From positions 32,001 through 96,000 of the forward strand of contig JBHLMN010000010.1 in the NCBI GenBank assembly GCA_048938105.1: a stretch of DNA of 64,000 nt, written 5' to 3'. This document shows positions 1-64,000 of this stretch, piece after piece. The position numbers were made by a program, and so were the translations under genes. How positions within the stretch are numbered: the stretch's first letter is position 1; the number at the start of each line of letters is the position of its first letter. Under the pieces are notes generated by a model. That model was not told where the DNA came from, made no database searches, and saw only the letters and a list, made by a program, of their open reading frames with translations. This DNA is from Promethearchaeota archaeon. Lineage in GTDB: Archaea > Asgardarchaeota > Heimdallarchaeia > Hodarchaeales > Hodarchaeaceae.

Positions 1-314
1 TCGATGAAAAAGTAACATTACTCTCCTCAATTAATTTTGGTGAAAATGCGTTTACAAATAACCGTGAGGCTGGTTTTGTAATCCAGAGTGCAACAGTAGC
101 AGATTATTATGGATTAATTTTCCAAGCTGATTGGATTGATGGCGAAATCCCTCCATATTCCATTTATACAAAAGCATCCACGACAGAAGAACCGTCTAGC
201 ACATCAGAAAAATCATCTAGCACATCTACTGGTTTGTTTGAAACACCATTTTCATTGAGTGCAATGTTGATTGTAATAGGTTTTCTCCCAATTATTAGGA
301 GGAGATTAAAGTAA
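1..314 (+). CDS. Phospholipase D-superfamily protein, 3' part (5'-truncated by window), with Ser/Thr linker and C-terminal membrane anchor
   Basis: Frame 3 reads DEKVTLLSSINFGENAFTNNREAG (PLD 'D..x.GS.N......N.E' region), then STTEEPSSTSEKSSSTST, a hydrophobic stretch and RRRLK-stop (TAA 312-314). Confidence 0.75.
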   Translation, partial: DEKVTLLSSINFGENAFTNNREAGFVIQSATVADYYGLIFQADWIDGEIPPYSIYTKASTTEEPSSTSEKSSSTSTGLFETPFSLSAMLIVIGFLPIIRRRLK

Positions 315-361
315 AAAGGATTAAATTCCGAATCCCGACGTGGGATGAAGGCCGCAAGTTC

Positions 362-550
362 ATGAAAGAAATAGCAAAGGAATTAAACACGGAACTTGAG
401 ATCCGAGACGCTAGACAAGTTATCATTACTGATAGGATTGAAATTCACTTCCATCCTGATGATCGGGGATTTTCATTTATCACATGTAAACTCTATGATG
501 AGTCGGTCAAACCTATACTTGAGAAATACAAAACACATTACAGTAAGTGA
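362..550 (+). CDS. Small hypothetical protein
   Basis: 62-aa ORF with protein-like composition directly after the PLD gene; frame is open further upstream to ~299, so the start is uncertain. Confidence 0.5.
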   Translation: MKEIAKELNTELEIRDARQVIITDRIEIHFHPDDRGFSFITCKLYDESVKPILEKYKTHYSK

Positions 551-718
551 TTATAACAGGTTTATCAATGAAATAATATGAAAACCCACGATTTTCCCCC
601 CCACAACAGATGATATCATTATTACTTCTGTTTTATTCAATGAAACTTATATTTTTATCTTTATTCCTCCTATTTAATAAAGGTATTTAGATAAAGAAAG
701 GAAATTCACTGTGTTCTT

Positions 719-740
719 TCGACAAAAATATTTATGTCGA
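719..740. promoter_or_regulatory. Near-perfect 22-bp palindrome overlapping a TATA-like box upstream of the histone gene
   Basis: TCGACAAAAATATTTATGTCGA, one mismatch. Confidence 0.3.
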
Positions 741-950
741 TATTTTGTAATGAGTGACAATCCCATGGGTTGATGAGAAGACATGCTCTCAGAGCTATTA
801 TGACATATGCGCTAGCCAACATCTCGGGCATTGGAGAGACGATAAAAAGAAATATTTATAAAGAAGAGAAATTGCAGGTCACTTGTTCTGCTAAACTTTT
901 GAAGATAAGCAGGACGCTCACATAACACAGGAGAAAAGGTGAACCCCACA

Positions 951-1154
951 ATGGCTGGTTTTGCTAGCGCACGAATCGAGAAAATAATCCGAAATGCTGG
1001 AGCACGACGTGTCTCTGCTGACGCTATTGACCGACTCAACGAGATTGTAACTGACTACGGCACCAACATCGCCAAATACGCCGTTGAGATTGCTCGTCAC
1101 TCTGGCAGGAAAACCGTTAAAGAATCTGACATTAAATTGGCAGCTACCAAGTAA
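951..1154 (+). CDS. Archaeal histone (HMf/HMt family)
   Basis: ARIEKIIRNAGARRVSADA...AVEIARHSGRKTVKESDIKLA histone-fold signature (RV S, RKTV..D); AGGAG upstream; ATG 951 preferred over GTG 939. Confidence 0.97.
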   Translation: MAGFASARIEKIIRNAGARRVSADAIDRLNEIVTDYGTNIAKYAVEIARHSGRKTVKESDIKLAATK

Positions 1155-1175
1155 GCTCCCTTTCAGTGTCAAAAT

Positions 1176-1200
1176 TCTCTTTTTTTTTCTTTTTTTTATT
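1176..1200 (+). terminator. Oligo-T archaeal terminator after histone gene
   Basis: tctctttttttttcttttttttatt just downstream of stop. Confidence 0.6.
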
Positions 1201-1225
1201 CTTTAGACTTCTTTTTTTGAATGCA

Positions 1226-1534
1226 TTGACCCAATTACAACTAGTATTGCTCCTTCATAAAGACCCTAACGATTTTTCTTCCCCCTACGATTATTACTAT
1301 ACCCGAGACCATTATTCCAGACAAAATCAATAGATTACTATAATCTCTATGATGTTTGGGGTTGTAGTGATCCTTTTTGATGTCATTTCGCTTATCTTAG
1401 GTCTTTACCTCCTAACCGCTATCTTATCAGTATTTTCTTTTGGGGGTACGATTCTTATTATCCTCGGTATTATTGACTTGATATTAAGAAAGACTGACTC
1501 AAGACGTGATCCATCACCACATGAAACATCCTAA
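1226..1534 (+). pseudogene. Possible small two-TM membrane protein interrupted by an in-frame TAG (1331-1333), or a 61-aa ORF from 1349
   Basis: Frame open from TTG 1226 to TAG 1331, then continues ITIISMMFGVVVILFD...GIIDLILRK (two hydrophobic segments). Confidence 0.3.
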
Positions 1535-1739
1535 GCTCAGAGTCATTATTAAGCCATTTTGAGAATTTAGTTATAATAGATATTTATTTGGTCGCTTTAA
1601 ATTTTAAAATTTACGAATATTGAAATTAATTACGTGAATTGGCATTAATTATCCTATAAGAAGGAAGTAAAGTGTCAACAGCTTCCGGAAAAAATGTATT
1701 TAATACAAACATAAACAGCATTAAATGAGTTTAAAACTC

Positions 1740-1767
1740 CCTAAATTCTCACCAAAAGGAATTTAGG
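1740..1767. promoter_or_regulatory. Perfect 9-bp inverted repeat in the leader of the thermosome operon
   Basis: CCTAAATTC-N10-GAATTTAGG, ~60 bp upstream of the ATG. Confidence 0.35.
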
Positions 1768-1828
1768 CGATAGCGATACAGCATTAAAAACAGTCTGTTA
1801 CAATAAAATATTAACGAGGTTTGATACC

Positions 1829-3478
1829 ATGCAATTAGGTGGACAACCAGTAATTGTACTCAAAGAAGGAACAGAGCGCTCACGCGGCCGAGACGCTCTA
1901 CGAAACAATATACAGGCCGCAATAGCTGTCGCAGATTCAGTACGCAGTGCGTTAGGCCCCCGAGGGCTTGATAAACTATTAGTAGATTCACTAGGTGATG
2001 TCGTAATTACGAATGATGGCGCTACTATTTTAGACGAAATTGATGTCCAGCATCCTGCAGCCAAACTTCTTGTTCAAGTTGCTAAAACACAGGATCAGGA
2101 AGTCGGCGATGGAACGACTACATCAGTTATTGTCGCTGGTGAATTACTGAAGCGAGCTGAAAAACTGCTTGATCGGAAAATCCATCCAACAGTGATAATT
2201 TCTGGCTTTAAGCTAGCCTCTGACAAATGTACTGAGATCTTACAATCTATTGCTAACAAAATTGATCCAAATAATGAAACCCATCTTCAAAACGTTGCCA
2301 AAACTTCCCTCAACTCTAAGGCTACAGGAGGGGCAAAAGATCTACTGGCAGAAATAGCTGTTAAAGCTACCAAAGCCGTTATGGAAGAGGGGAAAGTAGA
2401 TATTGATATGATCTCCCTTATTCAGAAACAGGGTAAAGGACTTCATGACTCTGAACTTGTTCAAGGAATTGTTATTGACAAAGAAGTTGTCAATAATAGA
2501 ATGCCTTCCTCTGTAAAAGCAGCTAAGATAGCTTTGATAGATCTAGCACTGGAGATTAAAAAAACCGAATTTGACGCAAAAATCCGTATTACTGACGCTT
2601 CTATGATGGATGCGTTTCTAGATCAGGAACAAAATATGATCAAAGGAATGGTCGATAAAATCCATGAATCAGGAGCAAATGTAGTTCTTTGTCAGAAAGG
2701 AATTGATGATTTAGCTCAACATTTTCTTGCTAAAGAAGGAATTTTAGCCGTTCGACGAGTTAAAAAATCTGATATAGAAAAGTTATCCAAGGCCACAGGT
2801 GCACGTATTGTTACCAACATCAAGGATTTAACAGCAGATGACTTAGGAAACGCAGGATTCGTTGAAGAAGTTCAGATTGGTGATGAAAAACTTATTTACA
2901 TCAAAGAATGTGCCAATCCTAAAAGTGTTTCTATCGTTCTTCGCGGTGGAACTAAATATATAACTGACGAAGGAGAACGGGCTTTACATGATGCCCTTTG
3001 CGTTGTTCGCGATGTATTAGAGGATGGTTGGGCTGTTGCAGGCGCAGGTAGTCCTGAAATTGAATTACACAAAGGTCTCAAAGAATACGCTGGAACAATT
3101 AAGGGACGTGAACAAATGGCAGTGGATGCCTTTGCTGACGCGGTAGAAATTATTCCAAGAACACTCGCCGAAAATGCTGGACTAGATTCAATTGATGTAT
3201 TAGTTGAGCTCAGAGCTGCTCATGAAAAAGGGAATACTAGCATTGGCATTAATGTGGATACAGGAAAGAATGTTGATGCCTTTGAAGCAGGAATCATTGA
3301 GCCTCTTCGCGTTAAACGTCAAGCACTTAGATCTGCAAGGGAAGCAGCAGAACTAATTCTTAGAATCGACGATGTCATTGCTAGTAAAAGCTTAGGTGAA
3401 GGCCCAGGTGGAATGCCCCCAGGTGGAATGCCCCCAGGTGGAATGGGTGGTATGGGTGGTTATCCCCCAATGATGTAG
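1829..3478 (+). CDS. thsA: Thermosome (group II chaperonin) subunit 1
   Basis: [23 protein letters not shown] motifs; GGM-rich tail. Confidence 0.98.
3403..3460 (+). repeat. Coding 15-bp tandem repeat (PGGMP x~3) in chaperonin tail
   Basis: cccaggtggaatgcc repeated, followed by ggtggtatgggtggt. Confidence 0.8.
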
Positions 3479-3490
3479 GAGGAAATCAAA

Positions 3491-5119
3491 ATGACACTAC
3501 AAGGTACTCCAGTATTAATTTTAAAAGAAGATACATCAAGAACTACCGGAAAAGATGCAACTAGCAGCAATATCGCAGCTGCTCGTGTAATATCTGAAGC
3601 AATTCGATCAGCCCTCGGTCCTAAGGGACGTGATAAGATGTTAGTGGATAATTTCGGAGATGTTGTGATCACTAACGATGGAGCGACGATTTTAAAAGAG
3701 ATAGATATCGCTCACCCTATTGGTAAGATGATGGTAGAGCTTTCTAAGATTCAGGATCAAGAAGTCGGCGATGGAACCACTACTGTGGTCATTATAGCTG
3801 GAGAATTACTCCAACATGCAGCAGAACTAATTTCCAGTGATAAAATTCATCCTACAATTCTTGTTGAAGGTTATCGAGTGGCTACTGCAAAAGCTACTGA
3901 ATACCTAAAAGAAATTGCAATAGATGTTCCTGCTGAAGACGATGCTCTACTTGTTAAACTTGTCAATACTACTATGGGATCTAAAATTGTCTCACGTTCT
4001 AGCGATTTATTAGCTAGAATTGTAATAGATGCCGTTAAAAGCGTCGATCCTGGCACAGGTAAGATTGATATCGATGATATTAAAATTGAAAAGAAAGAAG
4101 GCGAGGATATTGAATCTACAATTCTCATAAAAGGTATCGTCTTAGACAAAGAAGTAGTTCATGCAGGAATGCCAAAGAGGTTGAAAAATCCCAAGATAGC
4201 ATTAATTGCAGAAGCTTTTGAAGTTTCCAAGACGGAATTTGATTCTGAACTCAGCATTACAGATCCTTCCAAGATCCAAGAATTCTTAGATCGAGAAGCA
4301 GGTATGTTGCAAAAGATGGTAGATAAGATCGCGGAGTCTGGTGCTAATGTTGTAATTGCCCAAAAAGGTATTGACGATATTGCCCAGCATCTTTTAGCTA
4401 AACAGAATATCATGGCTATTCGCCGCGTTAAGAAGTCAGATATGGAAAAATTAGCAAAAGCTACGGGCTCTAAAATCGTGAGTAATATTTCTGACCTTTC
4501 GGTAGACGATCTCGGAACAGCAGGAAAAGTATATGAAACCAAAGTCGGAGACGACGATATGGTCTTTGTAGAAGACTGTCCTCTAGCAAAGTCTGTTACG
4601 ATATTGATTCGTGGTGGAACAGAACTCGTTGTAGATGAAGCTGAACGGTCTATTCATGATGCAATCTGTGTGATCCGTAATGTTTTAGAGGACAAAAAAA
4701 TTGTGCCTGGTGGTGGTGCACCAGAGGCTTATGTTAGCCGAAAGCTTCACAAGTTCTCTGAATCATTAATAGGCCGAGAACAGCTTGCTGTTCAAGCTTT
4801 TGCGAATGCCTTAGAGGTTGTTCCCCGAACTCTCGCTGAAAATGCAGGATTAGATCCAATTGATATCATTGTAGCTCTTCGCTCTGAGCATGAAAGTGGG
4901 AATAATAAGGCTGGAATTGATGTCTTCCAAGGTAAAGTTCGTAATATGACTGATGTAATTGAACCTCTCAGAGTGAAAACTCATGCCATTACAGCAGCAA
5001 GCGAAAATGCTCAGATGATCTTACGAATCGACGATATCATCGCAGCAAAAGCATCTGAAGGCCCAGGTGGACCACCAGGAGGACCAGGTGGCGACATGGG
5101 CGGCGAAGATTTCGATTAG
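3491..5119 (+). CDS. thsB: Thermosome (group II chaperonin) subunit 2
   Basis: [29 protein letters not shown] motifs; GGAGG RBS; tandem with first subunit. Confidence 0.98.
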   Translation: MTLQGTPVLILKEDTSRTTGKDATSSNIAAARVISEAIRSALGPKGRDKMLVDNFGDVVITNDGATILKEIDIAHPIGKMMVELSKIQDQEVGDGTTTVVIIAGELLQHAAELISSDKIHPTILVEGYRVATAKATEYLKEIAIDVPAEDDALLVKLVNTTMGSKIVSRSSDLLARIVIDAVKSVDPGTGKIDIDDIKIEKKEGEDIESTILIKGIVLDKEVVHAGMPKRLKNPKIALIAEAFEVSKTEFDSELSITDPSKIQEFLDREAGMLQKMVDKIAESGANVVIAQKGIDDIAQHLLAKQNIMAIRRVKKSDMEKLAKATGSKIVSNISDLSVDDLGTAGKVYETKVGDDDMVFVEDCPLAKSVTILIRGGTELVVDEAERSIHDAICVIRNVLEDKKIVPGGGAPEAYVSRKLHKFSESLIGREQLAVQAFANALEVVPRTLAENAGLDPIDIIVALRSEHESGNNKAGIDVFQGKVRNMTDVIEPLRVKTHAITAASENAQMILRIDDIIAAKASEGPGGPPGGPGGDMGGEDFD

Positions 5120-5128
5120 ATTTCCCAT

Positions 5129-5155
5129 TCCTTTTTTCTTCTTTTCCTTTTTTTT
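5129..5155 (+). terminator. Oligo-T terminator after thermosome operon
   Basis: T-rich run immediately after stop. Confidence 0.55.
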
Positions 5156-5354
5156 AACAAAAATCTATTTTCATATAGTCTAGTATGTTCAATTTTTCTA
5201 ATTTCAATTTTTTTGCTCTTTTCCTTCCAATAAAAACAATTTACAACCCGAGGCGAAAAAATTCATATATCTCAGTTAAAACCGTCGCATCCTGTCAGTA
5301 GAGCATTTTCTGCATACTTCGTTTTTCTGTATTAATAATCGAGCTGTTTATCTC

Positions 5355-5687
5355 TTGTCACGCGGCAATATTGATCAAAAAGTTCTCATTGGGCCTAAAA
5401 TGCTCACTAGATTTGAGTATGCCCGAATTTTAGGAGCACGAGCACTCCAGATTTCTATGGGAGCGCCAGTCCTTGTTGAATCAGATGATCCTTCTAATGT
5501 TGAAGCCCTTCAAAGAGATGAACAAGAACAAGGTGATCCTCTTTTAATCTCTGAGAGAGAGATTAAACAGGGTCTTCTTCCTATCTTAATTAGAAGAACT
5601 CTCCCCGATGGAAAATTTCAAGATATTCCTCTTCCATACCTTTTAAAAGAAGCTGGTAGAAAACATGGGGATTTTCTTACTAAATAG
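5355..5687 (+). CDS. rpoK: DNA-directed RNA polymerase subunit K/Rpo6
   Basis: [22 protein letters not shown] and [12 protein letters not shown] are Rpo6/RPB6 signatures. Confidence 0.96.
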
Positions 5688-5832
5688 TTTGATTTCTCAA
5701 AATTATCTTGATATAACCGATAGTAAACTATTTCTATCAATTTATATCATTTAAATCCAAATTAGAAATAGACTAGTTTCTTGATTCTTCCTTGAAATAA
5801 AAGCTTTTTATTAAGAGTTTTTCCAAGCAGAA

Positions 5833-6525
5833 ATGGAGGTTAAGGATATTTCTGAGCAAGACAAACATAAGGCACGATATAAGGCACTAGGTAAAAAGCT
5901 AAAAAAAATCCAAGATGATACAACTCAAGATGTGCAAGAACAGCTTGTAAAAGGAGTAGAATCAATCTCTTCAGCAAAGTACCTTCCTGAAGACCTCGCG
6001 ACTTATCTTCTAAGTTTAAAACGAGAGATTAAATTACCTGTTTCTGTCCTTCCGTCTTCCCTCTTCAAACGACCAGTATTTTTAGGACGTGAGGAATTTT
6101 TCCATCGTCTTGCATCAGAATTAATTTCTTTTGGCATTGCTTATCAGAGAGTCTATCTTTTACCCATTAAATTAAGTCACCTGGCAACACTCTTTCATAA
6201 ACACCGTCCCTGGTGGAAATGTGACGTTCAGGACATTGAGAAAGCTTTAGATATACTAATTAAAAATAAAATCATCCAAAACACTCCTGATGGTGTTTTA
6301 TTTGAACCATTATCGTTATCCTCGGATGTCAAGGATTTTTTATCTTTTATAAATGGAGGTATCAATGAGTTTGGAGAAATATCATTAGTTTCTATTCAGA
6401 AACTAGTACCTTGGAATAGAACAAAGATAGATGTAATGCTTGATCTATTGTATTCTAATGGAATTTGTAAGATAAATCGAAAGAAAGAACTAGTGTTTTT
6501 TCCAGAGCTTAAAACAGGTTCGTGA
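5833..6525 (+). CDS. ESCRT-II Vps22/Vps36-like (EAP30 domain) protein
   Basis: Colinear resemblance to Vps22/SNF8: RYKALGKKL; LGREEFFHRLASELI; DVQDIEKALDIL; PLSLSSDVKDFL; GEISLVSIQKLVPWNRTKIDVMLDLLYSNGIC; FFPEL. Confidence 0.75.
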   Translation: MEVKDISEQDKHKARYKALGKKLKKIQDDTTQDVQEQLVKGVESISSAKYLPEDLATYLLSLKREIKLPVSVLPSSLFKRPVFLGREEFFHRLASELISFGIAYQRVYLLPIKLSHLATLFHKHRPWWKCDVQDIEKALDILIKNKIIQNTPDGVLFEPLSLSSDVKDFLSFINGGINEFGEISLVSIQKLVPWNRTKIDVMLDLLYSNGICKINRKKELVFFPELKTGS

Positions 6526-6529
6526 TTAA

Positions 6530-6850
6530 ATGATTCTCTTTCCATCACCTGAAATAACTGATTTCTTCGATAATCGACTTCTTATTTCTTGGAAAATTAC
6601 ACAACCCCCGCATCTTCCATCTCTGAAAAACCTTTCGATCCAAATTTCAAGTAGTCCACCACTAATTTTTGATCCTCTTCAGGATCCCCAACTAGAAATA
6701 GATGAAGTTAATAATAATGAATTAATTGTTAATTGGGTGATCCAAAGGCCATTAATAAAAACAGAAGTCACCCTTTCCATCCAAAGTAGGATAATTTCTG
6801 AAGAACATAATCTTATCATCAATCCAGAGACTTACACTCAAACAGAATAA
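6530..6850 (+). CDS. Hypothetical protein, predicted beta-rich
   Basis: 106-aa ORF 4 nt after the EAP30-like gene; alternating hydrophobic pattern. Confidence 0.65.
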   Translation: MILFPSPEITDFFDNRLLISWKITQPPHLPSLKNLSIQISSSPPLIFDPLQDPQLEIDEVNNNELIVNWVIQRPLIKTEVTLSIQSRIISEEHNLIINPETYTQTE

Positions 6851-6963
6851 ATACAGAGGAAACTTCTGGCAAAGTGTTAAAAAATCAAACAATGAACCTC
6901 ATGTCAAGAGTTATTGGTCTTCTACGTCCTCTAGAAAGATTATCATAAAGGATATTGAGTAAC

Positions 6964-7179
6964 ATGGGAAAAGTTCGGACCTCTGCAGTTAAGATCATCT
7001 CCCGTCAGATCATTAAAGAATATGGCGAACATTTATCACCTGATTCCTTCGAACACAATAAAGATATTGTATCTAAAGTTGCTGTTGTTAACTCGAAACG
7101 ATTTAGAAATAAGATAGCAGGATATGTAACCCATCAGATGAAGCTACAGAAACTAAGAGAAGAGTCATACGAAGATTGA
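6964..7179 (+). CDS. rps17e: 30S ribosomal protein S17e
   Basis: MGKVRT..VK, FEHNK, SKRFRNKIAGYVT signature. Confidence 0.96.
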   Translation: MGKVRTSAVKIISRQIIKEYGEHLSPDSFEHNKDIVSKVAVVNSKRFRNKIAGYVTHQMKLQKLREESYED

Positions 7180-7284
7180 ATAAACTATTTTGAAGCCTTT
7201 TTTCATAGTAGAGTAAGTTTTATTGCTAGTGATTGGATAAAGTCTTAAAGAAACTAGAATTGTTTAATTCGGATTTGGAAAAAT

Positions 7285-8016
7285 ATGAGTACGATCAAAT
7301 CCGGTATTCCAGGATTAGATACTCTCTTTGAAGCTAATGAATTTCCAAAAGGTCGACAAATCCTCGTCACAGGCCCTCCTGGCTCTGGAAAGACTGTCTT
7401 TGGACTCCAATTTTTGCTGAATGGGGCTTTACATTACGAAGAACCAGGTGTCTTTGTCAGTTTTGATGATTTACCTCGACATATCCGTGCTGATATGTAT
7501 TCATTTGGGTGGAATATCCAACAACTTGAAGAAGAGTTTAATCCTCCTTTAATTACTCTAGTTGATGGTTTTTCCGCGAGAGTTGGATTGACTACTGATG
7601 AAAAATACATTATTCGAGCTAATGTAGACAGCTTACTTTTGGTTTTGACCGAGATATTAGATGAAACTGGTTCCACACGGGTTTGCATTGATTCTTTATC
7701 CACGCTTTCAACAATTATCAAAGATCCTGTTCAAGTTCGCAAAGAAATTTTAACAATGGGAGCTATCTTAGGAGAACAAGGATGTACCACCCTATTGACA
7801 GCTGAAACTCTAGCCATGGGGGTTGAGGAATATTCATCTCAAGGTCTTATCCGCCTGAGCTATGATGAGCTTTCAACTGGAGAATTCCGTCGAGCTATCC
7901 TTGTCCAAAAGATGCGTGGATTTGCCCATGAGTTCTCTTGGAAGGAGTTTCGTATCACTGAAAATGGAATTAAGATTTTTCCAGACAGAACTATAGGACG
8001 TGGGCAGTTCAAGTGA
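7285..8016 (+). CDS. KaiC/RAD55-family single-domain RecA-like ATPase
   Basis: SGIPGLD, Walker A GPPGSGKT, IDSLS, QKMRG. Confidence 0.92.
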   Translation: MSTIKSGIPGLDTLFEANEFPKGRQILVTGPPGSGKTVFGLQFLLNGALHYEEPGVFVSFDDLPRHIRADMYSFGWNIQQLEEEFNPPLITLVDGFSARVGLTTDEKYIIRANVDSLLLVLTEILDETGSTRVCIDSLSTLSTIIKDPVQVRKEILTMGAILGEQGCTTLLTAETLAMGVEEYSSQGLIRLSYDELSTGEFRRAILVQKMRGFAHEFSWKEFRITENGIKIFPDRTIGRGQFK

Positions 8017-8192
8017 CAAATGATCTTCCCCCTGGAGTATTAGTTCAAATTAAACAGATTAAAGAACGCTGCGGAAAGTGTAACCAACCATTCACCATGG
8101 AAACTTATCTTGAACCCCTGACTGAACAACGTTCCTATCGTGTCCTATGTAAAACCTGTAACTATACTGTTCCATTAGTTGATGAACAATGA
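8013..8192 (+). CDS. Zinc-ribbon microprotein (59 aa; not in ORF track)
   Basis: GTG 8013: MTNDLPPGVLVQIKQIKERCGKCNQPFTMETYLEPLTEQRSYRVLCKTCNYTVPLVDEQ; two CxxC; 4-nt overlaps (GTGA, ATGA) with both neighbours. Confidence 0.8.
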   Translation: MTNDLPPGVLVQIKQIKERCGKCNQPFTMETYLEPLTEQRSYRVLCKTCNYTVPLVDEQ

Positions 8193-8803
8193 AAGAAATT
8201 TCATTGGCAGAGAAGCGATTTATTTGCCAACAAAGTGGACATTGTTGTTGTGACCCAAACATCATTGTTACATTAACTTTTCGTGACATTTTACGACTTT
8301 TCATTGCTTTATACCGTGATTTCAGATTATTACTCCAAAAAATCACTTTTTATACTTTAGATTCAATAACTTCCCCTCTTATTGAAAAACAAATGGTACT
8401 AAAGACCATTCAAACTAGTGATGGGAAAATTATTCCTGGTTTGAAAAAACACTCGCAAAAAGTATGTGTATTTTTTATCCCCCCGAATTGTTCAATCTAT
8501 TCTTTTAGGCCACTAGCTTGTAGAAATTATCCACTGGCCTTTGTAAAAGAGAATGAACTTATTGTGTCCACATGGGCAAAAAATTCGGAAAAAACATGCC
8601 CTGGTATAGGGAAAGGTTCCCCTCTGTCTCTAAAGAATATAGAACAGAGAGGAAAACAATTTTTCGAAGAGATTGAAAAACATAATCAAGTAGTAAAGGA
8701 ATTGAATATAGAAGCATTAAATAAGCATCCCTTAACTGCTAGAGAAGCTTTATGGACTTTAATAATATATGGAGAAAATGAATTTCAGCAAAAACAAAAA
8801 TAA
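8189..8803 (+). CDS. YkgJ-family (CxxCxxCC) Fe-S/Zn cluster protein
   Basis: FICQQSGHCCC...CVFF....CSIYSFRPLACRNYP...CPGIG. Confidence 0.9.
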   Translation: MKEISLAEKRFICQQSGHCCCDPNIIVTLTFRDILRLFIALYRDFRLLLQKITFYTLDSITSPLIEKQMVLKTIQTSDGKIIPGLKKHSQKVCVFFIPPNCSIYSFRPLACRNYPLAFVKENELIVSTWAKNSEKTCPGIGKGSPLSLKNIEQRGKQFFEEIEKHNQVVKELNIEALNKHPLTAREALWTLIIYGENEFQQKQK

Positions 8804-8991
8804 GTTCCTTTTCTGTGGTTATTTTTATATTTCTTAATTCAATTATTTTTTCTGTCTGTTTATTATATGAAACATATTACGTTATATTATGTATCTTAAG
8901 AAAAAATTTAGAATTTGGTTTTATAGAAAACTTTTGGGATGTTAATTAATGTGCTTAAACCCAAATCCGTTATTGTGAGTTGAAATAGTAA

Positions 8992-10638
8992 ATGAAAACT
9001 TTAGACGAGGTTACAAGATGGGGAAGAGGATCTAAACCTGCGCATGTTAAATTCACTAATGCACTCAAAAATTATATTTTTGAAATGTTAGGAATGGATT
9101 TACAAACAAAGAAGAAAATATATCCACAAAAACGTTCTTTAGATGATTATTTCACCGAACCTCAACTTCCTGAAGAATTTATCAAGAAATTAACACAAGA
9201 ACTTGGCTCAGATCAAGTTTCTAGTGATTTTCAGGAGAGAGTGAAAAACTCAATTGGAAAATCATATCTCGAATTAATTCAAGCACGAATAACTGATATT
9301 CCCTCTTTAGTTGAAGTAGTAGTATATCCTAGGACACATAATGAAGTTGTCAAAGTTATAGAAATAGCCAATGAATTTAAAATCCCTATATCTCCTGTTG
9401 GTGGAGGAACTTCGATGACATTGGGGATTCAAGCTCCTTCAGGTTCAATTGCTGTAAATCTATCTCATATGAATCAAGTATTAATGATTAACAAAGATTC
9501 TCTATATATTACGACTCAGGTTGGTATTTCTGGACCTGAACTTGAGAGCATCTTAAATCACGAGAATCTAACTCTAGGTCACTTCCCTCAATCCTTTAAC
9601 TATAGTTCTGTGGGAGGATGGGTTGTTACACGAGGAGCAGGTCAAAATTCAACTCTTTATGGAAAAATTGAAGATATGATCATGGGATTCAAATTTGTAA
9701 CAGGTATTGGCGAAACCTTAATCACTCGTAAATCTCCTGCAAGAGCTACTGGTCCTGATTTAAATCAGATTATTGCTGGATCTGAAGGAGCTTTTGGTAT
9801 ACTTACTGAGGTTACATTAAGAGTTTCAAAATTACCTCAAAAAACAAAAATGGCAAGTTTTTTCTTTCATGATTTTGAGGAAGGAGTAACAGCTTTTAAG
9901 AATTTACTTCAGGATGGATTCATTCCTGCCATAATACGGCTATATAATGCGGAAGAAACTTTCTCTAGCTTACGTAGTTCAGCGTTAATGAAAGACCCTC
10001 CTAAAGAATCATTTCTCATTCGAGCAGCATTAAAGTACGTCGAATCTCGAGGTTATTCTGAAAAAACCCGTTGTTTGTCTGTTGTGGTTTTTGAAGGAAA
10101 TTCTGACTTGGTAAAAGTAACTCGAAAAAAAACAATAGCTTATGCAAAAAAGGCTGGGGGAATTTCTCTTGGTTCGATTCCTGCAAAATCATGGATTAAA
10201 TCTCGTTATGAATCACCTTTTCTTCGAGATCCTATTATTGATTATGGAATACTTGTCGAAACATTTGAAACGAGTACAACTTGGGAAAATATTGTTCCTC
10301 TGTATAATGCTGTCCAAGAGATTCTTAAACCTGAATGTCCCGTTATCTGGATACATGCGAGTCATTTTTATAAAAATGGGGCGAATTTATACTTCCATCT
10401 TTTTGCTCCTCAAGAATTAAACAATGAAATTGAACAATTTCTTCGGATTAAAAAGAAAATCATTGATACATTCCTTGCGAACGGAGGAACAATAAGTCAT
10501 CATCATGGTGTTGGTAGAACATTCTCTCAATGGCTCTCTCAAGAAATCGGAGTAGAGGGAATTAATATATTACAAAATATTAAGAAAAGCCTTGATCCAA
10601 ATGGAATAATGAACCCTGGAGTATTCGGGTTACAATGA
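8992..10638 (+). CDS. FAD-linked oxidase, alkyldihydroxyacetonephosphate synthase-like
   Basis: PVGGGTS, GHFPQSFNYSSVGGWVVTRGAG...YGKIED, GSEGAFG, SHHHGVG, LDPNGIMNPG. Confidence 0.88.
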   Translation: MKTLDEVTRWGRGSKPAHVKFTNALKNYIFEMLGMDLQTKKKIYPQKRSLDDYFTEPQLPEEFIKKLTQELGSDQVSSDFQERVKNSIGKSYLELIQARITDIPSLVEVVVYPRTHNEVVKVIEIANEFKIPISPVGGGTSMTLGIQAPSGSIAVNLSHMNQVLMINKDSLYITTQVGISGPELESILNHENLTLGHFPQSFNYSSVGGWVVTRGAGQNSTLYGKIEDMIMGFKFVTGIGETLITRKSPARATGPDLNQIIAGSEGAFGILTEVTLRVSKLPQKTKMASFFFHDFEEGVTAFKNLLQDGFIPAIIRLYNAEETFSSLRSSALMKDPPKESFLIRAALKYVESRGYSEKTRCLSVVVFEGNSDLVKVTRKKTIAYAKKAGGISLGSIPAKSWIKSRYESPFLRDPIIDYGILVETFETSTTWENIVPLYNAVQEILKPECPVIWIHASHFYKNGANLYFHLFAPQELNNEIEQFLRIKKKIIDTFLANGGTISHHHGVGRTFSQWLSQEIGVEGINILQNIKKSLDPNGIMNPGVFGLQ

Positions 10639-10647
10639 TTCTCCTCC

Positions 10648-12291
10648 TTAAGGTTTCCAAACTAAACTTTCCTTATATTTCGTTATTTCTTCGTTCTTTT
10701 TCTCAGAGGACCATTCAAGAATTTCAGCCATTCGGTTTGCAATACTTTCAACACAATCTAAGCCCTGTTCTTCAGAAAGCTGAAGCTGGGTTCGTCTGAA
10801 CATGATATCATTTAAGGTTACCGCTTTCTCATGCTTTATATAATAATCAACTTCAGCAAGAATGTATGGACGATTCTTTGAAATTCTTTCCCGCAATAGA
10901 GGATTTAATTCCACCTGTTCACATACTTGGGGATAATTTTTTCCATATCTAAGTAAATGCCTAGCTATGTCCTTAGAGAACTGATACCGAATTGTTAAAT
11001 CTTCCATCGCAATGGTTACCCAATTATCCCAATGCTTCCCTTTTGTAGAGATCCAACCGTAGAGCGGAACCTTATCGGTTCGACACTTACTTTTTTTTCC
11101 CAATACCTCAGCAAACTGATCAACCAATTCCTTTGCCATTGAACGAAATGTAGTATATTTTCCACCCGTGATAGCGAATACATTTGGCTTTATTCTGAAA
11201 ATTTCATGCTTTCGTGAAACGTCAGATTCTGATTTTACATTTGGAGATACTATTAAGGGGCGTATCCCAGAATAAGCACTAACAATATCCTCTCTCTTTA
11301 AAATATCTGGAAAAAGGAAATTTGTAGCTTCAATTAAATATTCAATGTCCTCTTCAAGGACTGGAACAAAATCATAATCTTCTTTGTAATCGGTATCAGT
11401 TGTTCCAATTAAATTGTATTTACCAAAGGGACAAATGAAAAATATTCTACCGTCTCTGATAGGGAGACCTAAGACATAATCCTTCTTATAAATCCTTCTT
11501 GTTATAATATGAATTCCTTTTGTTGGACGTACTCTTTTTGGAACGGAGGGATCAAGATTTTGTACCACTAGATCAGTCCAAGGACCACAAGCTAAAACAA
11601 TTGTACGTGCTGTTATTTCAAATTCCTTATTGTCAAGTTTATCTCGAACATTAACCCCTTTAACTGTTCCTTCCGAGTTTTTGTTGAATGAAATTGCTTC
11701 ACAGTAATTGAGAACATGAGATCCATGCTCTTCAGCAGAGAGAATAACATCTAGTGTCAGCCTCGCATCATCCATTAACCCATCCCCATATAGAACTGCT
11801 CCTTGAAAATTCTCTTCTCTTAATGGTGAGGGAAGGAGTGTTTGTGCTTTTTCAACATTTAAAATCTTATGAAACGTGTAATTTCTAAAATTTGCCAATA
11901 AATCATATACCCATACTCCCTTTCGAAGTTTAGATTTTTTAAAAATCGTATCTGAATAAGCTGGTAAGATAAATTGGATGGGCCTTGAGAGGTGTGGAGC
12001 CATTTCAATTATTCTGTTCCGCTCCAGTGACCCTTCTCGGACAAGACGATACTCTTTCTGAGCAAGATAGCGAATACCCGCGTGAAGTATCTTTGAGGAG
12101 CCACTACTTGTACCATAACCGAAATCATTTTTCTCTATTAAAGCAACCGTGTAACCCCGTAAAACAGCATCACGTACAATACCTGCTCCAGATATTCCTC
12201 CTCCAATCACGAGTATATCAAACTCTTCAGCCTTCATTTTTTCAATTGTCTGTTCTCGATAATTTAGAAGGTCAATTTCCATACTATCCAT
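10648..12291 (-). CDS. glpD: FAD-dependent glycerol-3-phosphate dehydrogenase/oxidase (GlpD/GlpA family)
   Basis: IGGGISGAG, DFGYGTSSGSSKILHAGIRYL, DDARL, GIRPL, GGKYTTFR. Confidence 0.93.
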   Translation of the reverse strand: MDSMEIDLLNYREQTIEKMKAEEFDILVIGGGISGAGIVRDAVLRGYTVALIEKNDFGYGTSSGSSKILHAGIRYLAQKEYRLVREGSLERNRIIEMAPHLSRPIQFILPAYSDTIFKKSKLRKGVWVYDLLANFRNYTFHKILNVEKAQTLLPSPLREENFQGAVLYGDGLMDDARLTLDVILSAEEHGSHVLNYCEAISFNKNSEGTVKGVNVRDKLDNKEFEITARTIVLACGPWTDLVVQNLDPSVPKRVRPTKGIHIITRRIYKKDYVLGLPIRDGRIFFICPFGKYNLIGTTDTDYKEDYDFVPVLEEDIEYLIEATNFLFPDILKREDIVSAYSGIRPLIVSPNVKSESDVSRKHEIFRIKPNVFAITGGKYTTFRSMAKELVDQFAEVLGKKSKCRTDKVPLYGWISTKGKHWDNWVTIAMEDLTIRYQFSKDIARHLLRYGKNYPQVCEQVELNPLLRERISKNRPYILAEVDYYIKHEKAVTLNDIMFRRTQLQLSEEQGLDCVESIANRMAEILEWSSEKKNEEITKYKESLVWKP

Positions 12292-12309
12292 TTGAACTAC
12301 CTTATTGAT

Positions 12310-13053
12310 TCAGATTTGAAAGAATTCTTGAGCATTTAAGGTTGTAATTTTATCAACCTCTTCAAATGTACTCTCTTTTAAGGTTGCGATTTCCTCAATA
12401 GCATACTTTACGTTTGCGGGCTCATTCTTTTTACCTGGAATTGGACTAAGAAATGGTGTATCAGTCTCAACAACAATGTTTTCTAAGGGGATATTTTGAG
12501 CAATTCTACGGTGTAATTTTCGATTTCGCACAGCAGTAGGGATTGAGATGAACCAACCAAGGTCAATTGTTTTCTTTGCTTCTTCTAGGTTACCTGCAAA
12601 ACAATGCATAAGAACTGGTACATCAGCATTATTTTCCAGAATTTCCAAGCATTCTTTTTCAGCTTTTCGTGAATGAATTACTAGTGGTTTTTGTCGTTCA
12701 TTAGCCAATTGAATAAACTTGAGAAAGACTTCTTGTTGTTTTTTACGCCAATAAGAATCCTTTATCCAGTGATAATCTAAACCAACTTCCCCAATAGCTA
12801 CTAAAGAGGGATACTCCTGAATTTTTTCATACGCCACTAAAAAATCTATTTTTTGTATATGAGATGCTGAAAAACCTAAAGTGGTATACACAAACTGAGC
12901 ATTTTTGTTTTCAAGATATTCAGCGAATTCAATATGTCGAGGTTCAATCGCAGAATTAATTACCGCCTCAAGTCCTGATGTACGAGCATTTTCTACAATT
13001 TCATCAACGTTTTTCACAAAATCTGGTAAAAGGTGAGCATGAGAGTCAATCAT
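12310..13053 (-). CDS. tatD: TatD-family hydrolase
   Basis: IDSHAH, IGEVGLDY, IHSR, HCF, ETDTP. Confidence 0.95.
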   Translation of the reverse strand: MIDSHAHLLPDFVKNVDEIVENARTSGLEAVINSAIEPRHIEFAEYLENKNAQFVYTTLGFSASHIQKIDFLVAYEKIQEYPSLVAIGEVGLDYHWIKDSYWRKKQQEVFLKFIQLANERQKPLVIHSRKAEKECLEILENNADVPVLMHCFAGNLEEAKKTIDLGWFISIPTAVRNRKLHRRIAQNIPLENIVVETDTPFLSPIPGKKNEPANVKYAIEEIATLKESTFEEVDKITTLNAQEFFQI

Positions 13054-13204
13054 AAGCAGTTACCAACTAAATCAAGATCATAATACATCAATTTGTTAGT
13101 TATTCATTTAATTTTTTTTACTACTGAGGATGGCTTAACAACTTTTTTTTGGACATCCTAAATTGGTAATTATTACTTCCTCATCTTGATCTGAAGTGTT
13201 TTCG

Positions 13205-14392
13205 ATGAAAATTATTGATTTAGTCCATCAAAATGAAGAATTTCGGAAAGATACCTTAAATATGATTGTATCAGAAAATGTGTTGAGTCCTCAAGTGAAA
13301 CAAGCTCTAGGTATTCAGCACGCTCGTTACCATGCGGATTTTTATGGGGGGACACAAATCTTCAAACAAATTTATGATCAAACTCAATTTCTAACCAAGA
13401 AAGTTTTTCAGTGCAGTTCAACAGTCATCTCACCATTATCTGGGAATTTAGCAGTTGTAGCTGTTATTCTAGCCTTTACGAAACCCAAAGAGAAGATTGC
13501 AATTTTACCCCTATCACCTGCAGGTGGATATCCAATAAACATAGAGTTTTTTGGCAGAAAAAGAGTAAATATTCCATTCAACCCTGTGGAGTACAATATT
13601 GATCTCGCTCCAACGCTTGAAATGCTTTCAAAAGAAAAACCAAAGCTTGTGTTCTTAGGGTCTTCACTATTCCTTTTTCCTCACCCTGTTGAACCAATAG
13701 CCGATATTGTACATAATTATGGAGGAACGGTCGCATATGATGGTTCCCATGTCTTGGGTTTGATTGCTGGTGAGCAATTTCAAGATCCATTAAAAGAAGG
13801 GGCTGATTTACTCCTTGGTTCAACCCATAAATCGTTTCCAGGACCTCAAGGAGGAATCATTTTATCAAATAATTTTCATGATAAAAAATTAGAGGAAGTT
13901 ATTGGAACAAATCCCCTTGGTGGCATTGTTTTAGTTGATAACATCCATAATTCCCGTATCGCTGCATTGGGGATTGCACTCGAAGAGTTTCTAGAATACG
14001 GGAGAGAATATGCTAGTCAGGTAATTAAAAACTCTAAAACTCTTGCATATAGTTTAGATGCTAATAATATAATCCTTCAAGGTAAAGAAAAAGGATTTAC
14101 GCAATCTCACCAAGTATTAATGAGGATAAATAATTTTGATGAAGGAGCAAAATTAAGGAATCTTTTAATGGATTATCAAATTGTGACCGATGCAGGCATG
14201 CGTTTTGGAACAGCAGAGCTAACGCGTTTAGGGTTTTGTGAAGAAGAAATGAATAATCTTGGAAATATTATCGGAAAAATAATTTACAATCATCTTCAAT
14301 CTCAACCCCTTAAACCTTCGGAGATAAGTAGTATCAAGGAGGATGTAAAAAAACTCATTAAACTTGCTAAAGAATCAGATCTTATGGGATAA
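13205..14392 (+). CDS. glyA: Serine hydroxymethyltransferase-like PLP enzyme (archaeal type, divergent)
   Basis: NMIVSEN, YDGSHVLGLIAG, STHKSFPGPQGG (PLP Lys), RFGTAELTR. Confidence 0.8.
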   Translation: MKIIDLVHQNEEFRKDTLNMIVSENVLSPQVKQALGIQHARYHADFYGGTQIFKQIYDQTQFLTKKVFQCSSTVISPLSGNLAVVAVILAFTKPKEKIAILPLSPAGGYPINIEFFGRKRVNIPFNPVEYNIDLAPTLEMLSKEKPKLVFLGSSLFLFPHPVEPIADIVHNYGGTVAYDGSHVLGLIAGEQFQDPLKEGADLLLGSTHKSFPGPQGGIILSNNFHDKKLEEVIGTNPLGGIVLVDNIHNSRIAALGIALEEFLEYGREYASQVIKNSKTLAYSLDANNIILQGKEKGFTQSHQVLMRINNFDEGAKLRNLLMDYQIVTDAGMRFGTAELTRLGFCEEEMNNLGNIIGKIIYNHLQSQPLKPSEISSIKEDVKKLIKLAKESDLMG

Positions 14393-14497
14393 AAACTCAA
14401 AAACGGTATTCCATTGTGGCAACATTAAAGCAAAAAATCTTGATACATCTCCAAATTGTTCTCATTAAGAATCAATACAGCATTAGAGGCCACATTA

Positions 14498-15508
14498 ATG
14501 GAAGAAGCAGAATTTCGTGAGCTTATTCAACAATACGCTATGCAGGTGCGGTTAGACGAGGGGGAAGCAAGCCTGACATCTGTTTTGAAACTCGTAATTA
14601 CAGAAAATCCAGACTTAAAGACTCAAGTTCGTTCATCTGTATCTATTGTAAAAGAAGAAATTGCTAAAGTCAATAAGATTGCAGAAAATGACCTGGGAGA
14701 TGTTACTGCTGAAATTGAAGCTGGCGAATCCTCTGAATACGAAATGCTTGAAAATCTTGTAATACAAAAATTCACAGAAGACCAAAAACTAAAAGCCCAG
14801 ATCAAAGCTCTAATTATCTATGGATCTTATGCTAAACGTTTACATGTTGTTGGTGAGAGTGATATAAATTTTGTAGTTGTTTTAAGTTCTGATTATCCTC
14901 AAAGCGAGACAGAGGAAGCTATTGAAAAGATAGGCCAAATTGCAGAAGAGATTGTCACACCTGAAGTAGCTCATATCTTTGATCTGATGATCTTGAAAGA
15001 AGATGATCTTTCTCAATTAGAAAAATTCGGGCCTGATTTCACTTTCATTCATGCATTATATGCAAAAGATGGAGATGTCAAATTAGGTACAAACGTTTTC
15101 AATTCTTTAGATATCTCAGAAGAACAAATTCTTGAAGCAGCAAAATTACTAATTAGCGAAGCAATAGTACAATACGATGAAATTATTAACACTGCAAAAG
15201 AAGAGGGATTACCTGATGATGAACTAGAGTATCTTGTTAGTGCATCAATCATTGATATTGCTTTTGCCCTGTGTTGTTACAAAGTAGGTTTAAAAGCAGT
15301 AACGATGGATCTTGTTAAGCCTGATATCCATGAAGAAATTAGTGAGGTTTGGGGGGAAAAAGGAGCTTTTTCAGATTATTATGACATGTTACAACAAGCT
15401 CATGCATTTAAACTTGGTATAAAGCTTCCAAACTCTCAAGATTTTATGCAGAAAAGCATTGAGTTTATTGAAGAAGTGATAACTCACACTGGTTTAAAGC
15501 AAGAATAA
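14498..15508 (+). CDS. Acidic multidomain protein: archaeal GluRS-N-terminal-like helical domain + Pol-beta-type nucleotidyltransferase + helical (HEPN-like) C-domain
   Basis: ALIIYGSYAK...GESDINFVVV...IFDLMIL NTase motif; N-terminal GEASLTSVLKLVITENPDLK...VN. Confidence 0.7.
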   Translation: MEEAEFRELIQQYAMQVRLDEGEASLTSVLKLVITENPDLKTQVRSSVSIVKEEIAKVNKIAENDLGDVTAEIEAGESSEYEMLENLVIQKFTEDQKLKAQIKALIIYGSYAKRLHVVGESDINFVVVLSSDYPQSETEEAIEKIGQIAEEIVTPEVAHIFDLMILKEDDLSQLEKFGPDFTFIHALYAKDGDVKLGTNVFNSLDISEEQILEAAKLLISEAIVQYDEIINTAKEEGLPDDELEYLVSASIIDIAFALCCYKVGLKAVTMDLVKPDIHEEISEVWGEKGAFSDYYDMLQQAHAFKLGIKLPNSQDFMQKSIEFIEEVITHTGLKQE

Positions 15509-15525
15509 ACTTGAGTGTTTCTTAG

Positions 15526-16110
15526 CTAAAATTGAAATTCTTTGAGATACTTTTCTAAAAAAGAAAATTGATTTTTATACTGCTGCAATTGTTGGAGAGC
15601 ATGCATTTTGAATTCATGAAATTGATTCTTATCAAGCCAATGCTTTTTTCTGTATTCCTTTGATTGGTGAATCAGATCAATAAAATCTGATATTCTTGCT
15701 AAATGATACTCTTCACTATTCTTATCATTTAAAATCTTTTCAAAAGATTCTTTTAATAGAAGAGGAACCTTTTCTAAAATGTTACGAATTGCTCCTTCCT
15801 GAATTCTTTGTTGAAATTGCGCCAATTGTTCTTGGTTTACGACATTATTAATACTTTTATCCATATCGAAACACTCTGATTCTGAAAGATCATGAAATAA
15901 TCCAATTAATACAGCTTTCTCGACATCTAATGGAGTTTTCTTTTCTACGGCCCGAAATGAATTTTCCAGAATACACAAGGAATACGTGAGAAAAGCTACA
16001 GCCCACGAATGATCTGCAAGGGATTCGACTGAACTGAAAGGCACTCCAGCCCTCACCCACCCCTGTCTCGGCAATCTTTTCATTAAAATTATGTTTTCAT
16101 ATAGTTTCAA
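15526..16110 (-). CDS. HD-domain hydrolase (YfbR/HDDC2-like 5'-deoxynucleotidase)
   Basis: KRLPRQGW, ESLADHS, LFHDLSE. Confidence 0.9.
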   Translation of the reverse strand: MKLYENIILMKRLPRQGWVRAGVPFSSVESLADHSWAVAFLTYSLCILENSFRAVEKKTPLDVEKAVLIGLFHDLSESECFDMDKSINNVVNQEQLAQFQQRIQEGAIRNILEKVPLLLKESFEKILNDKNSEEYHLARISDFIDLIHQSKEYRKKHWLDKNQFHEFKMHALQQLQQYKNQFSFLEKYLKEFQF

Positions 16111-16799
16111 AGGTTACAATCACCTAAAATCAATTGGAATTAGCAAAGTAAAAAATAAGTCTACTTATTCTGATTTTTTTGCGTTCATTTTTTCATATAT
16201 TTTAATTCTTACATGGCCTTAAATCATCTTTTAACGCAACTAATGAAGTGATTATGAAGAAAAAAGCCTATTTAAATCGATTATACAAATTACGATTAAA
16301 AACTCTTATTTTCCTGATAACCTGTAAACATTAATTAAGGCCTTTATCCCAGTATTAATCGGAATCAAAAATGGCGAGAAAAATCAAAACGAAGGAAAAG
16401 AATGTTGGCCCCGCCATTGATGGTGATTCCCCCGAAATCAAAGAAAAAGCGGCAAATGAAGAAATATACAAGTCTGACATTGAGATGAGAAGAAATAAGG
16501 ATTTCTCTGTGAATATTTTCTTGTATTCATATCCAATTCCTCTCAGATACATAAAATACCCAAATTACCCCATAAATCTGATACCAGAAAAAGAAATATG
16601 ATCATAACAGATCTAAATTACTAAATCACATCAATGGTATTTATTGAAATTATCAATCTACGACTCTGCAACTCTTATAGATGCAATTTTTGATCTGTTC
16701 TCTTAAAACGTTACTACGCTACCTATAGAAGTTCTTTGAGTTCTAGGAACATCCCCCATTAAACGATGAAATTAAAAATTTTTAGAACAAGTCTAATCA

Positions 16800-17090
16800 T
16801 CAAACTTTAACATATACTTTTAGACGACGATTGGAAACAGCTTTTTTCAGAATCTTCTTTTCTTCCAATTCTTCTAATAGCTGTTTCGCTGCGGAAACAC
16901 GAATATCTTGCTTTGCAGCTATTTCCTGAGGTGTAACAACTACTGTTTTTCTTTTGGAATAATCTTTTTCTAACTCTTTGAATATTTTTTCGTAATCATC
17001 ACCAACCAGCAAGGAACGTTCATAACTAGAATATTCGAAAATTTTACCCCAGCGACGTTTCTTACGAACTCTTTTTTCAGAAAGACCCAT
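16800..17090 (-). CDS. rps25e: 30S ribosomal protein S25e
   Basis: Basic N-term KKRRWGK, VTPQEIA...IRVSAAKQLLEELEEK winged helix, C-terminal VY. Confidence 0.88.
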   Translation of the reverse strand: MGLSEKRVRKKRRWGKIFEYSSYERSLLVGDDYEKIFKELEKDYSKRKTVVVTPQEIAAKQDIRVSAAKQLLEELEEKKILKKAVSNRRLKVYVKV

Positions 17091-17338
17091 TAAAAGCTAC
17101 TCCACAAACTACAGGTAGATGTAAAACCTCTTAGAAGACGGTTTTTACGGTAATTAAACTAATTCAGGTTATCATGTATCAAGTTTTTATTCTTTTCGTG
17201 AAATTCTCTTTTTTTTATAACAAAATTTAATATTCTCTGCTATTTTATAGAATTATAACATCAGAAAATTCATTATTACAGTAAAAAGGAAGTATTGATT
17301 TTAGAAAGCTATTTTTTAGATGATAAAATGTTAATGAG

Positions 17339-18088
17339 ATGAGTATTTCATTGAACAAAGCATTTGGGGACAGTTTACTGGCATACTGGCGTGGCAATCT
17401 GGAAGCAAAGCATATCATAGAGCGGGATGATGGCTATAAACAAGAAATGCTAGTAGAATATCTTTTCAAGAATCACAATGAATGGCCTTTAGAGAAAGTT
17501 CGTTCACTTGAACATATTCCCTCAGGTTCAACTATTCTTGATGTGGGATGCGGTGTTGGAAGAATAGCTATTTATTTACAAAAAAAAGGACATAAAGTTG
17601 TTGGTTTGGATTCATGTCCAACAGCATTTCAGATCGCGAAAGCTCGAGGATTACAATATACATTTTTAGGGAATATCTTTGAACTAAAAAATTCACCGAT
17701 CTTTGATTCATTTGACACCATCTAAATGATGGGAAATAATTTTGGATTGTGTGGAGATATACCCAAAACAGAGAGGCTATTAAAAAGATTAAACTCTTTT
17801 CTTTCTCCAAATGGATTGCTTATTTTTTCTTGTCGTGACCCCTTCAATACTGACAATCCTTCTCATTTGACTTATCATGAACTTAACCGTAAGAAAGGAA
17901 AATCCCCAGGACTCGTACGAATTCGAATTCATTATCAAAATGCTATAGATAAATGGTGGAACCTTCTTCTTGTGGACGTTAATACCGTAATAAAAATCCT
18001 AGAAAACACAGAATACCAAAAAATCTCTATTTATCAGAATAATACTTCTCCTGTGTATTATATTGTAGCGAAGAAGTTGAAGTCCTGA
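17339..18088 (+). pseudogene. Class I SAM-dependent methyltransferase split by one in-frame TAA (17723-17725)
   Basis: IERDDG, ILDVGCGVGR in first ORF; continues in the same frame FDTI*MMGNNFGL. Confidence 0.85.
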
Positions 18089-18203
18089 ATTTCCCTGTTT
18101 ATATCCTCTTGCCCTATCTTATCAATCTTTGAATTCTCCTTATATTTTAACTCTGGAAGAAGAGGTCGGTATATTTCAGCAGTTGGATTAAAAACAACCA
18201 TTT

Positions 18204-19124
18204 TTATAGGTAAACTGAGTACAATTTCATTAAGCCTTCAATAAGAAAACCAAGAATACCTAAAATAATACAAGATTTCAACATCTTTTTCACAAGGGTT
18301 GCGTTTGAAATTATTTCTTCTTCTGTACGATTGAATAACAAATAACCGCAATAAAAAATCACTATATCAATGATTAATACAGTAAAAACGAAGATTGGAT
18401 TTATATAGTAATTCAGAAGAATCGGGAGGGGATCAACAAATATTAATACCAGTAATATCAGAAATCCAAGATTTCGTGCTGGCTTAACCCCGTACTTCAG
18501 GGCAACCGATTGGACATTCTTCAATTGATCCCCATGAACATCTTCAATATCCTTAATCACTTCTCTACCAACAATTAGTAAGAAGGCAAATATAACTGGA
18601 TAAATCATTGTTTCATAACTCTTTGTTAAAAATCCCCCGTAAATAAATGGGATAGCAGTAAGAAGTCCAATCATGATATTCCCCAAAAGACCAGATCGTT
18701 TAAAATAGATAGCATAAAGATAAAGAAGAATACCTCCAACAAGAGCAATGAAGGATGCTTGAATATTTATTATAAAACTGCTATATATATTAAAAAGAGG
18801 AACCGCGATACCAACAATAAAAAGAATGGTTGAATATCCTTTAGCTTGACCTATCGTCATTAATCCAGAAGGGAGAGGGCGATGGGGAGCATTTATCTTA
18901 TCGATTTCAATATCAAAAACATCATTTATTGCATATCCTCCAACAGCAATCACTGATGTTGCTAAATAACCTAACACAATTCCAACAATTTGACTTTCAC
19001 TTAATGGTAATTGATTTTCACTAACTGCTGCGATTGCACCTATTACAACCGCAAAACCTGATAAAAAAGAATTTAAAGGGCGACTGATTAAAAAAAACGC
19101 TAATAAAAGACGTTTTATGTTCAT
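18204..19124 (-). CDS. Digeranylgeranylglyceryl phosphate synthase (UbiA prenyltransferase family)
   Basis: RPLN, INDVFDIEIDKINAPHRPLPSG, REVIKDIEDVHGD; multi-TM. Confidence 0.92.
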   Translation of the reverse strand: MNIKRLLLAFFLISRPLNSFLSGFAVVIGAIAAVSENQLPLSESQIVGIVLGYLATSVIAVGGYAINDVFDIEIDKINAPHRPLPSGLMTIGQAKGYSTILFIVGIAVPLFNIYSSFIINIQASFIALVGGILLYLYAIYFKRSGLLGNIMIGLLTAIPFIYGGFLTKSYETMIYPVIFAFLLIVGREVIKDIEDVHGDQLKNVQSVALKYGVKPARNLGFLILLVLIFVDPLPILLNYYINPIFVFTVLIIDIVIFYCGYLLFNRTEEEIISNATLVKKMLKSCIILGILGFLIEGLMKLYSVYL

Positions 19125-19255
19125 AAAACACAGCTCAAGTCATTTTTCAGACTTAAGTGAACTCGATCTCACTTTTTTTTAAACTTGTGTACTCTTAGTG
19201 AAAACTAGCACTGTTAAATGAGACAATAAAAAAAGAGAAAAAAAATGGAGGAAGA

Positions 19256-20149
19256 CTACTCCTCATTGTTTTCTTCTTTCTTTTTCTTTACAGGGAACGG
19301 TTTTACTCCATAAACACCTACTGGAGGTAAGTTGCCACCTGATCTTCCTTCAGTACCATGTGTGAATCCTGCTATTGGGATATTCGCTGGAATTAGCATG
19401 ATGGTTGCGCCTCCTTCCGTAGCGGCCTCAAACAAGAGATTAATCCACCTTAGCTCCATAGCAGCTGGATTATCTAAGTATTGGTTTGCAGCCTCAATCA
19501 TACCTTTGGCAGCTTCCTTTTCAGCTTGAGAAAGAGTTATACGGGCTCTTCGCTCTCGTTCTGCTTCTGCCTGTCGTGATATAGCTTCTTGTAATCGGCC
19601 TGGAACGACCACATCCCGAATTTCAACAGACATGATCTTTATTCCCCAGTTCTCTGTTTTTTCATCTACTAATTCTTGCATATGATGTGCTATTTTTTCT
19701 CGTTCTGCAAGTACTTCATCAAGTTCCACTTGCCCTGTTACTTCTCGTAAGGTTGTTTGGGCTACCCACTGGGTTGCGGACTGATATTGCTCTACTTCAA
19801 GGATTGTTTTTTCAACATCTATTACCCTGAAGAAAAGCACTGCATCAATCGAGACTGGAACATTATCTCTTGTTAAACTCTGTTCGGAGCGGAAAGAATA
19901 GGTTTGGATACGTGTTGAGATAACTGACGGTATTTTATCTATCCCAGGGATGATCCAAAAGAGTCCTGGCCCTCGAAGCCCAGTATAGCGCCCGAGACGT
20001 AAAACTGGTGCTCGCTCCCACTCTTTTATAATTCTTATTCCACTGAGAAGATAGATAGCAATTAGAATAATGGCAATAATAACTATAATTCCTAGAAACA
20101 CTTCATCTATAGCTTGCCCGAAAAAATTTATTGAACTCACTTCTATCAT
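19256..20149 (-). CDS. SPFH/band 7 (stomatin-like, slipin) membrane protein
   Basis: N-terminal TM, EWERAPVLRLGR, LTRDNV, AQTTLR, QAEAERERRA. Confidence 0.93.
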   Translation of the reverse strand: MIEVSSINFFGQAIDEVFLGIIVIIAIILIAIYLLSGIRIIKEWERAPVLRLGRYTGLRGPGLFWIIPGIDKIPSVISTRIQTYSFRSEQSLTRDNVPVSIDAVLFFRVIDVEKTILEVEQYQSATQWVAQTTLREVTGQVELDEVLAEREKIAHHMQELVDEKTENWGIKIMSVEIRDVVVPGRLQEAISRQAEAERERRARITLSQAEKEAAKGMIEAANQYLDNPAAMELRWINLLFEAATEGGATIMLIPANIPIAGFTHGTEGRSGGNLPPVGVYGVKPFPVKKKKEENNEE

Positions 20150-20313
20150 CTTTTTAGTTGTTTTTATGGTAAACTTCCCGAGTGAAGATAAAAGCAATTC
20201 TTATTTAAATTAATGGTAGTGGAACTTAGTATACCCTCTCTTGAAGTAACTTAAAAAATGGAATATCATAAATAATGGCATGAAATTAAATCTAGGTTGA
20301 AGAAGTTGTTAAA

Positions 20314-20727
20314 ATGTCTTCTAATCAGTTTACAGTTGAATTCTCGATCTTTGGAGATAATAGAGTCGGCCGTGTAACTTTAGTACGGCAATTATCTCCT
20401 AAAACTGTGGCATTAATTCGTTATCAGTTACGACAGCCAATCCAATCGCGTGTAGTTGTTCGTAATGGAGAGGTAGCCATACCATTCAAAATTGGTCGAG
20501 CTGGACCAGAGAAAGCGAAGCGAGATGTCAAGCGAGGGGAAGTAGCCTATTGGCCACAGAGTCAGACACTTATCATTTTTTTGAAAGAGAAACAAGTGGA
20601 TTATCCTGTAAATATTATCGGGACGACAGATGTCGGAAGTTTGAGTTTTTTCGAACAACTTACAATTGGAAAATCTATCAAACTAGAAATGATTAAACCA
20701 GCTGTTGATGAAGATAATTATCTTTGA
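20314..20727 (+). CDS. Cyclophilin-like fold protein (TM1367/DUF369-like)
   Basis: LSPKTV, GEVAYWPQSQTLIIF, PVNIIG. Confidence 0.8.
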   Translation: MSSNQFTVEFSIFGDNRVGRVTLVRQLSPKTVALIRYQLRQPIQSRVVVRNGEVAIPFKIGRAGPEKAKRDVKRGEVAYWPQSQTLIIFLKEKQVDYPVNIIGTTDVGSLSFFEQLTIGKSIKLEMIKPAVDEDNYL

Positions 20728-20733
20728 TTAAAG

Positions 20734-21465
20734 CTATTGCCCGAAAAACAATCGTTCTGCAAGCCGAATTGGTAGCCCTACTCGCTGAATTTCCCGCGCG
20801 ACTTCTCGTATATCGTATTCAACACGAATCCAATCAAGTCGCATCGCGGAATCGGGATCAATTTCTATAATTCCTACTGAGGCTCTTGGATCGTTATCTC
20901 GAGGTTGACCAACAGATCCTGGATTAAAAATGACTTTACCACTTTTCTTACTTTGGTAAATAAATGGAATATGTGTATGTCCAATTACGAGTACATGGTT
21001 CTCCCCGATCATATCCAGTAGCTCATCCTTTCGTTCTTTTGGATCCTCTGGATAAACATAGTCAGCCAAATAATCTTTTGGCGAAGCATGAGTAAGGTAA
21101 ATCTTGACACCACGTTCTTCGATCTTGAGATACTCATTTTTTGCTAAGATTGACAAGAATGTCTTGTTATAGGTTGTTAGCTCGTCAAACGTCCAATGAA
21201 CTGCTTCAACCGCCCATTTTTTAAATCCGTCGGCATTTCCAGTTGCGCAAGCGACATCATGGTTACCAATCACACCGACAAACGACTCTGCAATTTTACA
21301 CATTTCATTGGGATAAGGACCGTATCCTACGATATCTCCTAAACAAATAACATGATCAATATTCTTCCCATAAACTTCTGAGATTTTATCGTGTACAGCA
21401 TAATACGCAGGAAGGTTACTATGAAGATCAGCAATTATTAAGATTCGTAAAGTACGGGTTCCCAT
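20734..21465 (-). CDS. Calcineurin-like metallophosphoesterase
   Basis: DLHSN, LGDIVGYG, GNHD, HASP, GHTH, NPGSVGQPRD. Confidence 0.93.
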   Translation of the reverse strand: MGTRTLRILIIADLHSNLPAYYAVHDKISEVYGKNIDHVICLGDIVGYGPYPNEMCKIAESFVGVIGNHDVACATGNADGFKKWAVEAVHWTFDELTTYNKTFLSILAKNEYLKIEERGVKIYLTHASPKDYLADYVYPEDPKERKDELLDMIGENHVLVIGHTHIPFIYQSKKSGKVIFNPGSVGQPRDNDPRASVGIIEIDPDSAMRLDWIRVEYDIREVAREIQRVGLPIRLAERLFFGQ

Positions 21466-21557
21466 ATAACACCAACAAATAGTTTAGATATGAACCTATT
21501 TAATTTAAGTCCTATATTATTCCTTTTTATAAAAAAGGAGGAAAAGGGAGGAATCGC

Positions 21558-22220
21558 TTAATCTGTGGTTAATATATGAACTTCAACTTCCTTTTCAGTT
21601 AGAGGTTCTTTTTTCCCTAATGCTGAGGTCATAATGTCTAAAACTAATTTCTTTGCAGTTTCTACATCAAGACCGACTTTATATTGTTTTCGTAAAGCAT
21701 CAATCACCCGCTCATTACCGCTACCTGCAGCATAAGCATTTACTGCGAAGAATGAACCACCATTATCAACAAAGAAAAGCTGTGCTTCCTTATCTACTGG
21801 ACTAAATCCAGCAAGAATTAAAGCTGTACCAAAAGGCCTTAATCCACCTGCAATGGTATGTCGAGCCATTAGATCACCCAATCGTGATGCTAATGCACGA
21901 ACAGAAATCTTTTCACCATAAATGAGGCGATGTTGTTGAGCAATAAGTCGAGCTTGCCCAATGAGAAGATTAGAATCAGTAGATAAGCCTGAAGCGACAA
22001 CAAAAAGATTTACATCGATTTCTTGTATCTTGCCTGGCCTAACTACGAGAGGATCAAAAAGTGTTTCACCTGCTAATAATATTGTCTTCTCATCAAGTAT
22101 CATACCGACAGCAGCAGCTCCTCTTTCCGAAGCTTTACGAGCGTAAGAGAGTTGAACCAGCTCTCCATCAGGCGACCAAATAGCCGCACTTTTATCGTAT
22201 GGAACACGAGAATCATACAT
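21558..22220 (-). CDS. psmA: Proteasome alpha-type subunit (short, divergent)
   Basis: YDKSAAIWSPDGELVQLSYA (variant of YDR.IT.FSPDG.L.QVEYA), RPFG. Confidence 0.88.
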   Translation of the reverse strand: MYDSRVPYDKSAAIWSPDGELVQLSYARKASERGAAAVGMILDEKTILLAGETLFDPLVVRPGKIQEIDVNLFVVASGLSTDSNLLIGQARLIAQQHRLIYGEKISVRALASRLGDLMARHTIAGGLRPFGTALILAGFSPVDKEAQLFFVDNGGSFFAVNAYAAGSGNERVIDALRKQYKVGLDVETAKKLVLDIMTSALGKKEPLTEKEVEVHILTTD

Positions 22221-22232
22221 TCATAATTCACC

Positions 22233-22904
22233 TCATAGATCTATATGAATTTCTTCTGCAACTGCCTCTTTAGTGCTGAAGATTAATCCATCAATACCAT
22301 TTCCCGTAGCAATGTCACGGCCGATAGCCATTTTCAACGCATTAATGCCTAGCTCTTTTGCTTTAGCTTTTGTTAAATCTGGTTTCCATGATGCTTCAAG
22401 AACACCCATTGCCAGAAGAGTACCAGACCCAATAGCTATATAATCCTCCTCTGAAAGGGATCCACTCGGATCAAGTACATAAACATGAGACCCACGACGG
22501 TCCACTCCTCCGACAAGGAGTTGAACCCACCACGGGGTATACCTTCTAAAACCCCCATGTATGATTGTAGCCAATAAGCTTGCCGCAACTTTAATACTTG
22601 GTTGAAAATTGTTCTCTAATTCATAGAGACGAAGCTCTGATTTCATTACGTCAATCAAGGTTTGGGCGTCAGAAACTAAGCCAGCGATGCCCATACCTGT
22701 ATATTCATTTAATTTATGCACTTTCTTTGCTCGTTTACTAGCAACGAAAGTTCCTGCTGATGCTCGTCGGTCAGCAACAAGTATCATTCCATCTACATAT
22801 TTTAAAGCGAGACCTGTTGTACCTGTTACAAGTTGCATCTGATTTGGATTTCCAGTATTATACATTGGATTAGTTGGAAAATTCACGTTAAATTTCTCCT
22901 TCAA
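22233..22904 (-). CDS. psmB: Proteasome beta subunit
   Basis: Propeptide then TG|TT, ADRRAS, KKVH, IGSG, RDIATG; start may be ATG 22865. Confidence 0.93.
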   Translation of the reverse strand: MKEKFNVNFPTNPMYNTGNPNQMQLVTGTTGLALKYVDGMILVADRRASAGTFVASKRAKKVHKLNEYTGMGIAGLVSDAQTLIDVMKSELRLYELENNFQPSIKVAASLLATIIHGGFRRYTPWWVQLLVGGVDRRGSHVYVLDPSGSLSEEDYIAIGSGTLLAMGVLEASWKPDLTKAKAKELGINALKMAIGRDIATGNGIDGLIFSTKEAVAEEIHIDL

Positions 22905-23127
22905 TTACATTTTTCTTTTTATATTAAGTTTTTCTGACTTATTTAAGCTTATTTAGCTAAAATAATATATTGACTGGCTTTTAATGGATATTACCAATAG
23001 GCTTTTTTCATATTACCAAATTGTATAAAATTCCATGAAAAATTGTCAATTAATGAAATTACTACAAATTTCATATCATAGCTTGAAAATTCATGGATAA
23101 TCTTGTAAATTTGATAAACTTACTCAT

Positions 23128-26091
23128 TTAGAGTTCCAGTGAGAGTGCTGGTTTTCCAGGCTGAGCTCTAGGAGCTCTGTTTAATGGATCTTCAAAGTCA
23201 TCGATTTCAGCTATATATACAGCGATAGGACATTTGAATACCGTTTCCATATAATCTTTATACCCTTTAACTGCCTCCAGTTCTTTGTAAGATCCCAAGA
23301 AGTCTTGTCGAAAAAATTTTGAATCCCCACGAATGTTTTGCAATTCTTTAGCTATTACTTTCATCTTTGAGGAAAACTTTGGCTTTTTTTTCAATTGTTT
23401 CATGATTTTCCCCATATCAAACGCATCGTCACCCACAATGTCTCGTACAGCTGTGTATAATTCTTGTTTCCACTCTGGTGCAATATAGATAGAGATATTA
23501 GTGGGATTCGTTCTTTTTAGCTCAATGATCGATTGGATATCCTCAATTAGATTATTAATGAAAGACATTTGCCTATTTAATATTGTTCCTTCAGCTGAAA
23601 CGTCTATCGAGGGGATCAAACGCAGAGAACAAAACTCTGAATTACCCATTCGTTGATTTAACTCTTCGCAAATGTGAGGTATCACGGGACTTAAGACAAT
23701 AATCCAGGGATCCATGATTAAACGTAAAGCAGCATGTTTTTCAGACGTTGGAATCCCAACTGATGTTTTTACATAAAATTCAACATCACGCAGCATTAAA
23801 TGAAAACCATGTGAGACATAACCACGTCCGTCAAATGCTTCTATTTGATCAATAGAGTCTCTTAAGTGTTGATGACATGTTGACACAAACGCACGAGTCA
23901 TGAATGATGCAGTTTCCAAATCAAGTTGGTCTGTAGTCGGATTATTAATTATCGAGTTCGCAAGAGTCCAAAACTTTCGTATCCTAGATACAAGAGTTGT
24001 CACCCCTTCTTCAGTCCAATTTAGTACAGTGTCAGCAGAACCAGCTGAAACTAAATAAAGACGCGTCACATCAACAGAATACCTTTTTGGTAAGTGAGCA
24101 ATTGGAATGACATTCCCAGCAGACTTGGACATTTTTTTCCCCTCACGGATTAACATTTCATTTAATGAAAAATTCTTCAACCAATGTTTTTCAGGAAAAA
24201 TCGCAGCATGATGGAATATAGCAAACGATAAATGATTACTTATGTGACCAATAGCTGTATGACGTAGATCATTTGGGTACCAATATTCGAATTCTTCACG
24301 CATACTCTTCAACAGTCTTGAATCAATCTTAGACTCTGTTGAGACTTTTTTGACACTTCCTTTACCTAAAAAGATGAAATCGAATACTGCAGGTATTAAC
24401 TTATCAGAAGTGATTTTATTTTCATGAATTTGGCGAATTATTGTGTAAAATGCCATATAAATTACGCTGTCTGATAAAGACTCAATGATCCATCCTTGAC
24501 CTTTTGTCAGAGGAAATTCTGTTCCTAAACCTCTTTTTCTAACGCATGGTCGGCGATCTAGCCAATTAAAAGTACTTTCAAAAGAACGGCGATATTTCTC
24601 TGGAATTATTGTCATCTGATTTAAAGCGCGCCAAGCAGTTTTTTTCCATTCCATATCACCATAATTCAGGAAATATTGATCGGGGATAACTGCCACTATT
24701 ATTTCGCCGCCACACCTGCAAATTGCTTTCCGTGAGACTTCATAAAAGGAACTGGCACGTCCTTCAGCTTTCAATGTCTCTGCAACTTTATCTTTGGCTA
24801 GTTCAACACGTAATCCCACAAATTCCTCTGTGTTTTCCATCATGATTCCATTATAGAATTCAGTAGAATATATCTCTTGGGTTGCAGATTCTAGTTTTTC
24901 GACATCATTCTGGTTTTTTACATCCATTCTTTCACAGATCTCAACTGCTGGAAATTCACCGTACGATTCCAGAGAAATGAGAGCAATAGGCTTCAGATCT
25001 TTAACTTTTTTCTCTAAGCCTTCATATGGTTCAAGAAGAGAGGGATCTATTTGAAGATCTCTTAATGCAATATAATCGTAAGGCGCATGTGCAGGTACAG
25101 AATATACTACGCCTGATGCATGGTTAGGATCCACAAATGTTGCTGGCAGGATTGGAAGAGGACGATCAGGAACTCGGGGGGCAAAAGCTTCTTGTCCTAT
25201 CAATTCAGATCCAGGAAATTCATCTAAGACGTTTATCTTATGATTCTGATAATGTAGCTTTTTTTCTGCTTCTGAAGAGACAATCCAAACTTCTCCATCT
25301 ATTTCAATTCTTTTGTAGATAGCTGTTGGATTTAACCAGATATTAGTGGCTCCATATATTGTTTCAGGACGAAAAGATGCAGCAACCAAATATTCTTCCC
25401 CTAAGGCGAATTTTAAGCCAACAAATTCTTGAACTTCAACTTTTTCAATATCTGCGTCTTTGATGTCATCTTCACCAACCGCATTCTGACAATTCAAACA
25501 CCATAAGATAGGAAATTCCCCTTTAACAATTAAGTTTTTAGCGATGATATGACTATACTGCCATTCAATGAATTTATTGTATTCTGGGTCTCCAGTAGTG
25601 AATTGCCGATGTGTATCTAAGGAATATCCCATGGCTTTAAAGTCGTTAATCATATTTTTTGCAAAAAACATTGCGACATTCATGGGATTTACAAAGGACT
25701 TTACTATTTCAGAGACTTTTGTATCATCAGTTTCATAAATCTTAACGTAGTCAGTATATTTTTCAACCTCTTTTTTATCTCCTGCTTCAATCTTTGCTGA
25801 AACAGACAGAACTGGTGTTCCAGTTATATGGAAAGCCATTGGCCACAATGTATTATAACCTTGTTGCCGTTTAAACCTAGCAAATAGATCTCCTAACGTA
25901 TACGTCCGAGTATGGCCAACATGGAGAGCTCCTGAAGCATAAGGATAAGCAACTGTAACGAAATATTTTGGTTTTGATTTATCTACAATTGCTTGGAAAA
26001 TATCCTTCTCATCCCATTGTTTCTGCCATTTTCGTTCTACAGATCGTAAGGTTTCAAAGAATTCTTCTATAGATAGCTGCTGTTCACTCAC
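23128..26091 (-). CDS. leuS: Leucine--tRNA ligase (archaeal/eukaryal type)
   Basis: YPYASGALHVGH, RPETIYG editing domain, IESLSDS, KMSKS. Confidence 0.97.
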   Translation of the reverse strand: MSEQQLSIEEFFETLRSVERKWQKQWDEKDIFQAIVDKSKPKYFVTVAYPYASGALHVGHTRTYTLGDLFARFKRQQGYNTLWPMAFHITGTPVLSVSAKIEAGDKKEVEKYTDYVKIYETDDTKVSEIVKSFVNPMNVAMFFAKNMINDFKAMGYSLDTHRQFTTGDPEYNKFIEWQYSHIIAKNLIVKGEFPILWCLNCQNAVGEDDIKDADIEKVEVQEFVGLKFALGEEYLVAASFRPETIYGATNIWLNPTAIYKRIEIDGEVWIVSSEAEKKLHYQNHKINVLDEFPGSELIGQEAFAPRVPDRPLPILPATFVDPNHASGVVYSVPAHAPYDYIALRDLQIDPSLLEPYEGLEKKVKDLKPIALISLESYGEFPAVEICERMDVKNQNDVEKLESATQEIYSTEFYNGIMMENTEEFVGLRVELAKDKVAETLKAEGRASSFYEVSRKAICRCGGEIIVAVIPDQYFLNYGDMEWKKTAWRALNQMTIIPEKYRRSFESTFNWLDRRPCVRKRGLGTEFPLTKGQGWIIESLSDSVIYMAFYTIIRQIHENKITSDKLIPAVFDFIFLGKGSVKKVSTESKIDSRLLKSMREEFEYWYPNDLRHTAIGHISNHLSFAIFHHAAIFPEKHWLKNFSLNEMLIREGKKMSKSAGNVIPIAHLPKRYSVDVTRLYLVSAGSADTVLNWTEEGVTTLVSRIRKFWTLANSIINNPTTDQLDLETASFMTRAFVSTCHQHLRDSIDQIEAFDGRGYVSHGFHLMLRDVEFYVKTSVGIPTSEKHAALRLIMDPWIIVLSPVIPHICEELNQRMGNSEFCSLRLIPSIDVSAEGTILNRQMSFINNLIEDIQSIIELKRTNPTNISIYIAPEWKQELYTAVRDIVGDDAFDMGKIMKQLKKKPKFSSKMKVIAKELQNIRGDSKFFRQDFLGSYKELEAVKGYKDYMETVFKCPIAVYIAEIDDFEDPLNRAPRAQPGKPALSLEL

Positions 26092-26437
26092 TGCATTTCA
26101 CCACATTTCTCATACTTTCTAGTTCCATTCTTATCTGCTTCGCAGCACACAGGCATTAAAGCAGGAGAAATTGAAAAAAAATCTGCAGAGGTTGACTGAA
26201 AACGTTCTCTGAAAAAGTGAAATGAGATTTCATATAGGGAGAACGTAATTCCTCATTATAATTACCTCATCCCTGCACTCCTTTCTTGGTACTTATAAAT
26301 ATTTGGAATACATCAATTGTAGCTTCTATTGAACGATTTTTTTCTCTGAAGTAATACTCCTCACCCATCAAGTACAGAAAAGAGAGAGAAAAAAAAAAGA
26401 AAACTGAAATGAGAATGTAAATCCTTCGTAAAATCAC

Positions 26438-27070
26438 TTAGTTTGCTAATGATGTAGCAGTTTCATTAAAGTTCACTAAGATTTGATAATCCAATAGAAA
26501 CTGTTGAAGAATATGTAAGAATTTATTAACAGCTGCTTTTGACACGTTGTAGGCCATTATTTCAATCTTTGAGGCTGTGATTGATGAAATAAGAATTTTA
26601 GAGTGGTCATCTGCGTGAATCCATTCTAATCGCCCCTTTCCGTTTGTATAGTAATGTCCTATAAATCGAAAATCACCAAAATATTTTCCAGCTAATTTAC
26701 TGATAATACTCTTCACTGGGAAATCACGATCGGTTGAAATAATGGTTAATTCTTGTTTCTTACTCGTATTCAAATTGGAATAGTCTAAGAATAGCTGTTG
26801 TTTATTATAATAATCACGAATCATCTCATAGGAATTACTGTCCAATCCATAACCCCCATCCGGATAACGTTCAATCAATTGATCTTCTTGCAGCCGTTCC
26901 AAAGCACGTGATAACTTCTGTTGATGAACATCCTTTAAAATTCGACGAAGCCCATTAAAACGGAATGAATAGTTTTTTTCTCGCAATGATAATTCTGAGA
27001 GGACATCTCTTTCGAGTCTTGTTAGGTATTCAGGGATAATTTCATCCTCTTCTTTATTTAAATTCTCCAT
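26438..27070 (-). CDS. Hypothetical protein with N-terminal winged-helix
   Basis: FRFNGLRRIL..HQQKLSRALERLQEDQLIER...GGY wHTH pattern; downstream of hsp20. Confidence 0.7.
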   Translation of the reverse strand: MENLNKEEDEIIPEYLTRLERDVLSELSLREKNYSFRFNGLRRILKDVHQQKLSRALERLQEDQLIERYPDGGYGLDSNSYEMIRDYYNKQQLFLDYSNLNTSKKQELTIISTDRDFPVKSIISKLAGKYFGDFRFIGHYYTNGKGRLEWIHADDHSKILISSITASKIEIMAYNVSKAAVNKFLHILQQFLLDYQILVNFNETATSLAN

Positions 27071-27183
27071 TTTTTAACGCTTCCTTCATTTAACGCTTCC
27101 TGATCTTGACAGATCAGTTTTACTTAATATATAAAAAGATAAAGAAAATGGTTAACCAATATCTTTGAATTGAATTGGTCAGC

Positions 27184-27768
27184 CTAGTCAATCTTTACCC
27201 GAAACTTCTTTGATGAGTTCTTAATCTTCTTGCCTCGGATCTCAAGAACTCCATTATTAATGGAACTTTTTATGCTATTCACTTCTATTTTCGAAGGTAG
27301 TATGATCTTTTGATTCAACTCTTTACTCTCTGATTTCCCTGATAGTATAATTTCTGAACCTTCTTCATTTATATCTATTGTCAGATTTTCTTTAGTAAAT
27401 CCTGGTACTTCAGCTATTATTTTCAAATGCTTATCCTCATCAATGAAATCCACAAAATTCTCCTCAGAGGTTGAAGTTGCTTGAAGAAGTGGTTTAGAAA
27501 AAGCTTTAAGCGGGAATTGTACTTCAGGAAGTCCCTGTTTTCGACGATAGTCGTTCAGGTTTCCCCATTGACGAACTTCGGGCCGATAAGCTGTATCAGG
27601 TCCAATACGCATAGAATAACCAAAGGATATTGGCCCATCCTTATGGTACTCTGAAGGACTAGCCTGCATGAGAGAAGCAATCTCTTCTTCGAAAGAATGA
27701 ATCATATCCTCGAAATTAAAATTCCAAATATCATCAAAATATCGTTTTTTACGATTCATATTCATCAC
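27184..27768 (-). CDS. Small heat-shock protein Hsp20 (archaeal type)
   Basis: GPISFGYSMRIGPD..PEVRQWGN, IIAEVPG, NNGVLEI. Confidence 0.93.
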   Translation of the reverse strand: MMNMNRKKRYFDDIWNFNFEDMIHSFEEEIASLMQASPSEYHKDGPISFGYSMRIGPDTAYRPEVRQWGNLNDYRRKQGLPEVQFPLKAFSKPLLQATSTSEENFVDFIDEDKHLKIIAEVPGFTKENLTIDINEEGSEIILSGKSESKELNQKIILPSKIEVNSIKSSINNGVLEIRGKKIKNSSKKFRVKID

Positions 27769-28091
27769 CCTGTTGATTTTTATTCAATATAAAAAATTCA
27801 CATTATGTTTATAAATTTTTTGATATGGGATTGGTTATGATTTCCTATTCTATGGATGTTATAAGATACAAAAAAGCCTTTTCCATCAAAATCAAAACAT
27901 GTGAATAAAAAAATTTCTATACAATTACTCTATGAATAGATAAATTAGCAATAATCCTTTTCATTTACGAAATAGATTTGTACACATCCAAATTTATTGC
28001 GTAAAATTCATTAGAACGGTATATCTTGGGCGTGAGTAGAACAGAGATTAGAGTAAGAAATACATTATTTAAAGTAGGAGCATGTCAACTA

Positions 28092-28937
28092 TTGGTAGAC
28101 TTTATTGTTGCAGTATTAATGGCCATTTTTCAAGGAATTACTGAATGGCTTCCTATCAGTTCTGAAGGACAATTATCTTTACTTTTTGTCAATCTTTACG
28201 GTATAAGCGAACTAGAAGCTGTTACACTGGCATTGCTGCTGCATGTTGGTACAATGATTTCCGTTCTGTGGGTATTTCGATCTGATTTTAGAGACATGGT
28301 CGATGTAAAAACTAAAATTGCTAGAGTGACTCTCATAGCGACTTTAGGGACTGCTGTGACCGCCATTCCTATCATACTGATCTTTAAAAATTTTTGGAAC
28401 ACATGGAGTGAAGCCTTTCCAATTCCACCTAATATCCTGTTCACAATATTTATTGGAATTCTTTTAATCTTAACTGGATTGATTCTCGCCAATCAACCAG
28501 AACAGGGTATCCGTGAACTGAATTCTATCACGCAGAAAGAAGCTTTTTTACTTGGAATGGCTCAAGGGATTTCAGCATTACCTGGCATTAGTCGGAGTGG
28601 TATGACAATCACTATTTTACTAATCATTGGATTGACTCAACGCGAAGCCTTACGTGTAAGTTTTATCATCTCAGTTCCAGCAGTACTAGGTGCAACGGTA
28701 CTAGAATTCTTTTTAACTGGGTTTACAATCCATACTGATGCACTCCGAATTGGAGATATCATATTCCCTTATTTATTACTTATTTTCACAATTATTTTGA
28801 CTGCTATCATTGGAATAGTCACAATGAAAAGTTTGTTGCAACTTAAAAACGTGCCTTATGATAAATTTTGTATAATATTTGGTACTAGTACTATTCTCCT
28901 TGCTATGTTGCTATTAATCATTCAGGTTGTGGTTTAA
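28092..28937 (+). CDS. uppP: Undecaprenyl-diphosphate phosphatase BacA/UppP family
   Basis: QGITEWLPISSEG, LHVGT, PGISRSGMT; TTG 28092 with AGGAG upstream. Confidence 0.9.
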   Translation: MVDFIVAVLMAIFQGITEWLPISSEGQLSLLFVNLYGISELEAVTLALLLHVGTMISVLWVFRSDFRDMVDVKTKIARVTLIATLGTAVTAIPIILIFKNFWNTWSEAFPIPPNILFTIFIGILLILTGLILANQPEQGIRELNSITQKEAFLLGMAQGISALPGISRSGMTITILLIIGLTQREALRVSFIISVPAVLGATVLEFFLTGFTIHTDALRIGDIIFPYLLLIFTIILTAIIGIVTMKSLLQLKNVPYDKFCIIFGTSTILLAMLLLIIQVVV

Positions 28938-28938
28938 T

Positions 28939-30288
28939 ATGACGTGGTCCCCAACTCACCTAAGTCTACAGTCTATTTTATTTTGGACTTTCATACCTGC
29001 TTCCGAAAAGGAAAGGTTTCGCCAAAAAAAACTATATTTTTGGTTAGTGATAGCCTTTACAGTCGTACCTGATCTTGATGTTTTTATTGGTATACATAGA
29101 GGCATTTTTCACAGCATCGTCGTACCTTTGTTAATGATAATTCTCGGATCAATGATCTACTATAATTATCAATATATTAATCATCCTTCCTCAAATGAGC
29201 AGAAGATAGAAGACGATAGATCCTATAAACGCAGCTTTATCGGACGATGTATTTTGTATGCTGGGATTCTTTGGTTAATTCATATCCTTCTAGACTTAGA
29301 ATATCCTTTAGCCATCTTTTATCCTTTCTCTGATCATCTGTACCAATTTAACTTTGTTATTCTCTTTGATGTTATGCCTTGGTTGGTATTTCCAGCTACG
29401 ATCGCTGGAATAGGTTTTGAAATCTCGGGTATATCATATTTAAGAGGTCTGACAACATACTTTGTGAATTTACCACCTTCAATTCGGGAGGAAATATGGG
29501 GTCACAAACCTGTGGCCTTCTCTATTGATGATTTCTTTGTTCATATATTCCTATTCGTAATTTTTCTTTTGTATGTTGTTCGACCCATGGCACCAACAGT
29601 CACTTTAAACCGTTTGATTGATTGGCGAAAAAAAATCCGATTTGATGGGCCTATTTTAGCCTTTGGTATAACAATGTTAGTTATAGGTCTCGTTATTGGT
29701 CCGATGATTGGTACACATACCGTTGATACGGATTCTATTAGAAGCTCTTTCCAAGTATCACCAACTACTTTTTCTCCTACGATAGCAATTAAGTTTGAAA
29801 CCACGAACTATATACTCCAACCAAACACAATGTTCTCTGTAGAGAGTACATTAACAACAAGTTCAGATAGTGATCCTTTCGACCACATATTATTATTAAC
29901 AACTCATGAATATTATAAGAACTTCTCTAGTGGTGTATCAAAATTATTTAAGCAATATCCATTCAACTCAAGTGAAAACATTTTCTCTTTCGAAACCAAT
30001 TATCAGTCTTTACTTTCAGATCTTATCACTTATCCTTTGGCTATGAATTTAACCAACCTTAATGAAACTAGGTTATATACACAGATACCTGGTGGATCTT
30101 TTATGGTGATAGGAGTGATTGATCATTGGGATACGACACAAATCCTAAATGGTACCCACTTATCCGAGAACACTAAACTAGAAATTACAATAACATCCAA
30201 TCGTTTCAGTCTTATGGTTTTTGGAACAGCTTCAATTATTATCGGACTGGCTTCTATTATTATTTCAGTTAGGGTTAAAAAGAGGTAA
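28939..30288 (+). CDS. Membrane-bound metal-dependent hydrolase (YdjM-like) with C-terminal extracellular domain
   Basis: PDLD...HRGIFHS...HILLD motif; multiple TMs. Confidence 0.8.
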   Translation: MTWSPTHLSLQSILFWTFIPASEKERFRQKKLYFWLVIAFTVVPDLDVFIGIHRGIFHSIVVPLLMIILGSMIYYNYQYINHPSSNEQKIEDDRSYKRSFIGRCILYAGILWLIHILLDLEYPLAIFYPFSDHLYQFNFVILFDVMPWLVFPATIAGIGFEISGISYLRGLTTYFVNLPPSIREEIWGHKPVAFSIDDFFVHIFLFVIFLLYVVRPMAPTVTLNRLIDWRKKIRFDGPILAFGITMLVIGLVIGPMIGTHTVDTDSIRSSFQVSPTTFSPTIAIKFETTNYILQPNTMFSVESTLTTSSDSDPFDHILLLTTHEYYKNFSSGVSKLFKQYPFNSSENIFSFETNYQSLLSDLITYPLAMNLTNLNETRLYTQIPGGSFMVIGVIDHWDTTQILNGTHLSENTKLEITITSNRFSLMVFGTASIIIGLASIIISVRVKKR

Positions 30289-30415
30289 TTTTTGAAATAT
30301 TCAGTTATCTGATTTGACATTTGACTTCTTTAATCCTCGATCTAATGATATTTAATCCAAATTTCAAACATAAAAAAGTCCAAATTCAAAATATTTCAAT
30401 CAGGAGATAATCATC

Positions 30416-30604
30416 ATGCCTTCATATCGTTGTCAAAATTGCGGAACCGTTGTTTCACCAATTCCTAAGCATTGTGGAAAAGAGATGGTGATTGGAGAAA
30501 TTGATGGAATACCAAGCCTAATTTGTTCAGTAGGAGGGGAATCTTGTCATCATGAACCCCTTCCAAAGTGTTGTTCAATGCCAGGTTATACTAGATGGAT
30601 TTGA
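30416..30604 (+). CDS. Small Cys/His-rich metal-binding protein
   Basis: CQNCG, HCGKEM, C......C, PKCC; AGGAG RBS. Confidence 0.75.
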   Translation: MPSYRCQNCGTVVSPIPKHCGKEMVIGEIDGIPSLICSVGGESCHHEPLPKCCSMPGYTRWI

Positions 30605-30627
30605 AAAAAGTATTTCTCCAATCAATT

Positions 30628-31842
30628 TTATTTAATGAACAAATTCAAGAAACGCATAAACGGAGATATCAGAGACACCTTCCAAGGTACAGCACAATGC
30701 ACTACTTTATTGATATCTGATGAACTTAAGCGATTCAAATACCATTGAACACGATTATCTCCACCTTCCGAGATTATATCAAAGAATTGACGCAATTTAT
30801 AGGCGCTTTTAAACATCTTCAACATTTGAACTCGCCATTTTGTCTGATAATCTGATAATGGAACTTTTTCTCTAAAAAAACGCAGAATAGAGCTCGTTGC
30901 AATTGAACCTGCCACCATTGACGGAGGGATTCCACCACCAACGCTAGAAACAACTTGACATGCTGCATCACCAACTAAGAGAGTTCTTGTCTTTAAATCA
31001 ACAGTCTCTTGAAAGGGAGGACCTACAGGAACGACACCTGCAATTGTTTGTTCGATGTGTGCATTCTTGAGAATTTTACTTGCAATAGGATGAATATTTA
31101 TCAGGTTAGACAACGCTTTAGAAACATTCATGTCATTTTTTAACATAGGAAGGCGTACTCCAGCACCAACATTTGCTGTGTTCCGACTCTTGGGAATGAT
31201 CCAAGCATAAGCTCCAGGTGCATATTTTTCACCAAAAAACATCTGTACATCAGTTGAGTCATACTCATCTTCGATGTCAGTCATTAAATGTTGTTTTACA
31301 ATGACAAAATGCTTATCGGGTCTTTTATTAGCCAAACCTGTCCATTTGGCTACACGAGAACTAACCCCATCTGCTCCAACGATAACTCGAGGTGTAACTT
31401 GTAAAGATCTATCATTATCCCGAACAACTGTGATCTTATTACTTATCATACCAACGGCGCAAGCAGATGTCCAAACTTCAGCTCCATATTCTTTACCTAC
31501 TTCAATTAAATGAGTGTTCCAGTTCCCACGATGAAGAGTATACCCCTGAAAAGGAGTTCTAATGACATTTCTTTCTGGAGAGAAAAAGGAAATAGAATGA
31601 GTATATGTACTGATAAATTGTTTATCAAATGTGAAAAACGCTTGAGTATTTGGGACATCAGGCATTAAAGTAGCCAGTTCTTTAGGAGCTGGCATAAACT
31701 CACCACATTGAACAGGAAATCCAGGTTTTGGCCGATGATCAATAGCTAAAATCGAGATCTCTGACCCAGCCGACAGAGCCAATTTTGATAGAACTGTTGC
31801 ACCTGCAGGCCCTAAACCTACAATAAGAACATCCACATCCAT
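30628..31842 (-). CDS. Geranylgeranyl reductase family FAD protein
   Basis: VGLGPAG, PVQCGE, GADG, APGAYAWIIPK, VGDAA, GGGI. Confidence 0.92.
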   Translation of the reverse strand: MDVDVLIVGLGPAGATVLSKLALSAGSEISILAIDHRPKPGFPVQCGEFMPAPKELATLMPDVPNTQAFFTFDKQFISTYTHSISFFSPERNVIRTPFQGYTLHRGNWNTHLIEVGKEYGAEVWTSACAVGMISNKITVVRDNDRSLQVTPRVIVGADGVSSRVAKWTGLANKRPDKHFVIVKQHLMTDIEDEYDSTDVQMFFGEKYAPGAYAWIIPKSRNTANVGAGVRLPMLKNDMNVSKALSNLINIHPIASKILKNAHIEQTIAGVVPVGPPFQETVDLKTRTLLVGDAACQVVSSVGGGIPPSMVAGSIATSSILRFFREKVPLSDYQTKWRVQMLKMFKSAYKLRQFFDIISEGGDNRVQWYLNRLSSSDINKVVHCAVPWKVSLISPFMRFLNLFIK

Positions 31843-31906
31843 AAGATGACAACTCAAAGTACGAGAAGCGAATATGAATCTAATATTTAGCGGAAAGGGA
31901 TTTTGT

Positions 31907-33457
31907 TCAAGGTGGTAAAAGATTTCCAGCTGCAGAAAGGGCAAATTCAAGGAATGGCCCAGGAAGTATACCAATAATTATTATGAGAAGAACTGAAATT
32001 CCAATACTAAGCTGATATGATAATGGAATACTAAAAGGTGTGATTCTTTCCACTGGAATAACTGTAACATCATCTCGATCCTCTAAAGGTGTGTCTATTA
32101 TCATTAGCTTGATCACCCGAATATAGTAGAAGATTGAGATGGCACTATTAATGATTCCAATTATAGCTAACCAAACAAGGTTTGCATATATAGCTGCAAA
32201 AAATAGTAATACCTTAGAAACAAAACCAGCTAACGGGGGAATGCCCAAAAGGCTTAACAATGCGATTGTTAAACCAAAAGTTAACCATGGGTGTTTTTTT
32301 CTTAAACCTACATAATCTTCGATCTTCTCACTATGAATAGAAAACGTAATAACAATCACTGCTGTAAAAGCAACGATTTTCATCAATGCATGAGTGAGGA
32401 TATGCATCTCAGCGGCAGCAATAGAAAATTCTGCAACAGAAAAGTCTAGATTTCCAATAACTGAAGAGATTGGGCTACTGGTCGCTGCAGCTAATGCAAT
32501 GAGAATATACCCTGCGTGGGCAATACTAGAATAAGCTAACATTCTTTTAATATTCTCTTGGACTAAAGCGACTACATTTCCTAAAGTCATTGTGAGAATT
32601 GCAAGTAATGCAAACAAATAACCCCAAATAACATCTATTTCAGTCAGACCAGCAACAATAATACGGAATACAGCTACAAAACCTAGAGCTTTGGATCCTG
32701 CTGCTAAAAAGGTTGTAATGGTTGTAGGTGTTCCCTGATATACATCAACAGCCCATGCATGAAATGGAACAACAGCCATCTTGTATCCAAAACCAACTAA
32801 TAAGAACATCAAAGCAAGAAGGTGAAATGGGGAGTAGTCTGAAGTATCTGCAAACTTCATAATGACCCGATCAATGCTTGTTGAACCCACAATCCCATAA
32901 ACTAATGAGATACCAAACAGTATAAAGGCTGAAGACATGGCACCAATTAGAAATAATTTCAAGGCACTCTCACCGGTTTCTGGTCGGCTTTTCTGAAAAG
33001 CTGCTAAAGCATATACAGGAAGACTTCCCAATTCCCATGCAACAAACAAGATTAATAGATCATTTGCTGCAGCAACCAACAACATTCCAATCGTTGCAAA
33101 TATCAAAAGAATATAATATATTCCTACATTCTTTTCGGAATTCATATAATCAATACTCGATGTTGAAACAAATAGCAACACTATAAGAAAGATAATGGCA
33201 AAAAAACGAGAGAAATTATCTATAACAAAAAGACCTGTTGTACTTGAAATGTCAAAGAGGTTAGCTGCATTCCCAAATACATAAACGATACCAGTATCTA
33301 TCCCGATAATTATGTAATATAAGGAAAAAAGACTTCCTATTATGGTAACAGGTGCAAAAATTCTGTGATCCATATCGAAAGCTTCTAGGACTATACAAAT
33401 AATGATAGTTCCAATTAACGATAAAAAAGGAAAAAATATAACCAGGGGATCACTCAT
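31907..33457 (-). CDS. nuoN: Complex I-like subunit N (antiporter-like)
   Basis: WELGSLP, ESALK, YKMAVVPFHAWAVDVYQG, KRMLAYSSIAHAGY, SLLGIPPLAGF. Confidence 0.93.
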   Translation of the reverse strand: MSDPLVIFFPFLSLIGTIIICIVLEAFDMDHRIFAPVTIIGSLFSLYYIIIGIDTGIVYVFGNAANLFDISSTTGLFVIDNFSRFFAIIFLIVLLFVSTSSIDYMNSEKNVGIYYILLIFATIGMLLVAAANDLLILFVAWELGSLPVYALAAFQKSRPETGESALKLFLIGAMSSAFILFGISLVYGIVGSTSIDRVIMKFADTSDYSPFHLLALMFLLVGFGYKMAVVPFHAWAVDVYQGTPTTITTFLAAGSKALGFVAVFRIIVAGLTEIDVIWGYLFALLAILTMTLGNVVALVQENIKRMLAYSSIAHAGYILIALAAATSSPISSVIGNLDFSVAEFSIAAAEMHILTHALMKIVAFTAVIVITFSIHSEKIEDYVGLRKKHPWLTFGLTIALLSLLGIPPLAGFVSKVLLFFAAIYANLVWLAIIGIINSAISIFYYIRVIKLMIIDTPLEDRDDVTVIPVERITPFSIPLSYQLSIGISVLLIIIIGILPGPFLEFALSAAGNLLPP

Positions 33458-33493
33458 GGATTCAATTCACCTTGATTTTTCACTTTTTATATT

Positions 33494-35011
33494 TCAGATT
33501 GGCCAATTTGCAGTTGCCATTAAATCCAATAAAAGTGCTGGAAATACTCCAAGTAGTAATGTAAAGAAACATAGAAATCCAAAGACGGCATATTGAGACC
33601 AGTGTGATATATCGTGCACATGTTCTAATTCAGGATTGACATCACCAAATACTGTCCTTTGTAACAACCATAAATAATATGCTGCGGTAAAAATAATCCC
33701 GAGGACTCCAATGAAAGCTAATCCTCTGCCAAATTCACCCCAATTGAACAAAGCAACAAAAGCAAGCAATTCAGACCAAAATCCAGCTAAACCTGGTAAG
33801 CCAGCACTAGCAAACGATCCATAAACCATGACTCCCGCAGTCACAGGCATATTCTTAGCTATCCCTTTAAGTTTGGGTATATCTCGAGTGTGTGCAGCAT
33901 GTCCAATAGTACCAGCAACAAAGAACATTAGGGGAGAGATGATTCCATGGGCAATTTGCATGTACATTGCACCAGCGAATCCTATAGGGGATTGAGTTGC
34001 ACATCCAAGAAGAACAATTCCCATGTGGCCAACTGACGAATAAGCAACAAGACTTTTCATATCAACTTGACGAAGAGCTACCCAAGCCCCATATAATAAT
34101 GAAATCAATCCAATAATAGCAACTAACCAGGCAAACTCTGATAAAGCATCAGGTAAGAACCAACCACCCATTCTCAACAGGCCATAACCACCCATTTTCA
34201 GGAGTAATCCAGCAAGAATCATTGAACCTGGTGTTGGAGCTTCAACGTGAGCTAAGGGTAACCAAGTATGGAATGGAACGCTGGGTACTTTCACTATAAA
34301 ACCAAATAATAAGGCTAGAAAGATCAATAGAACAAATGGCTCTGCTCCAAATTGGTCAGCCATATTAGTTAACTCAGTAAATGAAAAAGTGCCAATACCT
34401 GTTCCAGTATATTTTGATGATTCTAACCAAAGACCTATTATACCTAAAATCATGACTAAAGACGCAACATGTGTATAAATAAAGAAGTATAATGCTGCAT
34501 ATTCCTTTTTAGGACCACCCCAAATCCCGATGAGGAAAAACATTGGAACCAAGACTAATTCCCAAGCAACATAAAATATGATGAAATCTGTTGCAAGAAA
34601 TGTTCCAATGAGGCCTGTTTCAAGAAGCATTATCATTGCATAATATGCGGGTTCTCTCTCATGAATTTCTTTGAATGAAGCCAGGACTGCTACTAAGAAT
34701 ACAAACCCACTTAATAAAACCAATGGTAAGCTTAATCCATCAACTCCTAGCGAATAACTCATTCCAATAGCTTCAATCCAAGGAATTTCTTCTATTAAAT
34801 CCCAACTACCAGTAGGAGGTTGTTCATACATCATTAAGGCTATAATGGCTAAAACCATGACAACAGCACTGATGATAAATGCAAACCACTTTGAAAGCTC
34901 ATTACGGACACGTCCTACTAACCATGTTGGAAATGCTGCCAAAATTGGAAGTAAGAAGATCAGAGATAGTATTCCGATATTGAGATCACCAAAACTTAAT
35001 TGTGTCAACAT
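33494..35011 (-). CDS. nuoM: Complex I-like subunit M (antiporter-like)
   Basis: LGVDGLS, WELVLVPM, VKVPSVPFHTWLPLAHVEAP, LLKMGGYG, AYSSVGHMG. Confidence 0.95.
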   Translation of the reverse strand: MLTQLSFGDLNIGILSLIFLLPILAAFPTWLVGRVRNELSKWFAFIISAVVMVLAIIALMMYEQPPTGSWDLIEEIPWIEAIGMSYSLGVDGLSLPLVLLSGFVFLVAVLASFKEIHEREPAYYAMIMLLETGLIGTFLATDFIIFYVAWELVLVPMFFLIGIWGGPKKEYAALYFFIYTHVASLVMILGIIGLWLESSKYTGTGIGTFSFTELTNMADQFGAEPFVLLIFLALLFGFIVKVPSVPFHTWLPLAHVEAPTPGSMILAGLLLKMGGYGLLRMGGWFLPDALSEFAWLVAIIGLISLLYGAWVALRQVDMKSLVAYSSVGHMGIVLLGCATQSPIGFAGAMYMQIAHGIISPLMFFVAGTIGHAAHTRDIPKLKGIAKNMPVTAGVMVYGSFASAGLPGLAGFWSELLAFVALFNWGEFGRGLAFIGVLGIIFTAAYYLWLLQRTVFGDVNPELEHVHDISHWSQYAVFGFLCFFTLLLGVFPALLLDLMATANWPI

Positions 35012-35044
35012 TTGTCTTCAACCTTTATTCTTTTTTTCCTTCTT

Positions 35045-35266
35045 TTAGAGGGGTATCACCCCTGCTACAATAATCGCAATTAATATAAGAGAAACCGCCC
35101 CTAATAGAGTATAGAGAGCATAATTTTCTACTACTCCTGTTTGTATTCGACGTAAATAACCCCCTGTTTTCATAACTCCTTTAGCTGAGTTTCGAATAAT
35201 ACCATGATCAATTACTTTTTCTAGAATTCGTTGAATACCTCTAGCAAATATTGTTGATTCAGACAT
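35045..35266 (-). CDS. Mini-NuoL: stand-alone C-terminal lateral helix + terminal TM of NuoL
   Basis: EKVIDHGII...GGYLRRIQTGVVENYALY + TM matches the NuoL/ND5 C-terminus; sits at the nuoL position between nuoK and nuoM; own ATG and purine-rich leader. Confidence 0.85.
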   Translation of the reverse strand: MSESTIFARGIQRILEKVIDHGIIRNSAKGVMKTGGYLRRIQTGVVENYALYTLLGAVSLILIAIIVAGVIPL

Positions 35267-35281
35267 GAGTAATTCTTCCTT

Positions 35282-35596
35282 CTAACCTTTAAGTTCAACA
35301 AAATCTGTAGCATCTATTGTCCCGTGTGTTCGAAAGATCGATAAAATTATCCCAAGGCCAACGGCTGCCTCCGCTGCTGCCAATGCAATGCTGATAATAA
35401 CAGCCACATGCCCAGTGACAAAAGTAACATCATTATATAATGCAAAAATGGCAAAATTAATGTTAGCAGAGTTTATCATAATTTCAATTGATATCAACAT
35501 TCGTACTGCTGATTGAGACTTAATGAACCCTGCGAAACCAATCAAGAATAAAATAAGGGCAATTCCAACAAAAATCCAAGCATCTAAGTCAATCAT
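35282..35596 (-). CDS. nuoK: Complex I-like subunit K
   Basis: SIEIMINSAN, AAAEAAVGLGI. Confidence 0.95.
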   Translation of the reverse strand: MIDLDAWIFVGIALILFLIGFAGFIKSQSAVRMLISIEIMINSANINFAIFALYNDVTFVTGHVAVIISIALAAAEAAVGLGIILSIFRTHGTIDATDFVELKG

Positions 35597-36156
35597 ATAT
35601 CTTCTACCTCTTTTTTAACTAGATAAACACTACCAAGCATTGCTGCAAGTAAAAGGAATCCTAACACTAATATTGTCCCCCCATGAACCGTGAATAACAT
35701 CTCAGCCACATCTCCTATTAGATCTATTTCACTAGGTTTGTTGGTCGGATTTTGCCTCAGGTTTTGCCAAAATATAGGACTGACTTGTGAAAGTACAAAA
35801 AGTGCGATGATAAGTAGAATAAATCCCCCCGCAAAACTTAATCGCCAATCTAATAATTTCAAACCTTTTTGTTCCTCGTACATGGCTTCTTTTCCCGAAA
35901 GAGTAATCGCAAAAACAATTAACACAGTGATTCCTCCAGCATATACAATCATCTGAATAACTAAGAGAAGAGATGACTCAGCATATAGCAAAAAAATCAT
36001 GGCAACCCCCAATAAGGTGAATACTAGCCAGAGTACTGCATGGTAGACACTTTTAACTGTAACGGCTAAGAATGCAGAACCTATAGTATATCCAATTAAT
36101 ATAAAGAAAAATAATAATTCTAGAGTTTGAAATAACTCGTTAGGAATTAAAGTCAT
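35593..36156 (-). CDS. nuoJ: Complex I-like subunit J
   Basis: HAVLWL, QMIVYAGGITVLIVF, LLAAMLGSV. Confidence 0.93.
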   Translation of the reverse strand: MTLIPNELFQTLELLFFFILIGYTIGSAFLAVTVKSVYHAVLWLVFTLLGVAMIFLLYAESSLLLVIQMIVYAGGITVLIVFAITLSGKEAMYEEQKGLKLLDWRLSFAGGFILLIIALFVLSQVSPIFWQNLRQNPTNKPSEIDLIGDVAEMLFTVHGGTILVLGFLLLAAMLGSVYLVKKEVEDI

Positions 36157-36785
36157 TTTAAATCATCCTCTTCCTTATTCTTAGAAGTTAAAAACTCCCC
36201 AATTGATTTTCCATATGTTTCTACATACTCTTGTTGTTGTAATTCATGTTCTTTGGGGTAATATAACTTATAAACATCGTATAAATCTAAATAAGTGTAA
36301 TATAATTCTTCTTTATTTGAAGTAGCCCCATCAAATCCAGCTGAATGATGTAAAGCTTCATACCTACACGCTTCGACACAAAAGCCACAATACATACATC
36401 GTCCGATAAATATCTGAGGAGATTCTAATGGCCTCTTCTTTTCCCAGTGAGGTGGTTGAGGATCTAGTAGCTTCATTTCTATGCATTTATTGGGACAAGC
36501 TCTTTCACAGGCTTTACAACCAGTGCAATTCATAAGATTTAAAGCTATTAATCCACGAAAATTAGGCGAAATATGGGGAGTGTGACTGAAAACGTCCGAA
36601 AGGGATAGATCTCTATCTAAAACTGTTTGTCCTTTTTTAGCGAGTTCTTTTGGAAAATAAATTGTATTTTTGTTTCTACGGTCACCATCAGGTATAGTAA
36701 TTGGTTTTTTTAAGAAGACATGTCGGAAGATATAAGCCAACGGACGCGTAATAAATAAATTTGGGATATAACGAAAATTTACCAT
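36153..36785 (-). CDS. nuoI: Complex I-like subunit I (2x[4Fe-4S])
   Basis: FRG, CTGCKACERACP, CMYCGFCVEAC. Confidence 0.93.
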   Translation of the reverse strand: MVNFRYIPNLFITRPLAYIFRHVFLKKPITIPDGDRRNKNTIYFPKELAKKGQTVLDRDLSLSDVFSHTPHISPNFRGLIALNLMNCTGCKACERACPNKCIEMKLLDPQPPHWEKKRPLESPQIFIGRCMYCGFCVEACRYEALHHSAGFDGATSNKEELYYTYLDLYDVYKLYYPKEHELQQQEYVETYGKSIGEFLTSKNKEEDDLK

Positions 36786-37955
36786 TTAAGAAATCGCTCC
36801 GAAAAATTGGGGATAGTACAGCATAACGAATACAATATAGACTATATTTAGAATTGCTAGCGGAATTAATCCCTTCCATCCAATATCTAGTAACTGGTCT
36901 GGTCTTACCCTTGGTAATGAAGCACGTACCCAGATATACAAGAAAGCGAATACCCACAACTTCACTAAAATAATCATAAAAGCAAGAAGATGAATTGTCT
37001 CAATTTCAGACTTAAAGAGATTAAAAGGTAAATAAGGCCCTCCCCAAAAGAGAAAGACCCCTATAAATGCCCCGATCAAGAGGATAAAATATTCAGTCGC
37101 CATAGACATCATATATCGAAAACCAGTAAGTTCAGTTCGCCAACCCATAACTAATTCTGCCTCAGCTTCAGGAATATCAAATGGAACTCTCTCTGTTTCT
37201 GCTGTTAATGCAGCCATGAAGACAAAAAATCCTATAGGCATCAGAATAGCAAAAGGAAAAAGTAGATCAGATTGTTGTTTAGAAATTTCAATAAATGAGA
37301 AAGAGTTGGTCACTAATACGACAGATGCAATAGAGAGCATCAGTGGAATCTCGTAACTAATCATTTGAACAGCTGATCGAAATCCTCCTATGAGAGAATA
37401 TTTATTGTTTGAAGACCATCCTGTGATAAGTACACCAACAGGATATAAAGAAAAAAGAGCAAATATGAGTAAGAAACCTACAGCAGGATCAGCAACTACC
37501 AAAGATGCCCCTAAGGGTAGTAATGCCCCTAGTATGAATGGAGGAGCTACTATGAATGCAAAAAACCCAACATTAAAAGGAAATTTGTCTGCTTTTTCGG
37601 GTACAATATCTTCCTTGGAGAAAAATTTCAGGAACTCGGCAATATTCTGTAATAATCCAAATTTCCATGTTCTGCCGAAGATATGACCATAGTTAAAATC
37701 GATAAAGACTGGTCCTCGTGCTGTCCAAGCCCTTCCTGACGAAATCTTTCTTTCTAACCAGATTAACATAATTGTATTGACAATTAAAAATACAAGGATA
37801 GTTGTCATTTCCAGTGAATCGATTAAAAATGATCTTATTGGGCCTACCTGTTCGTCGGGAATAAGTCCGAAATCAAGTAAAATTGGTACGATCCCTGGCC
37901 AGAAATCCAAGCCATCAACAAGCCAATCATATAAACCATAACCCATAATCTTCAC
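36786..37955 (-). CDS. nuoH: Complex I-like subunit H
   Basis: WLERKI, GWSSNNKYSLIGG, QMISYE, RVPFDIPEAEAELV, LPRVRPDQL. Confidence 0.96.
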   Translation of the reverse strand: MKIMGYGLYDWLVDGLDFWPGIVPILLDFGLIPDEQVGPIRSFLIDSLEMTTILVFLIVNTIMLIWLERKISSGRAWTARGPVFIDFNYGHIFGRTWKFGLLQNIAEFLKFFSKEDIVPEKADKFPFNVGFFAFIVAPPFILGALLPLGASLVVADPAVGFLLIFALFSLYPVGVLITGWSSNNKYSLIGGFRSAVQMISYEIPLMLSIASVVLVTNSFSFIEISKQQSDLLFPFAILMPIGFFVFMAALTAETERVPFDIPEAEAELVMGWRTELTGFRYMMSMATEYFILLIGAFIGVFLFWGGPYLPFNLFKSEIETIHLLAFMIILVKLWVFAFLYIWVRASLPRVRPDQLLDIGWKGLIPLAILNIVYIVFVMLYYPQFFGAIS

Positions 37956-39044
37956 CTATCGGTCTATTTCTCCCATGCAAAGGTCTATACTTGCAACAGT
38001 AGGAGCTATATCTGCCACTTTAGCCCCTTTAAGAATATAATTACATATTGCTAAATTGGAATAAGCAGGAGATTTTATCTTCACGCGATAAGGAACTTGA
38101 TCGTCATTCCCAATAATGTAAAAAGCACCTTCTCCACGGGGATCTTCTGTTCGAAAGTAAACATCCCCGTTAGGTAACTTTCGAGGAGGTTTTTGGTATA
38201 TTTCCCCTTCCGAAGGTATTTGATCGAGTGCCTGCCGAATTATCCTAATAGATTGAAACATCTCTTCCATTCGAATCTCATATCGAGCATAGCAATCTCC
38301 AGCAGTACGCACCGGAATATCAAATTCAAGTTCATCATATACTAAATATGGTTCAATCTTCCGTATATCAGCCTGAATTCCTGAAGCACGTAAAACAGGA
38401 CCAGTAACACCAAGATTTAACGCGTCATTTTTAGTTATGATTCCCACTTTCTCACTCCGGAGCATAAACACCTTTGAGTCATCCAAGATAGCCCGATATT
38501 CCTTTAATCGTTCTTCAAGATAATGAGTGAGATTGTAACAGTCTTCTTTGAATCCATGTGGTAGATCACCACGTAATCCCCCTGCAGTGAAGTAATTATA
38601 CATCATTCGGGAACCAGTAACATGTTCTAAGAGATCTAATACGTATTCTCTTTCCCGATATGCGATAACTAACATGGTTACTACTCCGACATCAGTAGAA
38701 TAAGCTGAAAGCCAGGTCAAGTGAGAAGCAATTCGTTGAAGTTCTAACATGATTGTACGAATATATTGAGCCCGTTTACTCACCACAACTCCCATTAACT
38801 TCTCAACAGCCATAGTATAACTAGCCTCCCAACTCATCGCTGAAACGTAACAGAGGCGGTTTGTTAAGGGTTGAAAAGCATTATAGGGACGTGACTCGGC
38901 AATTTTTTCAATCATCCTAAAAACATAACCAATTAACACCTCTGCATCAATTACAAGTTCACCTGCAGTCTTTACTTTCAAAGTCCACAAGCCATGATTT
39001 ACTGGGTGCTGAGGGCCCATATGGATGTACATCTGTTCACTCAT
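37956..39044 (-). CDS. nuoD: Complex I-like subunit D
   Basis: MGPQHP..HG, RLCY, ELQRIASH, GPVLRASG, PRGE, GEIDR; no NiFe CxxC pairs. Confidence 0.95.
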   Translation of the reverse strand: MSEQMYIHMGPQHPVNHGLWTLKVKTAGELVIDAEVLIGYVFRMIEKIAESRPYNAFQPLTNRLCYVSAMSWEASYTMAVEKLMGVVVSKRAQYIRTIMLELQRIASHLTWLSAYSTDVGVVTMLVIAYREREYVLDLLEHVTGSRMMYNYFTAGGLRGDLPHGFKEDCYNLTHYLEERLKEYRAILDDSKVFMLRSEKVGIITKNDALNLGVTGPVLRASGIQADIRKIEPYLVYDELEFDIPVRTAGDCYARYEIRMEEMFQSIRIIRQALDQIPSEGEIYQKPPRKLPNGDVYFRTEDPRGEGAFYIIGNDDQVPYRVKIKSPAYSNLAICNYILKGAKVADIAPTVASIDLCMGEIDR

Positions 39045-39061
39045 GATAATTATAACTCCCA

Positions 39062-39571
39062 TTATTTAGGATGAGGTTTGAAAGAAAAAGGTTTTTCAGG
39101 TAATTGATAATTACGGCGCATGGGATGCAGTTCTGAAATGTGTTTATGCTCATAATCATCCCATTCTTCAGGAAGAAGTAACCGTTTTAAATTCGGATGA
39201 TTTTTTATGTTTATTCCAAAAAGATCAAACAGTTCTCGTTCGTGCCAATTTGCAGATTCCCATATAGGAGTTATTGTTGGGATGGCTGGGTTTTCTCGGT
39301 CACTAACCTTGACATGAACTTGTAAAACTGTTGGATCACCATCCCATCTATCAATATGGTAGACTACCTCAAAATATGTTTCATAATCTACTCCTGAAAT
39401 CGCTTCTAAGGATGTAAATTTTAACTCTGAAGCAATATATCTCATAATATCTACCAAATCATCTACAGGGATTTGTAACCGAATACGATGAGACTCAGAT
39501 ATTTCTGCTATTGATAATTTTGTATCAAATCTCTCTTTCAATTGTTTTAGATGATTCTCTGTAACAGACAT
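39062..39571 (-). CDS. nuoC: Complex I-like subunit C
   Basis: ANWHERELFDLFGI...HPNLKRLLLP...HPMRR. Confidence 0.95.
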   Translation of the reverse strand: MSVTENHLKQLKERFDTKLSIAEISESHRIRLQIPVDDLVDIMRYIASELKFTSLEAISGVDYETYFEVVYHIDRWDGDPTVLQVHVKVSDRENPAIPTITPIWESANWHERELFDLFGINIKNHPNLKRLLLPEEWDDYEHKHISELHPMRRNYQLPEKPFSFKPHPK

Positions 39572-40254
39572 TATTTTGCCTCTTTTAATAGCTTTTTACG
39601 ACGTAATCGTAAATCAATCATTGGGGGATCCCGTTCATAAAATTCTCTAGGCTCCTCAAGCAATGGTTCAGGTATGAAAACTCCGTCTGATCTTATTTTT
39701 TCTTGGAGGCGATGTATCCCAGCCCACATGGCCTCTGGACGAGGAGGACATCCAGGAACATATACATCTACTGGAATTACCTGATCTGCACCTTCTAGAA
39801 TGGTCGGTGCCTGCCAGAATGGTCCTCCAGAAATTGCGCATTCACCAGTCGCTAAAACCCATTTAGGAGCTGGCATTTGATCGTAGACATCCCGAAGGCG
39901 GGGAATGAATTTTATACTTACAGGACCATTAAGCCATAATAGATCACAATGCCTAGGGCTAGCTCGAGCTAAAATTCCAATCCGTTGAGTATCATAGCGA
40001 CTAGCCATTGTTGCACCCATTTCTATGGCACAACATTTCATTCCAATATATACAGGATAAAGGCTACATCTCTGAGCCCAATTACGAAGCCAATTGATCA
40101 TAACAGTTACAAAATTTCGTGAATGTGCTAAGACTACATTAGGCATTGGTTCATAAATCTCTAATTCTCCCAGCTCTTCACATTCCTTCTTGATTCCCCA
40201 GGTTTTTTGACGTGATGTATGGAAATATGATTTTAATCGATCCATTTTCGACAT
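39571..40254 (-). CDS. nuoB: Complex I-like subunit B
   Basis: CCAIEM, SPRHCD, QMPAPKWV, GECAISGG, PVDVYVPGCPPRPE. Confidence 0.96.
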   Translation of the reverse strand: MSKMDRLKSYFHTSRQKTWGIKKECEELGELEIYEPMPNVVLAHSRNFVTVMINWLRNWAQRCSLYPVYIGMKCCAIEMGATMASRYDTQRIGILARASPRHCDLLWLNGPVSIKFIPRLRDVYDQMPAPKWVLATGECAISGGPFWQAPTILEGADQVIPVDVYVPGCPPRPEAMWAGIHRLQEKIRSDGVFIPEPLLEEPREFYERDPPMIDLRLRRKKLLKEAK

Positions 40255-40259
40255 AATTC

Positions 40260-40661
40260 TTACACCCACTTCATTGTTCCTTTTTTCATCCAGAAGAACA
40301 ACCCAATTAAGATAAATGAGGCAAATACAGCCATAATAAAAATTACAGAATATAATATTTGAATAGAATATTCTTCTTTAATGATTTGGAAAGCATAAGC
40401 CCAGAGGAGAAAGAAAATGGTTAAGATATCAAAAAGCACAAATACGACTGCAAAGGTAAAGAATTGAGCATTGAATCGAACTTGGGCATCTCCAATTGGT
40501 TTCTCTCCGCACTCATAAGTCGTAGTTGCCGCTTTTAAGCGTGGAATATTGGGTGCCAAAAGATATTGTACAATCTTAATGACAATAGGACTTGCGAGCC
40601 CTGCTACAAGAAAGATTCCAAAATGAGTTAGTTGAAGATCAATCATGTGATATCCCATCAT
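40260..40661 (-). CDS. nuoA: Complex I-like subunit A
   Basis: YECGEKP, FVLFDI, KKG...W; start at 40661 or 40646. Confidence 0.93.
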   Translation of the reverse strand: MMGYHMIDLQLTHFGIFLVAGLASPIVIKIVQYLLAPNIPRLKAATTTYECGEKPIGDAQVRFNAQFFTFAVVFVLFDILTIFFLLWAYAFQIIKEEYSIQILYSVIFIMAVFASFILIGLFFWMKKGTMKWV

Positions 40662-40825
40662 TGAATATGTTTTTCTTTCAGGTTGGAGTACATCGGGGCA
40701 CTGAATTATGATAATCCGCAAAAAGTGGTGGTTATTTATAATTTTGTCTTACTTACCCATCAAACGTAAACATTGTAGACATTCATTTATTAATCTTGAT
40801 AAAAAAGCCTGTTGTGGTTTTAAGG

Positions 40826-42268
40826 GTGAAGATTCTATTCCTTGTTCCACCTACAAAACAAAAGGAAGTAACAAAGTATCAACTTGCCTTTTTAAATTTT
40901 ACAGCACCACCTTTAGGGTTGGGATATATTGCTGCTGTGTTAGAAGAAAATGGTTTTTCTAAAGTTCGAATATTAGATTGCTCCGTCTTAGAGTATTCAC
41001 CTCAAACCTATCGTAAGTATTTGAAGCAATATAATCCAGATATCGTTGGAATTCAAACACTTACACCTAATCTTTACAATGCTCTAAACTCAGCTCAAAT
41101 TGCAAAAAAAGAGGGTGTTCCAATCGTCGCTCTGGGAGGATATCATCCTACAGCAATGCCAACGGAAAGTTTACAATTATCTCATGGTAATGTTGATGTT
41201 GTTTTCAGGGGAGAAGCTGAATACTCTATGTTAGAATTTGTCCAAAATATTGACAAAGGTCGTGATTGGACACAAATCAAAGGTATTTCCTATTTTAACA
41301 AAGACAATCAAGTTATTCACAATAAACCAGCTCCTCCCATAAAAAACCTAGATGACCTTCCGTTACCAGCGCGTCATCTACTTCCAATGGACAAGTACCG
41401 AATTTTTGGATCATCTTTTCCAGCAACTTCGGTTATAACTAGCCGAGGGTGCCCTTTCTCTTGTGATTTTTGCAGTGTTTCAGCATTCTATGGGGCTAAG
41501 TGGCGCCCTCGCTCACCCGAGAAAATTGCTGAAGAAATCCGCTTTTTACGAGAAACTATGGATATAAAAGCAACAGCGTTCGTAGATGACTTATTTTTTA
41601 TCTCAAAAAAAAGAGTAAGAAGATTAGTTAGTGCACTCTCAAAAATCAAAGATATCTATTGGGGTGCAACGACTCGTGCTGATGTAGGGGAACTTGAATT
41701 ACTCACCCTAATGAGAAAAGCAGGCTGTCGCTTAGTTTTTGTAGGTGTCGAATCTGGGAGTCAAACAATTTTAGACCAAATACGAAAACGGACCACTATC
41801 AATCAAGTGGAACGATATTTTGATAACGCTAAGAAAGCACATATGGACACATTGGCTTCATTATCATTTGGATTTCCTGGTGAAACTAAACAAACGATCA
41901 TCAATACAGTTACTTGGGTTATTAATCGGTTAGATCCTGAATTGGCATTATTCACTCTAGCAACCCCTTATCCTGGCACAGAATTCTATCAAAAGATGTT
42001 AAACAAAGGTATGATAAAAGAACATGATTATAGCAAATATAATCTCTTTCATCCTATTACTGAAATTACCGGTATATCACGAGAAGAAATGAAAATCATG
42101 ACGAAATGGGCATATAAACAATTCTATCTACGGCCAAACAAAATTATCCAAAATACATTAAGGGAATTAAGATATTCTATGGAGAGTTATGGTTTCAGGC
42201 AATTTCTTTACAATAGTAGTGTATTTGCGAAAGGAATTATCAATATGAGGATTTTAACTTCAATGTAA
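40826..42268 (+). CDS. B12-binding-domain radical SAM protein
   Basis: PPLGLGYIAA, GGYHPT, GEAE, TSRGCPFSCDFC, GVESG, TPYPGT; divergent from nuo operon. Confidence 0.93.
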   Translation: MKILFLVPPTKQKEVTKYQLAFLNFTAPPLGLGYIAAVLEENGFSKVRILDCSVLEYSPQTYRKYLKQYNPDIVGIQTLTPNLYNALNSAQIAKKEGVPIVALGGYHPTAMPTESLQLSHGNVDVVFRGEAEYSMLEFVQNIDKGRDWTQIKGISYFNKDNQVIHNKPAPPIKNLDDLPLPARHLLPMDKYRIFGSSFPATSVITSRGCPFSCDFCSVSAFYGAKWRPRSPEKIAEEIRFLRETMDIKATAFVDDLFFISKKRVRRLVSALSKIKDIYWGATTRADVGELELLTLMRKAGCRLVFVGVESGSQTILDQIRKRTTINQVERYFDNAKKAHMDTLASLSFGFPGETKQTIINTVTWVINRLDPELALFTLATPYPGTEFYQKMLNKGMIKEHDYSKYNLFHPITEITGISREEMKIMTKWAYKQFYLRPNKIIQNTLRELRYSMESYGFRQFLYNSSVFAKGIINMRILTSM

Positions 42269-42283
42269 GTCTGATAACGAATT

Positions 42284-42529
42284 TTATATCAAATTTCTAC
42301 CTTTTTCTGTAATTCCAAAGGTTTCAGGGTTACTCGGGAGACGTCTGATATATTCTTTCTTCTCTAATCCCGATATACTTTCCTCAAATAGATTTTTGTT
42401 AAATGATTGACCGGTAATATTACTCATCTGTTTTATTTGTGCCATGATATTTAAATAATGTATGTCTCTATGTTGTGATATTATTTCTAAAATTGTTAAT
42501 TCTATGTTTGATATCTTTTCCTCTGACAT
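42284..42529 (-). CDS. Small winged-helix protein
   Basis: ELTILEII...ISGLEKKEYI...FGITEKGR. Confidence 0.7.
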   Translation of the reverse strand: MSEEKISNIELTILEIISQHRDIHYLNIMAQIKQMSNITGQSFNKNLFEESISGLEKKEYIRRLPSNPETFGITEKGRNLI

Positions 42530-42831
42530 TTCTTTCCTGTCCTATCTGACTTTTGTATTTAAAGAAATCTGGCTTTTTTATTTATTTCTCTATTAATTTC
42601 TATATATTATGGAAAATATATACACAAGTATGATTTTGGCTCTTCCAATCCATTCTATGTCTATACTAAAGATAAGTTGTATCAGCAGCATAATTCTGAA
42701 ATTATTCCGAATAAAATATAAAATGAGAAAAAGAAGAAAAAGATAAATAATTGAAAGTGAACAAATAATTGATATTATACGATATCACTCATTCTCAAAA
42801 AATACAAACCTGTTATTAGAGGGTACCACCA

Positions 42832-43419
42832 ATGGAGGAACTACAGGAACGTATCATCAAAGCTAAGGCATTAAGGAAGAGGGAAAAAATTAAAGAAGCT
42901 ATAAATGTTCTAAATGAAGGACATGACATAGGTGTTAAGAATAACGCAGTTGAGGATTTGGTCGACATTCACAACCAGCTTATCTTATTACATTATCAAA
43001 ATAACGACCCTGTAATGTTTGAGAAATCGTATAATTTTGCTAGAACCTTGGCAGCGCGGATTAATTATAATAAAGGACTTGTAGAAACGTTTATGAATAA
43101 AGCATGGGTTGAAACAGATAACAGGAATTTTCTTGAAGCAATAACCGAGGCAACTCAAGCTCTTTCCATTGATGATATCCTAGATAATGCCTCTGCTTTT
43201 ACTACAGCCTTGTATATTATTTCAGAAGCCAATTATAGCGTTGGAGATATAGAAAAGGGAGATAAATATAAGGAATTATATCAGAAAAAACTCATGAAAC
43301 TTACTGAGGGTGAGGAAAAAATGTTGAGAAGCATTGAAGGATTGAGCGTAGGAATGACCAAGGAGGAGGATATAGATGCGCGGGTCAGACAAGCTCTAGA
43401 TGAACTCGATTCATTTTAG
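42832..43419 (+). CDS. TPR-like helical repeat protein
   Basis: Repeated amphipathic helical pairs with small residues; GAGGG RBS. Confidence 0.65.
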   Translation: MEELQERIIKAKALRKREKIKEAINVLNEGHDIGVKNNAVEDLVDIHNQLILLHYQNNDPVMFEKSYNFARTLAARINYNKGLVETFMNKAWVETDNRNFLEAITEATQALSIDDILDNASAFTTALYIISEANYSVGDIEKGDKYKELYQKKLMKLTEGEEKMLRSIEGLSVGMTKEEDIDARVRQALDELDSF

Positions 43420-43499
43420 ATCCCTATCTTTTTTCATAATACTTTTATAATATCGTATCTTTTGTATCGTTTCCCATTCATCATCTTGGAGCATAAATC

Positions 43500-44693
43500 A
43501 TGTCTAAAAGCTATTCCAAGATACCTCGTTCTGAAATTGAGTCTCGAATTACGAAGTTAAGGCATCAATTAAAAAAAGACAATATTGACGGAGCAATTCT
43601 GTTATCAACTCCCGAACTTTATTATTATTCAGGTGTAGGGTACGATGGGGCAGTGTATATACCAACAGAAGGGGGAGAACCTGTTCATCTCGTCAAGCGA
43701 AATGTTTCTCTGGCACAAGCTTTTTCTCAAATACCTTTAATCCAACATTTTGGTAGAAAATCAAAATTGTTTGAAACATTAGATATTAAACGACCAGCTG
43801 CCATCGCTATAGAGAAAGACATCTTATCTTATTCATTCGTGCAATTTTTGCAGTCCAAAGCGAAAAAAATTAAGTTGATCAATTATAGCTCAATTTTCAG
43901 GCAACTTCGTTCTATAAAGTCAAAATACGAAATTAATCAAATAGAACGTGCAGCGAAGTTGGTAGATCTATCATATGAATATTGTACAAAGATTGCTACT
44001 CCAGAAATGACAGAGATCGACTTAGCTTTGCAATTGGAAGGTTGGTTACTTGAAAATGGGCATGATGGCTTCATTACGACATATGCCTTTAACTCAGAGT
44101 TATTACATTACGCTTACGTTATTTCAAGTAGTTCAGCCATTCTAAACATTTATTTCACTCCTATCTCTGGCCGAGGACTCACTTTAAAATATCCCTATGG
44201 TCCTTCTCGCCAGAAATTAAAGAAGAATACCCCTTTCATTGTAGACACTTGTGGAAACAGTCAGGGGTATATTTCAGACACAACACGAACGTTCATCTGT
44301 GGACAGTTTGATGAAGAGACTCGTAATCAGCTAGAATCTCTCCAACAACTAAAACAATTTCTCCAGCGAAATTTAAAACCAGGTATAAACCTAGGAAACC
44401 TATACAATGATGTTATGGAATTAAGTAAAGAGCTGAAAATAAATGATTACTTCATGGGTACTAGTTCCGACAGAGTTGCCTTTATTGGGCATGGAGTAGG
44501 ACTTGAACTCGATGAACTCCCTGTGTTTTATCCAAAAGGGCCTAATCTTGTCAGTGGAAATGTTCTAGCATGTGAACCAAAGTTCTTTATCCAAGGTAAA
44601 AAAGTGCTTGGGATTGAGGACACATATGCTATTACTGATTCTGGAAACATAATTTTGTCAAATTCTCTAAATAGTTTTGAGATTTCAACGTAA
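43500..44693 (+). CDS. Xaa-Pro peptidase family (M24) protein
   Basis: RSIKSKYEI, GYISDTTRT, GHGVGLELDE, EP, IED. Confidence 0.92.
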   Translation: MSKSYSKIPRSEIESRITKLRHQLKKDNIDGAILLSTPELYYYSGVGYDGAVYIPTEGGEPVHLVKRNVSLAQAFSQIPLIQHFGRKSKLFETLDIKRPAAIAIEKDILSYSFVQFLQSKAKKIKLINYSSIFRQLRSIKSKYEINQIERAAKLVDLSYEYCTKIATPEMTEIDLALQLEGWLLENGHDGFITTYAFNSELLHYAYVISSSSAILNIYFTPISGRGLTLKYPYGPSRQKLKKNTPFIVDTCGNSQGYISDTTRTFICGQFDEETRNQLESLQQLKQFLQRNLKPGINLGNLYNDVMELSKELKINDYFMGTSSDRVAFIGHGVGLELDELPVFYPKGPNLVSGNVLACEPKFFIQGKKVLGIEDTYAITDSGNIILSNSLNSFEIST

Positions 44694-44710
44694 TATCAAC
44701 GTGATTATCT

Positions 44711-45973
44711 ATGGATCGCTCAATAACATCCCCTAGATCTTTTATTTTTGATTTATATTTACGGCCGTCTCTTTTAATCTTAGTACTTTATCAAATTATC
44801 GTTACAGTTACTTTCACTGCTCAACAAATGTTACTAGCTGCATATTTGGACGAATTAGGCTTTATTGTAATTAGTGGTGTAATTATTGCAGCTTATTTCC
44901 TGTTTTGGTTTGTCTTTGGCCCTATCTTTGGTACTTTAAGCGATCTACATGGTAGAAAGTTCCTATTAGTTTTAGCGAATTGTGTTTCTTTCGTGGGTTT
45001 TTTTGGATTGGTTTTAGCTCCAGACCCTCTGCTTTTATTTATTATGAATGCACTTTTAGGATTCGGAGCTGCAATACGTGTTGGATCCGTAATCGCATTA
45101 TGGGTACAACATAGTCCTCAAGATCGCATTGGAGAATCTCTTGGCTATAACAGCATTCTACTCACTATAGGTGGAGTTGGAGGCGCTTTGATAGGAGTTT
45201 TTATGTGGACTACAATTCAAGCACACTCTTTCATCATTTTAGGGATTCTCTTGCTTGTTTCAGCCATCCCAATTATTTTTATTAGTGATTCAGGTAATTA
45301 TATCCCATTTTCATTTGAGACCTTATTAAATGTTGTTCGTGAAAAGTCCAATCAAAAAGTTTTCATCTCTATACCAATTATTCAAGTCAGTATCCATTGG
45401 TTAGCATTTTCAACTATTGTTTCTTTTTCTACCTTTATAATTCCCATCATTGAACGACTATCGGAGGAATTTCCAACTGGAATTGAACTTCAAATCCCTT
45501 TCCAGCTTTCTCTATTTATCTCGCTAGCTTTAATAATATCGTGTGTTGGAGGATTAATAATTTGGGGGAGAATCTCTGATTTATGGGCAAGAAAGCCCGT
45601 ATTGATCATTGGCTATGCTGGAACATTATTATTGGTTTTTTTAGGTATGACATTCTTCTTATTTGATTGGCTACCATTATTAATTGATGGATTAAATAGC
45701 AACGATTCCCTTAGTATAATGATCATAGGATTTCTCTTACCAATAATAGTTTTCACTGCGATCTCCTTAGTCACTACCCCAACTGCATGGATATCTGACA
45801 TTGTTGGTCAAGATGATTTAGCTAAAGCAATGTCCCTTAGACAAGTTCTGATTGGAATGGGGACTGTGATGGGAGTATTAGTTGGGGGTTATGTAATTGG
45901 AACGTATGGTATCAGTGGCTTACTCCTCATAATCCTCATTTTACTAGTAGTTTCTGCTGTTATTCTCCTCTGA
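44711..45973 (+). CDS. MFS transporter
   Basis: GTLSDLHGRK and GRISDLWARK motif A; ~12 TMs. Confidence 0.92.
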   Translation: MDRSITSPRSFIFDLYLRPSLLILVLYQIIVTVTFTAQQMLLAAYLDELGFIVISGVIIAAYFLFWFVFGPIFGTLSDLHGRKFLLVLANCVSFVGFFGLVLAPDPLLLFIMNALLGFGAAIRVGSVIALWVQHSPQDRIGESLGYNSILLTIGGVGGALIGVFMWTTIQAHSFIILGILLLVSAIPIIFISDSGNYIPFSFETLLNVVREKSNQKVFISIPIIQVSIHWLAFSTIVSFSTFIIPIIERLSEEFPTGIELQIPFQLSLFISLALIISCVGGLIIWGRISDLWARKPVLIIGYAGTLLLVFLGMTFFLFDWLPLLIDGLNSNDSLSIMIIGFLLPIIVFTAISLVTTPTAWISDIVGQDDLAKAMSLRQVLIGMGTVMGVLVGGYVIGTYGISGLLLIILILLVVSAVILL

Positions 45974-46230
45974 CCCTCACAATCGAAATCAAAATAAAGA
46001 GAGATTAAATGGCCTAAATTTACCCCCACTCCATCAATTGGGGTTTTAATAATAATATCTCCCAAAGAGATGAAGATCTAACTTTACATTAAAGAAATTC
46101 CAGAAAATTTTTTGATATCAAGTAAGTCTTCACAATAGAAATCTACTTATTTAAAGTGAATCTTTATAGAAACATTAGCTATTGCACATAACTATAATTT
46201 GCCTAGCTCCATCAAGGTTGTGCGTCATTA

Positions 46231-47616
46231 TTGCCTCGTTGGTTTGGTAGTTCTGGAATCCGTGGATTATATAGTATAATATCCCCATATTTTAGTTTGA
46301 ATCTTGGAATGGCTGTTGGTAAAACATTTCAAACCTCTAAACCAGCATATATTGCTTCTGATGTGAGATTCACCTCAGATTTACTTAAGATGTGTTTTAT
46401 AAGTGGATTTACTTATTATTCAGGATCAATGATTGATATTGGTTTAACACCAACTCCAGTTATTTCGTACATTACATCAGTTAAGTATGATACATTAGGA
46501 ATAATGGTGACTGCTTCCCATAACCCACCGTCAAACAACGGATTCAAATTTTTTTTAAATGGAAGGGAATGTGGAGAGAATTTTGAATCGAAAGTGGAAA
46601 AAAACCTCCTATATGAATTTGAAAGGTTTAATGCAAATAAGATATCTCCACATTCATGGAAGAACGTTGGAACCTCGAAATATGATAATAATAAAATCTA
46701 CATAGATGGTTATGTCAATCATTTATTCAACAGTGTTAAAATAAAGAATCAAGATGTAAAAGTTATTCTAGATTGTGCTAATAATGTTCCCAACCTTGTT
46801 TCACCATATGTCTTTAAGCATCTTGGCCTTGAAATAGTCACAATAAATGACACGCTTGACGCTGCATTTCCTGGGCGTTCTAGTGAACCAACATCGAACA
46901 ATCTAACTACACTAAAACGAGAGGTGATTGAAGAAGATGCTGATATTGGTATAGCCCATGATGGGGACGGAGATAGATTTGCTATCATTGATGAACAAGG
47001 AAACTTTGTTAATCCCACAACTATTATCAATTTTTTTCTCGATCATATAGACTATTCAAATATAGAACGTAGAAAAATTGTTTTGACTAGCGATTGTTCA
47101 AACCAAGCATTTGAAATAGCTGAAAAACATCATGCTGAGATTATTACAAGCCGAATCGGGAGAAACCGCGAATATGTGAATGATGAAGGTATCTTATTCT
47201 TAGGAGAACCTAATAAATTATTATTCCCAGAATTTGGTAAGTGGATTGATGGATTATATCCAATTTTGAAGTTGATTGAAATTACTAAATCAAATAAAAT
47301 ATCAAATCTCTTAGCGCCATATGATAGACGAAAAATCCTTAGAAAGGCCTTTAAGATAGCTGAAAAAGAAAGACCTCGCGTGAACAGAATAATAAAAAAT
47401 CTTCCCCAGTTGTGGGAAAGTATAATATCTAAGGCGCAATTTTTTGATGGCTTAAAACTATTTTTCAAAGATAAATCCAGTATTTTGATCAGGATTTCTG
47501 GGACTGAACCAAAAATTAAATTTTATATAGAATCTTATTCAATTAAGCAGAACTGGGACATATTAGACCAGTTAAAAACTGAATTTAAGCTCAAGACAGA
47601 GGGAATTGACTGTTAA
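46231..47616 (+). CDS. Alpha-D-phosphohexomutase superfamily enzyme (PGM/PMM or archaeal phosphopentomutase)
   Basis: FGSSGIRG, TASHNP, DGDGDR, RISGTEPKIK. Confidence 0.9.
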   Translation: MPRWFGSSGIRGLYSIISPYFSLNLGMAVGKTFQTSKPAYIASDVRFTSDLLKMCFISGFTYYSGSMIDIGLTPTPVISYITSVKYDTLGIMVTASHNPPSNNGFKFFLNGRECGENFESKVEKNLLYEFERFNANKISPHSWKNVGTSKYDNNKIYIDGYVNHLFNSVKIKNQDVKVILDCANNVPNLVSPYVFKHLGLEIVTINDTLDAAFPGRSSEPTSNNLTTLKREVIEEDADIGIAHDGDGDRFAIIDEQGNFVNPTTIINFFLDHIDYSNIERRKIVLTSDCSNQAFEIAEKHHAEIITSRIGRNREYVNDEGILFLGEPNKLLFPEFGKWIDGLYPILKLIEITKSNKISNLLAPYDRRKILRKAFKIAEKERPRVNRIIKNLPQLWESIISKAQFFDGLKLFFKDKSSILIRISGTEPKIKFYIESYSIKQNWDILDQLKTEFKLKTEGIDC

Positions 47617-47689
47617 AGTAAGCATTATTTCTATTAATTGTTATTTCATTTTTTTTATCAGAAGGAAAAATCGTTTGAAAGTGTTTTAA

Positions 47690-48697
47690 TTGAAAGCAGC
47701 GGTATTTAATGGAGAAAAAATCGTTTTAAAAGAAGTACCAAAACCGTTTCCCAAAGAAAATCAGGTATTGATTCATGTACGAACTGTTGGAATCTGTGGA
47801 ACTGATTTAGCAATCGTGAAAAGAAAAATCAAGACACCTATTCCAATTATACCTGGTCATGAATTTGCAGGAGAAGTGGTGGTTGATAAAACAGACTCTG
47901 TTAATCCTTGGATTGGTCAGAGGGTCACTGCAGAAATAAATACAAATACATGTGGTCAGTGTTATTTTTGCAAAAAGGGCATTAAAACACAATGTCTTGA
48001 ACGGAAAGCATTAGGAATACACATTAATGGAGCAATGGCTGAATATCTCGTAATTGACGCTAATCTTCTTCATAGAATCCCCGATTCAGTTTCATACGAA
48101 GAGGCAACTTCCATAGAACCACTGGCAGCTGCTTATCAGACTTTTGAAATGATGCCTATAGATAATGATGACCATATAATTGCTATTTTTGGGATGGGAA
48201 AATTAGGATTACTCCTTTTACAAATTGCGAAAAAGAAAGGGCTAGAAACAATAGTAGTGGACGGCTCAGAGAATAAATTGGAACTTGCACAACAATTAGG
48301 TGCTGATCATCTAATAAACCGTCATGAGAACTCTAATATATCTCGGATTATAACAAATATGAGTGATAATGGCGCCGATATCATTGTAGATGCATCAGGA
48401 AGTCCACAGGCGTTAGAAGATATTATATCATCATGTCGAAGTAGGGGAAAAATACATATTAAAAGCACCCATGGAGAACCCACTTTTATCAATTTGACAG
48501 AGATGGTACAAAGGGAAATTACTCTCTATACAAGTCGTTGTGGGCCTTTTAAGAAAGCCATTGATGCTCTTAAATCGAAAAATGTCAGTGTTGAAAAATT
48601 AAATACTCATATTTACTCATTAGAGCAAGTTGAACAAGTATTTAATTCATATGGAAGTAATAAAGATCATATTCGTACTATTTTGACTAATTATTGA
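47690..48697 (+). CDS. Zn-dependent medium-chain alcohol/polyol dehydrogenase
   Basis: GICGTD, GHE, CGQCYFC...C, GMGKLG. Confidence 0.93.
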   Translation: MKAAVFNGEKIVLKEVPKPFPKENQVLIHVRTVGICGTDLAIVKRKIKTPIPIIPGHEFAGEVVVDKTDSVNPWIGQRVTAEINTNTCGQCYFCKKGIKTQCLERKALGIHINGAMAEYLVIDANLLHRIPDSVSYEEATSIEPLAAAYQTFEMMPIDNDDHIIAIFGMGKLGLLLLQIAKKKGLETIVVDGSENKLELAQQLGADHLINRHENSNISRIITNMSDNGADIIVDASGSPQALEDIISSCRSRGKIHIKSTHGEPTFINLTEMVQREITLYTSRCGPFKKAIDALKSKNVSVEKLNTHIYSLEQVEQVFNSYGSNKDHIRTILTNY

Positions 48698-48875
48698 ATA
48701 TATAAAAATCAACTCAACTATTTTGTTTTATAACTGAATTTATTGCATTATTAAGACTTAATGTAATATATTTCATTCTGCGTATCAATAATGCAATACA
48801 AAAGAATTTAAGGACAAAAATCTACTAGAACACGACTTTCCAAAATTCCCATTGAAAGTTTTAGGTGAAGAAAAA

Positions 48876-49892
48876 ATGCAAAAATATAGAGTAATACTCC
48901 TAATTGGAGCATTATTGTTTTCTATTTTTATATTCTCGGGGTGTACACAGCCAGAAAAACAGATAAACATCGCTCTCATCACTGGTACTGGAGGATTAGG
49001 TGATAAATCCTTCAATGATGGGGCTTATGCGGGATTGGTTAAAGCTCGAGATGAGTTAGAAGTTAATATTAGTGTCACAGAACCAAAAGAGATTGCTGAT
49101 TATGAACCCTCAATAGAAGCTTATGCCTCAGAAGGTATATATGACTTGATTATTTCTATCGGATTTGACCAAATGGATGCCCTTGCAAAGGTCGCCAATA
49201 AAAGCGAGTACAAGGATCAAAATTTTGCGTTGGTCGATGAAGCAATCTTGAATCAAAAATATGACAACATTGCTAACATCAACTTCTATGAACATGAGGG
49301 ATCGTTTTTAGTTGGGTACGTCGCAGCAAATGTATCAGCTACTAAAAAACTTGGTTTCGTTGGTGGTATGGATATTCCACTTATTCGGAGGTTTGCTGCT
49401 GGTTATCAAGCTGGAGCAGAATATTTCGATGATAGTGCAACTGTAAGCATCAAATATGTCGGTGGCTGGGGCGACACAGCAACAGGTAAAACATTAGCAG
49501 AAGAGCAAATTGAAGCTGACGCAGATGTTATCTTTATAGCGGCAGGAAAATCAGGTTTGGGCTCAATGACTGCTGTCAATGAATCAGCAGGAGTTTATGC
49601 CATTGGAGTAGATGTAGATCAGGATGAAACATTGCCTGAATATAAGGATAAAATTCTATGTTCTATGCTCAAACGTGTGGACAATGCAGTATTCGACCAG
49701 ATTAATAGAACTGTTGAAGGAACTTTTGAGGGCGGAAAATCATATTATTATGGTTTAGCCGAAGATGGTGTTGAAGTAAGCGACGATCCGACAATGAAAA
49801 AGATCTTGGGAACAGGAATCACTGCAATTCTAGAGGATCTCAAAACAGCAATAATAAATGGTACTATCAAGGTCCCAGATGATTTGACCTAA
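48876..49892 (+). CDS. BMP-family nucleoside ABC transporter substrate-binding lipoprotein
   Basis: Lipobox FSGC, GGLGDKSFND, EHEGSFLVG, AIGVDVDQ, SMLKRVD. Confidence 0.93.
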   Translation: MQKYRVILLIGALLFSIFIFSGCTQPEKQINIALITGTGGLGDKSFNDGAYAGLVKARDELEVNISVTEPKEIADYEPSIEAYASEGIYDLIISIGFDQMDALAKVANKSEYKDQNFALVDEAILNQKYDNIANINFYEHEGSFLVGYVAANVSATKKLGFVGGMDIPLIRRFAAGYQAGAEYFDDSATVSIKYVGGWGDTATGKTLAEEQIEADADVIFIAAGKSGLGSMTAVNESAGVYAIGVDVDQDETLPEYKDKILCSMLKRVDNAVFDQINRTVEGTFEGGKSYYYGLAEDGVEVSDDPTMKKILGTGITAILEDLKTAIINGTIKVPDDLT

Positions 49893-50166
49893 ATACTAAT
49901 AAGAAGAATCTAACAAGTTCTTCTCCCTTTTTTTATTAGAAATTCCTAATAGGAAGCATTAGAAAGAAATGACTCTATTATTATTTATTAGTAGGCCTTA
50001 ATCTTTGATGAATTTTGAAAAATCTCATTTGAGGTCAAAAGGACACTTGAAGAGAATTGGATTTAATTCAGTTAACAAGATAAATATAAATCGCTCTGAT
50101 AGTTTTCAATCTACAATCGATCACCATTGATTAAACCTGGGAAAAGAAATTTTGGAAAGAGTAAGA

Positions 50167-51729
50167 ATGTCAGAAATTGCTGTGGAATTTATAGATGTCT
50201 CTAAAAGTTTTCCTGGTGTACTAGCCAATGATCGTATAAGTCTGCAAATTAAATCAGGTGAGATTCATGGACTTCTCGGAGAAAATGGGGCTGGAAAAAC
50301 AACACTAATGAATCTCCTGTATGGATTATATGCAGTTGATAAAGGATCTATTCTTGTACGAGAAAAAGAAGTGGATATTTCCGAACCAAATGATGCAATT
50401 AATTTGGGTATAGGAATGATCCATCAACATTTTATGCTCGTAGAGACCTTAACTGTTGCGGAAAACGTGATGCTTGGATTGGAGCATACTAAGAATTTTT
50501 TAACTAAGATTTCCTCTCTCTTAAAAAATATCTCTCCACTAGATCATAACAAAGCAATTGAAGAGGTGGAGGATCTTTCTGGAAAATATGGTTTAAAGGT
50601 GGATCCCAAGGCATTGATTTCTGATATCAGTGTTGGTGTCCAACAAAGAGTAGAAATATTAAAAGTTCTTAAACGAGGAGCTAATATTTTAATCCTAGAC
50701 GAACCCACAGCAGTTCTCACACCCCAAGAGAGCGATGATTTATTCAATACTCTTAATGCATTAAAAAGACAAGGAAATACAATCATCTTCATTTCTCATA
50801 AACTAGAAGAAACAATGAAAATCTGCGACCGAGTCACTGTTCTTCGAAGGGGAAAATTAGTGGGAACAATATCGATCGAAGGAGCAACACCAATCAAATT
50901 AGCGAAAATGATGGTAGGAAGAGATGTTGTTTTACACGTAGAAAAATCTGAAGTGAGTATTGGAAAACCAGTACTTGAAGTGATAAATTTAGTAGTGAAA
51001 GATGACAGGAAATTAACAGCTGTGAATGAGGCGCAGTTTGAAGTCAATTCAAGTGAGATTTTAGGAATCGCTGGTGTACAAGGAAATGGACAAACTGAAT
51101 TGGTTGAGGCAATTACAGGGATTCGAAAAATAGAGAATGGAGAGATCAAATTTTGTGGCAAAGATATTACTAACTTAAATTCAAAAAAAGTAAGAGAATT
51201 AGGAATTACGCATATTCCAGAGGATAGGCGAAAACATGGATTGGTAATGGATTTTACGATTGCAGACAATTTAATCCTTGGTAGTCACTATATGAAACCG
51301 TTTCTTCAGAAAGGTTTTCGTGATGAAAGAGAAATAGAGAAATATGCTACAAGATTGATAGAAGAATTTGATATTAGAACTCCAAGTGCTTTTACTAAAG
51401 TAAGAAATCTTTCTGGTGGGAATCAACAGAAAGTTATTGTTGCAAGAGAATTATCAAGAGATTTTCAATTTGTTGTAGCGGCACAGCCAACGCGCGGTCT
51501 CGATATTGGGGTAATTGAATATATTCATAAGCAGCTGATAAATATTAAAGATCAAGGAAAAGCTGTTTTATTGGTTTCTTCCGAATTAGAGGAAATCTTT
51601 GCTCTCAGTGACCGTATCGCTGTTATCTACGAGGGGAAAATTGTAGCTGTTGGAAAAGCCACCGAATTCTCTGAAGAACAACTGGGTCTATTAATGGCTG
51701 GGAAACAGTTGGTCGCAATGGAAGGATAA
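50167..51729 (+). CDS. Nucleoside/sugar ABC transporter ATP-binding protein (two NBDs)
   Basis: GENGAGKT, LDEPT, LSGGNQQK, QPTRGLD. Confidence 0.96.
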   Translation: MSEIAVEFIDVSKSFPGVLANDRISLQIKSGEIHGLLGENGAGKTTLMNLLYGLYAVDKGSILVREKEVDISEPNDAINLGIGMIHQHFMLVETLTVAENVMLGLEHTKNFLTKISSLLKNISPLDHNKAIEEVEDLSGKYGLKVDPKALISDISVGVQQRVEILKVLKRGANILILDEPTAVLTPQESDDLFNTLNALKRQGNTIIFISHKLEETMKICDRVTVLRRGKLVGTISIEGATPIKLAKMMVGRDVVLHVEKSEVSIGKPVLEVINLVVKDDRKLTAVNEAQFEVNSSEILGIAGVQGNGQTELVEAITGIRKIENGEIKFCGKDITNLNSKKVRELGITHIPEDRRKHGLVMDFTIADNLILGSHYMKPFLQKGFRDEREIEKYATRLIEEFDIRTPSAFTKVRNLSGGNQQKVIVARELSRDFQFVVAAQPTRGLDIGVIEYIHKQLINIKDQGKAVLLVSSELEEIFALSDRIAVIYEGKIVAVGKATEFSEEQLGLLMAGKQLVAMEG

Positions 51730-51732
51730 TCA

Positions 51733-53205
51733 ATGTCCCGTAAAAACTTCAATTACAAAAAATTTGTTGGTCTTTTTCTAATATCCATTTCATTATTGAT
51801 TCTATTTATCAGAGAGGCTTGGTTACGAGCCTCTTTAATACCTATGAATTTAATTATTCTATTTCCATATGTTACTCTCATTGATCTTGTGTTACTTCTC
51901 CGCTTGTCAATTGCCTTAATCTTATTTGGAGCTGGTTTAAGCATTTTAACTATCAATTTTAGAGGTGAAAAGAAGACTGAAGGTTTAGATTTAATTTCTT
52001 TGGGTATAGCTGCCATCAGTTTATCTATTTTAGTTGGCGCTATCTTGATGATTATTGTAAATCAAGATCCAATAATGGGATATTATCTAATGTTACGAGG
52101 TGCTCTCGGAAACGAAAACAGATTAGCTACAACGATAACAAAAGTAACTCCATTAATTTTAACTGGATTATCAGTAGCAATTGCTTTTAGATGTGGATTA
52201 TTTAACATAGGGGCTGAAGGACAGTTAGTTCTTGGTGCGTTTACTGCTGCATTAGCTGGAGTTTATATAACTGGCCTCCCGTGGTTTTTACACCTCCCTA
52301 TATGTTTATTTGCTGGAGCAATAGCAGGAGCAGCTGCTGCGTTTATACCAGCTTATCTTAAAGCAAAAGTAGGGGCTCATGAGGTTGTTACTACAATAAT
52401 GATGAATGGAATAATCGGTGCAGTCACAGCGTGGTTTGTTTCAAGTGAAATGCTTCTAAAAGATCCAGACACGATGGCATCACAAACATATCATATCTCC
52501 GATTCAGCCCAGATACCATTAATCTGGGAAAAAACTCCTTTTGAAGGAATTGAGTTCCCAATTGAATTTCTTTCTTTTCCATTTAAAGGGACAACTTTTC
52601 ATTATGGATTATTAATTGCAATTGGTTTAGCCATAATTGTTTATATAATTGTTTGGAAAACAAGTCTCGGTTATGAACTTCGGACTGTTGGACTAAACCC
52701 AGATGCAGCAAATTACGGAGGTATAAGTGCAAAAAGAAGTATTATCATCACAATGCTAATTTCTGGTGCCCTTGCAGGTATTGGTGGTTCAATAGAAATA
52801 CTTGCAATTCATTATCGCTTTATAGCTTATTTTTCACCTGGTTACGGTTTTGATGGAATCGCAGTTGCAGTTCTAGGACAAAATACCGCGATTGGTTCAT
52901 TAATTTCTGCTTTTCTATTCGGAGGATTGGCTTCTGGAGGAATTTATATCGATATCTTTTCTGATATTCCTAAAGAAATTGTATGGGTATTACAAGCTCT
53001 AGTGGTTCTTTTTGTTTCTGCTCCCATGATAATTCAACGAATAAAAATACCAAAAATCATTGGTAGACGTAAAGAAGTGTTACCATCATCTACGAGGGAA
53101 ATCTCAAATCCTGAAAAAGCAGAATTTAGCCAGAACAAAAAAATAGATATTCAGAAAGAAAAGTCAAATATAATTTTTGAAGGAGATTCAAACAATGGCA
53201 ATTGA
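51733..53205 (+). CDS. Nucleoside ABC transporter permease 1
   Basis: GLFNIGAEGQ, HEVVTTIMMN, GYGFDGIAVA. Confidence 0.94.
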   Translation: MSRKNFNYKKFVGLFLISISLLILFIREAWLRASLIPMNLIILFPYVTLIDLVLLLRLSIALILFGAGLSILTINFRGEKKTEGLDLISLGIAAISLSILVGAILMIIVNQDPIMGYYLMLRGALGNENRLATTITKVTPLILTGLSVAIAFRCGLFNIGAEGQLVLGAFTAALAGVYITGLPWFLHLPICLFAGAIAGAAAAFIPAYLKAKVGAHEVVTTIMMNGIIGAVTAWFVSSEMLLKDPDTMASQTYHISDSAQIPLIWEKTPFEGIEFPIEFLSFPFKGTTFHYGLLIAIGLAIIVYIIVWKTSLGYELRTVGLNPDAANYGGISAKRSIIITMLISGALAGIGGSIEILAIHYRFIAYFSPGYGFDGIAVAVLGQNTAIGSLISAFLFGGLASGGIYIDIFSDIPKEIVWVLQALVVLFVSAPMIIQRIKIPKIIGRRKEVLPSSTREISNPEKAEFSQNKKIDIQKEKSNIIFEGDSNNGN

Positions 53206-54418
53206 TTTATTAGATCCTGTAACAGTTCGTTTTATGATAATAAGTACGATTCCTATTATTCTAGCTGCTTTGGGGGGTGTTTTTTCGGAGAGAAGTGGCG
53301 TTATAAATATTGCTCTTGAAGGAATTATGTTAACAGGAGCTTGGGCTGCAGTATGGTTTTCAGAATTAGGAACTGATGTTTTTGGCTTAAGAGATATGTC
53401 TCCTTGGTTAGGGTTCGTTGCTGCAGCTATCTTCGGTATGGCAATGGCAGCAATTCACGCAATCCTCTCCATTGAATTTGAGGCCAATCAAGTTGTATCA
53501 GGAGTAGCGATCAACCTACTTGGGCTTGGATTTACCACTTTAATGACTGTAATTATTTGGGGAAGCTCTGGAGCAAGTGATGTTGTTCGTTCAATGAAAA
53601 ATTTATCTTTTCCTGTTGAACTCCGAATAATTTTTCTTATTCTCTTTCTATTCTTCTATATTGCCATATTCTCGAAATATTTGTCAAAGAAAATCCCTGC
53701 ACCAAGAGTATTGACTACTAGCTATTCAGTTGACAGATTTTCACAAAGAAGAATATCTATTTTTGAAATTATTATCCTAGTATTTGTATCAATAAGTGCC
53801 TTAATTCTATATCCCATATTCTATCCTTATTTTTATGATATTTTTAATTCAATTTCTATATTTGCAATTCTAGCTGCAATTCTAGTGGTAATCTCTCATT
53901 ATGTGCTATTTCACACCCCATTCGGATTAAGGGTGCGTTCAGTTGGAGAACACCCACGAGCTGCTGCTACACTTGGAATAAATGTAAAAAGAACCCGTTA
54001 CATATGCGTAATTGCTAGTGGATTCTTTGCAGGAATTGGAGGAGCATTTCTTTCAATTGGCTATACAAGTTTATTCACACAAAATATGACCACTGGGAGA
54101 GGTTTCATTGCTTTAGCTGCGGTTATCTTTGGTAAATGGACACCAATTGGAGCATTATCAGCTTCATTATTATTTGGTCTAGCACAAGCCCTTCAACTTC
54201 GTTTACAGGGAGCTACGGCGATTGAATTATTTGGGTTAACCTATGAGATTCCAGAAATGTCTTTTTCCTTTTGGGAAATCAATTTTTCTATTCCTCCCAT
54301 TCCTAATCAGTTCTTTCTAGCTTTTCCATACCTAGTTGTTATTATCATTGTAGCAATAGCCGTAAAGCGATCCACTCCTCCAAAAGCAATAGGACAACCG
54401 TATAAGAGAGAAGGATAA
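53195..54418 (+). CDS. Nucleoside ABC transporter permease 2
   Basis: SERSGVINIALEG, GLRVRSVGEHP, GRGFIALAA. Confidence 0.94.
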   Translation: MAIDLLDPVTVRFMIISTIPIILAALGGVFSERSGVINIALEGIMLTGAWAAVWFSELGTDVFGLRDMSPWLGFVAAAIFGMAMAAIHAILSIEFEANQVVSGVAINLLGLGFTTLMTVIIWGSSGASDVVRSMKNLSFPVELRIIFLILFLFFYIAIFSKYLSKKIPAPRVLTTSYSVDRFSQRRISIFEIIILVFVSISALILYPIFYPYFYDIFNSISIFAILAAILVVISHYVLFHTPFGLRVRSVGEHPRAAATLGINVKRTRYICVIASGFFAGIGGAFLSIGYTSLFTQNMTTGRGFIALAAVIFGKWTPIGALSASLLFGLAQALQLRLQGATAIELFGLTYEIPEMSFSFWEINFSIPPIPNQFFLAFPYLVVIIIVAIAVKRSTPPKAIGQPYKREG

Positions 54419-54510
54419 AGAAATTTCGGAAAAAGGAACTGAATTGTTAATGAATTTCATAGGTTATCATATCCAAGACACCTATATAGAAAATTAAGCA
54501 ATACTATAGA

Positions 54511-55254
54511 TCATTTGGTATTAATACTTTCAATTGCATCAATTGCACACAAAATTGCATTCTGAACTCCATATTTAAACTTATTATCACTTTCACCTAA
54601 AGTTTGATCACTTTTTTGCGTACTTTCAGCTAGATTTCCATCAATTACTAGAATTGATCCAGTTTTCACTCTTTTAACAGATCCAAAAATGAAGATTAAT
54701 GCTGATTCCATTTCAACTGAATTTGCACCACATCTAGCCCATTTTTTATACTCTTCTTGGTTTGTTGAGTAATAAACATCAGTTGTCCATACAATCCCTG
54801 AATAATATTTAATATTCAATTTCTCTGCGGATTCACATAGTCTCTGATAGATTTCTGGTGAAGCAGCTGCAGGAAACTCTATTGGAGTATAATTTAAGGA
54901 GGTATGTTCATCACGTATAGATGCATAAGGAATAACAATACCACCGACCATCATTCCGTTTTGCAAGGCGCCACAAGATCCTATTCGGATGAAAACTCTC
55001 CCTCCAGCTCGAAATGCTTCCTCTAGAATAATTGCAGCACTTGGACAGCCCATTCCTGTTGTTAATACTGAAACAGGAATGTTTTTATTAGGTGTTCTTC
55101 CGTTAAAAGCTACTAATCCACGATATTCTGCAATTTGTTCTTTAAAATTTAGTGATTCAGCTATTTTTGGAACCCGATCTGGATTGCCACTTAAAAGGCA
55201 AAATTTATGTACTTGCGATAATTGGAGGTGGGGTTGTATTTTGGTTTCCTTCAT
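54511..55254 (-). CDS. Nucleoside phosphorylase (uridine/purine, NP-I family)
   Basis: GNPDRV, TGMGCPS, IRIGSCG, VEMESA. Confidence 0.93.
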   Translation of the reverse strand: MKETKIQPHLQLSQVHKFCLLSGNPDRVPKIAESLNFKEQIAEYRGLVAFNGRTPNKNIPVSVLTTGMGCPSAAIILEEAFRAGGRVFIRIGSCGALQNGMMVGGIVIPYASIRDEHTSLNYTPIEFPAAASPEIYQRLCESAEKLNIKYYSGIVWTTDVYYSTNQEEYKKWARCGANSVEMESALIFIFGSVKRVKTGSILVIDGNLAESTQKSDQTLGESDNKFKYGVQNAILCAIDAIESINTK

Positions 55255-55500
55255 TGATTCAACCTTGTTTTGTCTAGTATGTACTTCTTATAGAATTAAA
55301 AATTGTTATATCTAAGAAAAAAAAAATAGTTTTTTAGTTTACAGCTAAAATTTACAAACGTATTTGTTAATCTTGTGAAAACAATCCAATTTCTAATCTA
55401 GAGCAACAGTTTGATATTAGTATGAAAGAAATTGCTGTATTCAGGCTATATAAATCGAAGATTAATATTTTGAACAGAATCCAACATTGAGGTGGTATAA

Positions 55501-56859
55501 ATGAGTGATATAATCATCAAGAACGCACAAGCTATTATACCAATGAGAGGAGATATAAATGAACCCAAAATCCTCAGAGATCAATCAATTCTTATCTCAG
55601 GTTCACAGATAGTGGAAATCGGGAGTAATATCTCAGTTCCACAAGGTACTGAAAAAATTGATGGGAATGGGAAAGTGGTCTTACCAGGTTTAATTAATAG
55701 TCACACGCATTTAGCTATGAATCTACTTAAAGGTTATGCTGATGATATGAAATTACAGGTGTGGTTAGAGAAAAAAATCTGGCCTTTTGAATCAAAAATG
55801 ACACTGGAAGACATTGAATTCGGTGCACGACTGGGAGCTCTTGAAGCTTTAGCATCAGGAACCACAACTCTTAATAGTATGTACCATCACAGTGAGCTTG
55901 AGGTTAAGGCTCTAACTGAAATTGGATTGCGAGCTGTTGTGGGTCATGTCTGTTTTTCTTGGAGAAAAGAGGAAGACTATCGTGCAACTCAAGATGTCAT
56001 CAAGAAATTCCACACATCTAACAATGACCGTATTCATTGTTCTGTAGATCCTCATGCCGCTTATACTGTTGATTATGACTTTTTACAAGAATTACTTGAG
56101 CTAAAGAATAGCTATCAAGAAAAATATGACCATCCACCATTTATACATACTCATGCTGCTGAAACTAAATATGAAACCCAACAAACTCAGGATTATTTGA
56201 AAGAATCGGGTTTTCAATCACTTGCTGAAAAGGTAGAATCCCCTATTCAATATTTTCATGACTGTGGGATTTTGAAAGACGCATGTATAGCCCATGGGGT
56301 CTGGGTATCAGAAAAGGACATAGGATTATTGAAGAAAGATGATGCTCGCGTTGCTAGTTGCCCAGTTAGCAATTTAAAGCTATCATCTGGAATTGCTCCC
56401 ATTAATACTCTGATTCAATCGGATGTTACAGTAGGGTTTGGTACTGACAGCAGTAGCTCGAATAATACTCTGGATATGTTTGAAACTGTGAAAATTGGGT
56501 CCTTATTACAAAAAGTCCATGATGGATTTAATCCACAAGCCTTACCAGCGTATCAAGCTTTATGGGTTGGTACTAAGGGTTCTGCTAGAGCAATTCATTG
56601 GAATGATTCAATTGGGTCTTTGGAAGTAGGTAAGAAAGCGGATATTATTTTGGTAGACTTTCGCTCACCTCATTTAATTCCCACTTGGAATGAGGTTTCC
56701 CAATTGGTTTACTCGACAAAAGGAACAGACGTTTCAGAAGTTATTATTGATGGGGAATTAGTGTTTTGTGATAAGAAATTTAAAAGAATAGATTTCAGTC
56801 AATTTTACAGAGAAGCTAGTGATTATATTCAAAAGCTTAAAGTTCGCATTGATCAGTAG
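55501..56859 (+). CDS. Amidohydrolase, MTA/SAH (nucleoside) deaminase-like
   Basis: PGLINSHTH, HAAET, AHGV, CPVSNLKL, GTD, GSLEVGKKAD. Confidence 0.9.
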   Translation: MSDIIIKNAQAIIPMRGDINEPKILRDQSILISGSQIVEIGSNISVPQGTEKIDGNGKVVLPGLINSHTHLAMNLLKGYADDMKLQVWLEKKIWPFESKMTLEDIEFGARLGALEALASGTTTLNSMYHHSELEVKALTEIGLRAVVGHVCFSWRKEEDYRATQDVIKKFHTSNNDRIHCSVDPHAAYTVDYDFLQELLELKNSYQEKYDHPPFIHTHAAETKYETQQTQDYLKESGFQSLAEKVESPIQYFHDCGILKDACIAHGVWVSEKDIGLLKKDDARVASCPVSNLKLSSGIAPINTLIQSDVTVGFGTDSSSSNNTLDMFETVKIGSLLQKVHDGFNPQALPAYQALWVGTKGSARAIHWNDSIGSLEVGKKADIILVDFRSPHLIPTWNEVSQLVYSTKGTDVSEVIIDGELVFCDKKFKRIDFSQFYREASDYIQKLKVRIDQ

Positions 56860-56928
56860 TTACGAAAGAAATGGAGAAGACCAATTATTCAGTCTCAATC
56901 TCTAATGGGAAAATCTGAACTCACTTAG

Positions 56929-57936
56929 TTAAAGTCTATCATTTAATATTCCCTCTTCTCTCATCCACTTTACAGTTTTTTCAACACCAAATTCATAATC
57001 TACAGTTGGATTGAAACCTAGTATTTTTTTTGCTTTGGTATTTGCATAGTTTCGGCTAGTTTGTATTTTTTTTATTGCAATGGAAACATATGGATACCCT
57101 AATCCTTTTCGTTTATAGTATTTCACTATTAGGGGCCAAAAGATTCTAGCTATAATCATTGGAAAATGAGGGATAAATCGTGGGGGTTTATTACCTAGCT
57201 TAACAGCTATTACCTCGAATAATTCTCTCCAAATCTGTGGTTTATCAGATGCTAAGATAAAAATTTCCCCAATAGTTTTATTTGGATTATCTATGATTTT
57301 GACAAATCCTTGAACTATATCATCAATGAAAGTAAAGTGAATAGTGCCTTTAGGTGAACCAGGAAATATTCTCTTTATTATGCTTTTCTCCATTGACTCA
57401 ATTATTTCTGTAAATACGTAGTAATCGCCAGGGCCATAGACACCACTTGGTCTAACTATAGTGAGGGGAAGGTTATGTTCATTTTGTAAATCAAGCAATA
57501 TTTTTTCTGCTTCCATCTTACTACGTCCATAAACCTCATCAGGATTGTAGATGGATTCTTCTATGCCATTTACGACAACGCCTAGTGCCTCAGTGGAAGA
57601 ACAATATACAAAATGCTTTACATTAGCTTCTAAACAAGCTTCTGCAAGCTTTTTTGTAGAAATAACATTTTGCTCAAAAAGAGATTCTTCAGAGGCCTCA
57701 AAATTATAATTCGCTGCAAAATGAATAACGATGTCTTTCCCCTTAACAGCATGACTAAAAGTTGTGTGATCAGTCAAATCAAAATAAACAAATTTAACAT
57801 CTAATTCTTCTAAATCCTCTTTTTTAGAAGTTTTTCGAACAGCACAATAGATCTCATATTGCCTCTGTTCAGCAATTAGTGTCCGAATAAATGCCTTACC
57901 AATAAATCCAGTGGCTCCTGTAACAAGAATTTTCAT
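56929..57936 (-). CDS. NAD-dependent epimerase/dehydratase (extended SDR)
   Basis: TGATGFIG, YGRSK, RPSGVYGPGD. Confidence 0.93.
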   Translation of the reverse strand: MKILVTGATGFIGKAFIRTLIAEQRQYEIYCAVRKTSKKEDLEELDVKFVYFDLTDHTTFSHAVKGKDIVIHFAANYNFEASEESLFEQNVISTKKLAEACLEANVKHFVYCSSTEALGVVVNGIEESIYNPDEVYGRSKMEAEKILLDLQNEHNLPLTIVRPSGVYGPGDYYVFTEIIESMEKSIIKRIFPGSPKGTIHFTFIDDIVQGFVKIIDNPNKTIGEIFILASDKPQIWRELFEVIAVKLGNKPPRFIPHFPMIIARIFWPLIVKYYKRKGLGYPYVSIAIKKIQTSRNYANTKAKKILGFNPTVDYEFGVEKTVKWMREEGILNDRL

Positions 57937-58129
57937 TAGAATCGAAACCAAATCTTATGTATAACATCAATTTAATTCAGGCTTGATTGCTTCTCCTTAG
58001 TATAAGTTATCACAATAAATCAGAACAGAAGCTAGTCTGTTAATTCAGGAGATTCAAATCTCTATTCCAATTATATTGGTTTTATTAAAATATTAATCTA
58101 TAGAGAAATCCTTTACTGGAAAAAATGGA

Positions 58130-58816
58130 TTAGATTTCAATATTTTTGAGTACTGTTTCAATATCAACTGGAAGAGAAAAAGTCTGAATGTGTCTTAGTT
58201 CATCTTGAGCCGCGACTTGACTTGACACTCGCATTTGATTGTATATATCTTCAATTTCTTCCAATCGTCCTCTTGTTTCAGGATATTTTGGATTAATGCT
58301 ACAACAACCTCCTGGTAGGATCGAAAGGTCATAAAAACCCCATTTTTTGGAGAGTAGGACAACTTCTTCTTTATTATATCCTAGTAATGGTCTCAACGCA
58401 GGTATCTTAATTTTAGAAACAACAATAGGTAAATTATCTAATGTTTGACTTGCTTGTTCACCTAGAATTTCACCCGTGACAATAACATCAGCTTTTATCT
58501 GTTGAGCGTACATTTCAGCTTTTAAAAACATCTGTATTCGACAAAATAGGCATATCTGGCGAAGTTTTCTCCCCTCAAGATTATTCAAAATTACTTCTTG
58601 CGTTTTTCCATGAGAGATTATAGCTAAAGAAATGAAAACATTTGAATTACGCTCTGCAATTTTATTACTAATAGTTACAACTTTTTCTATGGTACCAAGA
58701 GAGTGAAACGGAAAATTATGGTAATGCAGCAGAAATGGCTGAAATCCATTTAAGATGGTAATTTGGGCTGCAACTGGACTATCTATACCACCAGAAATAA
58801 GACATACCGCTTTCAT
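58130..58816 (-). CDS. ThiI-like PP-loop sulfurtransferase, catalytic domain only (no THUMP)
   Basis: SGGIDSPVA, CLFCR, TGEILGEQASQTLDNL, RPL, CC; in-frame stop four codons upstream of ATG. Confidence 0.88.
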   Translation of the reverse strand: MKAVCLISGGIDSPVAAQITILNGFQPFLLHYHNFPFHSLGTIEKVVTISNKIAERNSNVFISLAIISHGKTQEVILNNLEGRKLRQICLFCRIQMFLKAEMYAQQIKADVIVTGEILGEQASQTLDNLPIVVSKIKIPALRPLLGYNKEEVVLLSKKWGFYDLSILPGGCCSINPKYPETRGRLEEIEDIYNQMRVSSQVAAQDELRHIQTFSLPVDIETVLKNIEI

Positions 58817-59057
58817 GTTGAAACCTTATCCAGGTAGGATCTTGTTACTCGACTATTAATGCTTAATAACAGCAAATGACTCATACATAAGGCATTTATG
58901 CTTTGAAAACTGAAAAATAGGTTGAGATACATTTTTGACAGTTTCATGAAAACAGGCAATTTGTAGAACATCATAAGGTAAACTAGTAAAGAATGGCATT
59001 ATACTTCTAAAGATTATCGCAAAATTCTTCGGGGGATTTTTCAATTGAGGAAAAATC

Positions 59058-59375
59058 ATGACCGCACTTAATTTTTCAGTTAATCGCTGTTCCAATAATC
59101 CACAACGTTGGAATGTTTATTTTAATAATTTAAAACCTTTTCACATACATTCAATTCGCGAAATATTAGAAAAAAAACAATATCAAATACTAGCTGCCAC
59201 TCCTAATGTAACTGTCTTTCGATCTAAAGAAGTTCGTCTCATATTGCATTCTGAAGGGCTTATTCAAGTTGATTTATATGACTCCTCGAAAAAAGGAGTG
59301 AAGGATATCGAACATCTTATTAAAGATATTTTTGATTTTAATTCAATTAATTTTTCTGGTGATTTATTTGGGTGA
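59058..59375 (+). CDS. Hypothetical protein, TBP-like alpha/beta fold resembling the C-terminal domain of some ThiF/MoeB proteins
   Basis: N-terminal Cys; IREILEKKQYQILAATPNVTVFR...LILHSEGLI pattern. Confidence 0.6.
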   Translation: MTALNFSVNRCSNNPQRWNVYFNNLKPFHIHSIREILEKKQYQILAATPNVTVFRSKEVRLILHSEGLIQVDLYDSSKKGVKDIEHLIKDIFDFNSINFSGDLFG

Positions 59376-59922
59376 AAATCAGTTAGAAATTACTACAACG
59401 AAGTTTGACAAAGAAACACAACAGGAAATCACAGTCATGTATTTTTTCCCGCTAGACCGTTATTATTACGCTGGTGACCCAGGCCATATTTGGTTCAAAC
59501 CCATTAACTCTATCTTTGAGGTCGGATTCGATTCTTTTGGTCAAGAACAAGCAGGACCCCTTCTTCACATACGAACTCGTCCCCTTGGAAGGGAGTTCCC
59601 TCAGGGAGCTGCTTTTGGAACTGTTGAAAGTGATAAATGGATTGGTCCACTCCGCTTACCATTATCTGCTGTCCTCATTGAAGCAAATACAGCTGTTCTA
59701 GATAACCCTAAGTTAATAAATGAAAATTGCTACAATGCTTGGGTGATCCAAATCGAACCAACAAAATTCAATGAAGAAATAAACTCTACTGATATTATCA
59801 TTAAGGGGGATCTTCAAAAATTGAAACAATACTCTTTTTCTGATCTAGAAAAATACGAAGAGCATATCATCAAATGTAGAATTACCGATCTTGAAACTGG
59901 AGAAGAACTTGATGAATGTTGA
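59332..59922 (+). CDS. Glycine cleavage H-like lipoyl-carrier protein (start uncertain)
   Basis: HIW, VGFD, FGTVESDKWIGPL (lipoyl Lys), N....DNPKLINENCYNAW. Confidence 0.88.
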   Translation: MILIQLIFLVIYLGENQLEITTTKFDKETQQEITVMYFFPLDRYYYAGDPGHIWFKPINSIFEVGFDSFGQEQAGPLLHIRTRPLGREFPQGAAFGTVESDKWIGPLRLPLSAVLIEANTAVLDNPKLINENCYNAWVIQIEPTKFNEEINSTDIIIKGDLQKLKQYSFSDLEKYEEHIIKCRITDLETGEELDEC

Positions 59923-60290
59923 ACTCCTAGCAAATTATTTTTGAAGTGTTTTTAAATATATTCAACGTTTAAATATAATAAGTCACCAGGAAGTTATAAA
60001 TGTCACTAGGAAAAGGAAGTTTGAAATTAGCGTCAGTATATACACGAATATGCAAGAAAAATTTAATAATATTGTAATGATCCACAAATTTTCTGTTTTT
60101 CTCACTCCAGAGTAATTTAAATGTTTGGACAAGCATTATTGAAGATTCAAAAGAATATGGTCAATACAGAACACACCTCAGAAAAGATTGTATTGAGAAT
60201 TATTCTAGTAAATCTTATATATATTGAAAACAAATTTCTCAACAGAAAGAATTTAACCATGCAAATCTCTTTTTCAGGGGAATATACCAT

Positions 60291-60416
60291 ATGGATCTTA
60301 TAACAATTATACTAACTTTATTAAGTTTAGGGCTTTTAGTTTTATTGGGAGGGGGCCTACTTATCGGAATCCTTGTTATATTATATTTAGTTGTTACAGG
60401 AAGACGATGGGACTGA
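60291..60416 (+). CDS. 41-aa hydrophobic membrane microprotein (not in ORF track)
   Basis: MDLITIILTLLSLGLLVLLGGGLLIGILVILYLVVTGRRWD; AGGGG ~10 nt upstream; stop 8 nt from the convergent gene's end. Confidence 0.55.
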   Translation: MDLITIILTLLSLGLLVLLGGGLLIGILVILYLVVTGRRWD

Positions 60417-60424
60417 TAATGGCC

Positions 60425-60925
60425 TTATGATTCATTTATAGGAGCAGAATATTTAGCTTGATTCCCCAAATTTTCTGTTATAATGATATCTAGAATAGAG
60501 ATCAAATCAGGACTGATTTTCTGTAACCAAGTACTAATTCTTTTATGTAAATAAATAGCTAAATTTTCTGCTGTAATCTGTTCTATTCCATTCAATATTA
60601 AAACATCTTGTTTGGGAAAAGAATACATTTTATTATTCACAGTAACTTGCCAATTCCTCCCTTTCAATACCGTTTGAATCCTTATTTCTGGTGATTCTTC
60701 AGGAAGAAGTATTTTTTGATCTAATAGCTGTAGTTCATGTTTAATAGCGTCATTTACTGTTCTGAAATCTAAGAACCTCTGTTTTTTATATTTGATTTTA
60801 ACGGTTAGAGAATAATTATGACCATGTAAACGTTCACATTTGCCATATCCAACCAAGAAGTGGTTTGCAGAAAATGAATTCTTGACTTGTGAGAATATCT
60901 GTTCTTGAGAAGGCAAAATTAGCAA
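60425..60925 (-). CDS. queD: 6-pyruvoyl-tetrahydropterin synthase / QueD family
   Basis: FSANH, CERLHGHNY, DF, TAENLA, E. Confidence 0.88.
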   Translation of the reverse strand: MLILPSQEQIFSQVKNSFSANHFLVGYGKCERLHGHNYSLTVKIKYKKQRFLDFRTVNDAIKHELQLLDQKILLPEESPEIRIQTVLKGRNWQVTVNNKMYSFPKQDVLILNGIEQITAENLAIYLHKRISTWLQKISPDLISILDIIITENLGNQAKYSAPINES

Positions 60926-61097
60926 CCGACCATTTTGTAGTCGCTTATAGCTGATGATAATGTACTCAAATCATTTCCATATCAAATTGCATTCTTTTAT
61001 TAAAAGACATGTTCGTGTTTATGTATCATTATCATCATATTATCGCAATATCATGTTTTCTTTAATTCTTTGCCTACAATTATTGAAGTAACTATAC

Positions 61098-61643
61098 ATG
61101 ATTGTAGGAGAAAGCTCATTGGCCGTTCAAGATTTTACTGCAAAATTAGTCCTTTTAGGAGATGGGAGGGTGGGGAAAACTTCCTTATGTTCTCATTTAT
61201 GTACCCAAAGTATCCCAGGAACTTATGATCTTACTGTTGGCCTTAATATTGAGGTTCATGAAACTGACATAAAAGGGACATCTGTAAAACTTGTTTTATG
61301 GGATTTGGCTGGGCAACAACGCTTTGGATGTGTTCGTCCAGGATTTTATTATGGGGCACGGGTCGCTTTAATCGTATTTGACCTTCAAAATCGTGGTTCC
61401 TTCTTCGATGTTAAACATTGGATTCGAGAGTTAAAACGTCACAGCCCCAGCACACCATTCATTCTTGTAGGCAATAAAGCTGACCTTTTAAAACGGGAAG
61501 TCTCTAAAGAAGAAGCAATAAGACTCGCTAGGGAGTTTTCAGTTCCCTATTTTGAAACAAGTGCCTTAAAAGGTAAAAATGTTGAAGAATTGTTCCAGTT
61601 GGCTACTCGAATGGCTATTCAAGGAACAGTTGTTGCGTACTAA
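61098..61643 (+). CDS. Rab-like small GTPase
   Basis: G1 GDGRVGKTS, G2 TVG, G3 WDLAGQ, G4 NKAD, G5 ETSA. Confidence 0.95.
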   Translation: MIVGESSLAVQDFTAKLVLLGDGRVGKTSLCSHLCTQSIPGTYDLTVGLNIEVHETDIKGTSVKLVLWDLAGQQRFGCVRPGFYYGARVALIVFDLQNRGSFFDVKHWIRELKRHSPSTPFILVGNKADLLKREVSKEEAIRLAREFSVPYFETSALKGKNVEELFQLATRMAIQGTVVAY

Positions 61644-61882
61644 TTTCATATTCTTTTAAAATAAGAGTAAATTACCACCTTTTTCCATAATGGGGGAGGT
61701 GTAATATTTTTTTCTCTATAGAAATACCAGATAATCAGAGTATTTGAAAGAGTTTGTTCTCGAAAATTACTAAAATTGAATCGTAAGTAGGATGAATGGT
61801 TGCAAAACTGTATCTATTGGGATTTTATTTATTGTTAATGTCTCTAGTGTGAGGAAAATCCTCCTGATTTGGTGAAATATTA

Positions 61883-62554
61883 ATGATTCGGAATATAACA
61901 ATACAACGACATGGAGTAGCTGTTTTAATTCTAATATTAGGTATATTGTGCAGCTCTACCATCCAATCTAACAGCCATCCTTCAGGAGCAGCTGTTGATG
62001 TTCTTCAGGTTCATCAAGTAGTGAATACTCTTACAGCATATCAAGCTGATCAATTCACCGTGAGTCTTACGATTATCAACATATATAGTTTCAAAGATGT
62101 ATTGGATGTTTCAATGAGAATGAAAATCCCTAAAGAGGTTGAGTTTTTATCTAGTTCAGAACTGGATTTAGAAATTAAAAATGATTCAGAAGAATTCAAC
62201 TATAATTTTGGTACACTTAAAATTGATAAAAGTATTCATTTTTCAATTACATATAATGTTACTTCTGCTGAGACAAAGTCTGTAACCATTGAGGCAGTAA
62301 ATGTTTCTTATCGACTGGAAAATGGAATCATAGGATGGATTTTATCAAACACAGATAGTATTGGTTTACGAGGTAAAAAAGAAACTACAACAACAGAATC
62401 ACTACTTCCTATTCCAAAGGGAAAAATAAATGAAATAGACTTTGGTATATTTAAAATCCCAACAATACCGTTTCTTTCAGTTATTGGCTACATACTTCCC
62501 TTAGTATTTTTTAGCATAAGTATTTTCGTTTTAAGACGCATTCGGTACTTGTAG
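61883..62554 (+). CDS. Signal peptide + Ig-like domain + C-terminal TM protein (TRAP-beta/DUF11-like)
   Basis: Hydrophobic N-term, beta-sandwich pattern with N-glycosylation sequons (NDS, NVT, NVS), Thr-rich linker, TM, RRIRY. Confidence 0.65.
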   Translation: MIRNITIQRHGVAVLILILGILCSSTIQSNSHPSGAAVDVLQVHQVVNTLTAYQADQFTVSLTIINIYSFKDVLDVSMRMKIPKEVEFLSSSELDLEIKNDSEEFNYNFGTLKIDKSIHFSITYNVTSAETKSVTIEAVNVSYRLENGIIGWILSNTDSIGLRGKKETTTTESLLPIPKGKINEIDFGIFKIPTIPFLSVIGYILPLVFFSISIFVLRRIRYL

Positions 62555-62813
62555 GCCTGAATCTAAAAAGATTCGTATTCTTAATTCTAGAAATTTTACT
62601 ATAGAGGTAAATATAAATTATAAAAATGGCTATTCTGGTAGGATTTTTTCTATTTTTGGATTATGGAATAAAATTAAGATTCCTAATTCACTATACCCCT
62701 CCTTATTATGGAATTGATGGCTAAATTCGACCCATCTGCCGAATAGTTTAAAACAGGGAAGGTACTAGTTCATTGTTGTATAAAAACAATGTCAGTAGAA
62801 GATGAAAATTCCT

Positions 62814-64000
62814 ATGACATCCTCCCAACGTTTTATTCATCCTTATTTGCCCCAGACTGAAACTCAAATTGAAGAAATGCTCGAATCAATAGGTGTTTCG
62901 ACGATTAACGAATTATTTTCAGGCATTCCGAAAGAATTACGCTTAACAAAAAAACTGAATCTTCCCTCTACTCATTCCGAGCAAGACACACTATCTACTG
63001 TTAAGAAGACACTTGGGAAAAACAAGACTGTAGATGAAATCTCTTCATTTCTAGGAGCAGGAATTTATCAGCATTTCATTCCCGCCATCATTCCATTTCT
63101 CTTGAATCGCTCAGAATTCTATACAGCCTACACACCATATGCTCCTGAAGTCTCTCAAGGAATGCTTCAAGCATTATGGGAATATCAATCAATGATAGCG
63201 GAAATCACAAGATTGGATCTTGTAAACTCGTCTATGTATGACATGGCTACAGCTTTAGGTGAAGCAGCTTTAATGTGCACTCGAGTTACAAAAAAAGAGA
63301 TCTTTCTTGTCCCCTCTTACCTTCAACCTGAAAAATTTCAGACTCTACGAACTTATACTCAAGGACCAGGCATCTCTATTAAGACATACCCTTTTGATAA
63401 AGAGACTGGAAAAGCTGATTTATATGCATTGTCAGAACTGACTAAATCTCATAAAAATCAAATATCTGGTATATATGTTGAAAATCCTAATTTTTGGGGA
63501 ATTATAGAAGAAGAGGTTAAAGAAATTGGGAATATTACTCATGATATAGAGGGGACTTTTGTAGTTGGTATTGATCCAATTTCTCTTGGAATTTTTAAGT
63601 CACCTGGGGATTATGGAGCTGATATCGCTATTGGAGAAGGACAATCTATTGGATTACCTATGAATTTTGGAGGTCCTTTGCTAGGTATTTTTGCGGTGAA
63701 AAATGATCGAACTCTTTCACGGGCCATGCCTGGCAGGATTATTGGCCTTACTACAGAAGTGAATTCCTCAAATAGAGCATTTACCATGACACTTCAAACG
63801 CGAGAACAACATATTCGTCGTGAAAAAGCTACTTCCAACATTTGCACAAACAATGCTCTCTGTGCACTAGCTTCGACAATATATTTGAGTTTGCTTGGAT
63901 CAAAAGGATTAGAACAACTGGCAGAGCTCTGTATGTCTCGCACAACATACCTAATAGAGGAATTAAGCTCTATCGATGGTATTAAATCCCCATATTTTTC
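62814..64000 (+). CDS. gcvPA: Glycine dehydrogenase (decarboxylating) subunit 1, 3'-truncated by window
   Basis: Translated by hand: HPYLPQT...EMLESIG, FLGAGIY, EFYTAYTPY.PEVSQG.LQ, NSSMYD, FGGP, LQTREQHIRREKATSNICTN; alternative start 62802. Confidence 0.95.
   Translation, partial: MTSSQRFIHPYLPQTETQIEEMLESIGVSTINELFSGIPKELRLTKKLNLPSTHSEQDTLSTVKKTLGKNKTVDEISSFLGAGIYQHFIPAIIPFLLNRSEFYTAYTPYAPEVSQGMLQALWEYQSMIAEITRLDLVNSSMYDMATALGEAALMCTRVTKKEIFLVPSYLQPEKFQTLRTYTQGPGISIKTYPFDKETGKADLYALSELTKSHKNQISGIYVENPNFWGIIEEEVKEIGNITHDIEGTFVVGIDPISLGIFKSPGDYGADIAIGEGQSIGLPMNFGGPLLGIFAVKNDRTLSRAMPGRIIGLTTEVNSSNRAFTMTLQTREQHIRREKATSNICTNNALCALASTIYLSLLGSKGLEQLAELCMSRTTYLIEELSSIDGIKSPYF

Follow-up and report, generated by a model that had tools for sequence, protein, structure and literature searches.

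In the complex I operon of this Promethearchaeota archaeon (Asgard, Hodarchaeales), the place of nuoL is occupied by a 73-aa open reading frame, which is what two in-frame internal deletions have left of the operon's own nuoL. The distal proton pump has probably been moved rather than lost, as the genome carries two full-length nuoL paralogues, termed here La and Lb, at a separate locus. The reading preferred as a whole, to which a probability of about 0.4 is given, is that the body of the operon nuoL was displaced by La and Lb while the remaining stub is still translated and serves as a small anchor in the membrane arm.

Whether the lateral helix of NuoL is a coupling rod or a mere clamp has been debated mostly from laboratory truncations. 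A single genus of Hodarchaeales offers natural experiments on this question, in which the pump body was deleted and the last helix repeat and TM16 were kept at least twice independently, together with relocated nuoL paralogues whose helices are one repeat apart and a decaying variant for comparison. The locus also provides a warning, as anyone counting nuo genes within operons would be misled into predicting that Asgard genomes encode a complex I that is shortened and of low stoichiometry.

The operon and its nuoL remnant

In the window, that is, the whole 64,000-nt stretch of DNA analysed, ORF calls combined with Pfam and NCBIfam matches identify a minus-strand operon that runs nuoA (40260-40721), nuoB (39571-40269), nuoC (39062-39571), nuoD (37956-39062), nuoH (36786-37955), nuoI (36153-36785), nuoJ (35593-36156), nuoK (35282-35596; 104 aa, PF00420), the 73-aa frame or mini-nuoL (35045-35266), nuoM (33494-35011; 505 aa, PF00361 plus Oxidored_q5_N, TIGR01972), and nuoN (31907-33457; 516 aa, PF00361, TIGR01770). 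A geranylgeranyl-reductase-family gene (30628-31974, minus strand) follows directly downstream of nuoN, a position conserved in the relatives G003, G009, G014, L014, G006, and G013. The stop codon of nuoK lies 15 nt upstream of the mini-nuoL start, and nuoM begins 33 nt after the mini-nuoL stop; the tight packing from nuoA to nuoN reported in the preliminary description is confirmed by the ORF and domain searches, and its statement that no antiporter debris is left in the nuoL slot is agreed. NuoD is of the complex I type, with CxxC motifs absent from both its N- and C-termini, which indicates a quinone-type rather than a NiFe-type protein. Within the 11-subunit set of complex I, subunits A, B, C, D, H, I, J, K, M, and N are accounted for by Pfam matches, with L represented by the stub in cis and by La and Lb in trans.

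The origin of the stub can be read from the nearest relative, G003, whose nuoL encodes 746 aa: mini-nuoL is an exact mosaic of its codons 1-3, 596-609, and 691-746. Comparison of the window with the G003 nuoK-L-M region by blastn yields three collinear blocks of 88-92% identity, separated by gaps of 1776 and 243 nt that are both multiples of 3, and a protein alignment against G003 NuoL returns the same mosaic. The junction at about 35257 marks the removal of 1776 nt (592 codons) with 1 nt of microhomology, and that at about 35215 the removal of 243 nt (81 codons). Between them, the deletions took out codons 4-595, which had encoded the complete antiporter body, and codons 610-690, which had encoded most of the lateral helix; the native start, the leader, the last lateral-helix repeat, and TM16 are left.

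The encoded product is correspondingly simple. Its first three codons (MSE; 35258-35266), which blastn against G003 nuoL aligns with the ancestral codons 1-3, are followed by codons 4-17 (STIFARGIQRILEK; 35216-35257), equivalent to G003 NuoL residues 596-609 and to the short helix preceding the long lateral helix. Residues 18-48 (35123-35215) make up the last lateral-helix repeat unit (VIDHGIIRNSAKG...RRIQTGVVEN), identical in amino acids to the NuoL proteins of G003, L016, and G009, and residues 53-71 (35054-35110) form a transmembrane helix equivalent to NuoL TM16, as judged from hydropathy, AlphaFold, and the profile match. This is the only transmembrane segment (mean Kyte-Doolittle value 2.81), accompanied by two amphipathic stretches; the AlphaFold model (pLDDT 82) consists of a helix at 3-20, a break, and a second helix at 23-70. 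The ORF has no Pfam match and hence no Proton_antipo_N plus Proton_antipo_M antiporter core. It does match the ends of two profile models, NF005141 for NuoL (positions 552-612 of 615, E 2.6e-5) and that for FpoL (positions 612-665 of 669), and over its last 58 residues it shares 90-95% identity with the C-terminal ends of NuoL proteins of 740-770 aa from Hodarchaeales/Heimdallarchaeia MAGs. Marks of a pseudogene (frameshift, stop, start loss) are absent from the window's ORF, which keeps its ATG and leader and stays in frame across both junctions. Profile match, alignment, and synteny thus agree with the earlier identification of the ORF as a C-terminal piece of NuoL, comprising the lateral-helix end and TM16, that occupies the nuoL slot of an Asgard nuo operon as a gene of its own.

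That the organism has a normal operon nuoL hidden by mis-assembly or a binning error is extremely improbable. The source genome is a MAG with an estimated contamination of 7.25%, and nuoL paralogues might mislead an assembler; however, the same study's second sample yielded Logan contigs (717 nt, 0 differences) that cross both deletion junctions, and a separate mangrove study yielded a 339-nt contig that crosses junction 1 and extends 29 nt past junction 2. An assembly break at this site, which the preliminary description named as something that would refute its reading, is ruled out by these contigs from two studies. Moreover, the junctions offer only 1 nt of microhomology and no collapsible repeat, and the same architecture with another junction occurs in G014, in a JGI contig, and in a Logan contig.

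Relatives and the relocated nuoL paralogues

Intact nuoL is the rule among close relatives. L016, G003, and G009 have a full gene of 739-757 aa between nuoK and nuoM in otherwise identical synteny, and an open frame of about 750-775 aa occupies the slot in 15 of the 20 other species of the genus; the remaining five lack the frame or have a shorter one, because the contig or scaffold ends there, because of an in-frame stop (G006), or because only the stub is left (G014). The genus has an unusually long ancestral lateral helix, which measures about 113 aa between the DDLY and ENYAL motifs and owes its extra length to a tandem 27-aa unit. The G014 stub arose from a different, single 1998-nt in-frame deletion whose junction is unlike that of the present archaeon. 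In an RpoB tree this archaeon groups with G003/G007 and G014 groups with G009, and nuoL is intact in both G003 and G009, neither of which has the La-Lb pair, so that loss of the nuoL body appears to have been independent in two lineages.

La (722 aa) and Lb (749 aa) lie on contig C50 of the genome. Both contain PF00662 and PF00361, match the NuoL models NF005141 and TIGR01974, and follow a P-type H+-ATPase gene and a 124-aa gene in an island that in G014 also carries a ClC gene. They form one clade (SH-aLRT 99) nested within the operon nuoL of the genus and retain all invariant residues of a 49-sequence NuoL alignment, including Glu in TM5, the Lys/Asp motifs of TM7 and TM12, and the D688, E689, D693, G695, R698, and QTG motifs of the helix. 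Each keeps its own lateral helix and TM16. Their dN/dS of 0.19-0.21 indicates purifying selection, with the helix/anchor region (0.31-0.38) evolving about three times faster than in operon NuoL (0.10-0.11). The lateral helix of Lb has the ancestral length, and that of La is shorter by exactly one 26-aa unit. In G014, a search for further PF00361 proteins found none beyond La, Lb, NuoM, and NuoN, and therefore La and Lb cannot belong to an Mrp system there.

Among the 21 species of the genus, mini-nuoL and the La-Lb island occur only in this archaeon (G000) and in G014, a co-occurrence comprising two independent contrasts only. Because the pair is confined to the two mini-nuoL species, it points to replacement in trans and not to a lowered H+/e- ratio. 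The claim of the preliminary description that the complex had dropped its distal pump is not supported: La and Lb are full-length, and in close relatives this very slot holds a full-length nuoL, two of the three findings that the description itself named as refuting it.

Constraint on the stub and its possible roles

Under the preferred reading, La and Lb, descended from the operon nuoL of the genus, would have displaced the operon copy as the distal pump. Once they were able to dock on NuoM, the body of the operon gene would have become redundant and would have been deleted independently in the two lineages. Less certainly, the stub may still be translated and inserted as an amphipathic-helix-plus-TM anchor in the old TM16 slot, where it may stabilise the N-M module, at least when La or Lb is not attached. 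Several points count against this reading. La and Lb adjoin the H+-ATPase and not the nuo genes, their putative docking on NuoM being supported by co-occurrence and descent, and their helix/anchor region evolves faster than that of operon NuoL. Lb, with a helix of ancestral length, would compete with the stub if anchored in the ancestral slot.

How far the stub is maintained by selection bears directly on its role. In favour of a stub still in use, all four deletions seen (1776, 243, 1998, and 1833 nt) are in frame, and the 3' boundaries, at residues 688, 688, and 691, lie where the last helix repeat begins. The retained segments of this archaeon and G003 show 16.5 synonymous changes against 7.5 non-synonymous ones (dN/dS 0.13); the helix unit is unchanged. 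For G014 and L014, which have a common junction, dN/dS is 0.2, and a binomial test against neutrality gives P of about 3e-4 to 1e-3. This value is confounded by a recombination breakpoint near the junction: divergence is 3-4% up to the junction and 8-19% beyond it, and over the last 57 codons L014 is equally close to G014 and to full-length alleles, so that part of the divergence may predate the deletion. The G014 stub has four substitutions at sites at least 90% conserved in full-length NuoL, against none in the full-length proteins of G003, L016, and G009. In a third variant, L047, the helix unit carries 8 of 35 changes, TM16 is destroyed by a 2-nt frameshift, and 22 nt are deleted. The clamp that the preliminary description took to be retained does show dN/dS of 0.13-0.2, significantly different from 1, but with recombination, the G014 changes, and the decay of L047 the evidence for its conservation is mixed.

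These data also lend themselves to an explanation in which origin and replacement are as in the preferred reading but the stub is a young or slowly decaying remnant with no protein function, its frame staying open solely through the need for ribosomes to translate onward from the nuoL start until just short of nuoM, either for translational coupling or to avoid transcription polarity on nuoM-N. Such a relic is possible, if rather doubtful. The L047 peptide, with its TM16 frameshift and changes at invariant sites, is degenerate, yet from the native start the frame remains open as far as a new stop shortly before the ribosome-binding site of nuoM; likewise, the stub dN/dS (0.13-0.4) exceeds severalfold the roughly 0.05 that these 57 codons show in intact genes, the four G014 changes fall at conserved helix positions, the breakpoint near the junction weakens the selection test, and the deletion in this archaeon may be very recent. 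Coupling alone, however, leaves unexplained why independent deletions end within three codons of one another where the last helix repeat begins, and why the second deletion here trimmed the helix in register. Moreover, nuoM lies 33 nt away, which is far for termination-reinitiation, and dN/dS is well below 1 in both lineages.

The preliminary description had proposed instead that the complex runs on NuoM, NuoN, and the stub as clamp at a lower H+/e- ratio; La and Lb would then do other work, such as cation/proton exchange with the H+-ATPase. This is unlikely. It fits with the location of La and Lb outside the nuo operon, where they travel with the P-type H+-ATPase (and in G014 with the ClC gene), with relaxed constraint on their anchor regions, and with the retention of an anchor in the stub; furthermore, E. 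coli complex I without NuoL, or without its TM15-16, works at about 2H+/2e- (PMC7447434), and shortened-arm Heimdallarchaeial complex I-like enzymes have been proposed (bioRxiv 10.1101/2024.07.04.601786). It gives no reason, however, why the nuoL body was lost solely in the two lineages that gained La and Lb, or why these descendants of operon nuoL kept anchor motifs and a long lateral helix, a helix useful only to clamp neighbouring antiporter-like subunits, and in G014 they are without an MrpD-type partner. Quite unlikely, too, is a 'gearbox' in which a working stub holds a NuoN-NuoM core that serves either as a short two-pump complex or as the base onto which interchangeable La or Lb, from a transferable H+-ATPase island, is bolted; if true, the archaea most closely related to eukaryotes would have a natural modular control of their H+/e- stoichiometry.

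Should the stub of the preferred reading be made and bound, the anchor would have a structural job separate from the pump, and the distal pump module could be swapped like a cassette, even between species. Should it be only a relic, the locus would still be a clean case of paralogue displacement inside a respiratory operon.

Relation to known systems

The stub is homologous by direct descent, and in the same nuoK-nuoM slot, to the C-terminal extension of NuoL/ND5/Nqo12, composed of the lateral helix HL and TM16, but it is a separate 73-aa polypeptide that lacks TM1-15 and about 80% of the helix. The parent helix of this genus, at about 113 aa between DDLY and ENYAL, compares with about 58 aa in cyanobacterial NdhF1 (6hum_F).

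In cyanobacterial NDH-1, alternative distal subunits (NdhF1/F3/F4 and NdhD1-D4) are encoded apart from the main ndh operon; each NdhF carries its own helix and anchor, and no stub is known in the operon. The system described here is similar in that distal antiporter-like paralogues would be supplied in trans from separate loci and may be exchangeable, but differs in that these are two tandem NuoL-type genes beside an H+-ATPase. A lateral helix is also found on MbhI, an old dedicated small subunit of membrane-bound hydrogenase. The stub resembles MbhI in placing a lateral amphipathic helix and a TM on a small separate subunit, a likeness of architecture, whereas it is itself a recent product of nuoL deletion within one genus.

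E. coli delta-NuoL strains, truncations of NuoL TM15-16, and plant CI* without ND4/ND5 are active at about half the proton stoichiometry (PMC7447434), the value of about 2H+/2e- for the E. coli enzyme lacking NuoL being that of Steimle 2011 as cited there. Unlike these laboratory mutants and assembly intermediates, the deletion here is natural, fixed in wild populations, and kept only the clamp end. In complex I variants with extra pumps, namely the Nitrospira '2M' type, the rhizobial 'green' type with two MrpD-like subunits for NuoL, and the Manganitrophaceae Complex_I_3, lateral-helix steps of 26 aa track the number of pump subunits (PMC9040806). La and Lb are comparable in that they would provide two antiporter-like subunits for NuoL, with helices one such unit apart; in those variants, however, the extra subunits are encoded in the operon with no NuoL stub, whereas assembly of La and Lb into the complex is putative. 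The one-unit deletion of La itself ends where the stub deletions end, at the start of the last helix repeat.

Origin of the 73-residue frame

The complex I-like operon of the window runs on the minus strand as nuoA, B, C, D, H, I, J, K, a 73-aa open reading frame, M and N, from nuoA (40260-40721) to nuoK (35282-35596), the 73-aa frame (35045-35266), nuoM (33494-35011) and nuoN (31907-33457). Each named nuo gene has its expected Pfam or NCBIfam match, and together with the ORF calls these bear out the layout given in the preliminary description, including the gaps of 15 and 33 nt around the small frame; its observation on the operon and this frame is confirmed. NuoD, which lacks NiFe cysteine motifs, belongs to the complex I type, and nuoEFG are absent from the operon. 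A geranylgeranyl-reductase-family gene (30628-31974, minus strand) comes after nuoN, as in every relative examined, and a B12-binding radical SAM gene (40796-42268, plus strand) lies divergently upstream of nuoA, as it also does in GCA_016840285.1 (L016) and in G009, another species of the genus.

The 73-aa frame, referred to here as mini-nuoL or the stub, has zero Pfam matches. Its matches to the NuoL and FpoL models fall at their C-terminal ends (for NF005141, positions 552-612 of 615, with E 2.6e-5). NuoL proteins of 740-770 aa from Hodarchaeales/Heimdallarchaeia MAGs share 90-95% identity at their C-terminus with its final 58 residues. A single transmembrane helix covers residues 53-71, and the predicted fold consists of a helix (3-20), a His-Gly break and a second helix (23-70; pLDDT 82).

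The nearest relatives carry a full nuoL between nuoK and nuoM, encoding 739 aa in L016, 746 aa in G003 (the reference species) and 757 aa in G009. Against the G003 locus, the window is an exact DNA mosaic with matching blocks 88-92% identical. The first block runs from the end of nuoK through the intergenic leader to ATG-TCT-GAA-T, the second comprises 43 nt corresponding to codons 596-609, and the third takes in the final 56 codons, the spacer and the start of nuoM. The first gap (1776 nt, codons 4-595, junction near 35257) removes the whole antiporter body and the second (243 nt, codons 610-690, junction near 35215) most of the lateral helix; both are divisible by three, with 1 nt of microhomology each. 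On this comparison, the origin of the 73-aa frame from the operon nuoL by deletion can be regarded as settled.

Mis-assembly at the stub is ruled out by contigs from a second sample of the same study and from another study. A Logan contig of the former spans 34764-35480 with zero differences to the window, and a 339-nt contig from the mangrove metagenome of the latter spans 35186-35524. In the same mangrove run, a 90%-identical contig departs from the window exactly at 35215 into the sequence expected of an intact nuoL, which identifies its source as a relative with the full gene.

Relocated paralogues and their distribution in the genus

The proposal that the organism had dropped its distal pump is not supported as stated. 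Two findings of the kind that the preliminary description set against it were made: a family search of the whole assembly found two full-length nuoL genes on another contig, and L016, G003 and G009 retain the gene at the operon position. Of the six PF00361 genes returned, two are nuoM and nuoN of the window. Two more, one L-like and one N-like, belong to a second operon on contig C4 whose fused CD gene has NiFeSe_Hases matches, and the last two are the tandem full-length nuoL genes La (722 aa) and Lb (749 aa) on contig C50 (L013:1747-3915 and 4352-6601). The C4 operon (L012, C4:48000-63000) comprises B, fused CD, H, I, a split J, K, a 656-aa L and one 510-aa M/N, giving two antiporter-like subunits, with a malic enzyme gene and a NifX-like gene upstream.

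La and Lb match NuoL models and keep every invariant column of a 49-sequence NuoL alignment, pump and helix/anchor motifs included. Their dN/dS between the source genome (G000) and G014, a congener that also carries the pair (L018:6001-8163 and 8564-10822), is 0.19-0.21; the helix/anchor region evolves about three times faster than that of operon NuoL (0.31-0.38 vs 0.10-0.11). They differ by exactly one 26-aa helix unit, missing in La, and the spacer between them is conserved and non-coding (about 400-437 nt). Upstream lie a gene for a type IIIA plasma-membrane H+-efflux P-type ATPase (TIGR01647, 1040 bits) and then a gene for a 124-aa soluble protein.

Across 21 species of the genus (G000 and 20 others), an open frame of about 750-775 aa with the NuoL C-terminus occurs in 15 of the 20. 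The other five are G014, with a stub; G006, with an in-frame stop; G013 and G007, whose frames are cut by a contig end and a scaffold gap; and G001, with no match. A short frame of about 75 aa is confined to G000 and G014, as are two further matches in tandem frames of 720 and 750 aa. The G014 operon repeats the K-[73 aa]-M-N layout with a different junction, a single 1998-nt in-frame deletion after which NuoL codons 1-14 run directly into the last helix unit, starting D-D-R-V...; L014, a JGI contig, and L015, a Logan contig, have this junction too.

The RpoB tree joins G000 to G003 and G007 (SH-aLRT 96) and G014 to G009 (98). Both G003 and G009 have an intact nuoL and lack the La-Lb pair, with exactly three PF00361 genes in the closed genome of G009. 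Stub and pair are therefore combined in two separate lineages, whose deletions are independent. A tree of 50 NuoL proteins places La and Lb in one clade (99), nested within the operon NuoLs of the genus and adjoining the G003/L016 group on long stems. The island formed by the ATPase gene, the 124-aa gene, La and Lb (L013:1-6601 vs L018:4181-10850) is 84-92% identical in DNA, intergenic parts included, and its dS between G000 and G014 (0.34-0.47) is far below that of the nuo genes (0.9-1.7), which points to a recent exchange of the island between these lineages after their split. Of the island, G003 has only the 124-aa gene, in a different context, and the La-Lb-ClC order of G014 is repeated in JGI contig L084.

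Several apparent irregularities in the genus proved not to be deletions. The "410-aa nuoL" of G007 reflects a gap of Ns (L020:7713-8945) within what is listed as one contig, the G001 contig stops just past nuoK, a contig end cuts the G013 gene, the "internal TAA" of G005 is the normal nuoL stop, and a supposed nuoL-nuoM fusion in L086 has its TAA stop. In G006, a single in-frame TAA (L019:7705-7707) replaces the CAA of relatives (Gln of GIQRILEK) directly before the lateral helix; it would divide nuoL into a 621-aa pump body and a helix-plus-TM16 piece, and may be either a genuine nonsense mutation or an error of the consensus. G007 was set aside as the nearest outgroup for dating the G000 deletion: by RpoB it is closest to G000, yet the 3' end of its nuoL belongs with the G009 allele type. 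It seems that nuoL alleles recombine between species.

Probable displacement of the operon copy and possible role of the stub

The simplest account, given co-occurrence and descent, is displacement by paralogues: an island with two nuoL derivatives would have arrived, the operon copy would have become redundant, and its antiporter body would then have been deleted. We put the probability that La and Lb replace NuoL in trans at roughly 70%, taken jointly over the two readings of the stub, working anchor or relic, that contain this replacement. Caveats to their joining NuoM are that their neighbour is an ion pump rather than nuo genes and that their helix/anchor region changes faster than that of operon NuoL. 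Against a stand-alone role for La and Lb, G014 has no other antiporter-like partner for them, and a long lateral helix with conserved motifs would be useful only to clamp adjacent antiporter-like subunits. The two-antiporter complex with a separate clamp and lowered H+/e- ratio, as first stated, is not supported in that form and appears unlikely.

Whether the stub has a role as a protein is an evenly balanced question. In favour of a role, all four deletions are in frame (1776, 243, 1998 and 1833 nt), an outcome with a chance of about 1 in 81 were frame irrelevant. The 3' boundaries, at residue 691 in G000 and 688 in G014 and in a third variant, L047, are the first residues of the last helix repeat, the same end point as that of the 26-aa deletion in La, and the second G000 deletion shortened the helix in register. 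Comparison of the G000 stub with the matching G003 segments yields a dN/dS of 0.13 (synonymous changes, 16.5; non-synonymous, 7.5), the helix unit being free of amino-acid changes. The G014 and L014 stubs give a dN/dS of 0.2 (P about 3e-4 to 1e-3 against neutrality), a value that is to be read with a recombination breakpoint at the junction, so that part of their divergence may be older than the deletion. Divergence between them is 3-4% through nuoJ-K up to the junction, and beyond it 8% in the helix unit, 19% in TM16 and about 10-13% in nuoM/N; the jump lies at L014:900-1260 vs L017 (G014), both carriers of the same junction. Over the last 57 codons, L014 differs from the full-length L016 and G009 alleles at 20-22 positions and from G014 at 20. 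These patterns suggest that the deletion allele spread via homologous recombination, with a crossover inside the stub.

Also against a role, four sites that are at least 90% conserved in full-length NuoL are substituted in the G014 stub (I>F, A>V, V>L, N>K). In the third variant (P0069, L047:5001-5363; GCA_048883125.1, JBHLQX010000224.1), whose nuoJ-K is 94% identical to that of G014, NuoL codons 1 to about 68 are joined to the G014-type 3' boundary in a 120-aa frame. Decay is evident here, with 8 of 35 helix-unit positions changed, a frameshift of 2 nt within TM16 and the loss of the old stop through a 22-nt deletion, and the frame still terminates just upstream of the nuoM ribosome-binding site. 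This fits a frame kept open so that translation continues up to nuoM rather than for its peptide, and a relic whose product is irrelevant therefore has odds similar to those of a working anchor. A complex prediction for NuoN with mini-nuoL scored 0.01, giving no answer, and counts neither way.

Lateral helix and known complexes

The lateral helix is unusually long throughout the genus, at about 113 aa from DDLY to ENYAL in comparisons from the G003 nuoL (L041:7045-9285) and NuoL alignments; the corresponding stretch of cyanobacterial NdhF1 (6hum_F) has about 58 aa. A tandem 27-aa unit (WIExNIFD...CGLSK / WWDDxVID...CGLAKA) makes up the additional length, roughly 80 Angstrom; despite it, the antiporter-like genes of closed G009 are only L, M and N. 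In an AlphaFold model of full G003 NuoL, the lateral-helix region has pLDDT <50, so that the geometry and reach of the extra repeats cannot be read, and counting helix repeats gave no conflict-free arrangement of La, Lb and the stub along the arm.

The nearest working analogue is provided by the alternative NdhF/NdhD modules of cyanobacterial NDH-1. No nuoL stub combined with trans-encoded nuoL paralogues was found described in the literature searched. According to PMC7447434, Escherichia coli complex I retains an activity of about 2H+/2e- when NuoL, or just its TM15-16, is missing; the same source describes plant CI* without ND4/ND5 and an ND5 lateral helix extending to ND2. In Manganitrophaceae and in the 2M complex I of Nitrospira, a 26-aa helix insertion accompanies one extra pump subunit (PMC9040806), and MrpA braces Mrp through the same helix (PMC7419157). 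A Heimdallarchaeia preprint describes complex I-like enzymes with shorter membrane arms and leaves the lateral helix unmentioned (10.1101/2024.07.04.601786). As three natural alleles and two relocated paralogues are on hand for comparison, an experimental look is worthwhile.

A metagenome scan with the stub alignment gave 50 loci, in which all six complete genus-level matches were full length and no new mini-nuoL allele appeared; a representative-library search gave 19 matches. Rejected candidates include P0002 (75 aa, 995-nt contig), which reads like an internal fragment of a full-length gene, P0006, cut at the contig start, P0067, whose N-terminal half does not resemble NuoL and whose contig is 511 nt long, and P0080, a garbled fragment. 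In unrelated taxa (about 40-46% identity; L049:632-826, L095, L102), short frames hold only the NuoL helix end and TM16, one of them a 64-aa ORF with a 4-nt overlap with the upstream partial gene; these may be frameshifts or real splits.
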